A stretch of 64,000 bases of DNA from Eledone cirrhosa (lineage: Eukaryota): positions 269,390,001 through 269,454,000 of the forward strand of contig OZ024741.1 in assembly GCA_964016885.1 (NCBI GenBank), written 5' to 3'. The stretch's first letter is position 1; each line of letters opens with the position of its first letter. Under the pieces are notes generated by a model, which did no database searches, was not told where the DNA came from, and saw only the letters and a program-made list of their open reading frames with translations. Shown piece after piece: positions 1-64,000 of the stretch. The translations under genes were made by a program, and so were the position numbers.

Positions 1-34
1 ATACACATATATAAACATACATACACACACATAT

Positions 35-89
<55 letters not shown>

Positions 90-95
90 TAGATT

Positions 96-132
<37 letters not shown>

Positions 133-576
133 ATATATATCCACACACTCATACCACCATAAATACACATACAAACACCCACATGTATATATATATATAT
201 ATCTATATACACACACGTATATATATATACATATATATACATATATACATATACATACACACACATAACATAAAAAACAGACATGCACATACATATATAT
301 ATATATATTTTATTACTCTTATATATACATATATTATATATACATACACAACCTCACTTATACACATATACACATAAGTTATATTATAATAATAAAGAAT
401 AATATACATATATACATATACATATACATATACATATATATATATATATATATATACATACATACATACACATACATACATACACATAAATATATACATA
501 CATAAATACACACATACGAATAAAGACATATATTCACACATAGACACCTATATATATATATATATATATATATATC

Positions 577-625
<49 letters not shown>

Positions 626-3600
626 ACACACACACACACACACAGACACACATACTCACTCACATATATATATATATATACATATGTGTATGTGTGTGTG
701 CGCACATACACATATATACACACACACACACAAACACACACAAACACATACATATGCATACGTGCACACACACACACATATATCACATAGATACTAAGAT
801 AAACATATAAATAGAGAGACATACATATATATACACAACACACATGCACATACATACATACACGCACATACATATACATACATATATACACATATATATA
901 TATTCCTATATATACAAGCATACACATACATACACATATATACACATACATACACATATACATACAACACATTCACATACACATACATATATAATGCATA
1001 TATATACATATATATACATACATATGTATGTACAATCATATATACACACACAATCTTACATTCATATTTGCATGCTCATATATGTATTTTTATATTTAGA
1101 TATAAATACCCAAACCTATATAGACACCTACCTACATATATATTCATACATAGACGCTTACAAATACAGATGATAATAGTATGGGGGAAAGGGGGGGGTT
1201 GGAGAAGGGGATCAAAGTAAATATATGTTTCAAGAAACATATAATATTTTCCGTATCTTAATTCAATGTATGTTCTTACATATTTTCAGTGCTAGGAAAT
1301 ACGAAATCTATGCATCTCAAAATAAATAAGTATACCATTAATCATATGTTAACCAAACCAAAGATAGTCAACATATTGATTTCTAAGGTGTAAATTAGTT
1401 AGGTTTATAATATTTGAAGCAGAATTTTGAAGTCAAACAGTAGTAGATTATTAATTACATTATAACTAAATTAAAGTTAATAACGTTATGGTATCAATAT
1501 TAGGAGATGAATTTAGTAATAGGGAAAAGAAACCCAAATAAAAATAAAATAAAGTATTACATCGGTAGTAGCATATAAATTATATGTTAACTAAATTAAA
1601 AATTATATATTTATTTCAATAGTATACGTTAATTAGTATATGTTAATTAGGTATACAATACATAAAGCAGATATTGTATTTCATCAATAGCATAATATAA
1701 TTATATGCAAATAGAAATCAAAATTAATACGCATACATATACATATACATACACATACACATATACATACATATACACACATATATATATATATATATAT
1801 ATACATATATATACATATATACACATATATATATACATACAGATACACATACACAACACACACATATACATACACATATACATATACATATCTTTTTAAA
1901 AAATTGCACAGAATATATTAACTAGGTATATATCCAAAACACATCGCATTCTATGATTACATGACATTCTGCAATTCGTCTGTATAAGGATACTAATTTT
2001 AAGCAAATTAAAATTAAAATTTTTAGGTTGATTAAAACTAAAACCAAATAATAAATATATTTCCAAAATGTATATTAATTAGGTCTATAATACTAAAAAT
2101 TATTTCTCCGTCATTGGATACATGATATTATTTTGTTATATTTTATCTGTAAAAGAATTATAATAAAAGGTTTAAATAAATTAAAATTAATCTATAAATT
2201 AAATTACTAAGTATATATTAGTAATATTTAAAGGTTTTTCACAATTTATGATTACATAATATTTTCTCATCTGTAATAAAATATTAATTAAATTAAATTT
2301 ATAGGTTAACTAACATTTAAATTAAATTAATTTCTAGAATAATGTTATTAATTAGGTTTATAATATTTAAATGTTTTTTTTAGTTTATGATTACACGATA
2401 TAATTAATTCCTGTCGTTTATTTAATAAGATATCCTTAGACTTCATTATTTCAAATAGTTCTTGGGAACATAATCTACATTCCTTTCTATTATTTTGATA
2501 AGGGGTGGCTCTTTTGAGCACACTCCAGGTCAAATCATATTTTATATTCTTATTTTTATAACTATTGATTTTTTCTGCTAGAGATGTTGTATTAGCCAGT
2601 GCGGCATTTTTAAAACTATGCTTGTGGGTATTAAACCTTGTCTTAAAATTGTTAGAGGTAGCTCCTATATATGAGCAAATAGAATCTTTAGTTTTAACAT
2701 TACATTTATAGACTATGTTGTTAACAAGACAATTCCCTTTTAATGGGCAGTTTGTTTTGTTTCTACAGTTACATCCTTTCGTTAATTCTGTATTTGAGGA
2801 GATATTATTGTTAATTTGATGTACTGGTGGTATAGTTATGGTTTTCTTACATTTATATGCATTATATGCACTTATATTTTGTTTTATGTTATTTGTTGTA
2901 GAGTATGAGAATTTAACTGTAGACCTATTTAAGATTTGATGGTATTTGTGGTTTGGCGGGAAGTTTTTCTCAAGGATATAAAAAAATTTTTTAGCAATAT
3001 TATCCTTAACTTGTAAATTAAAAGGAGCATTATACCAAGTAACTAGTCTATTACGGTTTCTATGTTGTTTATTATTTTTATTATTTTTATAGGTTGTATC
3101 ATGATTTTTACTAGGAGGATTAATGTTAATGATCTCACCACAACTATTTTTAGTTATATTTGTAGATTTAGGTGTTTTATCTTTTTTATTAGGAGTTTTA
3201 TTATTAATATTTATTATAGTTGTATGATGGGTAGTTTTTTGAGGGTTACTATACTTTATATTAGAAGATTTAGTATTTTGGGGTATATTGTGGGTGGCAT
3301 TTAGGTGTGTACTTTTCATTTGGTGTTTGTTGGTAATATTATGCTGTATGCTTTCAGTATTTTTAGTAGAAGGTATATACTCTAATCTATTTTTGTGGCC
3401 ACTTCTATCTAGAGCTTCATTATAAAAGGTCGCATTTTTATCAAATACATCTTGGTTAGAAGAAAGGTTAGAAATTCTAAGTGATATATTATATGCAAGG
3501 TTTTTAAGGATAGATTTAGGGTGATTAGATTGTGAGTGTATGTAATGTAAGTTTTGGTTAGGTTTATGGTAAGGTTGGTATATACCCGTAGCTAAATCTA

Positions 3601-4343
3601 AAGTTATATCTAGGAAATTTACTACTTTACTTGTTTTTTCAAAAGTAATATTAAGATTATAATAGTCTTTAAGGAAAGTTCTAATATGCTTTTTGTTTTT
3701 TTCGATTTCTGAAAGGCTAAGGTTGTTAGAAAGAAGAAGACAGTCATCACGATATAAACCACCTTTGAGGTGGGGAAAAGAGGCATTTATGTTGAAAAGG
3801 AGAAAGAGGCCCACAAGATCAGTAATTTGGGCGGAATCGCTTGAACCCATAGTAATATCAAAAAGATTACTGTATGTGTTTCTGGTCCAGTATTCATTCT
3901 GAAATTCAATAAGTGTTAGTCTAGCATGTGTAATAATGTTAATGTCATCCGAAGTTAAATTAGATCTATTTTTAGCAAATATTAATGCTTTGTTCAGGAG
4001 TATAGGTGATATAGAAGAATAGTAATTATCTATATCAAATTGTAGGAAAGAAGCAGAAGATTTACACCTAATATTTTTAAACCAGTTAATTACCTGGGAG
4101 GTGTTTTCCCAGAGTGGTAAAATAACGTGTTTTCTTATTTGTGGGATGACTCTATCTAAAATTTTTTTGCTAATTATTCCAATATCTGATTTGGAGGGAC
4201 ATATAAGTCTAATAGAAGGATTAGAGTTAAAGTTAGATTTGTGATCTTTCAGGTTGAAGTGTGGTCTTTTCAATGCCAAAGGTTCAGTTCTATCTTCAAT
4301 GTTTAGTTTTTTTACTATGTTGTGTGTTTTGTTGTTGATGTTG
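1..4343 (-). mobile_element. Inverted 5'-truncated copy of Naiad family 1 (copy 1), runs off the window start
   Basis: Reverse complement of 10836 onward. ORF 2348-4279(-) is identical to copy 2 over the shared region. Confidence 0.93.
2348..4343 (-). pseudogene. 5'-truncated Naiad RT/GIY-YIG ORF
   Basis: Open frame lacking about the first 149 codons of the 813-aa ORF. Confidence 0.9.
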
Positions 4344-6245
4344 AAAGATCACAAATCTAACTTTAACTCTAATCCTTCTATTAGACTTATATGTCCCTCC
4401 AAATCAGATATTGGAATAATTAGCAAAAAAATTTTAGATAGAGTCATCCCACAAATAAGAAAACACGTTATTTTACCACTCTGGGAAAACACCTCCCAGG
4501 TAATTAACTGGTTTAAAAATATTAGGTGTAAATCTTCTGCTTCTTTCCTACAATTTGATATAGATAATTACTATTCTTCTATATCACCTATACTCCTGAA
4601 CAAAGCATTAATATTTGCTAAAAATAGATCTAATTTAACTTCGGATGACATTAACATTATTACACATGCTAGACTAACACTTATTGAATTTCAGAATGAA
4701 TACTGGACCAGAAACACATACAGTAATCTTTTTGATATTACTATGGGTTCAAGCGATTCCGCCCAAATTACTGATCTTGTGGGCCTCTTTCTCCTTTTCA
4801 ACATAAATGCCTCTTTTCCCCACCTCAAAGGTGGTTTATATCGTGATGACTGTCTTCTTCTTTCTAACAACCTTAGCCTTTCAGAAATCGAAAAAAACAA
4901 AAAGCATATTAGAACTTTCCTTAAAGACTATTATAATCTTAATATTACTTTTGAAAAAACAAGTAAAGTAGTAAATTTCCTAGATATAACTTTAGATTTA
5001 GCTACGGGTATATACCAACCTTACCATAAACCTAACCAAAACTTACATTACATACACTCACAATCTAATCACCCTAAATCTATCCTTAAAAACCTTGCAT
5101 ATAATATATCACTTAGAATTTCTAACCTTTCTTCTAACCAAGATGTATTTGATAAAAATGCGACCTTTTATAATGAAGCTCTAGATAGAAGTGGCCACAA
5201 AAATAGATTAGAGTATATACCTTCTACTAAAAATACTGAAAGCATACAGCATAATATTACCAACAAACACCAAATGAAAAGTACACACCTAAATGCCACC
5301 CACAATATACCCCAAAATACTAAATCTTCTAATATAAAGTATAGTAACCCTCAAAAAACTACCCATCATACAACTATAATAAATATTAATAATAAAACTC
5401 CTAATAAAAAAGATAAAACACCTAAATCTACAAATATAACTAAAAATAGTTGTGGTGAGATCATTAACATTAATCCTCCTAGTAAAAATCATGATACAAC
5501 CTATAAAAATAATAAAAATAATAAACAACATAGAAACCGTAATAGACTAGTTACTTGGTATAATGCTCCTTTTAATTTACAAGTTAAGGATAATATTGCT
5601 AAAAAATTTTTTTATATCCTTGAGAAAAACTTCCCGCCAAACCACAAATACCATCAAATCTTAAATAGGTCTACAGTTAAATTCTCATACTCTACAACAA
5701 ATAACATAAAACAAAATATAAGTGCATATAATGCATATAAATGTAAGAAAACCATAACTATACCACCAGTACATCAAATTAACAATAATATCTCCTCAAA
5801 TACAGAATTAACGAAAGGATGTAACTGTAGAAACAAAACAAACTGCCCATTAAAAGGGAATTGTCTTGTTAACAACATAGTCTATAAATGTAATGTTAAA
5901 ACTAAAGATTCTATTTGCTCATATATAGGAGCTACCTCTAACAATTTTAAGACAAGGTTTAATACCCACAAGCATAGTTTTAAAAATGCCGCACTGGCTA
6001 ATACAACATCTCTAGCAGAAAAAATCAATAGTTATAAAAATAAGAATATAAAATATGATTTGACCTGGAGTGTGCTCAAAAGAGCCACCCCTTATCAAAA
6101 TAATAGAAAGGAATGTAGATTATGTTCCCAAGAACTATTTGAAATAATGAAGTCTAAGGATATCTTATTAAATAAACGACAGGAATTAATTATATCGTGT
6201 AATCATAAACTAAAAAAAACATTTAAATATTATAAACCTAATTAA
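4338..6245 (+). pseudogene. 5'-truncated Naiad RT/GIY-YIG ORF with a junction-derived in-frame ATG
   Basis: atg-ttg-aaa-gat-cac spans the inversion junction. The remainder matches copy 3 except L versus R at 5548/12134. Confidence 0.85.
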
Positions 6246-7965
6246 TAACATTATTCTAGAAATTAATTTAATTTAAATGTTAGTTAACCTATAAATTTAA
6301 TTTAATTAATATTTTATTACAGATGAGAAAATATTATGTAATCATAAATTGTGAAAAACCTTTAAATATTACTAATATATACTTAGTAATTTAATTTATA
6401 GATTAATTTTAATTTATTTAAACCTTTTATTATAATTCTTTTACAGATAAAATATAACAAAATAATATCATGTATCCAATGACGGAGAAATAATTTTTAG
6501 TATTATAGACCTAATTAATATACATTTTGGAAATATATTTATTATTTGGTTTTGGTTTTAATCAACCTAAAAATTTTAATTTTAATTTGCTTAAAATTAG
6601 TATCCTTATACAGACGAATTGCAGAATGTCATGTAATCATAGAATGCGATGTGTTTTGGATATATACCTAGTTAATATATTCTGTGCAATTTTTTAAAAA
6701 GATATGTATATGTATATGTGTATGTATATGTGTGTGTTGTGTATGTGTATCTGTATGTATATATATATGTGTATATATGTATATATATGTATATATATAT
6801 ATATATATATATGTGTGTATATGTATGTATATGTGTATGTGTATGTATATGTATATGTATGCGTATTAATTTTGATTTCTATTTGCATATAATTATATTA
6901 TGCTATTGATGAAATACAATATCTGCTTTATGTATTGTATACCTAATTAACATATACTAATTAACGTATACTATTGAAATAAATATATAATTTTTAATTT
7001 AGTTAACATATAATTTATATGCTACTACCGATGTAATACTTTATTTTATTTTTATTTGGGTTTCTTTTCCCTATTACTAAATTCATCTCCTAATATTGAT
7101 ACCATAACGTTATTAACTTTAATTTAGTTATAATGTAATTAATAATCTACTACTGTTTGACTTCAAAATTCTGCTTCAAATATTATAAACCTAACTAATT
7201 TACACCTTAGAAATCAATATGTTGACTATCTTTGGTTTGGTTAACATATGATTAATGGTATACTTATTTATTTTGAGATGCATAGATTTCGTATTTCCTA
7301 GCACTGAAAATATGTAAGAACATACATTGAATTAAGATACGGAAAATATTATATGTTTCTTGAAACATATATTTACTTTGATCCCCTTCTCCAAACCCCC
7401 CCTTTCCCCCATACTATTATCATCTGTATTTGTAAGCGTCTATGTATGAATATATATGTAGGTAGGTGTCTATATAGGTTTGGGTATTTATATCTAAATA
7501 TAAAAATACATATATGAGCATGCAAATATGAATGTAAGATTGTGTGTGTATATATGATTGTACATACATATGTATGTATATATATGTATATATATGCATT
7601 ATATATGTATGTGTATGTGAATGTGTTGTATGTATATGTGTATGTATGTGTATATATGTGTATGTATGTGTATGCTTGTATATATAGGAATATATATATA
7701 TGTGTATATATGTATGTATATGTATGTGCGTGTATGTATGTATGTGCATGTGTGTTGTGTATATATATGTATGTCTCTCTATTTATATGTTTATCTTAGT
7801 ATCTATGTGATATATGTGTGTGTGTGTGCACGTATGCATATGTATGTGTTTGTGTGTGTTTGTGTGTGTGTGTGTATATATGTGTATGTGCGCACACACA
7901 CATACACATATATATATATATATATATGTGAGTGAGTATGTGTGTCTGTGTGTGTGTATGTGTGT

Positions 7966-8014
<49 letters not shown>

Positions 8015-8131
8015 GATATATATATATATATATATATATAGGTGTCTATGTGTGAATATATGTCTTTATTCGTATGTGTGTATTTATGTATGTATATATT
8101 TATGTGTATGTATGTATGTGTATGTATGTAT

Positions 8132-8163
<32 letters not shown>

Positions 8164-8454
8164 GTATATGTATATATGTATATTATTCTTTATTATTATA
8201 ATATAACTTATGTGTATATGTGTATAAGTGAGGTTGTGTATGTATATATAATATATGTATATATAAGAGTAATAAAATATATATATATATATGTATGTGC
8301 ATGTCTGTTTTTTATGTTATGTGTGTGTATGTATATGTATATATGTATATATATGTATATATATATATACGTGTGTGTATATAGATATATATATATATAT
8401 ACATGTGGGTGTTTGTATGTGTATTTATGGTGGTATGAGTGTGTGGATATATAT

Positions 8455-8491
<37 letters not shown>

Positions 8492-8497
8492 AATCTA

Positions 8498-8552
<55 letters not shown>

Positions 8553-8586
8553 ATATGTGTGTGTATGTATGTGTATATATGTGTAT

Positions 8587-8627
<41 letters not shown>

Positions 8628-8891
8628 TCTATTAATGCGTGTGTGTATGTATATACATATGCCTTTTAATTATTATTTTTATTTGTATGTCTGAGTTTGG
8701 TGAGGTTGTATTGTTTTTTATGTATATACACATATATGGAAGCGTATGTATTTATATATATGAGTATAAGTAGGTGCATATGTATGTATGATTATATATC
8801 TAATTCTATGTATGAAGGTACATCTATATATATATATATATACGTGTGTATGTAAGCTGTGTGTGTATGTATCTATATGTCTATGTGAGTG

Positions 8892-8928
<37 letters not shown>

Positions 8929-9023
8929 GTATATCGATGTGCGTATATGTATGTACGTGTATGTACATGTATGTGTATATGTATGTGTATGTATATTTAG
9001 ATGTATGTGTATGTATATGTATA

Positions 9024-9072
<49 letters not shown>

Positions 9073-10237
9073 ATATATATATATATATGGATATATATCT
9101 TTATTATCTATTTTTTATATATATGTGTATGTATGTATGTGTTGCGCGTGTGTGTGTGTATATATATATCTTTTTATATGTGTATGTGTATGTTCGTGTA
9201 AGTGTATGTGTGTGTATGACTGTATATGTATGTGTGTATGTGTGTATGCGTAAATATCTCTATGTGCGCGTACATGTATGTATGTGTATATATATCTGTA
9301 TGTGTATGTATATTATATTAAATTTATTATATTTTATTGTTTTATTTTTTTATTTTTCTTAATTTATAGATACATTTACATTAGGCAGTCTGCTCAGACA
9401 ATTGAATACTGACCCCTCCCCCCCCTCCCACCTAATTTCTGTATCTTGATCTTGAAATGTGTGTGCCAGTGTTTTATGTGAGTGACTTAATTTCTATGTG
9501 CTTATGATTTTATATCCACATATATAAATGTGAGTGGGGGAGTGTGTGTGTTTGTATGTTCGTGGTTATGTGTATATTTATGCATATACGCGCATGTATG
9601 TGTGATTATACTGATATGTGTGAGTATGAAAAAATATATTTATATGCTTGACTCCATAAGTATCAATGCGCATCTTATCAGCGCATTAAGCTTACAGAGA
9701 TATTAACCTTGAAATTTTGTGTTTGCATCCATCTTTTTAATATGCGTATACAAATTATACACACATTTTTGTAAAATATGTGTAAGGATTTTACATGTAT
9801 ATACACACACCGAACTGCTTTTAACCCTTTGTGTTTTCATTGGTCAATTTTGAACTGATATTTTGAATTGTTGTTATTATCAATAAATATACTTCATTAT
9901 TTCTGAAGACGGCGTATATATGTGTTAGGTATGTATATTTAATCTTGATAATTTGTATAATTTTGTATAATTTTGTACATAGATCTGTCGAATATGCATA
10001 CCAATTATAACACATATATACCCTAGAAACGATCGTTAAATAATGAATTTTTTTATTTAATATAAGGAATTGTTTATTCATTATTTGTTTAATATTTTAT
10101 CTTGACTCTGTATACCGTTTATCTTTCACCGAAAGTGGATTTTCATTACATCTCTTCTTTCCATGATATCCGGAATACATTGAGTTCTTCATACGGATTG
10201 GACACTACCGTAAACTCTTGGTAGATTTATCTACATA
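4342..10237 (+). mobile_element. 5'-truncated tandem copy of Naiad family 1 (copy 2)
   Basis: Near-identical to 10928-16832 (offset 6586-6595). Starts at tgaaagatcac within the RT N-terminal region. Confidence 0.93.
9893..10047 (+). ncRNA. Type I hammerhead ribozyme-like motif with extended stem II
   Basis: Stem I ttcattattt/aaataatgaa (10 bp), CTGAAGA at 9903, 116-nt hairpin, GAAA at 10026, palindromic stem III ACGATCGT, predicted GUU cleavage after 10037. The base of stem II is non-canonical. Confidence 0.8.
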
Positions 10238-10389
10238 ATTTTGCTCCTATTTTCACGGAAATATTCGTATTTTTGTACTGTATGTGTGTATTAATTTTAT
10301 ATTTATGTATAAACATATATATATGTATGATTTTGTAAACCCATATACATTTAGTTGAGCTCTTTCAATTGTCCATCATCCATATCACA

Positions 10390-12831
10390 ATGGAAAAACA
10401 ATATTTAGGAACCTCCTTAAAAAACATACCAATACCTTCTAAGGACGACTTCTTACTCCTTATGATTCAGAAAACTAATAATTTTATCAGAAGGGTTAGA
10501 TGGAGAGCCTACCACTTCGATAGAAAATCTAAACAAGCAGATCGGAAATATATGTATGATTTCAATACTTACAAGAATCCACCACACAACTTTTTACTTG
10601 AAGACTTCGAGAAAGACCTTTTTAATTTAATTAAACACCTCAAATTTAAAAAGTATAAATCCGTCTTTCAAAAGGACCTTGATTCTACCCTATTGGACCT
10701 AAAAAAGTCTAAAAAAATCCATGTCCACTCGGACAAAACTGGTAACTTGTATCATATGGATATTGAACATTATAATGAGTTCATATATAAAGAACTCAGA
10801 AAAAATTATAAAAAATCTAATAATGTGTCACTCACCAACATCAACAACAAAACACACAACATAGTAAAAAAACTAAACATTGAAGATAGAACTGAACCTT
10901 TGGCATTGAAAAGACCACACTTCAACCTGAAAGATCACAAATCTAACTTTAACTCTAATCCTTCTATTAGACTTATATGTCCCTCCAAATCAGATATTGG
11001 AATAATTAGCAAAAAAATTTTAGATAGAGTCATCCCACAAATAAGAAAACACGTTATTTTACCACTCTGGGAAAACACCTCCCAGGTAATTAACTGGTTT
11101 AAAAATATTAGGTGTAAATCTTCTGCTTCTTTCCTACAATTTGATATAGATAATTACTATTCTTCTATATCACCTATACTCCTGAACAAAGCATTAATAT
11201 TTGCTAAAAATAGATCTAATTTAACTTCGGATGACATTAACATTATTACACATGCTAGACTAACACTTATTGAATTTCAGAATGAATACTGGACCAGAAA
11301 CACATACAGTAATCTTTTTGATATTACTATGGGTTCAAGCGATTCCGCCCAAATTACTGATCTTGTGGGCCTCTTTCTCCTTTTCAACATAAATGCCTCT
11401 TTTCCCCACCTCAAAGGTGGTTTATATCGTGATGACTGTCTTCTTCTTTCTAACAACCTTAGCCTTTCAGAAATCGAAAAAAACAAAAAGCATATTAGAA
11501 CTTTCCTTAAAGACTATTATAATCTTAATATTACTTTTGAAAAAACAAGTAAAGTAGTAAATTTCCTAGATATAACTTTAGATTTAGCTACGGGTATATA
11601 CCAACCTTACCATAAACCTAACCAAAACTTACATTACATACACTCACAATCTAATCACCCTAAATCTATCCTTAAAAACCTTGCATATAATATATCACTT
11701 AGAATTTCTAACCTTTCTTCTAACCAAGATGTATTTGATAAAAATGCGACCTTTTATAATGAAGCTCTAGATAGAAGTGGCCACAAAAATAGATTAGAGT
11801 ATATACCTTCTACTAAAAATACTGAAAGCATACAGCATAATATTACCAACAAACACCAAATGAAAAGTACACACCTAAATGCCACCCACAATATACCCCA
11901 AAATACTAAATCTTCTAATATAAAGTATAGTAACCCTCAAAAAACTACCCATCATACAACTATAATAAATATTAATAATAAAACTCCTAATAAAAAAGAT
12001 AAAACACCTAAATCTACAAATATAACTAAAAATAGTTGTGGTGAGATCATTAACATTAATCCTCCTAGTAAAAATCATGATACAACCTATAAAAATAATA
12101 AAAATAATAAACAACATAGAAACCGTAATAGACGAGTTACTTGGTATAATGCTCCTTTTAATTTACAAGTTAAGGATAATATTGCTAAAAAATTTTTTTA
12201 TATCCTTGAGAAAAACTTCCCGCCAAACCACAAATACCATCAAATCTTAAATAGGTCTACAGTTAAATTCTCATACTCTACAACAAATAACATAAAACAA
12301 AATATAAGTGCATATAATGCATATAAATGTAAGAAAACCATAACTATACCACCAGTACATCAAATTAACAATAATATCTCCTCAAATACAGAATTAACGA
12401 AAGGATGTAACTGTAGAAACAAAACAAACTGCCCATTAAAAGGGAATTGTCTTGTTAACAACATAGTCTATAAATGTAATGTTAAAACTAAAGATTCTAT
12501 TTGCTCATATATAGGAGCTACCTCTAACAATTTTAAGACAAGGTTTAATACCCACAAGCATAGTTTTAAAAATGCCGCACTGGCTAATACAACATCTCTA
12601 GCAGAAAAAATCAATAGTTATAAAAATAAGAATATAAAATATGATTTGACCTGGAGTGTGCTCAAAAGAGCCACCCCTTATCAAAATAATAGAAAGGAAT
12701 GTAGATTATGTTCCCAAGAACTATTTGAAATAATGAAGTCTAAGGATATCTTATTAAATAAACGACAGGAATTAATTATATCGTGTAATCATAAACTAAA
12801 AAAAACATTTAAATATTATAAACCTAATTAA
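10390..12831 (+). CDS. Intact Penelope-like element (Naiad clade) reverse transcriptase + C-terminal GIY-YIG endonuclease, 813 aa
   Basis: First ATG is at 10390 (the track starts at an upstream TTG). RT motifs FDIDNYYSSI, DITMGSSDSAQ, GLYRDD, FLDITLDL, YHKPN/SNHP; linker CNCRNKTNCPLKGNC (CxCx5Cx5C, Naiad-type); GIY-YIG IVYKC..YIGAT..FKTRFNTH..CRLC..E..LLNKR..CNH. No stops or frameshifts. Confidence 0.95.
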   Translation: MEKQYLGTSLKNIPIPSKDDFLLLMIQKTNNFIRRVRWRAYHFDRKSKQADRKYMYDFNTYKNPPHNFLLEDFEKDLFNLIKHLKFKKYKSVFQKDLDSTLLDLKKSKKIHVHSDKTGNLYHMDIEHYNEFIYKELRKNYKKSNNVSLTNINNKTHNIVKKLNIEDRTEPLALKRPHFNLKDHKSNFNSNPSIRLICPSKSDIGIISKKILDRVIPQIRKHVILPLWENTSQVINWFKNIRCKSSASFLQFDIDNYYSSISPILLNKALIFAKNRSNLTSDDINIITHARLTLIEFQNEYWTRNTYSNLFDITMGSSDSAQITDLVGLFLLFNINASFPHLKGGLYRDDCLLLSNNLSLSEIEKNKKHIRTFLKDYYNLNITFEKTSKVVNFLDITLDLATGIYQPYHKPNQNLHYIHSQSNHPKSILKNLAYNISLRISNLSSNQDVFDKNATFYNEALDRSGHKNRLEYIPSTKNTESIQHNITNKHQMKSTHLNATHNIPQNTKSSNIKYSNPQKTTHHTTIININNKTPNKKDKTPKSTNITKNSCGEIININPPSKNHDTTYKNNKNNKQHRNRNRRVTWYNAPFNLQVKDNIAKKFFYILEKNFPPNHKYHQILNRSTVKFSYSTTNNIKQNISAYNAYKCKKTITIPPVHQINNNISSNTELTKGCNCRNKTNCPLKGNCLVNNIVYKCNVKTKDSICSYIGATSNNFKTRFNTHKHSFKNAALANTTSLAEKINSYKNKNIKYDLTWSVLKRATPYQNNRKECRLCSQELFEIMKSKDILLNKRQELIISCNHKLKKTFKYYKPN

Positions 12832-14029
12832 TAACATTATTCTAGAAATTAATTTAATTTAAATGTTAGTTAACCTATAAATTTAATTTAATTAATATTT
12901 TATTACAGATGAGAAAATATTATGTAATCATAAATTGTGAAAAACCTTTAAATATTACTAATATATACTTAGTAATTTAATTTATAGATTAATTTTAATT
13001 TATTTAAACCTTTTATTATAATTCTTTTACAGATAAAATATAACAAAATAATATCATGTATCCAATGACGGAGAAATAATTTTTAGTATTATAGACCTAA
13101 TTAATATACATTTTGGAAATATATTTATTATTTGGTTTTAGTTTTAATCAACCTAAAAATTTTAATTTTAATTTGCTTAAAATTAGTATCCTTATACAGA
13201 CGAATTGCAGAATGTCATGTAATCATAGAATGCGATGTGTTTTGGATATATACCTAGTTAATATATTCTGTGCAATTTTTTAAAAAGATATGTATATGTA
13301 TATGTGTATGTATATGTGTGTGTTGTGTATGTGTATCTGTATGTATATATATATGTGTATATATGTATATATATGTATATATATATATATATATATATGT
13401 GTGTATATGTATGTATATGTGTATGTGTATGTATATGTATATGTATGCGTATTAATTTTGATTTCTATTTGCATATAATTATATTATGCTATTGATGAAA
13501 TACAATATCTGCTTTATGTATTGTATACCTAATTAACATATACTAATTAACGTATACTATTGAAATAAATATATAATTTTTAATTTAGTTAACATATAAT
13601 TTATATGCTACTACCGATGTAATACTTTATTTTATTTTTATTTGGGTTTCTTTTCCCTATTACTAAATTCATCTCCTAATATTGATACCATAACGTTATT
13701 AACTTTAATTTAGTTATAATGTAATTAATAATCTACTACTGTTTGACTTCAAAATTCTGCTTCAAATATTATAAACCTAACTAATTTACACCTTAGAAAT
13801 CAATATGTTGACTATCTTTGGTTTGGTTAACATATGATTAATGGTATACTTATTTATTTTGAGATGCATAGATTTCGTATTTCCTAGCACTGAAAATATG
13901 TAAGAACATACATTGAATTAAGATACGGAAAATATTATATGTTTCTTGAAACATATATTTACTTTGATCCCCTTCTCCAAACCCCCCCTTTCCCCCATAC
14001 TATTATCATCTGTATTTGTAAGCGTCTAT

Positions 14030-14551
14030 GTATGAATATATATGTAGGTAGGTGTCTATATAGGTTTGGGTATTTATATCTAAATATAAAAATACATATA
14101 TGAGCATGCAAATATGAATGTAAGATTGTGTGTGTATATATGATTGTACATACATATGTATGTATATATATGTATATATATGCATTATATATGTATGTGT
14201 ATGTGAATGTGTTGTATGTATATGTGTATGTATGTGTATATATGTGTATGTATGTGTATGCTTGTATATATAGGAATATATATATATGTGTATATATGTA
14301 TGTATATGTATGTGCGTGTATGTATGTATGTGCATGTGTGTTGTGTATATATATGTATGTCTCTCTATTTATATGTTTATCTTAGTATCTATGTGATATA
14401 TGTGTGTGTGTGTGCACGTATGCATATGTATGTGTTTGTGTGTGTTTGTGTGTGTGTGTGTATATATGTGTATGTGCGCACACACACATACACATATATA
14501 TATATATATATATGTGAGTGAGTATGTGTGTCTGTGTGTGTGTGTGTGTGT

Positions 14552-14630
<79 letters not shown>

Positions 14631-15038
14631 TGTCTATGTGTGAATATATGTCTTTATTCGTATGTGTGTATTTATGTATGTATATATTTATGTGTATGTA
14701 TGTATGTGTATGTATGTATGTATATATATATATATATATATATGTATATGTATATGTATATATGTATATTATTCTTTATTATTATAATATAACTTATGTG
14801 TATATGTGTATAAGTGAGGTTGTGTATGTATATATAATATATGTATATATAAGAGTAATAAAATATATATATATATATGTATGTGCATGTCTGTTTTTTA
14901 TGTTATGTGTGTGTATGTATATGTATATATGTATATATATGTATATATATATACGTGTGTGTATATAGATATATATATATATATACATGTGGGTGTTTGT
15001 ATGTGTATTTATGGTGGTATGAGTGTGTGGATATATAT

Positions 15039-15081
<43 letters not shown>

Positions 15082-15087
15082 AATCTA

Positions 15088-15146
<59 letters not shown>

Positions 15147-15180
15147 ATATGTGTGTGTATGTATGTTTATATATGTGTAT

Positions 15181-15223
<43 letters not shown>

Positions 15224-15487
15224 TCTATTAATGCGTGTGTGTATGTATATACATATGCCTTTTAATTATTATTTTTATTTGTATGTCTGAGTTTGGTGAG
15301 GTTGTATTGTTTTTTATGTATATACACATATATGGAAGCGTATGTATTTATATATATGAGTATAAGTAGGTGCATATGTATGTATGATTATATATCTAAT
15401 TCTATGTATGAAGGTACATCTATATATATATATATATACGTGTGTATGTAAGCTGTGTGTGTATGTATCTATATGTCTATGTGAGTG

Positions 15488-15524
<37 letters not shown>

Positions 15525-15619
15525 GTATATCGATGTGCGTATATGTATGTACGTGTATGTACATGTATGTGTATATGTATGTGTATGTATATTTAGATGT
15601 ATGTGTATGTATATGTATA

Positions 15620-15668
<49 letters not shown>

Positions 15669-15905
15669 ATATATATATATATATGGATATATATCTTTAT
15701 TATCTATTTTTTATATATATGTGTATGTATGTATGTGTTGCGCGTGTGTGTGTGTATATATATATCTTTTTATATGTGTATGTGTATGTTCGTGTAAGTG
15801 TATGTGTGTGTATGACTGTATATGTATGTGTGTATGTGTGTATGCGTAAATATCTCTATGTGCGCGTACATGTATGTATGTGTATATATATCTGTATGTG
15901 TATGT
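14030..15905 (+). repeat. Compound TA/TG microsatellite inside the Naiad 3' UTR
   Basis: The same interrupted pattern occurs at ~7445-9310 and inverted at 1-1150. Confidence 0.9.
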
Positions 15906-16487
15906 ATATTATATTAAATTTATTATATTTTATTGTTTTATTTTTTTATTTTTCTTAATTTATAGATACATTTACATTAGGCAGTCTGCTCAGACAATTG
16001 AATACTGACCCCTCCCCCCCTCCCACCTAATTTCTGTATCTTGATCTTGAAATGTGTGTGCCAGTGTTTTATGTGAGTGACTTAATTTCTATGTGCTTAT
16101 GATTTTATATCCACATATATAAATGTGAGTGGGGGAGTGTGTGTGTTTGTATGTTCGTGGTTATGTGTATATTTATGCATATACGCGCATGTATGTGTGA
16201 TTATACTGATATGTGTGAGTATGAAAAAATATATTTATATGCTTGACTCCATAAGTATCAATGCGCATCTTATCAGCGCATTAAGCTTACAGAGATATTA
16301 ACCTTGAAATTTTGTGTTTGCATCCATCTTTTTAATATGCGTATACAAATTATACACACATTTTTGTAAAATATGTGTAAGGATTTTACATGTATATACA
16401 CACACCGAACTGCTTTTAACCCTTTGTGTTTTCATTGGTCAATTTTGAACTGATATTTTGAATTGTTGTTATTATCAATAAATATAC

Positions 16488-16642
16488 TTCATTATTTCTG
16501 AAGACGGCGTATATATGTGTTAGGTATGTATATTTAATCTTGATAATTTGTATAATTTTGTATAATTTTGTACATAGATCTGTCGAATATGCATACCAAT
16601 TATAACACATATATACCCTAGAAACGATCGTTAAATAATGAA
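16488..16642 (+). ncRNA. Hammerhead ribozyme-like motif (second copy)
   Basis: Same sequence as 9893-10047, 6595 bp downstream. Confidence 0.8.
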
Positions 16643-16826
16643 TTTTTTTATTTAATATAAGGAATTGTTTATTCATTATTTGTTTAATATTTTATCTTGA
16701 CTCTGTATACCGTTTATCTTTCACCGAAAGTGGATTTTCATTACATCTCTTCTTTCCATGATATCCGGAATACATTGAGTTCTTCATACGGATTGGACAC
16801 TACCGTAAACTCTTGGTAGATTTATC

Positions 16827-16903
<77 letters not shown>

Positions 16904-16905
<2 letters not shown>

Positions 16906-17082
16906 ATAATGAAAAATAAAAGATACGGGCGAAAGAGAGGAATATCCATCGTCATTTTAGTTATTGTTCGCCCTAGGCTGAGGTATATTGTCTCTAACGC
17001 GAAGAAATACCCATGAGGCTTAGTAGACAACTGACGATAGATATTCCTCTCTTTCGCCCATAACTTTTATCTTTCATTATAC
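16904..17082. repeat. Small fold-back element (~50-bp imperfect inverted arms)
   Basis: gtataatgaaaaataaaagatacgggcgaaagagaggaatatc versus gatattcctctctttcgcccataacttttatctttcattatac. Confidence 0.75.
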
Positions 17083-17106
17083 TTAATTGCAGCCATACAG
17101 CTCGCC

Positions 17107-17156
<50 letters not shown>

Positions 17157-17315
17157 ACACAATCGGTACAGTATATGGAAGGTATATATTAGGTTAACCT
17201 CTCAAAATACGTTGGATTTTCTGATTGGACTTTCACCTCGAAACTGGATACCAGCCCGGAGTACACCTGGACTTCCGCCAGGAAATCTTTCGTATCTTTG
17301 AAATTCTCCTTGCTT

Positions 17316-17394
<79 letters not shown>

Positions 17395-17487
17395 ATATCA
17401 TAATATAATAAAGGGAGGAGTGCTGGACTTACTCCTGGATATATTTTTTATACCGTTAGTAAAATAAGTTAGATTACTTTTAATAAA

Positions 17488-17902
17488 TAACTGTTTCTAC
17501 TTTTGGCACAAGGTCAGCAAATACCAGTGCATTACTGGTACTTTATTTTATCGACCCCGTAAGGATGAGAGGCAAAGTTAGCCTCGGCGGGATTTGAACT
17601 CAGAATGGCAAGATCCGTAACTCTATGCTGTAAAACATGGTGTCCGACCCTCTACCGATACTACCAATCCACCGACCCTCGATACTACCAATCCACCGCC
17701 CCTTTGAATAAATAATTGTTTCTACTTTTGGCACAAGGCCAGCAATTACCCAGTGCATTTCTGGTACTTTATTTTATCGACCCCGTAAAGATGAGAGGCA
17801 AAGTTAACCTCGGCGGGATTTGATCTCAGAACATAAAGGGCCATAACTTTTTGCTGCAAAGCATGGTGTCCGACCTACCAATACTTCCAATCCACCGCCC
17901 CT
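17488..17902 (-). mobile_element. Two tandem copies of tRNA-related SINE family A
   Basis: Reverse complement of gagttcaaatcccgccgagg..ccttacggggtcgataaaataaagtaccag..gtagaaacaattat. Other copies at 29576, 30655, 41437 and 50850. Confidence 0.85.
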
Positions 17903-18249
17903 TATATATTTTTTATATATAACGATTGCTTATTTTAAGATTCACTTCTTTCGAAATTTTCAAATGTCTACACTTCCGGTTAGTGTCCGTTATATCATAA
18001 CATTTATTACATTGCTTATATAAACATCCATATATAATATCGTCTTTTTTAAATGCATCATGGATTACTTTACTGATTACATAATACAGAGTAACGCAGT
18101 CTCTCTCCAATTTCTGTGCATATTGTTAATTACGATTTTATTTGATATATCATATCGACATGTATGTATATTTGCATATAATATCAATATGTACACTACA
18201 CATGCTAGCAGAAAACCACACGGACGGTGGTTTTTCTGCTAGTATATAT

Positions 18250-18429
18250 AACAAATACTGTGTGGTAAGATACCAGGTGGACCATAACGCACCAGAGTAC
18301 TCAATATTTAGGGTAGTAGAGTGGGTAATAGAAGAGTCAGAACCCCGACAGCTGAGCTCCGGCTGTTTCGACAGCTAGATTTAGCTGTCCAAACGGCTGG
18401 AGCTCAGCCGTCGGGGTCCTGACTCTTTT

Positions 18430-18434
<5 letters not shown>
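18250..18434. mobile_element. PLE terminus (pLTR)-like repeat with fold-back end
   Basis: Inverted arms 18332-18427. The family recurs at 29970-30100, 54910-55090 and 58187-58235 and contains the hammerhead 3' half GAAACGGC..GCCGTC. Confidence 0.65.
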
Positions 18435-18481
<47 letters not shown>

Positions 18482-19007
18482 AAATACAATTAGGAATTAT
18501 GCGGCCAAGTACTCCATGAGAAAGCTCAGAGTAATAACATTCGTTAGACGGCATGACAAATGAAAACTGTGGCAGGCAAGCCTAACAACGACAACGAAGC
18601 AACAAGAAAACCAACAGGTTAATAAATAAACCTGGACCGTCTCGGAGGCACAGCGTCGTTTCTTCGAAAGGTTTCTATGAACTCAAAATCAACAATCCTA
18701 CTTGCGCAAGTATGCAAGTTTTTGGTGTTTGAAGACCGAACTGAGGTTCATGTTATCAACAGGATTCCGTTCTGTGCCTTGACCCGGTGTGGTATGAAGT
18801 AGTAAGCCATTGTTATTAGCAGCGGTTAATGCCTCAACTACCACGTGCTTTTTCCCAACAAGGGAAATAACCCCGGTTCTTGGCAGGCAAATTCAAAATG
18901 TGAATAAGGGAAGCGTGTTCCCTGCACAAACCGAATGAGAAGCACTCGACCAGGCGTTATTAAACAAACACAAATAATTAATCAATCAATGGAAGTGTCT
19001 AATTAGA

Positions 19008-19113
<106 letters not shown>

Positions 19114-19120
19114 ATATATA

Positions 19121-19179
<59 letters not shown>

Positions 19180-19837
19180 CGTTCTTTGTGTGTTTTTTAA
19201 GGTATTTTGAGGCTGTGTTTTTCTGAAACGTTCTGTTAAATGTTTTTCCCTTTTTTCTTTTAATTCTTTCTAAGTATTCACTGCACATTCAATATCTACT
19301 GTGATTGTCGAATATAATAGAGTTGTGGGTGTGTACGTGATCGCTGTGGGTGTATAAGTGCCCGTATGTATCACGCCTACACGAAACATGGACTTGGGTG
19401 AGGGCGCCTACAGGTTGAGAAGGCGGCGACAGGGCGCGAGCGGTTCAATCATACAACCCCTACCTCCTACAGTAGTAATTCCGATTTAAGAAACAACTTT
19501 GATTGGCAGGTTGCGAATGAAGGGAACCATGAGTGGCCAAAAATACCGATGACGTGTACAATTCTTCACCACTTATAGAATGACAACAGCAGGATCTAAG
19601 CTGCCGAGTGAGGGCCGCGGGTGTAACTGGACATTTGGAAACTCTGCTTCGTAGAATCCAGACGTATCTGAGGACCTTGCGATTTCAGAGTCAGGTTCGA
19701 TCATTACATCGATTGTGCCTCGAGCTGGTCGCCAGAGAAACGATTGTAATATGTCTAATAAATTTTATTCGACGCAACACTGATTTTCCGTTTCTTATGT
19801 GATATATATGTATATATATATATATATATATATGTGT

Positions 19838-19945
<108 letters not shown>

Positions 19946-20019
19946 GGTAAACAAAAATAACAACACAATCGATACAGTATATGGAAGGAATATATTAGGT
20001 TAACGCATGAAATATAGGT

Positions 20020-20665
20020 TAAAGTTCATTCCTTGAATTTAGGCAACCGCTGTTACTTAATCTTCTCAGGATATTGATCCTTTCTTCAATATGGTCCCTC
20101 CACCTTATCACTCAACGTAAACACTAATGTAGGATAAATCTGTTTAGCTCTCTTAGATAGACACTTCCCTATAGGTCACAAATACCGCTCCATCTTTAAC
20201 AGACACAGGGTGAAACTAGGATACTCTTGTCCTAATAATATGAAGGCCCACATTACCAACAGCCTTAAGAGCAGCACCCTCACCAGGATGCTCTTGCCGA
20301 AAGCCTGAAGCTTGTCCGCTTCAACAACAATGCAACACACCCGCTGTATTTTACGAAGCTGTGGTCACTTCTAACCGACCAAGTCAACAACAAGAGGTTA
20401 AGTCCTATGTAGGTGTGGTGGAGTGCCGGTTTAAGGAACGCTTCCTGAACCATCAGTCGACCTTCAGATACCCGGACAAATGATCGTCCACGAAACTCGC
20501 GAGCCACATATGGTCCCTCAAAGACACAGGCGTAGATTACTCCATCCAATGGAAAGCTATTACTAATTCTTTAGCCATACGCAAGGGGAATCCGTCTTGT
20601 GGGCTGTGCGTTGAAGAAGATTACGTATTAGCGCTTGCCTAAATTCAAGGGATGAACTTTATTCA
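20020..20665 (+). pseudogene. Decayed Naiad-type GIY-YIG fragment with an inverted copy of its 3' end upstream
   Basis: YSCPNNMKAHI.., ..YEAVV..KSYVG..FKERFLNH remnants; taaagttcattccttgaatttaggcaa is inverted at ~20635-20662. Confidence 0.6.
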
Positions 20666-20699
20666 CGCTGTCGGCACATCTGAATTTCTCGCATTCATC

Positions 20700-20937
20700 T
20701 TTGGCTGAAATCTCAATTTGACAATCGCCACAGACGAATGCGAGAAAGTTCTCCAACCCAAGTTAACCAGGAATCTTTAAAATTCTTCCCACCGAAGTTA
20801 ACAAAGAACCATTAGATCTACCAACTCATAATAATATAATATTATAAAATTAAATCAAATTTTTTAACACTACAAGTGAAGTCATTCTTTTCCTTTTCTT
20901 CAAATATACCTAACTGTACCAAGGATCTCACACATTT

Positions 20938-20945
<8 letters not shown>
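20700..20945 (+). mobile_element. Solo terminal repeat of the Neptune-type PLE at 45-48 kb
   Basis: Matches 48430-48615(-) and 49090-49285(-); ends at (TA)n. Confidence 0.7.
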
Positions 20946-21011
<66 letters not shown>

Positions 21012-21076
21012 TTTATTCTGGGTTGAATCGGAGGTAACAACAGTAAGTAAGGTACTCAATACATTGCAGAGTATAA

Positions 21077-21195
21077 AAGTTTTAATATAGATGAGATTCT
21101 ACAGGACTAGAACTGTTTCATTCTTTAGAAATCATCCTGATGATTTCTAAAGAATGAAACAGTTCTAGTCCTGTAGAATCTCATCTATATTAAAA

Positions 21196-21198
<3 letters not shown>
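21077..21198. repeat. Perfect palindrome (60-bp arms, 2-bp spacer) centred on a hammerhead core
   Basis: Arms 21077-21136 and 21139-21198; CTGATGA at 21137, GAAAC at 21156, GTC ending 21170. Confidence 0.9.
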
Positions 21199-21251
<53 letters not shown>

Positions 21252-21253
<2 letters not shown>

Positions 21254-21395
21254 GTATTTCCCGGCGCCGAAGACGCTTCATCCTAGGGGACGCACCCTAA
21301 TTTTTTGACAACCAAACATTTGAAAAAAAGTAGTAAACAACCTTCGGCTTCCAAGACGCATGGTATATTTTTGAGACTTATTTTAGGAAAAAAAT
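21252..21395 (+). mobile_element. Truncated pogo/Tc2-like MITE end
   Basis: TA + ccgtatttcccggc with repeated aagacgc motifs. No partner TIR found. Confidence 0.45.
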
Positions 21396-21489
21396 ATATA
21401 TATATGTGTGTGTGGGGGGTTAAAAGAACTGGTAATTTATTTTGTGAGAGAGAGAGAAAGAGAATTGGTTATTTGTACAGATAAACATG

Positions 21490-21945
21490 AAAATAATAAT
21501 AAAAATAAATAAAAATAAATATTATTCTTTAATAATTGATAGAATAACCGAACTCAGTATGCAAGGATGTGAATTATTTAAGTAAATCCATACGTAAGTT
21601 TCAATAATCCGTATTTGTTGATACAAGCAATCAACGAAACCTCAAAAATTCCATTTCAATAAAGTCAATAGCTAATGAAACAGTTCTCGTCCGTGATAAG
21701 TAGAAAGATTTAAGACTATTCAACAGAATTCGTGATATAATCGGCTTGTCTCCCCCACAGCCCCGGCGGACAGAATAGAGAAGGCGTTTCTCCGCACGAC
21801 GGCAAGGGAGACGCGCTGGAATAGCCACTCCAACTCGCGGTGATCACACCTGCGGCTGGTCAGCTCAGCGCCTATGGTGGTGAGTAGAGAGGTAGCCCTA
21901 GGGCCGAGGACACCAGAAGTCTCCACTCGGAGAGCGACCGAAATA
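21490..21945 (-). pseudogene. 3' fragment of a CRE-like (restriction-like endonuclease) non-LTR retrotransposon
   Basis: ETSGVLGPRA..IG..RELEWLFQRVSLAVVRRNAFSIL resembles the CRE C-terminal ETxG..QRxSxAxxRGNA motif. Confidence 0.7.
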
Positions 21946-22479
21946 TAACTTTAAAAAGGTTTTAAAAATCGAACAGTCACAGAGGTTAGGTGGTTGACCT
22001 GCTGGTTATATATATAACTGCTAATTTTAATTGGCACTGGCTGTTTAGAAGAAGAAGAATGATTATAACGTTTGTGTAAATTAAGGCTTTCTTCCCTTTG
22101 GTAAATGGAATATATTTATAGAAAATTATATATTCCATTTCTCAATTTATTTTCTTTCCTATTCTTCAAATCACCGCATTATTGTTTAATCCAATGTATG
22201 TAGTGTTTGAGCTTCACCTATAATATGAAGCATTTTAGCCATATGCGATCATGATAAATTATAATCTCTATATATATAAAATGGTAGATGTCTGTCTGTG
22301 TGTGTGTACGATTTGTATGCATTTCCACATTTCTCTACCGATTTTGATGAATTTTATTCCAATGTGCTCCAAATTTACCAGGGCAGGTCAACGCGTAATT
22401 ATTTTTGCCAAAAATGTGCTGCTTCTATGAAAAAAAATCGATAAAACTAAATACATGCTGTAACCCTCTCTCTTACACG

Positions 22480-23050
22480 CTTCATTCCTCTCACTACTAC
22501 CATCAAAAATATATGAAACTACATACATGTTGCAACTCTCTTTAAAAGGTTCATATTTTCCTCTACTCCACTCTCAATCTCCTCTGCAACTCTCTTTAAA
22601 AGGTTACTGCCTCCGTCTAGTACCTTTTACAGTTTAGAACAACAAAACTTCTTTTGAAGGAACGCGACACAAACTTTAAAATCTAAGCAACACAACAACC
22701 ATAGCTTTACTCACTCCGTCGCTCTTCCCTCTCTCTACATTAGATTATTCCCCCTCTCTACAGTCATAACGACACTCATACATAAAATATCAAAATTTAA
22801 AAAGCCGATAGCACTAAATACATACTGCTCTCTCAACGTTACATCAAATAACAAATATTCAAAAGCAACAGATGAATTTATAAAACAACAAACGTAACAA
22901 TAACAACCTCTCTATAATTTAACTGCTTTACTCTTCTGTCGCTCTTCACTCCCTATATGACAACACTGCAGTGGAGCGTTCCGTATTGAGCGTTGCGTAT
23001 TGGCATACGGCTTATCTGGAGCATTTTCAATCGGCTTATTGCAAATAACA
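22480..23050. repeat. Left arm of inverted repeat (partner 26016-26476)
   Basis: cttcattcctctcactactaccatc..cggcttattgcaaataaca is mirrored at 26016-26476 with indels. Confidence 0.9.
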
Positions 23051-23099
23051 ACCCGCAAAATAACACTTCATATAACAGATTAATGCTATAGACATATGA

Positions 23100-25980
23100 A
23101 TCGGAATGTAACCCCTGAACTTTTTCCTGGGCAAAATTATTCGAACAGATATGACCTCATTGCCAGAGTTGTTCAGACTGAAACTGGCTAAACTCATGGC
23201 TTTAATAAAAAGGGTCAGGTATTTGGGGCTGTAAAATGTGACATGTTCACCGTCGAATGGCAAAAACGAGGGCTGCCACATGCTCTCATTTTGATTTGGT
23301 TAGCTGATAAAGTCAATTCAAATGCCATAGACAGCGCTCATTTCGGCTGAAATCCCTAACCCAGCAACTGGCCAGGAATTACATGACATCGTCAAAGCTA
23401 ATATGGTAAGTGTGCGTCGGGTCCTAATGAGCATCACACGTGTCTGAAAGGCGGGTCGTGCAGTAAGGGATACACAAAAAATTTGTTGACCAGACTGGTG
23501 GCGGCGGGTACCCCCTGTACAGGCGGAGACGGCCCGAGAACGGTGGCTTCACCACAACAGTAAGGGGAGGTCAAGTTGACAATAGATGGGTGGTCCCTTA
23601 CTGCCCGCTTCTCTTGAAGATGTTCAACGCCCACATCAACTTTGAGATTTGCATCTCCGTCAAGTCGATAAAATACATATGCAAATATGTAAATAAGGGC
23701 TCTGATGAGGTCACAGAATACGTGGCGGGGCGGTACATCAGTAGCAATGAAGCTTTTTGGCGCCTATTTGGTTTCCCCCTACACCAACGTCACCCCACCA
23801 TCGTACAGCTTACGGTACATTTGGAAAATTAGCAAAGGGTTTACTTTACGGACCAAACCGCCGCCAAGCTGGCCGCCGATCCGAAAGAGACGACTCTGAC
23901 GGGTTTCTACAAAATTTGCCAGTTCGACACATTTGCGCAAACAATTCTGTACCCCCAGGTTCCATCCGACTTTATATGGTCGAAAAACACTTGGGTGCGA
24001 AGAAAGTCAGGTCAGGCTGCTGAAAGACATCCTAGTGTAAAATTTGACAGCTGTGTTGGAAGGGTTTACACTGTGCTCCCAAGTCAGCATGAGTGCTTTC
24101 ATCTCCGCCTTCTTCTACATGAAGTTGTAAGCCCACAAAGTTTTCAGGACCTCAAAACTGTTGATGGAGAAATATGTGATACGTACCGGGAAGCCTGCTT
24201 TAAGTGTGGTCTTTTGGAAGATGATTCGCAATGGGATTCCACTTTAGCAGAGGGTGCTTTGTTGAAATCACATAAAGGTCTACGGGAACTCTTTGCCATT
24301 TTGCTTCAAAAGTGTGAATTGGGTGATCCCAAATCTTTATGGGTCAAGTACAGAGACTTCATGTCTGAGGATTTCCTCCGCCTAGCTCATCTGCAGTATC
24401 CCTTCAGTGGAAGTTGCTTACAGCGGCATTATCTACATCAGGGCATTCATTGACATCGAGGACGCCCTCCTCGACATGGGTCCGAGTGAGTTGGCGACGT
24501 ATGGCTTGCCGTCAACCGTCAGAGAGGAAGCTAACATGTTGGCCCCGGATTTGTTGCGGGAAACAGCATATGACATCAAATCTCTTTCCCAATACTTAGA
24601 GGAAAATGAGCCCAAACTTCTGTCGGACCAAATGTTGGCCTATTTAACTATCATTGACGCGGTTCAAAATCAGACTGGATGTATTTACTTTCTCGATGCT
24701 CCTGGGGGTACCGGAAACACTTATGTAACGAAATTGATTCTCGCTAAGATTCGTCAGAAGAAAAAAATTGCGTTGGCCGTTGCATAGTCCGGGATCGCTG
24801 CTACTTTGCTGCCGGGAGGCAGGACAGCACATTCAACCTTTAAACACCCCTTGGATTTAGTAAAAACTGAGACACCAACATACAATATCAGCAAGAGTTC
24901 ACACGAAGCTCTGGTTCTCAAAAAATGTTGCCTCATTGTTTGGGATGAGTGCTCAATGGCACACAAGGGTGCTATTGAGGCATTGGACAGGACCCTGAAA
25001 GACATTAGAGATTCTACGGCTTCTATGGGTGGCGTAACCCTTCTGCTATCTGGAGATTTTCGGCAAACGCTGCCTGTCATCCCCAAAGGGACAAAATCTG
25101 ATAAAGTGTCTGCCTGCCTTAAGTCGTCCATGTTGTGGATCTAGGTGAAGAGTTTGTAGCTGGGCACAAATATGCGTGCTCATTTGCATGGTGACAACAT
25201 GTCTGCTGCATTTCCTCAGAATATTTTAGCACTTGGTGAGGGCAAGGTCCCTGCGGTTGACAAGGGCGGCATAGCAATCGACTCCTTGTGAAACATTGTG
25301 AGCAGCCCTTCTGACCTTTGGGAAGCAGTTTTTACTAATGTCTCATCTAACTTTAAAAACCTCGATTGGCTCAGCGAAAGAGCCATCCTTGCTCCGAAAA
25401 ATACCATGGTTAATTTTATTAACGAGCAGCTGATTTAGAAGTTTCCCGGTAAAGAGCCATCTTCAAATCTATCGACCGGACGTCAGACCCCGATGATATC
25501 GTTAATTATCCGGTTGAGTTATTAAATTCCCTTGAGCCCCCAGGGCTCCCACTTCACATTCTTAAGCTTAGGGTTGACTGTCCCATTATGCTAATAAGGA
25601 ACTTGCGTCCACCAAAGCAGTGCAACGGTACTCGCATGGTAGTCAAGTCACTGACACCCCACTTGATTGAGGCCACCATTGTAACGGGGTGTGGGAGAGG
25701 GGAGAATGTTTTCATTCCAAGGATGAACCTTTTCCCCTCGGCGTCAGATATCCCGTTCGATTTCCGGCGATCCCAATTCCCGGTGAGACCATGTTTTGCC
25801 ATGTCTATTAACAAGTCACAAGGGCAAACATTGTCGGTGGCGGGCATCCATTTGGGGGAGCCATGCTTCTCCCATGGTCAACTTTATGTTGCCTGTTCCC
25901 AGGTAGGGAGCAGGAATGCACTTTTTGCTTACACTCCTCAAGGGATGACAGGCAATATCGTCTACAAAGAGGTGCTATAG
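23100..25980 (+). pseudogene. Helitron Rep/PIF1 helicase, frameshifted and 5'-truncated
   Basis: Rep motif II VEWQKRGLPHAL, motif III KYICKYVNKG; helicase DAPGGTGNT, WDECSM, GDFRQTLPV, NGTR, FAMSINKSQGQT, HGQLYVACS. Multiple stops and frameshifts. Confidence 0.93.
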
Positions 25981-26488
25981 ATGTTGGTGCAGGTGTTGGA
26001 AGTGTTGGAGCTATATGTTATTTGCAATAAGCCGATTGAAAATGGCCCAGATAAGCCGTATGCGAATACGGAACGCTCCACTGCAGTGTTGTCATATAGG
26101 GAGTGAAGAGCAACAGAGAGAGTAAAGCAGTTAAATTATATAGAGAGGGAATAATCTATCGTAGAGAGAGGGAAGAGCGACGGAGAGAGTAAAGCTATGG
26201 TTGTTGTATTGCTTAGGTTTCAAAGCTTGTGTCGCGTTCCTTCAAAAGAAGTTTTGTCGTTGTTCTAAACTGTAAAAGGTAGTAGACGGAGGCAGTAACC
26301 TTTTAAAGAGAGTTGCAGAGGAGATTGAGGGGGGAGTAGAGGGAGTGATGAACCTTTCAAAGAGAGTTGCAGAGGAGATTGAGAGTGGAGTAGAGGAAAG
26401 GATAAACCTTTTAAAGAGAGTTGCAACATATATGTAGTTTCATATATTTTTGATGGTAGTAGTGAGAGGAATGAAGTGAGAGGAATGA

Positions 26489-27693
26489 CACTGGCCTATA
26501 TTACCCTTACCATAAAAACAATGAGAACCTAAATTATGTTAACTTTAAATCTAACCATCCTACTAATATCAAGAATGCTATAGTTAGTAATATTGGAAAA
26601 AGAATATCTAACCTATCTTCTAATAAAAACATCTTTGATGCTAACGCCAATTACTATAATAACGCGCTTTCTAAAGCCGGCTATCCTGATAAAATTAAAT
26701 ATAGTAAAGAAACAAATTCTAGAAGAAATTACAGTAGAATAATTAATCATGATCATTCCAATAACTTTAATAAAAGACCTAGATACAAAAACATAATCTG
26801 GTATAATGCTCCTTTCTCCATCTCTATTAATAACAACATTCCTAAATTATTCTTTAGTGCCTTAGATAAATGCTTCCCTCCCTCACATATCTATAGTAAA
26901 ATATTTAACAAACACACTATAACATTTTCCTATTCTACATCCTCCAACATTTCCAACATTATCTCTAAACACAACAATAAAATACTAAATACTAAATCTC
27001 TTCCTTCCAACACTGAATATCATAATAATAGTACTCCCGACGTCATTGTAAACCCTAGGCTAATTTCTACAAACCCAAATACAACGTCAAACACAACTTC
27101 GCTAAATGTTCTTAATCTCATTCTAAATCAAGAAACTATTATTCCTATCGCAAACAACTTCTCCAATCCAATTCCTTCTATAGATAACACTAGGTCACTC
27201 ATTAATAATCTCTCTAATCGCAATTGCAATTGCCCTATTAAAAATAAATGTCCTCTCAACAACCATTGTCTTGATAAAAACTTAATTTACGAATGTAAAG
27301 TTATAACTGACACCAATTCCTTCACCTATTTTGGCTCCACTTCCACCTCTTTTAAAGCTCGTCTTTATAACCATCATTCGTCTTTTAAATACAAACTTAA
27401 AAGAACCAACACGGCTCTCTCAGAACTCATATGGTCCTTGGAAGACAAAAATATTAAATATAGCATCTTTTGGAAGAAGGTTTCTTCTGCGTCTCTATAC
27501 TTGAACAGTTCTCTATCCAAAATTTGCAATCTCTGTCTAAATGAAAAATTTACCATTATTTCCAATTTAGATTCTATAATAAATAGACGCACTGACTTGT
27601 TTTCTATCTGCTTGCATAAATTCCATAAAACATTTCACAAAGTATACAGCTAATATTCAATTCTTTATCAATTTAGAATCTTTTTCTCAAAGG

Positions 27694-27766
<73 letters not shown>

Positions 27767-28794
27767 TTCTTTTAAAAATATACCCATCTTTCTACCTTAT
27801 TTCAAAGGTTATTATACATTCTATAATACTTGTTACTCATTCTACATCGCTCCTATTTATCACTTCCCTTTCTTCTCTTCTTCTTTTAATGTCTAACCCC
27901 TAATCTGTACCTTTTCTCACTCTTGCCTAACATAGAATCAATTATTACATAATACAATACATTCTTACTCTATATCACCTTGTAAAAATCCTTCGTAAAC
28001 GTATACATTTTTTGAACGTTAGATTATTCATCCTCAATTCATTATTCTTTTCTCCCTTTCATCTAACTCATTCATGCCTTCTCACAATATTTCCTTACTT
28101 AAATAACCTGTTGTTCCTTTTAATAATACATATCAACATTTTCTTAACATCGCACATAATATTAAACCCTTAAATATTATTCTCAATACATATTAACATT
28201 TTCTTTTTCATCGCACATATTATCAAACCCCTCAATATACAAACCTTAACTTTACATTATTTTTCTCTTCGTTAATTTTCAAATTCTTTTAATTTATACA
28301 CTATCTTCCAACGGTTTTCAACCTCTCTATGTAAAACAATATATCTTTCTCAGTTATAAAAGCTATCTCTCTCTCTCTATCACCCATCTCTCCTCCTATC
28401 TCATCCTTCCTCATTATACTCCTCCTTCTCCACTTTTTACTCTCAACTCCTCCTCTTTTTCATCCTTTCCAACCCCCACCCCTCTAAATAAAATATTTTT
28501 CCCAATATCACACATCAATCTAAAACAACTTCTCATATGTTGATTTAAAACTGAACTATCCACAAGTGTTTTTTAACCTTCATATCATGTCTTCCTGTTT
28601 TATCTGATGAAAACACAAATATTATTGCATGATGATATTTGTTTTTGAAATGCGCATAATAAAATACATGGAACTCTTTTAACCATCTTTTGTTCTTATA
28701 TATTATGTATACTCCCGTCCTACAAACTGTAGAGTGCTTCTTATCCGATATCTGCATTGCTTTATTGTACTACAATAAAACTCACCTCCTACAT

Positions 28795-28795
<1 letters not shown>
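26489..28795 (+). mobile_element. 5'-truncated Naiad family 2 element
   Basis: Frame 26490-27653 appears open by manual translation (TGLYYPYHK..SNHP..WYNAPF..CNCPIKNKCPLNNHC..YFGST..CNLC..CLHK), followed by a 3' UTR and hammerhead; ends at (TA)n. Confidence 0.88.
28598..28664 (+). ncRNA. Type I hammerhead ribozyme
   Basis: ttttat-CTGATGA-(~16-bp stem II, GCAT loop)-GAAA-tgcgca-TA-ataaaa; palindromic stem III ATGCGCAT. Confidence 0.85.
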
Positions 28796-28825
<30 letters not shown>

Positions 28826-29101
28826 TATATATATTATATATATATATATATAATATATATTTATATATATAAAAAAAAAACATGAGAAGAATGAATACTG
28901 CGTGGTTGCACATGTGTTACATATGGTAAAAATAGTCCTTCATCAGTGATTTTCAACCTTCATTGGTCATTCATCGGTTTAAAAATCATATACCTCCAGC
29001 TGGTGCGAGCAATAGCTAAATAAAGCTATTGGGACAAGTAAATCGTGTAAAGCGAGCGAGACAAGTAAACAAACATAGAAGGATAGCAACGCAAAGATAG
29101 G

Positions 29102-29172
<71 letters not shown>

Positions 29173-29409
29173 TCATCAAAATCGGTAGAGAAATGTGGAA
29201 ATGCATAACATTCATACACACACACAGATAGACATCTACCGTTTTATATATATAGAGATTATATATATATATTATATATATATATATAAATATATAAATA
29301 TTATATATATATTATATATATATATATTATATATATATATTATATATATATATATAATATATATATATTATATATATTATATATATATATATATATTATA
29401 TATATATAC

Positions 29410-29457
<48 letters not shown>

Positions 29458-29476
29458 ATTATATATATATATATAT

Positions 29477-29507
<31 letters not shown>

Positions 29508-29521
29508 ATATATATATATAT

Positions 29522-29555
<34 letters not shown>

Positions 29556-29575
29556 ATATATATTATATATATATA

Positions 29576-29695
29576 CGATCTGAGTTCAAATCCCGCCGAG
29601 GTTGACTTTACCTTTCATCCTTACGGGGTCGATAAAATAAAGTACCAGTAATGCACTGGGTAATTGCTGGCCTTGTGCCTAAAGTAAAAACAATT
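29576..29695 (+). mobile_element. SINE family A, 5'-truncated
   Basis: gagttcaaatcccgccgagg..ggggtcgataaaataaagtaccag. Confidence 0.8.
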
Positions 29696-29796
29696 ATATA
29701 TATATATATATTATATATATATATCATATATATACATTATATATATATATATATTATATATATATATATATTATATATATATACATTATATATATA

Positions 29797-29875
<79 letters not shown>

Positions 29876-30654
29876 ATAATATATATATTATATATATATA
29901 TTATATATATATATATATTATATATATATATTATATATATATATATTATATCTATATATATATATATATAACGAAGGAAATGTGGTAAGGAACCAGGTGG
30001 ACCATAACGCACCAAAGTACTCAATACTTAGGGTAGTAGAGTGGGTAATAGGAACGAGTCGGACCCCGACGGCTGAGCTCAAGCCGTTTCGACGGCTAAT
30101 TCTGGACTAAATGAAAATTTTTATCCTGGTATATGAATAGGCGAGCTTCTCAGGGGGTAATTCCATATATGGTAAAAGTGATTGTCACAAGGATTGGTCA
30201 AAAGTTTGTTGTTGAGACACATAATTCAAACATGGCAATTTGTGGAAGGAAGGGGTAGCTGAACCTGCCAGTAGAAGAAAGAGGGAGAGGGGCTGGAGCA
30301 AACCCAGTCGTGCGTTGATAGTGCCAACTACAGCAGGGCAGGAGGTCAAGCAAGTATACTAGGGAGGGGGAGGTGGGGAAGTCGAAACAATAAGTAAAAC
30401 AATATGGGGTAAATATATAGAAGAATACCGAGAATCTTAAAGAAACAATTAAATATTAAAAAAAAAAAAACAATTTCTGGTTACTATTCCCTAACGACAG
30501 CCATCAAGTCTCTCACTGGTTCTGCTAGACTATAGAAAAGTTTACTAGGTGGGACGGAATTATAATGAGACCCTTTTAAGAGGGTAGTCTTCAAATTTAT
30601 TATTATTACTATATATATATATTATATATATATATTATATATTTATATATATAT

Positions 30655-30832
30655 TGGCAGTATCGGTAGAGGGTCGGACGCCATGCTTTCCAGCATAGTT
30701 ACGTCCCTTTACTATCTGAGTTCAAATCCCGCCGAGGTTGACTTTGCCTTTCATCCTTACGGGGTCGATAAAATAAAGTACCAGTAATGCACTGGTTAAT
30801 TGCTGGCCTTGCGCCTAAAGTAGAAACAATTA
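30655..30832 (+). mobile_element. SINE family A
   Basis: Matches the other copies. Confidence 0.8.
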
Positions 30833-31090
30833 TATATATATTTATTAAAGTTTAAGCAAATTTATTAAAGCTTATCGAGCCCTCTTTGGATTTTAGTCTT
30901 CAAATTTATTATTATTACTATATTATACATATATATATATATTTTATATATATATTATATATATATTATATATATATATATTATATATATATATTATATA
31001 TATATTATATATTATATATATATTATATATATTATATATATATTATATATATTATATATATATATATTATATATATATTATATATATACA

Positions 31091-31151
<61 letters not shown>

Positions 31152-31844
31152 ATATTTTATATATATATATATATAAATTATATATATATTTATATATGAG
31201 AGATATACTTTAACTTTAATTATATCTCATAAAATAATACAACTGGTTTTTCCACATTATACATATTGTTAGCACCCCAAACACTCAAATTGGGTTTATA
31301 TTTCAATATAACCTAATGTTTGTTGAGTGAGATGGTTACCAGTCAGAGTTTAGCTTTAAACTATCTCTGTTATTGTATTAAATATATATTTATATATATA
31401 TATTATATATATATTTATATATATATATATATTATATATATATATATAAATTATATATATATTTATATATATATATCATATATATATTTATATATATATC
31501 ATAAATCATGTCTTTAGAATCATCAGATATCATTAGATCATGATTTATGATATATTGCTCTGATTTTTCAATTTACTAATTCTTCATAGAGCTTAAAAGT
31601 GACCAGTTGCAACATGTATATATCTATAACTTTATGTATATGTTAACCTTTATATTTATATATATATATATATTATATATATATTTATATATATATATAT
31701 TATATATATATATACATTATATATATATTTATATATATATTATATATGATAACAGGTATCGTTTAAGGTAATCCAGCTAAAGGGTATGAGTACTCTGTGT
31801 CGAGGATAGTATTTTACAGCCGACTATGTTATTCTTCATTCTTT

Positions 31845-31910
<66 letters not shown>

Positions 31911-31916
<6 letters not shown>

Positions 31917-32472
31917 GTAATCTGAGTTTTTCGAATATTAATAATAATATTCGATTCGTTTGCAATTATACAAACAACCCTCAATTTTATAGCCATGTCA
32001 GTAGAATGAACACTTCATTCTTGCTCTTGTGTTGGCATGCGAACAGAACTGCAGACACTAATGTTTCTGGGTATCACCTTTCATCAGTACAGCTCACTGT
32101 TCACCTGCCAAACTGTCAGAGCTAGTGAAAATATATGCTATTTTCAAAAATACACAGCGACTGATCGGCCTGATTTGCATATTAACAGACTGGCTGACCA
32201 GTCAGATCTGCATATTAGCAGACTGATCAGCCAGATTTGCATATCAGCAGACTGGCCAGTCAGTTTCCTGTATACGAGCGATAAATGGCCGGCTTTGCCG
32301 AATTCAAATAAAAAGAAGAAAATGTCGCTCTACATGGCTGAATACAATAAATGTAATCTGAGTTTTTCGAATATTAATAATAACATTCGATTCGTTTGCA
32401 ATTATGCAAACAAGCCTCAATTTTATAGCCATGTCAGTAGAATGAACACTTCATTCTTGCTCTTGTGTTGGC
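31911..32472 (+). repeat. Unclassified dispersed repeat with short internal tandem units and a ~125-bp direct duplication
   Basis: 31911-32035 is repeated at 32348-32472; an inverted homologue lies at ~60680-61075. Confidence 0.75.
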
Positions 32473-32635
32473 AGAATAAATCCTTTTATAATTGTAATAA
32501 CCGGTAATTAGATGTTTCCGGTTTCATTCGGTATAACGATCTTGTCAAATATTATTTATTAAATATTTTTTTAATGTTTTTTTTTTATGTATTCTGTGAG
32601 CAGTTAGAACATATGTGAATTTCCTGTGAAAATGT

Positions 32636-32751
<116 letters not shown>

Positions 32752-33381
32752 TGTGTGTGTGTGTGTTCTTTATGAAGGTGTGGAGGTGACGATGGAAGTA
32801 GGATTCAACAGGTCTGGATTTGATTGAATTCCCTTGGTTAAACATAAGAAATGCTCTTACCATTCATAATAATGGGCCAGAGAGCATTTTTGAAGTGTGT
32901 GTGATTTGTGTGGGTATCAAGGTGGGGTTCAATTTTGTCGAAACGTCAGTCTTTGGGTTTGTGGAAGAAGCTGAAAGAGGTTTTAGAATGGATTTAGAGT
33001 TTTTCTTTTGTCTTGTGGTATGTGTGTGTGAGAGAGCTGGATTGCAGAAGGCCTTCACAGAAGAGAGCCCCCTCAAGCAAATGTTTCGTTCCTTAAATTC
33101 TTGCAATTAAAAGGGGTCGAGCCGCATCCCAGTCATGACTCCTGGGTGCCCTTCTGATGGCATATATCCATTTGGATATCAGGGAATTGTTGTGTATTTA
33201 AATCGTATGGAGGTTTTGTTGACAAGGTTTTATTGGAATTCCTCTTCGTTGATTCTGCTTTCAAATATAAATATAAACGCTTTCTTGTGTTTGGGAAAAT
33301 AACGTTGGTAGTTATATATTGGCAGTAGCACTAAGACAGTGTCAAAGCATAAAAGGGGTGGGTATGAAAGCATATGTACTA

Positions 33382-33533
33382 CAGGTCAAATTCCGTTATA
33401 ACGAATACTCTTATAACGAATTTTTCAGTGTAACGAAATTTATTTCAATCCCCGAGGTAATATCAAACACACGCTTGATTCGTTTCGATATTTTTTAATA
33501 CCGCATGAATTTCGTTATAACGGAATTACACTG
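33382..33533. mobile_element. pogo/Tigger-like MITE
   Basis: TIRs caggtcaaattccgttataacgaa / ttcgttataacggaattacactg, flanked by TA. Confidence 0.75.
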
Positions 33534-33726
33534 TATATGTTTATACAAATTAAACAAATGGTAACCTCCCTCTATTAAAGAAAAATATATTTTATTGTAA
33601 CGGAAAAATTATTTTCTCTATTTTTCTCTGTGAACACATCTCAGAGTGTCAGTGGCGGTGGAGGATTCGAGACAGTCTTTCATTAAAACATATTCTTAAT
33701 GTTCTTTCATATACACCACTAATATA

Positions 33727-34988
33727 TTAGGTTGTTCCGAAAATAATGGCCGCTCTAAGTGTTGTGTTTTGAAACGCAATTTTATCATAGTATTTTATTA
33801 TATTTTAGGTGAATTTCGACATACTTAATAATTGATGTATGCTCTTTAATAATTTTCTACTTATTTCAGACAGAAGCATAGGCGCCCTTAATTATGAACA
33901 TGACAAAAAACGACCTTCGCTTACTTTTCTTGCATGAGTTCAAGCTTGGGCACAATGCCTCCCAAACAGCTGCCAATATCAACAGAGCATGGGGAGAGGG
34001 GTCCACAACTGATCACACAGTACGAAGGTGGTTTCAGAAATTCCGTAGTGGTGATGAGAGCCTTAAAGATAAAGAAGGTAGAGGATGGTTATGCAGTCTT
34101 GATAATGAACAATTGAAAGTAATTGTTGTACAAAACCCACGTCAAAGTGTCAGAGAAATGTTTCAGGCACTTGGTGTCGGTATTGCAACGGTCTCACGCC
34201 ATCTGCAGAAGATTGGTAAGGTGAAAAAGCTCGATAAATGTGTATTGCATGAGCTCAATGAAAGTTCAGCGTTTTGAAGTGTGCTCGATGCTCTTTCTGC
34301 GAAACACCAATGATCCTTTTCTTAACCGAATAGTCACTTGTGACAAAAAGTGGATCCTTTATGATAACCGTAAACGATCAGGTCAATGGTTTGATCATGA
34401 TGAGTCCCCCAAACATTTCCCAAACCAAAGTGGCATCAGCAAAAGATTATGGTGATTGTCCAGTTGTCTGCAATTGGTGTTGTCCATTACGGCTTTCTGG
34501 AAGCCAATCAGAGCATTACAGCAGAGGTTTTCTGCAATCAACTCGCTGAAATGCAAGCTCACTTGCAAAAAATGAGACTTGCATTGGGGAATCGACGTGG
34601 GCCAATTCTGCTCCACCATAATGCAAAGCCACATGTTGCAAGAATGACGATGTAGAAACTCACAGATTTGGGATACGAGACTTTACCACATCCTCCATAT
34701 TCTCCTGATCTTTCACCAACTGACTACCATTTTTTAAAACATTTAAACACGTTTTTAAGTGATAAAACATTCAGGTCCAAACCAGAGGTGGAATCAGCTT
34801 TCAAAGATTTCTTAGCATCAAAGCCAATAAGTTTTTATCTACGAGGCATAAATAATCTCGTTGATCGATGGCAGAGATGCATAGATGTTCACGGCTCATA
34901 CTTTGACTAATCAAAACATTTCTGTTGTTAATTTTTCCAGAATAAAATTATGTTTCTGAAATCGGCCATTATTTTTGGAACAACCTAA
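33727..34988 (+). mobile_element. Full-length mariner transposon (cecropia/Hsmar1-like), inactive
   Basis: TIRs ttaggttgttccgaaaataatggccg / cggccattatttttggaacaacctaa with TA TSD; 1,262 bp. Confidence 0.95.
33894..34910 (+). pseudogene. mariner DD34D transposase, frameshifted
   Basis: HEFKLGH.., IVTCDKKW, HHNAKPH (catalytic D lost), HPPYSPDLSPTDYH, split over four ORFs. Confidence 0.92.
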
Positions 34989-35031
34989 TACATATAAATA
35001 ACGACATACGGCCATGCATACATGTATATGT

Positions 35032-35074
<43 letters not shown>

Positions 35075-35077
35075 ACA

Positions 35078-35495
35078 TAGGTAGTAACATATGCTTATGC
35101 CGTATTTCACTAAATAGAATTAGTCTGTTAGTTGGGATTCAAAAAAACCCCTCTGAATGGAAAAAAAGGATGAGTATTGACGTACATGGGACACGAACCT
35201 ACATCCTTGGTTTCCCGGACCAATGTATTACCATTGCTCCGACACGCCACCCATGCTTCCTTCCATTCAATTAGGAGCTATACAACCATAGCAGGTATAT
35301 ATATGTATATAAATAGGGAGACACAAAGCAGGCTTCGTTCACTAGCGGCTAGCGAATTTGATAGTTAGAGCGTTTGTTAAAATACCAACTAACAGACTAA
35401 TTCTATTGGGTCAAATACGGCGTAAGCATATGTTACTACCTTATTTTCAAATTCGCTAGACAGTTGTAAACAAAGCCTGCCTTGTGTCTCCTTAT
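35078..35495. repeat. Interleaved inverted repeats enclosing a tRNA-like SINE head
   Basis: 35078-35140 pairs with 35382-35441, and 35313-35360 with 35447-35495; tRNA-like A/B boxes on the minus strand at ~35187-35250. Confidence 0.65.
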
Positions 35496-35790
35496 ATATA
35501 TATATATATGGTGTTAGGAATGGTGCTCTGAAATAGCGATGTATACATGAATGTATGTATAGTATATTTGGCAATATACCGTATGCTTAATTAAAAACAT
35601 TTAAAAGACCTTACGCTATCAATTTTAAAGTAGTGACTATGTCACTTACTTCTTTTCGGCGAAAGAAGGGAGAGAAGCTAACAGTCTGTTTCACGCTGGT
35701 TGGCGTTCATCAGAGCCACGCACTCCCCTACTTCCGCCGAAAATTATAGAAGCTGGATTCTTATAGAATTCCAGCAATAATCAGGAGCTG

Positions 35791-35926
<136 letters not shown>

Positions 35927-35939
35927 TATATAAAAGTCT

Positions 35940-36110
35940 AAAGTCTGTCTCAAGCAGGAGACTCATCAGGCCAGTGCTTATCCTGGTTTCCATGGCGTTA
36001 AGCGACTGAGAGTACAATACTCTCCCTTGGACATGATGTCAGTCCATCGCAGGGTTAAACTCCCAGCTATTGCTGGTAGTCATTTTCAGTTGAGTATACT
36101 GGAGCAACAT
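35940..36110 (-). mobile_element. SINE 3' portion
   Basis: gcttatcctggtttccatggcgttaagcgact..agtccatcgcagggtta resembles invertebrate SINE tails; assignment is from memory. Confidence 0.5.
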
Positions 36111-36179
36111 ATACATACGTATGTATGTTTGTTTGCATATGTATGTATGTTTGTATGTATGTGTGTGTATGTGTTTGTG

Positions 36180-36218
<39 letters not shown>

Positions 36219-36728
36219 GTGTGAGTGTGTGAGTGCGAGTGCGTGTTTGTGTGCTTGTTTGTGTGTGTATGTAAGCGCGCGTGATTGTGTGTGAATGTGT
36301 GAGAGAGTTTACGTCTGGATGTAAAGTAAATAATATTTTTCCTTCGTAAAATTTCGGTGCCTGAAGAGTGTGAAATAAATCAAAGAAAACCATTGAGTAT
36401 TTCCCTGCGAACCTATTTCTATATATTACATACGTGATTCCCAATGGTTTTTCTGGTCCCCTGCCAACCATTACTGTTTCTGAAGAAAAGAACTTTTTAA
36501 TTCCTTACCACTATTGAATTGGCACTTCTCGGTTAACTGTTCAAATATTTCATAATAATATTTCAGTATATTTATCAAATGTAAACTTGTATACATTTTT
36601 ACTCACCACTCACATTCTCTCTAACTATCTTCTCTCTCTCTTTATCTTTCTCTCTCTCCTCTCTCTCTCCCGTTTTCTGTTTCTCTAGATATATATATAG
36701 AGAGAGAAAGAACGATAAAACTATTTGT

Positions 36729-36775
<47 letters not shown>

Positions 36776-37120
36776 CTGAGTAAAATGACAGGAGGCCCGA
36801 CTGGTGAAATTCCTTCAAAGATTTGTTATAGCAAATACTATGTACATTTCAGTGACCAAGTTCCGTGGGAACCTGGTGACATCATCAGATGTTTATTGTA
36901 TAAAAGTTATATAATAATGGAATAATGGTAAACACAATCCAAGAGGCTAAAAAGACAGAGAAAAATGTTTTCGACTCGAAGGCGGTCAGTGCCATTTGTT
37001 GTCAGTTTGGCTGACCACCTTCGAGTGGGGATTCTCATCAATTTCGTCTTGCCGGTTTCGTTAGGGGGCTGTATGCTTAGTATGCATACTACTCCTACCC
37101 TGCCGGTTGGGTTAGGGGTT

Positions 37121-37204
<84 letters not shown>

Positions 37205-37213
<9 letters not shown>

Positions 37214-38178
37214 CCACTCTTACAGGCCCTAATGGGTCTTTCCGTATCCGCCATTCTTTCACCTGCACATCCATGCACGTTGTCTATGCCCTCCGGTGTT
37301 CCATTTGCCGGTCTTTATACATCGGACAAACGGGACGCCGTATGGCGGACCGTTTTGCTGAGCATTTGAGGGACATACAACTCGGTTTGGATACTCCTGT
37401 CGCCCGCCATTTCTGTTCTTCTGGTCATTCTTCCCTACATGTTTCAGTCCTGCGTGTCCTTTTTACATCATGGATCACAGGCCTCGCGCACGAGGACTGA
37501 ACAAAGTCTGATCACCACCCTGGGTCCTATTCCCCTCTTGGACTCAACTCACCTCCCCAATTCTTTAATACCCCGTCCATTGTACATTCACTCCTAGATT
37601 CCTATCGCTCTCTCTTAATCATTAACATCGTCTCTTCCAATTAATACAGACCGACTAAATATGTTCACTTCACTTTACCCTTCACTGCTCTGTATATACA
37701 CACCCTTATATTAACATACTTTTGCTCATAGCTTCGTACTTACATCCACACACACTCTTTTACTTACATATAAACACACATTTCTTTTTAGCTTCGTGGA
37801 CGTACAATAACACACACACACACATGCTTACGCACGAGCACAAGTATAGTTCTTTTTACAAAACGGTTTTTTTCCATTTCAGTTAGACGCGCTCCATCAT
37901 CAACTTTTCTAAAAAATATATCATACACAAAACGCCAGCATCAACAGTTTTGCAAAAGATGTCAACATGAATGGACCTGTTATTTTTATCTAAAAACACT
38001 TTTTCCAATTCCAACCCGCTCGTCCCTTTAATCTATCTTATTTCTCATTCTTTCTTCTGATGAAGGACTAGCGTCCGAAACGTTAAGACCCTCTTCCTGC
38101 TACATCAAGCGCTAACCTAATATATCCCTTCCATATACTGTACCGATTGTGTTGTTATTTCTGTTTTCCTTTTACATA
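37205..38178 (+). mobile_element. 5'-truncated Neptune-type PLE (GIY-YIG remnant, 3' UTR, hammerhead, terminus)
   Basis: [36 protein letters not shown]; the terminus is shared with 17155-17200(-) and 19940-20005(-); flanked by (TA)n. Confidence 0.85.
38053..38088 (+). ncRNA. Minimal type I hammerhead ribozyme
   Basis: tctt-CTGATGA-a-ggac-tagc-gtcc-GAAA-cg-TT-aaga. Confidence 0.85.
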
Positions 38179-38280
38179 CATATATATATATCCAGGGAGT
38201 GTAACTGTAGGTTCACCCGGATGAGCACTTCACGATTAGGTTCACTTCTGTGTCGAGGTGTAGAGCTAGACAGAGTGTAT

Positions 38281-38472
38281 TATAGTAAAATAAAATAAAA
38301 CAAGGACGATCGGTTACTCCTTCATTACGTGTATTGGTTGGTGAAGCGCGTTTCGCCACTGATCAGCTCAGATACAGATCGAACTTTGAGCTGATCAGTG
38401 GCAAAACGCGCGTCACCAACCAATAAACTTAACGAAGGAGTAACCAATCGTCCTTGTTTTATTTAATTTTAC

Positions 38473-38476
<4 letters not shown>
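38281..38476. repeat. Fold-back pLTR element (~90-bp arms, 16-bp spacer)
   Basis: Arms carry the hammerhead 3' part tgagc..gcGAAACGCGCGTC; single-arm homologue at 59912-59998. Confidence 0.85.
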
Positions 38477-38520
<44 letters not shown>

Positions 38521-38552
38521 AGAATATTTTCGAAACAGCAAGTGGATTTGAA

Positions 38553-38731
38553 ATTATTAGAAATGTTAGCTATCGTCGTATTTTGACTAAAGAAATTAAA
38601 GAAATTAGATGAGTATTGACGTACGTCAATACTCATCTTTTTCCATTTCTCCGAGGGTTCTTAACCCCACTATCAGGCTAAATAATTTCTTTAATTTCTT
38701 TAGTCAAAATACGGCGATAGCTAACATTTCT

Positions 38732-38737
<6 letters not shown>
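38553..38737. repeat. Fold-back element with a nested 32-bp perfect palindrome
   Basis: ~55-bp outer arms; agatgagtattgacgtacgtcaatactcatct at 38607-38638. Confidence 0.8.
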
Positions 38738-38782
<45 letters not shown>

Positions 38783-38783
<1 letters not shown>

Positions 38784-39191
38784 GAGGGTAATCACAAAAG
38801 TAAGGTCTCCAAAGCGATGGGGACGCAGAGAAACTTTTCGTACGGCTGTTAGCAATACTGTTGCGATTGGTGCTTCCTTCACTCTCAAACAAGCATGCGC
38901 GCGCTTCGCTGGGATGCTTAATCTTGGCTTGGCAGCCGTTTAGAATGGAGCTCCAGAGGAACGCTACCGCCAAGTGTGAATTTCGCGCAGTTATTATATA
39001 CGAGGGCAATCCCAAAAGTAAGGACTCCTTCCGAGGAAAACATGCGTAAAGATCGGCGGAGCACTCTGGATGCTCTCTGCATTTTGGTTCCTGAGCTTGG
39101 CCGAAGCACCATCCACAGGATTTTAACGGAAAAGTTGCAATATCGGAAGTTGCAATATCAGAAGGAGACCTTAATTTTGGGATTGCCCTCG
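38783..39191 (+). mobile_element. mariner (irritans-like TIR) deletion derivative with a third internal TIR
   Basis: cgagggtaatcacaaaagtaaggtctcc / ggagaccttaattttgggattgccctcg; extra TIR at ~39001; HTH remnant TIHRILTEKLQYRK. Confidence 0.75.
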
Positions 39192-39336
39192 TGTGTATAT
39201 ATATATATTTATTAGTTAAGCAAAACAAGACCACAAATTTCACAAGGAAAACATTATTAAAAGATTGTCAACATCTTTTAGTTTGATGTAAGGAATGTAG
39301 AGAATAATAATAACAATATTAATAATAATAATGTCC

Positions 39337-39455
39337 GTTTACAATTGTTTCGCTACTCCATATAATATTTCTGAATCAAATGACTATATATCATTATTGA
39401 TCTGGTTCAGTTGAAAATAATTAACATAATTAAAGATAGAGCGGCTCATCGGAAC
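39337..39455 (-). ncRNA. Hammerhead-like motif with a CCGAUGA core and 94-nt stem II region
   Basis: gtt-CCGATGA-gccgctc..gagtagc-GAAA-caattg-TA-aac; partial homologue at 43596-43705(+). Confidence 0.65.
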
Positions 39456-41436
39456 TTCAAAGGAATATAAATTAAAATAAGGAAAGAATGTTATATAAAT
39501 GTAATGTTCCATATTTTGGTATTTCACTATGGTGTCCTGGGTGTATCAATTGTCTGCCATAATCAAGCAGTATTCTTCTGTCGAAGCATTGTGTGAGATC
39601 TGCCTATGGGTAACAAGATGGCCGCCAATGGACATATTTACCTTACTAATTAGAGGCTGGTTTCAGGGGAAGTAACTCTTCGAGGGATTAGAAATTGTGG
39701 GTAGTTTATAGTTAAGTGCTAATTTTTTTAATTTTTTAATTGAAAGACAATGTAAGGGAGGTAACTTATCTAAGCTAGTTATAGCTATTTAACTTATTAG
39801 CTACAAGTAAAAATGGGGCAAGATGACTATGTTGGGTCAAATATTCTGTTGGCGAAGGAATTAGCCCTTCGATGTTGACAGCTAATAGTTACCTCCGTTC
39901 TATCGTTAATCGGTAGAAGTTGTGATAGAGTTATGTAATATGCTTCGGTAATACAGAAATCACAAGATTTTCTTCGTCCATTGAACCGTTGGGCCCTAGC
40001 TAAGATATTCCATGTAAGTGAGTGTTCAATGTTGGTTAATTTAAGGTTTTTAATGAGCCTAGCTAGAGATGTCGAACATCTGTTGTTAGGGTCTCGGAAG
40101 GAAAAAGAATGCGCGTTATAGCGTACCTTAAAAGGGTTAGAGGTAGACCCGATATAGGAGCTGGTATTCGAAGCAGTTTTAACCGTGCACCTATTAAAAG
40201 CTTCTTCTCTATGCTATCTAAACATTTCCCCACCAACCATAGATATTATAAACTCTTTAATAAAAGTAACATTAAAATCTCATTCTCCACAACACCTAAC
40301 CTAGCTAGCCACATCGATTCAGTAACCATCATAAACTAAGACTGTATAACTCCCACACCGCGGTACCACCACCCCTATCAAATACACCACGCCACTACAC
40401 CAATACTTACTCTAGTAGCACCCCTCCCCTCATCTAATCCTTCTAACACTGACCAACCGCTTAGGTTAAACTACCCTACTCTCACTAACTGCAGAAGTAA
40501 CTGCAACTGCCGTTACCCTAATGCATGCCCACTAAATGGGCACTGCCTGACACCCAACATAGTCTATAGGTGCACGGTTAAAACGGCTTCGAATACCTGC
40601 TCCTATATCGGGTCTACCTCTAACCCTTTTAAGGTACGCTATAACGCGCACTCTTTTTCCTTCCGAGATTCTAACAAGATATTCGACATCTCTAGCTAGG
40701 CTCATTAAAAACCTTAAATTAACCAACATTGAACACTCACTTACATGGGATATCTTAGCTAGGGCCCTACCGTTCAATGGACGAAGAAAATCTTGTGATC
40801 TCTGTATTACCGAAGCAAATTACATAATTCTATCACGACCTCTACCGATTAACGATAGAACGGAGGTAACTATTAGCTGTCAATATCGAAGGGCTAATTC
40901 CTTCGCTAACAGAATATTTGACCCAACTTAGTCATCTAGCCCCATTTTTACTTGTAGCTAATAAGTTAAATAGCTATAACTAACTTAGATAATTATAAGT
41001 TACCTCCCCTACATTGTCTCTCAAGTAAAAAATTAAAAAATTAGCACTTAACTATAAACTCCCACAATTTCTAATCTCTCGAGGAGTTACTTCCCCTGAA
41101 ACCAGCCTCTAATTAGTAAGGTAAATATGTCCATTGGCGGCCATCTTGTTAACCATAGGCAGATCTCACACAATGCAGCCTCGACAGAAGAATACTGCTT
41201 GATTATGGCAGACAATTGATACACCCAGAACACCATAGTGAAATACCAAAATATGGAACATTACATTTATATAACATTCTTTCCTTATTTTAATTTATAT
41301 TCCTTTGAATATAAGCCGCTCTATCTTTACCTATGTTAATTATTTTCAACTGAACCAGATCAATAATGATATATAGTCATTTGATCCAGAAATATTATAT
41401 GGAGTAGCGAAACAATTGTAAACGGACATTATTATT

Positions 41437-41620
41437 GGTGGATTGACAGTATCGGTAGAGGGTCAGACACCATGCTTTCCAGCATAGTTACGTCCCTCTA
41501 CGATCTGAGTTCAAATCCCGCCGAGGTTGACTTTGCTTTCATCCTTACGGGGTCGATAAAATAAAGTACCAGTAATGCACTGGGTAATTGCTGGCCTTGT
41601 GCCTAAAGTAGAAACAATTA
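41437..41620 (+). mobile_element. SINE family A inserted in the Naiad family 3 right arm
   Basis: Absent from the equivalent (ATT)n site in the left arm (~39330). Confidence 0.85.
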
Positions 41621-41904
41621 TTATTAATATTATTATTATTATTCTCTACATTCCTTACATCAAACTAAAATATGTTGACAATCTGTTAATAATGTCTTCC
41701 TTGTGAAATTTGTGGTCTTGTTTTCCTTAACTAATAAATATTTCCAGCTCTGTGCACCTAACTTCTGCATGAACCCACCCACCTAGCTGCTTTCCACTGC
41801 ATATTGCACATTGAGCACATGCCTTTACGCTTTGGCTTCTAACTAATTCACCAATCTCTCCTCTCCTATCTCCATCTCTCTCTTTAAGATTGGTTACTCT
41901 TGAA

Positions 41905-41945
<41 letters not shown>

Positions 41946-41981
41946 CGAGGGCAATCCCACAGTAACTCCGCGTTACACTCC

Positions 41982-42017
<36 letters not shown>

Positions 42018-42067
42018 AAGATGAATATAAAAAGAAAGTTCTTTTTTTAAAAAAAGGAATTTATTAG

Positions 42068-42185
42068 GTATTGACATATGTTTCTGTAACAGACGGAATA
42101 CCTATGTATCGCTGCTTGCGTAATCATATAATGTTAGCAGGTATTCGATAGAAAATGTATAATCAGTTGTCACTTCTTCAGAGAT
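42068..42185 (-). ncRNA. Degenerate hammerhead-like motif with a 90-nt stem II region
   Basis: CTGAAGA-a-gtgaca..tgttac-a-GAAA-catatg-TC; stem I pairing is poor. Confidence 0.5.
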
Positions 42186-42489
42186 TTTGGATAAATTGGA
42201 TAAAATCAGAAAAATTGAAGTATTTATATTAGTTGTAATAGAGGAAGAAGAGAGGGGGTAGTATATGACAGATGGTAATTCAATTTACTGCTAAACAAGT
42301 ATATAAAGGGTTTCTAATGAGAATACAATGAGTAAATGGTTTATTTTATCTAAATAAGAATTTTTGGGAGTGCCTATTTTAATCTATACTTGACCAATTG
42401 AACAATGGACAGGGCTGGTCATTTGGTGTAGTAGTAACCAGTCACCCTTGTATTATCATGCGACACTCTGTCTAGCCACTAATATCCCC

Positions 42490-43797
42490 AAACGCTTCTT
42501 CTCTATCCTATCCCTCCCCCAACCATAGATATTACAAACTCTTTAATAAAAATAACATTAAAATCTCATTCTCCACAACACCTAACCTAGCTAGCCACAT
42601 CGCGTTCAGTACCCATCATAAGCTAAGACAGTACAACTCCCACATCGCGTTACCACCACCCCTATCAAATACACCACGCCACTACACCAATAATTACTCT
42701 AGTAGCACACCTCCCCCATCTAATCCTTCTAGCACGGACCTACCGCTTAGGTTAAACAACCCTACTCTCACTAACCGCAGAAGCAACTGCAACTGCCGTT
42801 ACCCCAGTGCATGCCCATTAAATGGACACTGCCTGACACCCAACATAGTCTATAGGTGCACGGTTGAGACTGCTTCGAATATCAGCTCTTATATCGGGTC
42901 TACCTCTAACCCTTTTAAGGTACGCTATAACGCGCACTCTTTTTCCTTCCGAGACCCTAGCAACAGATGTTCGACATCGCTAGCTAGGCTCATTAAAAAC
43001 CTTAAATTAAACAACGTTCAAAACTCGTTAAAATAGGATATCGTGGCTAGGGCCCTACCGTTCAATGGACGAAGAAAATCTTGTGATTTCCGTATTACGG
43101 AAGCATATTACATAACTCTATCACGACCTCTACCGATTAACGATAGAACGGAGGTAACCATTAGCTGTCAACATCGAAGGGCTAATTCCTTCGCCAATAG
43201 AATCCTTGACCCAACTTAGTCATGTAGCCCCATTTTTACTTGTAGCTAATAAGTTAAATTGCTATGAACAACTCGATAATTATAAGTTACCTCCCCTACA
43301 TTGTCTCTCAATTAAAAACATTTAAAAATTAGCACTTAACTATAAACACCCACAATTTCTAATCTCTCGAGAAGTTACTTCCCCTGAAACCACCCTCTAA
43401 TTAGTAAGGTAAATATGCCCTTTGGCAGCCATCTTGTTACCCATAGGCAGATCTCACACAATGCAGCCTCGACAGAAGAATACTGCTTGATTATGGCTGA
43501 CAACTGATGCAACCAAGACACCATAGTAAAAACCAATATATGGAACAGTATAGTATGTAACATTATCCCATTATTTTATTTTATATTCCTTTGAAGTTCC
43601 GATGAGCCACTCTGTTTTTTAAATATGTTAATTATTTTCAACTGAACCAGATAAATTATGATATATAGTCATCTGAGTCATATATGGAGTAGCGAAACAA
43701 TTGTATACATTCCTTACATCAAACTAAAATATGTTGACAATCTTTTAATAATGTCTTCCTTGTGAAATTTGTGGTCTTGTTTTGCTTAACTAATGAA
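42490..43797 (+). mobile_element. Third 5'-truncated copy of Naiad family 3
   Basis: Homologous to 40196-41740 without the SINE. Confidence 0.85.
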
Positions 43798-45061
43798 TAT
43801 ATGTATATATACATATATACACACACATATATATATACACACACATATACATATACACACACATACATGCACACATATATACACACACACATATATATAT
43901 ACACATACATATATATACATCCCATATATATACTACACATATACACACACACAAATATATATATACACACATATACCATATATATATATACATACACCAT
44001 ACAAATATATACATATTATACAAACACACACATATATATATATATATACACACATACACAAATATATACGTATATATATACATACATATATCTTATACAC
44101 ACATACACATACACACTAAACATACATATATATTATACATATCTTGTACATACACATATATACATATATATATAGATCTCACATACACACAAATATATAT
44201 TTTCTACATACATACATGTTATATACACACTATATATATCCTATTCATATACCACACATATATCCCACACATATCATATACATCCTATATATACACTATA
44301 CATATCATACATACATATTATATATATCTCCCACATATATACACACACATATATACACACACACACATAAATATATACATACACTCACACACACACATAT
44401 ATATATATATCCCATACACACATATATATATACACACACATATATACATACACACACATATACACACACATACATATACATACATATAAACATATATATA
44501 TATTCAACACATTTTATATACACATACATACATACACATATATATTCCATATATACACATTTTATACCTCTTTCATATCTATATTTTTTTTACATATACA
44601 TATATATATACTAAATATATATACATATAAATGTATTATGCACATATTCATACATACATATACACACACACACATACATATATATACACATATCTATCTC
44701 ACACATACGCACGTGCATACATACACACATATATAAATATACACACACACATATGTACACATACACATACACATGTACACATATATCTGTATACCTACAG
44801 GTACAAATATTAAAAAAACACATCTATACATACATATATGTATAGATGTATACACATCTACTCAAGTGTTTAAGTTCATATATACATTGGTGTGGAGAAG
44901 GGGAAATTAATGAAATGTTATTGTACCTCTGAGGGATGTTCTTCTCTTCAGCGATCGAATGTTTGAAAGTACGGGTGTCATCAACTATTTTTCTTTTTCA
45001 AAATGATATATTTTTTAAAGAAAAGAGAGGGGGGAGAATCCCGTTGCTTGAAGATGGAATA

Positions 45062-48000
45062 TCACTTTTTTGTGTTCAGTAGTGGTTTGTATTTTCTAAT
45101 AAAGAATTCTTCTTTATATTTTCGGAAGTGTTCGTTGCCCGACCATATCTTAAAGAAGGGGAAAATTGTGAAATTTCCCTTTCCGCACGTTGCTAAGTGT
45201 TCACTGCATGTGGTGTTTCTGACAGAGGGCTCTCTAATTTGTTGTTTATGTACTCGAACTCTGTCATGTAGACCCGTTCCGGTTTCACCAATGTAGTATT
45301 CTTTACATTGTGGGCAGGTTGTGCAGTAAATCAAGTGTTTTGTTTTGCAATTCATGTTTGCATTAACTGTGAAAGACTGGTTGTTTTTAAAGGAGATTTG
45401 TCCACCCTCTTCAATGAGTTCGCAAGTTCCGCATCGAGGGTCCTCGTATTTCTTAACTTGCATTGTTTCATTATTAAACGTAAATTTTGCCTTGGTAAGC
45501 ATTTTCTTTAGGTTCGGTTCTTGGCGTCTACTATATATAATTTGTGCGTCTTTTATGAGTGCATTCATTTTAGGGGAGTGCTGGAGAATCGGAGATATTG
45601 TTTGGCGGCTTTTACAATGTTGAAGTTCCTTGGATTGTGAGTGATGACAAAAGGGATAACTGTTTTTTCCATTCTATTTTGTTGCTTTGTTTTTCTCAGT
45701 GTTGTCACTGGGATGTTCTGGGCTTTGGAGATGGCTGTGTGATGAGGTTCACCGGATATTCTTGTCTCTTAAGGAACTTTTTTAATTCATATAATCTTTT
45801 TTCCTGTAGTGTGTGGTGTGTCACTATGGTGCAGATGCGTCTTGCCATGTTAAAAGGAATGTTCCTTTTGGTATGTGATGGGTGTGCTGAACGGAAATTC
45901 AAGTATTGGTGCATGTCTGTTGGTTTATAAAATAAGGTCGTTTTGATATTTTCCCCTTCCTTAATGATAAGGATATCCAGAAATGGTAGTCCCTTTTTAT
46001 TACATTCCATGGTGAATTTTATTTCTTCGTGAAGATTGTTTATGATGGAATGGAATCTTTGAAGGTCTTCTTGGCTTCTATTCCAGAAGATGAAGCAGTC
46101 GTCTTGGTAGCGTTTCCAGTTGTGATTAATGTTGGTGGCGAAGTCACAACTGAATGTTTCCTGCAGTTTGGAATTTAATGTTGCATATGCTGGGGCCACT
46201 TTGGTACCCAATGCCGTTCCTTTTATTTGTAAATATAGTTCGTTATCAAAAAGGAAGTAGTTGTTCTCCAGTACTAGTTTGAGTCCTTCCAGAATAATTT
46301 TTTGGGGAAATCTCTCTGGATGTTTTGTAATCCAGAAGTCAACAGCTTCAACTCCTAAGTCGTCTGGTATGTTAGTATATAAGCTTGTTACGTCAAAGCT
46401 GACTAAGATTGTTTCTTGGTGTACTTTCTGGGGGATTTAGTTCAGGAATTCCATATCATCTCTGATGAAGCTTGGCACTTTTTTACATAAGGGTTTCAGT
46501 ATGATGTCTAATAGGTTGCTTAGACGTTGTGTGCTTGAGGCTGGACCGGCAACAATTGGGCGTAATTTTAAATCTGTCGGTTGTGGTACTTCAACATATG
46601 ATGTATATGTTGTTTTGGATTTCTCTGGATTTGCGAACCTTCGGTAAACCATAGAAGTTGCTGGTTTTCATTTCGAAGTTGGTTAGGTAACTGATTTCCT
46701 TTAGTGTGACGTTGTTTTGGTACTTGCTGATTTTTCTGTAAAAGTCCTCGTTATTCAACTGTTCTAGGACCATATCCTTGTAGTGGTTTTTGTCCATGAT
46801 GATGATTGCTCCACCTTTGTCCGCTTCTTTTATGATTATTGAGGAGTCTTTTGTTGTTTGTTTGGTGCTTGCAGTTGGTCTGTAGGGATGTTGTTTTTGT
46901 GTTTCGTCTCTGCAGTATTTGACTGTGCTGATCGTCGGAGGTAGGTTATGTAGTCCACCAGGTGTTTGTCTCTATTTAACGAAAGCCTAAAGTTCTTTTT
47001 GTTTCTTACTAGTGATTCCTCCTCGTATTCTACACCCTGGAAGAATTCTCCTAGACGTAATTTTTGACAAAAATCTTCTGTGTCTTTTATAAGGTCGGCT
47101 TGATCTGCTTTTGGAGTGGGTGTGAATTTCAATCCATTTTCTAGTAATTTTATTTCCTGTTGTGTTAGTTCTTTTGCCGATATGTTGATTATTTTTGGTT
47201 CCTTTGGAGTTTTCTCGTCGGGTGCCACTTGAAGGGTGGTGTTTTTTTTCTTTTTTCCTTTCATTTAGTGGGAGGCACCTTGTTCTAAAAAATAATAATT
47301 CCCATTTGAGGTAGCGGTATTTCTGTTGTGGTGAAATGTTCTGTTCGCTGGCATTTCCTGTTGATAATTTTCTGAACGGTAGTATTTTGCATGGTGGTTG
47401 ATATATGGGGGTCTAGTTCTTCTGTTGTTCCGTTCGGTCCTCATATGCCTCCGATTTTGCCGCTGGTAATTGTTCTTGGAGTTTTGATAGTAGTTGTATC
47501 TGGTTCTGGTGTTCAGTATTTGGTTTGTGTATAATTGTGTGTTTGGGATTCTCAGATTTCTCGTTGATGTTTGTTTATTGTGTGAGAATTCTTCATTTCT
47601 TGTGTTTTTGTATATTCCCAAATTTGAGGGTTTCTTATGGGCTTGTTTAGGGGATTTTATTTGGACTTTCCCATAGTTTTTTTCATATTCTTGTAGCCAT
47701 TGTGTTCTTGACTCCAAGATTTTCTTTGATTTCATTTCCTCTCTGGTTGCATCATTCTTCCAAAGGTCAAAAGAGTTTTTCTCGTACATTACCGATGCTT
47801 CTTTTGTTTATTTCTTCGCTAATCGTGGTGTCACATCTTTCGAATTTCTCTTTAAATTTTGGCACTCTTAGACGGAGTAGAGTGATTTCTGTCTCAAGTT
47901 TCTGGAGTGCTAGATTTTGTCTTGTTTTGGTTTGTTTATTTGGTTCTGATGTTATTTCTTTAATCCGAAATTTTCTCGGAAGGATGACTTGTTCTTTACT

Positions 48001-48325
48001 TCGCCATATCTCATATGTCTCCGCTAGGTTTTCACTCCTCAAGGCTTTCCAGTATGCCTGTTTTCTTTGGCTTAGTATTTGGTTCCAAATATTTCTCATG
48101 TGGTTTACTTTTTTTGAAAGTTTCTTTTTCCAGATTCAGTTCATTCCATTCTTTGAACGGATTTTGAATGGTGGAATTATGGTCGTGTGTAACTATTTCA
48201 AAGGGTGAAATTTGTTCTTGTTTCTGGCGGTCTGCAATTAGGGAATCGAGCTTCTCCCTATAGCTGCGTGTTTGTTGTTCCATTTGATATACGGCATTAG
48301 TAAGAGAGTCGTACTTACTTATCAT
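45062..48325 (-). pseudogene. Near-full-length Neptune-type PLE RT + GIY-YIG, decayed
   Basis: GLKFTPTP, FYGLPKV, LRPIVAG, MGTKVAPAYA, RYQDDCF, LPFLDI, YKPTD..H; PRCGTC and IYCTTCPQCKEYYIGETG. Several stops and frameshifts; long basic N-terminal extension. Confidence 0.9.
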
Positions 48326-48429
48326 TATGGAGAGTTTTTCTAGATCTCCTGTAATATTGTCTCCGATTTGAAAGATTCAGTAACAGATTTTGAACGTGTG
48401 TTAACGATTCTGTCGTGTACAAGGTGGTA

Positions 48430-48615
48430 GAATATTGGAAAATGTGTGAGATCCTTGGTACAGTTAGGTATACTTGAACAAAAAAAGGAAAAGAATGACT
48501 TCACTTATAGTGTTCAAAAATATTTGATTTAATGTTATAATATTATAATATTATGAGTTGGTAGATCCAGTAAGTTCTTTGTTAACTCCGGTGGGAAAAG
48601 TTTTAGAGATTCCTG
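48430..48615 (-). repeat. Upstream terminal repeat of the Neptune element
   Basis: Shared with 20770-20945 and 49090-49285. Confidence 0.7.
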
Positions 48616-48771
48616 CTACGCCGGGAACCTCTGCTAGTATCTAATATATCAGACTTTGTACCTAAAGGATTGACTCAGCGAAACAGGGAATCTACCTTTG
48701 GATCTCACTGAATTACTAGCTAACAGATTACATTGAGCTCTAACAACGGTATAGACCCTACCACGAAATGT

Positions 48772-48830
<59 letters not shown>

Positions 48831-48986
48831 CAATATCGGAGAAAGCTTTTTAGCGATACTCCGGCCAAATTCCAACTCACTCAACAAACATTAGGAAATA
48901 AGTGATTATATTCCCAATTATGTGTTCGGGGTGCTAACTAAAAGTATTGCGTGGAAAATTGGCTGTATTATTTCAAATGAGACATA

Positions 48987-49040
<54 letters not shown>

Positions 49041-49611
49041 GTGGTATATATATATATATATATATACCACCTTTTTTTCAAATATATATATATATATATT
49101 TGAAAAAAAAGGAAAAGAATTACTTTTTTTTAATTTAATGTTATAATATTATAATATTATGAGTTGGTAGATCCAGTAAGTTCTATGATAACTTCGGTGG
49201 GAACAATTTTAGATATTCCAGGTTAACTTGGGTTGGAGAACTTTCTCGCATTCGTCTGTCTGTGACGATTGTCAAACTGAGATCAGGTTGTGTGACTATA
49301 TATAAGAGAGATTTGGATGTGTCTGGGGTGTGGCGTGTGGTGTTAATGAGTGTTGATGGTTATGAAGGTCCGGAGGAATTAAAGTATACCTACATACACA
49401 CACACACACACACACACATGTACACACACATACATACACACACACATATATAAATACACACTTAGGAAATGGTGAGGTTGTAAGATAAGGGTGTTTGAGA
49501 GGGTAGTCGTAAACATACTCTCCTGCTGGTTTTATTTCATTAGCTGACCTTTGATGAGTATATAATGGCATAGCTGAATCAACTCTTCCTAATCCATAAA
49601 GAATATCCTCT

Positions 49612-49693
<82 letters not shown>

Positions 49694-50849
49694 GAAAATA
49701 GAGAAATTAATGTAAGCAAAAAGCCAAAAATAATTCAGACATATAAGTGACTATAACATCAAGATGAAAATATTTAACGTAAGATGTGAGATAAGTAATA
49801 CGATCTTAATTCAAAACAAGTCAAGATAAAACACTTTAACCTCAGACTTTGTGTAAGTTGGGGAAAAAAGCAATACAATCTTAACTCAAAATAAAATCAA
49901 GAAAATTAACCGTCAATTTTTTGGAAAACTACAAATGCACTATATAGTCTTAAAAGACTATTTCACGAAACTTTTCAGTGGGGTTAGTCACGGTTGGCAT
50001 CGATCTTCAGTAGTGCTCAATGCATTAACTAAATCACACTGCTAAAATGCCGGAGGGGAATTAAAAGCAGGCAAGCGAACAGCGTGTAGAATTGAAATAA
50101 CAAAACACACGTGGACACACGCTAGTGATGCCGGGATGAGACGAAAATCTGTTTAAAAGAAACACCAGTCAAAACATTCCGAAAAAAAAACAACAAAAAT
50201 ATGGAGTTCAGCATAAGTAATATTATCGCAGTTTAAAAAAAAAAAACTGGGATTAGTCACACATATTAATAAGCACTCTAGGAAATATATATATATAAGG
50301 AAAAGAAATCGAAAATGCAACTGGAGTTTTTTATGAATATTTATTTATTTCCTTTACCGGTTTCACAGTTCTTATGCTTTTCAAAACTAAAACTGAGATG
50401 GAGGGTTTGTGGGTTGTCTCGCATCTGGTTCGTGTTCGAAAGTTCTTTCTGCTTTATGTGGAAAGAGTGGCTCGAATTGCTGGGTTTTTTTAAAAATGTA
50501 ATTTGGTTAGTTAATTACTGTCACTTGAATAAGTACAATAAATTTTGCGCCAGTTCGTGTTCTAAAGTTCTTATTGCATTTGCCTTAAAAAATGTGGATC
50601 AAATTGTTGTACCTTTATAAATGTAATTTGGTTGCTTGATGACTGTCAAGTGAATAAGTACATCAAATTTCGCACCAGTTCCTGTTTGAATGTTCTTTAT
50701 TGCCATTTTAATTGTTAGTCAAAGTCACATGATTGGCCATATAATATAGGTGCCAGAATTGGATGGTTTGTCATAGAAAGATTTGTGCCAAACAAAAAAT
50801 AATGGTCAAGAAATGGGAGGAGGTTCAGTGAGTATGGCTGATGTCGTGC

Positions 50850-50995
50850 AGTATCGTTAGAGGGTCTGACGCCATGCTTTGCAGCAAAGAGTTACGGCCC
50901 TTTATGATCTGAGTTCAAATCCCGCCGAGGTTAACTTTGCCTTTCATCCTTACGGGGTCGATAAAATAAAGTACCAGTAATACACTGGGATAATT
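50850..50995 (+). mobile_element. SINE family A, 3'-truncated
   Basis: Matches the other copies and runs directly into (GGT)n. Confidence 0.8.
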
Positions 50996-50997
50996 TC

Positions 50998-51104
50998 TGG
51001 TGGTGGTGGTGTTGGTGGTGATATAGTGATGGTGGTGGTGCTGGTGGTGCTGGTGTTGGTGGTAGTGGTGGCTGGGGTGGTGATGGTAGTGGTGGTGGTA
51101 GTGG

Positions 51105-51135
<31 letters not shown>

Positions 51136-52830
51136 GCTGGTAGTGGTGGGGGGTTTTGAAAGTGGTAGTTGTAGTGGTAATGCTGGTCGTAGTAGTGATG
51201 AGAGATTTGCTGATGATGTTGGTGCTGGCGTTGGCGTGGTGGTGGTGGTGGTGGTGGTGGCCATGGTTGTGGTGTTGGTGTTAGTTGTAGGGGTGGTGGT
51301 GGCGCCGCTGGTGGTGCTGATAGGGTGGTGGTGGGGATAGGGCTGAGGCTGCTAGTTGTAGTGATGATGGTATTGGAGGTGTTGATGTTGGTGGTAGTGG
51401 TGATGTTGTTGATAGTGGTGTGGTGATGATGGTGGTTTTATTGGTGGTGGTGCTATTGGTGGTAGTGGTGGTCATGTTGATGGTGGTGGTGGTGGTGGTG
51501 ATATTGGTGGTAGTGGCGGAGATGTTGGTGGTAGTGGTGATCATGGTGGTAGTGGTAGTTGTGGTGGTGATGTTGGTGATGGTTGTGGTGGTTGTAGTGA
51601 TGGTGGTGGTAGTAGTGATTATAGTGGTTATGGTGATGGAGGTGGCCATGTTGGTGATAGTGGTGGTTATGGTGGTGTTGATGGTAATGATGGTGGTGAT
51701 GGAGGTGGTAATGATGGTGGTGATGGAGGTGGTGATATTGGTGGTAGTGCTGGTGATATTGATGGTAGTGGTGATGGTGGTGGTAGTAGTGGTTATGGTG
51801 ATGGTGGTGATGGAGTTGGTCATGTTGGTGGTGGTGGTGGTAATGATGGTGGTGATGGAGGTGGTGATATTGATGGTAGTGGTGGTAGTGCTAGTAGTGG
51901 TGGTTGTGCTGTTGGTGGTGTGTGTGGTAGTAGTAGTGGTGGTGGTGGTGGTGGTAATGTTAACTGTAGTTAATTACCAGTGCTAATTATTGATATCGGG
52001 TAGTGATTAGAAGTGTCGTGGTGTTGGCGGGGCGGATTACTAATTACTACTGCCATTATTGTTATCTTTGGTAGTGACAATGGTGGTGGTGGTGGTGCTG
52101 GTGGTGATGTTGGTAGTGGTGCAGTGGTGGTGGTGATACTGGTGGTGGTGGTGATGTTGGTAGTGGTGCAGTGGTGTTGGTGATACTGGTGGTGGTGGTG
52201 GTGATGATGGTGGCGATACTGGTGGTGGTGGTGGTGATGATGGTGGCGATACTGGTGGTGGTGGTGGTGATGATGGTGGTGGTGTGGTTGTAGTTGTTGG
52301 TGGTGGTGTTGGTGGTGGTGGTGCAGTGGTGGTAGTAGCGGTGGTTGTTTTGGTGGTGGTTTAGTGGTGGTGGTGGTGGTGGTGATGGTGGTGGTGATGA
52401 TGGTGGTGATACTGGGGGTGATAGTGGTGGTGGTGTTGGTGGTGGTGGTGGTGGTGTAGTTGTCGTTGTTGTTGTTGGTGGTGTTGGTGGTGGGAATGTG
52501 GTTGATGTGGGTGGTTGTTGTTGTTTTGGTGGAGGTGGAGATGTGGTTGTTGTGGTACTTTTAATGGTGGTGATGGTGTTGGATGTAGTAGTGGTGGGGG
52601 AGGTGTTAGTGGTGATAATTGCTGCGGCGGCGGCGGTAGTGGTAGTGGTGGTGGTAGTAGTGATGATGGTGGTGATGGTGTTGGTAGCAGTGGTGGTGAT
52701 GGAGGTGGTACTGGTGATTGTAGGTGATGGTGGCGGCGGTGTTGATGGAGGTGATGGTGGTGGCTGCGGTGGTGGTGGTGATGGTGGTGGTGGTGGCGGT
52801 GGTAGTGATAGCAGTGGTGGCAGTATTGTT
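50998..52830. repeat. Degenerate (GGT/GAT/AGT)n trinucleotide tract, ~1.8 kb
   Basis: Direct inspection. Confidence 0.95.
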
Positions 52831-53116
52831 AATGATGGCAATTATAACGGAAGATAGGTTGATGGTTGGCTAGTTGATAACGGATAGTATCGATGGTATT
52901 GATGAGATCCGTTATTGGTTTTATAGTGATTAGAGTCATTAGTGGAAAGACAGGCAGAGAATGGCAAGGAACGGGGGTGAGGTTGCTGTGGGTTTCGGGG
53001 GAGTGACGAAAAGGAGATGATTTTAAAATATATGGAGATAATATTCAGAATCAGCAAATACAATGTTTAGCATTCATAAGCAAGTATATTGGATTTTTGT
53101 ATTCCGTATGTATTTA

Positions 53117-53175
<59 letters not shown>

Positions 53176-53192
53176 GTGTGTGTGTGTGAGTA

Positions 53193-53255
<63 letters not shown>

Positions 53256-53298
53256 ACTACTGTACGTCTGTATACATATATGTATGTACGTATACATA

Positions 53299-53379
<81 letters not shown>

Positions 53380-53465
53380 CGTATACATACTTATATATAT
53401 ATATACATTTCGTTTCTGAATTTGTTTAGCAAGAATCTTTATCTGAAAACGTGTGTTGAAACCGA

Positions 53466-54194
53466 TATTATTATACTTTGGGAGGGTCATGTTGCCAATA
53501 AGAAACACACGCACCAGTTGCTTTCACTTCAATTTATTATAAATTAAATTTATAAATTTAAGAATTTATAAATTTCCGGTTGGTTAGTACCACAACCAGA
53601 CGATTGTTCAGATATTGTCAAAGTTCTTTCGCCACACATTCTGTGACCTCTTCAGTGACTGGGGATTCTTTTCTTTGTTTTGTGCTTCTCTACACACAGA
53701 AAAGACGCAATATTTAGACAAATCACAGGGGCAATAAACATAAATGAACTCCAACCAAAATTAAATAGAAAACATGAATGGAATAGCAACATCACAAATT
53801 ACAATTAAGGACAAAATGAAAACACACACACATAGAACAAACAACCAACCAGTAACATGTAAATAAACAAATAAATAAACAAATATAAACACACACAGAC
53901 ACCCGGATGTAACACATGCGCAAACTAAGCACACAACACACACAAAAACAAGATCGCGTAGGACAGAACAAAGGAGAGGCACAAAAACAAAGAAAAGAAT
54001 CCCAGGTCACTGAAGAGGTCACAGAATGTGTGACGAAAGAACTTTGACAATATATGAACAATCATCTGGTTGTGGATCCAACCAACCAATCGGAAATTTA
54101 TAAATTCCCAAATTTATAAATTTATTATAATAAATTGAAGTAAAAGCAACTGGTGGGTGTGTTCCTTATTGGCAACATGACCCTCCCAAAGCAT

Positions 54195-54200
<6 letters not shown>
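53466..54200. mobile_element. Inverted pair of pLTRs (~225-bp arms), each with a hammerhead
   Basis: 53466-53690 versus 53973-54200; (TA)n close on both sides. Confidence 0.85.
54006..54048 (+). ncRNA. Type I hammerhead ribozyme (mirror copy at 53617-53659 minus)
   Basis: gtca-CTGAAGA-g-gtcaca-gaatg-tgtgac-GAAA-gaac-TT-tgac. Confidence 0.8.
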
Positions 54201-54235
<35 letters not shown>

Positions 54236-54352
54236 AGTTAATATAAATTAATATAAATTAATATATGATAAACACTAATACAATCATACAAGTGTTTGTA
54301 TTGCAAATGACCAAGTTAGCTAGACTGTTTGAGTTTATAACTCTATATATAG

Positions 54353-54432
<80 letters not shown>

Positions 54433-54521
54433 GTAATAATATATAAAAGATATATAAAAAACCGTAGAGTAAATATTCATTAAAATAACAGATTAAAGTT
54501 TAATATATATATATTAAAGTT

Positions 54522-54610
<89 letters not shown>

Positions 54611-54667
54611 CTGTGTGTGTGTGTGTATACACATTTTTATATATATGTGGCTTTGGATATATGAAAA

Positions 54668-54856
54668 TTGGATACGCAATCGTGAGGTTGTGAGTTCGGT
54701 TCCCAAACCGGATGATGCTTTGTGTCCTTGAGCAAGACACCTTATTTTACGTTTCTGCCCCTATTTGCAACCAATAGATAGTATTAGCAATTGGAAAGAC
54801 CATTGGAAAAATTGTTTCTCGGTCGAATGTTGTCTGTGATCTTGTCAATCGACTGT

Positions 54857-54860
<4 letters not shown>
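54668..54860 (+). mobile_element. tRNA-derived CORE-like SINE family B
   Basis: B box gagttcggttcc followed by tgtccttgagcaagacac; homologue at 61495-61713(-). Confidence 0.7.
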
Positions 54861-54909
<49 letters not shown>

Positions 54910-56038
54910 CAAAGAATGCGTGGTAAGGAACCAGGGGTACCATAACATATCAGGGTACTCAATACTTAGGATAGTAGAGTGGGAAATAGGAAAAGTGTCA
55001 GGACTCCGACGGCTGAGCTCCGGCCGTTTCGACAGCTGTATCCCTTCGGATCTAGATGTCGAAACTGCCGGAGCTCAGCTGTTTTCCTATATATATATGT
55101 ATATATATATATATGTGAATTTCGTATATCTAAAGATATACGGTATGTTCATAAATAAGCAATTTGAAAGCCACAGCTGTCAAAACGAAGTGTATATATA
55201 TATATATATATATATACATATTTATATGTGTGTGTGTGTGTGTATAGAGCAGCACAAACTGATTTATCTGCAGAGACCTGATTAACACACCCTTATACAC
55301 TATTTTCATTATTTCAGGACAACCATTGATTAAATATTTGATTTTAAAAGGGCTGTGAATAGAAGACAAAGACAATGTGTGAGCCTCATCAATAGAAACA
55401 ACAACAACAATAAATATCCAAGAATGAACAGAATTACTCGGACAACAACGGTTTCTAAACACCCCATGACTGCGCTCGTTGTTAAAAGTATAATTGCTCG
55501 TTTGCCTCTTTTGTATAAGCAATGGAGTGTTATCTATTCATCAGCGGGTGGTCGTCCTTTAATTTGTATACTGTGCTGTTAAGGTGTGAGCTCCCCTGCT
55601 AGGAAGGTAGATTAGTTGTCAATAGTGGCTATCATGTGACCCATTGGAATGTAGCCCATTCTGACAATCTCAATACAAAGACTGTTCGGCTTGAAGTGAT
55701 AACAAAATAAATTTCAAACTTCGAGGCAGGCGTCTAATTATTAAAAGGAAATCATAAATAGGAGATTCACCCATTGCCTATGTCCTCTCTTCACAGACCC
55801 TAACGAATCGAATATTTAATCCAATGTCATCCTGATACACTGACTATACTGTATCATTCAGAGATGGTCAGCTTAAACCTGAGAAATCAGTTGCTGTTGC
55901 CTTCTGGCATATATGACGTCGATAGATTCCTTGTATAATATATATATAGATATATATATATATATTTGTATATATATATATATATATATACATATACAGA
56001 TATATATATATATATAGATATATATATATATATATATT

Positions 56039-56285
<247 letters not shown>

Positions 56286-56336
56286 GTGTGTGTGTGTGTG
56301 TAAATATATATATATATAGATAGATAGATAGATAGA

Positions 56337-56398
<62 letters not shown>

Positions 56399-56419
56399 TA
56401 AAGATACATATATCTATAG

Positions 56420-56455
<36 letters not shown>

Positions 56456-56479
56456 ATACATATATATATCTATAGATAC

Positions 56480-56658
<179 letters not shown>

Positions 56659-56865
56659 TTAAGAAGCTATTGATGTGGTGTTTGCAGGAAAGGAAGAGAA
56701 AGTAGATTTATGTGAAATAGCCCGAACAATATTCGGTGTTACGAAATGAATTCATTGTTTCAGAGTGGCGGCTAATTAAATTTTCTATTATGAAGGAACT
56801 GTGAATAGAGGGGAAATAATACGTGTTGACCTCAAACAAAAGACTACAACAACAAATAACTATAC

Positions 56866-57091
<226 letters not shown>

Positions 57092-57421
57092 TATATACAT
57101 ATATATATATATATATGTATCTATAGATATATATGTATATATATATATATAGATCTATCTATATATATATATATACACACCTACATGCATATATATATGT
57201 ATATATATATAAATACACACATACATGCATATTTATATGTGTATATACACATATATATATGTGTATCTGTATGTATATGTATATATATATGTGTGTGTAT
57301 GTATATGTATATATACATATATATATATGTGTTTCGGTTCTTATATATTTGATATATATTTTCCTTATCGAGCCCTCTTTGGATTTTAGTCTTCAATTTT
57401 ATTATTATTACTATATATATG

Positions 57422-57458
<37 letters not shown>

Positions 57459-57549
57459 GTATATATATGTATTAATATATATATGTATATATATATGTAT
57501 ATATATATGTATATATATATATGTATCTATATATATGTATATATATATG

Positions 57550-57614
<65 letters not shown>

Positions 57615-57624
57615 GTATATATAC

Positions 57625-57655
<31 letters not shown>

Positions 57656-57726
57656 CATATATATATACATATATATATACATGTATATATTAATACATAT
57701 ATATATATATACATATATATATATAC

Positions 57727-57771
<45 letters not shown>

Positions 57772-57790
57772 CATATATATATACATATAC

Positions 57791-57823
<33 letters not shown>

Positions 57824-57944
57824 CATATAGGTTGAAAATGAAATGAAAACGAAATTTCATTTCTCACTCTTGGTATGGCACTTACTTAAATGTAAGTATG
57901 TATGTATACGTACATACACATATGTATACAGACGTACAGTAGCA

Positions 57945-58002
<58 letters not shown>

Positions 58003-58231
58003 CACATATACATATATACATACAGGTACACATACATATATGCACGTATCAGTTTAGCGGACGCTTATTATAACGCCGCTTTGTTCGTTTGTAAACAAAC
58101 TGAACAGCCTGAATTTATGATACAACCTGAATGTATGATACAACCCAATACATATATATATATATATATATATAAATATATATATAGGAACGAGTAGGAC
58201 CCCGACGGCTGAGCTCAAGCCGTTTCGACGG

Positions 58232-58313
<82 letters not shown>

Positions 58314-58322
58314 TATATATAT

Positions 58323-58562
58323 AGTATAAAAGAGAAAACACAGGTAAGCATTAAGAGAAGGATTTTATCCAGGTATTTACGACCGTTTCATTGGTAAGTG
58401 CAACCTCATATTGCTATACTGCAAATAGCAGCCACTCAATTATAATTGAGTGGCTGCTATTTGCAGTATAGCAATATGAGGTTGCACTTACCAATGAAAC
58501 GGTCGTAAATACCTGGATAAAATCCTTCTCTTAATGCTTACCTGTGTTTTCTCTTTTATACT
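58323..58562. repeat. Perfect 240-bp palindrome, no spacer
   Basis: Centre at 58442/58443 (..ctcaatta|taattgag..); arms include the hammerhead 3' half GAAACGGTCGTA. Confidence 0.95.
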
Positions 58563-58896
58563 TTATACTCCAAGATTGAACGGAATTCTTACAAACTTGT
58601 TGAGTTACCCCTAACCGTACGTTGAAACCATCCATGAAACTAGCTTTCCTAACCAAAAACTGGATCACAATAAGCAATTTTTTGCTTCTCTAACTATATA
58701 TATATATGTGTGTGCGGGACCGAGGAGACCACAAATCATGCGAGTACTCAATACATGGGGTGATATAGAGTGGGTATAAAGATATGTATATATATATATA
58801 TATATATATGTATACAAATATATATATATAAATATATATTTACATATATATATATACATATATATGTATATATATATAAATACATATATATATATA

Positions 58897-59910
58897 TCTG
58901 TGTATATATAAAATTAAGTATTTGTGTGTGTGTCTGTGTATTACCTATAGGAGCCTACATCTTACGACCGATTTTCATGAAACTTTACAGGCTCATAGAT
59001 TAGTCATCGCGTAGTGTTTTCGATATATCAGCGTATCGTTCTTTTATTCCTGGCTCATTCTGCAGATAAAAATCGATAGGGGGGGGTCACCTTTTTTTTA
59101 GGTATCGAAAAATAAAATGTTTGGTTCTAGCTCCCACATTTTGCCACCGATTTCGTTCAAACATTTAAGCAAAATAGAATTTATCATTGCACATCCTGTA
59201 ATGGCTTTATATTTTGCATTTGTTGTTCAGGACCGGCGTGGCAGCCGCGTAAATATTCAAAAATACCACTTTTAGACTCAAATTTTCACTTTTTCGGCTC
59301 TAGCTCCCACATTAATCAACCTACTTTATTCAAATTTTACACTACACTAGATCTGATTATTTCACGTCTTAAAGTCGTTTTACATTTAGGATTTTTTGTT
59401 CAGGGACGGCGAGCGTGGCAGCCGCTTAAATATTCGAAAATACCACCTTTTCGCTCAAATTTCCGCCTTTTCGGCTCTATCTCCCACATTTTTCAACCGA
59501 TTTCTTTCAAATTCGAAACTTCGGCTCCACCTCACACAAATCAATTTATTTGATTCAACTTTTATACTACGATAGAACCTATCATTGCAGATCTTATAGA
59601 TGGCCAAAGGCAAAACGATGGCCACTTACGTTGTCTGAGCTTTTAGTTGTGTATTTGAGAATTCATCGGTTTCCAATCAAGTAGCGTGAGGAAATTTGGC
59701 TTAGTGTTAGAGGTAATTACCTCCCTCCCGCAGCATGCCCCTTCCTTAGTCACCCGCGTTTCTCAGTGATAGAGGTCATCACCACCCTCCCCCGCAAGGC
59801 CTGTGTGTGGCCATAGATGTGTCATCGAGAAGCAGTCGCTAAGATCAACACCTTTTCATCAAAGCAGATGTTATTTTACCTACCCAGGCAACGCTAGGTT
59901 CTGTTGCTAG
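58897..59910 (+). mobile_element. Non-autonomous Helitron
   Basis: A|TC start, accgattttcatgaaa motif, internal repeats (ggctctagctcccacatt x4), 3' hairpin cccaggcaacgctagg, CTAG|T end. Confidence 0.85.
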
Positions 59911-60244
59911 TATATAATAAAATGAAACAAGGACGAGTGGTTACTCCTTCATTACGTTTATTGGTTGGTGACGCGCGTTTCGCCACCGATGAGCTCAATG
60001 TTCGATCTGTATCGATCTAGCCCGACTCTGTAATCCACGGCTGGTTAGACCCCTTTTTTTGGTAATGAAAAAATATATATATATTGTTAGGGAGCTCTAG
60101 CTTGATAACGACCGGCGGCAAGTAATGATGACGTTAAAATCGCTAGTTACCTATGCTTCGCTTATGACATTGTCATTTGTTGATGTTTGGTTATCACCGA
60201 AATATATATATGTGTATACACACCCACCCACACACACATACACA

Positions 60245-60356
<112 letters not shown>

Positions 60357-61180
60357 CAAATATAATTTCAGCGAGATCGTATTTCGGCGGGGGCCAAAAC
60401 CAAATCCAAAAGCTATCTTCGAGATATGCGGCAAGCGCTCAATGGACTAAAAGAAGACCAGAGCAATTAACATACGTTATAAAGGCCAGATAAAATGAAA
60501 AAAATGGTCGTGAAGCCATCAGCCACCGGAGCCAAAAGAACGGGGCAAGCTAAACAGGTTAACAAATACATATATATATATATTAGTATCAGTACTCTGA
60601 AATAGCGATGTATGTATAGTATATTTGATAATATACTGTATGTTTATTTAAAACATTTTGAAGACCATTCGTTACGAGCGATAAATGGCAAAGTCGGCCA
60701 TTTATCGCACGTATACAGGAAATTGACTGGCCCGTCTGCTGATATGCAAATCTGGCTGATCAGTGGATCTGTTAATCTGCAGATCCGACTGATCAGCCAA
60801 TCTGCTAATATGCAAATCAGGCCGATCAGTCACTGCGTATTTTGGAAAATAGCATATATTTTCATTAGCTCTGACAGTTTGGCAGGTGAACAGTAAGCTG
60901 TACTGATGAAGGGTGATACCCAGAAACATTTGTGTTTGCAGTTCTGTTCGCATGCCAACATAAGACCAAGAATTGAGTGTTCATTCTGCTGACATGGCTA
61001 TAAAATTGAGGCTTGTTTGCATAATTGCAAACGAATTGAAAGTTATTAATATTCGAAAAACTCAAATTGCATTTATATATATATATATATATCATATGTA
61101 TATATATATATATATATTATATATATATATATATATCATATGTATGTGTATATATATATCATATGTATATATATCATATG

Positions 61181-61211
<31 letters not shown>

Positions 61212-61458
61212 CATATGTATATATATATAGATTGTATATATATATATATACATATCATATATATATATATATATATATCATATATATATATATATATATC
61301 ATATATATATATATATATATCATATATATATATATATATATCATATGTATATATATATATATATATATATGAATGTATATATAGTGTATTTTGCAATACA
61401 CTATGCTTAATTAAAAGCATTTCGAAGATCTTATGCTATTGTTTTAGAGTAGTGACAA

Positions 61459-61981
<523 letters not shown>

Positions 61982-62020
61982 AATAACAAAGAACGCTTAT
62001 AGCATATGCATATCTTTACT

Positions 62021-62066
62021 TGCTAACATTGTTTCATCCGCACTATAAGTGGGACTCATCAGAGCA
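62021..62066 (-). ncRNA. Type I hammerhead ribozyme at a probable PLE 3' end
   Basis: tgct-CTGATGA-gtcccact-tat-agtgcggat-GAAA-caatg-TT-agca, ~40 bp from (TA)n. Confidence 0.85.
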
Positions 62067-62617
62067 TAAAGGTTAATTACATACCATACAAGCAATAACA
62101 AATCCAAGACATTGAAGAATGAAAGGTAATAATAGACGATAAAGGATAAGAATAAAAATAAAAGTAAAAATAAAAATAAAAATAAAAATAAAATAAGGGG
62201 TGCTATCAGTCACAGTTGGGCGGGGTGCTGTCAACATATAGTTACATACGAGCATACACATGGATAAGAGAACAGACAATAGTAGACACATCGATAAGAG
62301 AACAGACAAGATTAGATAAGATAATGGGATTAGGTAAGAGTAGGTAAAAAATAGGCGAAAAACAGACTTATAATATAAATAAGAAAATATAAAGAAATAC
62401 AAAGAAATACATAACAAACTTACATATAAAATATAGGGTAAGGAATGAGATAAAATAATATAAAATTAAAATTAAAAATTATATACATAGAACATAATAT
62501 AATATAATCGTAAAATAAGATAAAATAAGGTAAACTAAAATCAAATAACATAGACTAAATTAAAATAATATAATATAAGATATAATTAAATGTATAATTA
62601 AATGTAATTAAATGTAA

Positions 62618-62657
<40 letters not shown>

Positions 62658-63452
62658 AAATTAAATAAATAAATAAAATTAAAATTAAAATTTTAAAATT
62701 AAAATTTAAATTTAAATTTAAATAAATAAATAAATAAATAAATAAATGGAGTCAAGTAAGTAAATAAATAAAATTAGATAACATGAAATGAAATAAAATA
62801 AAATGAAATAAAGTAAATTGAGATAAGATATATATTTTTTTTAAATATATCTCTTGAATATATCAGGGGCCCACGAAGGCACTAAGTGTCACAGTTATGT
62901 GTATCACTTGACCAATTTTTTAAAATATATTTCTTGAAAACATCAGGGGCCCACGTAGGCACTAAGTGTCACAGTCACCAGTATCACTTGACCATTGCAA
63001 GGCAATGGAGGCGTCACAGGTTGGGCAGTCTCGAAAGTTCACTCGAAAGTCATGGGTGTGCATTCACACAGTTGAGCGGTGGGGTAATCACAAACCGGTT
63101 CACACACGTGCAGGAGTCCAATGGTCAGAGAGAGGTGCATCGAAGGAGGTAGAAGAATTCACGTGCATTAGCAAGCGAGGTGAGGCGGGTTAAAGCAAGC
63201 AGACACAGTTGTAGCGCATACAAAATATATATAAAAAGACAGAAGATATATAAAAAATAGCTTCAAGAGCCATTAAGTCACCGCATTGGGACATCACAAG
63301 ATTGTACACATCAATATGTTCAGCACGTATATGCACGTATACACACCACATGCATATGCAGAGACGGTATACATATATATATATATATATATTTTTATAT
63401 ATACAGACACATATAACCACCTACACCCATACACATATAAATGTATACACGG

Positions 63453-64000
63453 ACAGTGGACTTGGATAACCATACGTACACACCGTACCATAAGCCCAAT
63501 GAATTGCTGACTTACGTGAATACCAACTCCAACCACCCTAGATCTGTCATCAGCGGTATACTGAAGGGCGTATCTAATCGAATAAGTTCACTCTCACATA
63601 GTGAGGAGGCGTTTGACTCGCAGGCTGATTACTATAACGACGCCTTAGCTAGATCCGGCTTTAGGGACAAATTGTATTACACCCAGGGAAATAATGGTCC
63701 TAATAGTAGCTCTACCAGTGTTGTTATAACACATAATATGTCCATTGGTAATCGAGGTGTCGCGAATGGGAGGGTTCTAAATGCCGGTGGAATGAAACAG
63801 CAGGGCACCATTAGTCTAAGTAATAACAATAGAGGTGTCGTGAACGGGAGGTTTCTAGATGCCGGTGGAATGAACCAGCAGGGCACCATTAGTCTAAGTA
63901 ATAGCAATGGTAGGCCTCGCAGCTCCCCGCATAGACTAGGTGAGCATAGGAACCGTAGAAATAATAATGCTAATAATACTGATGGAAATAGAAAGAATAA
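63453..64000 (+). pseudogene. 5'-truncated Naiad family 4 ORF (RT thumb/linker), runs off the window
   Basis: TVDLDNHTYTPYHKPNELLTYVNTNSNHP..NRISSLS..YYNDALARSGF; in-frame 78-bp tandem duplication at 63750-63905. Confidence 0.85.

Follow-up and report, generated by a model that had tools for sequence, protein, structure and literature searches.

An 18.3-kb two-armed Penelope-like insertion in Eledone cirrhosa, possibly made by repeated copying of one RNA round a circle

The closest described relatives of the element studied here are the C-terminal EN+ Penelope-like elements (PLEs) of the Hydra clade (Craig et al. 2021, PMC8557442; e.g. Hydra-1_Obim, Penelope-n_HM), which share with it the domain order, the RW[K/R], DKT, CxCX5C, CxxC and CxH motifs, the lack of a CCHH zinc finger and a (TA)n target, and whose hammerhead often has U at the cleavage site, as here. 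Insertion has been followed in vitro for Poseidon PAc of Anolis carolinensis (Frangieh et al. 2024, PMC11167929). In that system, reverse transcriptase (RT) starts internally on uncut linear RNA, at two sites downstream of the cut that define a tail, both strands of an AT-rich target are cut and extended, and hammerhead mutants insert normally; the target, the use of both strands and the pair of starts have counterparts in Eledone cirrhosa. For PLE tandems, Cervera and de la Pena (2014, PMC4209133) proposed cleavage, ligation and more-than-unit reverse transcription, a model whose dimer-type type I hammerhead our element appears to share; the circle suggested in an earlier note on this DNA is the same published hypothesis. 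Small hammerhead circles do exist in animals as metazoan non-LTR retrozymes, which are 170-400 nt long and non-coding (PMC7229834), whereas the Eledone cirrhosa element is coding and its templates look partly linear. Our literature search turned up no coding PLE for which a circle has been reported. The role of PLE hammerheads and the origin of PLE tandems have been open since 2014, and the in-vitro study favoured uncut linear RNA (PMC11167929).

The window, the whole 64,000-nucleotide stretch of Eledone cirrhosa DNA analysed here, opens within a real and young two-armed insertion that totals 18.3 kb, lies inside a (TA)n tract and consists of an inverted arm and a direct arm of 1.9 units (Table 1). 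The earlier note had seen three nearly identical copies, and the direct copies (4342-10237 and 10928-16832) are 99.59% identical, with 5 mismatches and 7 gap openings, while the inverted copy at 1-4343 shows ~99.5% identity. It had also described a seamless tandem with a 6,595-bp unit and a 3′ end 200 nt beyond the predicted hammerhead cut. We find the same: the tandem runs over 4342-16832, the junction at 10237/10238 is seamless, and the 3′ end abuts (TA)33. The inverted arm of that description is present, but its bounds were not those of the element, as another ~1.47 kb of the arm lies upstream of the window, its end falling 18-19 nt beyond the cut at a (TA)n(GA)n tract. Since the direct arm ends 200 nt past the cut, the two arms represent different starts.

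Table 1. Features of the insertion, in window coordinates; hammerhead cuts and the hairpin are predictions.
Feature	Position	Strand	Remarks
Inverted arm, 0.88 unit	1..4343	-	5′-truncated near unit position 600; minor start C at far end
Upstream pass, 0.89 unit	4342..10237	+	5′-truncated at unit position 691; head-to-head with inverted arm, 2-nt overlap
Upstream type I hammerhead motif	9893..10047	+	Predicted cut after 10037; conserved across family
Terminal full unit, 6,595 bp	10238..16832	+	
813-aa ORF	10390..12831	+	RWR and DKT, RT core (YRDD), CxCX5C linker, C-terminal GIY-YIG-type endonuclease with CxxC and CxH, without CCHH
3′ non-coding region, unusually long	12832..16487	+	Includes degenerate TA/TG microsatellite zone ~14155-15909
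Terminal type I hammerhead motif	16488..16642	+	10-bp stem I, long stem II, 2-bp stem III, palindromic loop; predicted cut after 16632
62 nt, cut to start site B	16633..16694	+	
Second copy of stem I 5′ strand	16672..16681	+	Predicted decoy hairpin with 10 nt after cut
138-nt PLE tail between start sites B and A	16695..16832	+	
(TA)n target tract, A end	16833..16895		

The reading frame that the earlier note called intact is indeed open throughout, and 43 of the 59 passes checked keep it intact. Endonuclease-type motifs occupy its last ~150 residues, C-terminal to the RT. The motifs read CNCRNKTNC (CxCX5C), CRLC (CxxC) and CNH (CxH), and DKT is found in eight of nine aligned homologs, with DKS in the remaining one. 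A Pfam search of the ORF gave no significant match, and the domain calls rest on motifs and homologs. Judged from these, with reference Hydra proteins compared by eye, the element is a Hydra-clade PLE: a single ORF carries the RT followed by a C-terminal GIY-YIG; RWR and DKT stand where the clade has RWK-like and DKT motifs; CxCX5C is present, as are CxxC and CxH around conserved E and N, without CCHH; and insertion into (TA)n is combined with a canonical hammerhead (by-eye comparison with the published File S2). At 6.6 kb here (6.0-7.2 kb in the family) the unit is much larger than the "generally under 3 kb" of the clade, a size that is a tendency and not a diagnostic (PMC8557442). The family is further set apart from the Hydra-clade references by its at least 10,500 arms and arrays of up to ~4 units, by a hammerhead unlike the listed Hydra-1_oBim motif, with a ~115-nt stem II arm, and by a 138-nt tail where other PLEs have 30-40 nt. 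The earlier assignment to Naiad has to be given up. Naiad shares the (TA)n preference, partial tandems and inverted 5′ copies, but has an N-terminal GIY-YIG endonuclease before the RT, a CxC linker, DKA, a CCHH zinc finger and no canonical hammerhead (PMC8557442), whereas here the endonuclease-type motifs follow the RT, DKT replaces DKA, CCHH is absent and a type I hammerhead motif is conserved in 107 contexts. Neptune and Nematis, with a CX2-5CxxC linker and CCHH, fit the ORF motifs in neither respect.

By inspection, the terminal hammerhead motif comprises CUGAAGA (16498-16504) and GAAAC-GAUC-GUU, and it is predicted to be of the dimer type. Of the 107 contexts, 99 retain full pairing of stem I and 106 the palindromic loop. 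The predicted decoy hairpin would compete with stem I. Single-strand folding recovered stem II (z = -6.1) and not the full hammerhead fold, and an Rfam search returned no hammerhead family among the 150 matches listed (44 lower ones besides); those listed were only microRNA- and snoRNA-like, on TA/TG repeats. Genomic 5′ ends pile up at the predicted cut site, with microhomology accounting for 15 of 34 genome-wide matches.

Across the genome, two fixed starts lie past the cut: start B, at 62 nt, is matched by 3,807 genomic ends and start A, at 200 nt, by 6,690. All 27 two-armed insertions that could be resolved pair unlike starts (A with B in 26, A with C at the window locus), whereas for Poseidon PAc the start site did not differ by strand in vitro; the Poseidon starts also lie inside the ORF, and those of Eledone cirrhosa in the 5′ UTR (PMC11167929). 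This strict pairing sharpens the known one-sided tail into a rule for which every mechanism has to account.

More-than-unit copies, reported earlier for this one locus, turn out in the genome tally to be a family habit. Arrays of 3.1, 3.5, 3.8 and ~4.0 units were found, across subfamilies up to ~7% apart, and both arms of one insertion measure 2.9 units; locus J was rejected as a tandem, being two single-junction arms. One short fragment among the first 100 junctions was left out, and the junction pattern undercounts, as a hand tally found variant junctions in 12 of 31 crossing passes. Among 85 junction-crossing arms, 78 reach the upstream hammerhead and 72 pass beyond it; 57 extend >870 nt and 11 go on across a second junction. 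Ends do not pile up at a candidate transcription start in these 85 arms, many long extents being censored at 2.8-3.5 kb. Read-through of the upstream hammerhead without a promoter pile-up suits a circle. Exact starts at the cut are estimated for ~100 of 9,216 arms (34 triple-mismatch matches divided by an assumed scaling of 0.34), which implies that the RNA is nearly always intact there. It had been argued that a linear monomer running from cut to cut could not template such ends, and this stands, with ~99% of arms estimated to read through the first cut site. On the other side, 6 of the 78 arms terminate 0-13 nt beyond the cut, 4 of them within 5 nt (P ~5e-5), so that some templates appear to be linear; such stops are not predicted by a closed circle. 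Long upstream passes are commoner in multi-junction arms (10/13 versus 25/74, Fisher P ~0.005), a length bias that is predicted by unequal exchange, and by variable processivity as well. Four contig sets of unrecorded kind, of a sort unable to show RNA ends, contain no listed piece that spans the junction with 31 letters to either side of it.

Ten arrays have at least three passes. Within them, 47 alleles occur in every pass of their array and in none of the other 33 arrays, compared with 28 singletons and 6 that are partly shared; pass +4 of array D and pass +3 of array K were left out as misaligned, after which K has fewer than three passes. The passes are thus mostly star-like with fixed private alleles, but nested in arrays B and M, where inner passes share changes and the terminal pass has an excess of private ones (in B, the polarity of most mid-unit sites is unreadable from relatives). 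One pass of array F differs at 3 clustered sites. Nested sharing points to DNA-level exchange after insertion in older arrays, and such exchange could rebuild tandems without a circle. At the window locus, one allele is present in all three passes and in no other copy of its subfamily genome-wide, and a derived allele at unit position 1897 is present in the upstream pass and the inverted arm, not in the terminal pass. Both arms end near unit position 600-690. A search for a parent or daughter found no same-subfamily copy sharing two tested alleles; a third allele is common to three other insertions, the longest of which is a sister lineage, not a daughter.

The layout probably reflects repeated copying of a single RNA, possibly round a circle. 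In the account that we put first, if tentatively and at somewhat less than an even chance, the 1.9-unit arm of this Hydra-clade insertion was copied round a 6.6-kb RNA circle formed by hammerhead cutting and re-ligation. In a tandem transcript the two hammerheads would cut as a dimer, and the monomer ends would be ligated. Reverse transcription would be primed by the element protein on each of the two target strands, starting at a pair of internal RNA sites beyond the cut, and one unit would be copied twice, most likely round the circle. A single RNA may serve both arms, in which case the trailing RT would have to displace the leading cDNA and the RNA survive a pass. The two cDNAs would then be joined head-to-head by microhomology. 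A minority of templates would be linear, cut at the 5′ hammerhead only, and older arrays would have been reshuffled later at the DNA level. The genome itself documents the clade, the fixed starts, the strict unlike-start pairing, read-through of the cut, arrays of up to ~4 units and one haplotype per insertion. The conserved stem I and palindromic loop, the array-private alleles and the small retrozyme circles of animals also speak for this account. The earlier proposal of a circularised monomer copied ~1.9 times survives in that layout and read-through fit it, but internal initiation on uncut RNA by another PLE in vitro (PMC11167929), linear cut-ended templates and exchange in older arrays mean that it is not the sole fit. 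An extended form, in which an asymmetric RT dimer would prime both strands 138 nt apart and roll round the same ligated 6.6-kb monomer, freed by the dimer hammerhead, to yield head-to-head insertions of up to ~six units (~39 kb), strikes us as rather unlikely.

It is also quite possible, though we would not bet on it, that the template was an uncut linear multimer. A tandem master would be transcribed through mostly inactive hammerheads, RT would start internally at A and B, and tandems would be rebuilt by unequal crossing-over over generations. Internal initiation and dispensable cleavage in vitro (PMC11167929) agree with this, as do the predicted decoy hairpin, the 5′ ends at the cut, which indicate linear templates, and the nesting of shared alleles in arrays B and M; the 1897 allele common to the two arms and their similar 5′ end points are both what one would expect from a non-uniform linear dimer. 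Yet the transcription-start pile-up expected of a master is not seen among the 85 arms, partly censored as they are, and none of 46 inversion junctions recurs. Sister arrays should share unit-to-unit differences, yet in the listed part of a comparison of 34 arrays the sole site to recur lies at a homopolymer edge. The 1897 allele is in no other same-subfamily copy, and rare masters of 3-5 units would be required in each subfamily. Seamless multimers would likewise result from re-entry without a covalent circle, in which the RT runs to the 5′ end of a linear RNA with terminal redundancy, jumps through homology to the 3′ repeat, either of that RNA or of a sister molecule, and carries on. It explains one haplotype per insertion and the lack of a hard length limit, and it draws on the existence of linear cut-ended templates and on array D (~3.5 units), whose chimeric 5′ piece belongs to another subfamily. 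We consider it improbable: more stops and scars at the RNA 5′ end would be expected, whereas 72 of 78 arms run straight across the cut, and differences between terminal and inner passes extend outside the redundant region. That the extra 0.9 unit of the window locus arose solely after insertion, by DNA duplication or conversion, is very unlikely despite the exchange visible among passes of several arrays, as the upstream pass is 5′-truncated and abuts the inverted arm directly, in keeping with most other RT-made 5′ ends, and unequal exchange adds whole units and creates no such truncated end. An assembly artefact, a collapsed or duplicated repeat, is scarcely credible: the copies are near-identical, two passes of array E have many 1-nt insertions resembling residual errors, and read polishing could homogenise passes or revert alleles, but each pass carries variants of its own, the same architecture recurs at many loci in distinct subfamilies, and both flanks resolve into TA tracts followed by differing downstream sequence.

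Since the family offers no fewer than 10,500 young arms, numerous intact ORFs and multi-unit arrays that are resolved, circle and linear models should be separable in this animal by host RNA or a marked donor. PLE reverse transcriptases are the sister group of telomerase, and repeated use of one template, if true, would bear on that link. We rejected the idea that element-templated repeats are added to the flanking TA tracts in a telomerase-like manner, as interruption types are independent of end type: ACA interrupts the tract at 18 of 75 A ends and 9 of 51 B ends, and TT types at 10 of 75 and 10 of 51, respectively.

Self-comparison of the window recovers the near-identical copies, seamless tandem and 6,595-bp unit described in the earlier note: the direct copies are 99.59% identical, and an inverted copy opens the window. 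In the adjoining genome stretches examined, the inverted arm reaches about 1.47 kb beyond the window start, so that the whole insertion totals 18.3 kb, with 0.88 unit inverted and 1.90 units direct, head-to-head with a 2-nt overlap. The arm's outer end abuts (TA)n(GA)n and lies 18–19 nt past the predicted hammerhead cut. Between the three passes (copies of the unit) there are only a few substitutions, plus changes in microsatellite length. In the lineage of this locus, a T-run followed by an A just 3′ of stem I resembles start site B and is the start of the inverted arm. A chimeric ORF of 648 codons begins in the inverted arm and continues into the truncated upstream pass.

Features of the insertion and of related elements in the window (u, unit position; u1 = 10238)
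Feature	Window position	Strand	Unit position
Inverted arm (part in window)	1–4343		
Direct copies compared	4342–10237; 10928–16832		
Tandem join	10237/10238		
Predicted cut	after 16632		after u6395
T-run then A	16643–16651		
Chimeric ORF	4299–6245	+	
Region of arm loss	10238–10890		u1–650
Pyrimidine tract then AG	~15925–15985		
Distant Hydra-like fragments	39192–43813; 20105–20618; 26490–26702; 63441–63998		
GIY-YIG domain	45062–45568	−	

Of the 7,999 candidates scored against the 813-aa ORF, 118 are homologs at E ≤ 1e-20, the top one sharing 40% identity over the whole ORF; a Pfam search with the ORF gave no match. Aligned with 9 of the 118 homologs, it displays RW[R/K], DK[T/S], YRDD, a CxCX5C linker and C-terminal CxxC and CxH, without CCHH. 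The excerpt of PMC8557442 used here gives these same motifs as diagnostic of the Hydra clade, and describes Naiads as carrying an N-terminal endonuclease and lacking canonical hammerheads; the Naiad label of the earlier note must therefore be replaced. In many of the Hydra hammerheads listed in that excerpt the cleavage-site base is U, which also holds for the Eledone cirrhosa element. The element adds a new and unusually long member to this known clade. The ORF is open in 43 of the 59 passes having an ORF start, and polymorphisms common to several arrays comprise 70 synonymous and 36 non-synonymous changes, versus 54 and 81 among singletons. Judged from sequence, these figures indicate a family recently active and under selection, "recent" being distinct from present-day activity.

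Exact patterns locate 6,690 ends genome-wide at site A (u6595) and 3,807 at site B (u6457), together with at least 302 read-through junctions, an undercount. Both outer ends could be resolved in 27 two-armed insertions. In 26 of these the two ends are A and B, and at this locus they are A and the minor site C; like sites are never paired (0/27), whereas independent choice of starts would make about 46% of pairs unlike. Both arms of arrays W, E and H, the arrays checked, carry the same private alleles. We infer that one RNA is primed twice by an asymmetric complex. Such a complex would prime both arms at two unlike sites, implying that strand displacement occurs and that the RNA persists after being copied once. 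Excerpts of earlier work describe a PLE tail delimited by a pair of internal RT starts, elongation from both strands of the target and cleavage that is dispensable in vitro (PMC11167929), as well as a tail at one of two inverted ends, with self-priming proposed (PMC3846280). At both ends of two-armed insertions E, I and L176 (also G and L181 by eye), TA tracts bear the same interruption many times, strand-mirrored (AAA/TTT, ACA/TGT); these look like a reiterated target site, with L112 as one counter-example. Many two-armed mini-insertions of ~300–550 bp (L168–L197) also occur, 15 of 30 joined via the 10-bp stem I inverted repeat.

The hammerhead is absent from the Rfam matches listed, and folding recovers stem II only. 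A core-motif pattern gathered 107 distinct contexts: in 99 of them stem I pairs completely, in 106 the palindromic loop is retained, and in none is G the cleavage base. A pyrimidine tract upstream, long and followed by AG, resembles a putative splice acceptor. Across the 9,216 arms covering the region, 34 pattern matches start exactly at the cut versus 7 for a control position placed 12 nt upstream. Fifteen of the 34 matches at the cut are inversions that run through the stem I repeat, and leaving them out gives 19 versus 7 (P = 0.014). Starts at the cut thus account for about 1% of arms, and the others read through it. Of 85 junction-crossing arms, drawn from the first 100 junctions listed, 7 stop short of the upstream cut, 6 stop 0–13 nt past it (two of them in one insertion) and 72 continue beyond. 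Four ends fall within 5 nt of the upstream cut, where 0.2 are expected (P ~5e-5). This suggests that cleavage occurs in vivo and that a minority of the templates were linear and cut at the 5′ hammerhead only; a structural RT stop may also account for these ends. No other sharp 5′ peak is seen among the 85 arms, though many of the long extents are truncated where the retrieved sequence stops. Counted by hand, 70 consecutive passes cover u651, and 38 of them terminate over the following 650 nt at scattered positions with no peak; this loss, several times the rate for long arms elsewhere, may reflect a roadblock near the start of the element or selection against complete copies.

At least two junctions are crossed by 11 of the 85 arms, and three junctions by three of these. 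Array sizes reach 3.1, 3.5 and 3.8 units, with another array at ~4.0, and the arms of array E measure 2.94 and 2.90 units. Divergence is 0.02–0.22% inside arrays of at least three passes, 0.21–0.86% to the nearest sampled array and ~7% across the family; in 10 arrays, 47 alleles are private and fixed in all passes, 28 are singletons and 6 are partly shared. The low internal divergence and private fixed alleles argue that tandems are repeatedly rebuilt from one unit, although the array sample is sparse and such rebuilding need not mean that each insertion passed through a bottleneck.

The genomic data establish the anatomy and the twin-start rule; they do not decide the template. Hammerhead cleavage, circle ligation and more-than-unit reverse transcription have already been proposed for PLE tandems (excerpt of PMC4209133), and circles demonstrated for small retrozymes (excerpt of PMC7229834). 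The value of the Eledone cirrhosa element is as a test system; the literature searched (subscription papers lay outside its scope) held no report of a coding-PLE circle or of a comparable genome-wide test. We tentatively place an RNA circle slightly ahead as template, because most long arms show no template 5′ end and the dimer-type hammerhead is conserved. An uncut tandem transcript with unequal exchange follows closely as a serious contender. Linear inheritance alone could only shorten tandems, but DNA-level exchange after insertion would let linear copying regenerate them. Several patterns fit such exchange: at this locus u1897 T occurs only in the upstream pass and inverted arm (other genomic copies with T, among those listed, fall in distant subfamilies); allele sharing is nested in array B; in array M one rare allele is common to the three inner passes and the terminal pass has five private changes; array F has a clustered difference at three sites; and long upstream passes are over-represented in multi-junction arms. 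Polishing errors could imitate some of these patterns. Re-entry, an RT jump on linear RNA, comes third and is improbable. At the 5′ end of array D (L070), ~0.9 kb of another subfamily is joined non-colinearly, possibly by a template switch.

Elsewhere in the window lie fragments of further Hydra-like elements that are more distantly related, among them an inverted/direct cluster. The GIY-YIG domain (Pfam E 7.6e-7), which has extra cysteine motifs, probably stems from a different PLE clade.
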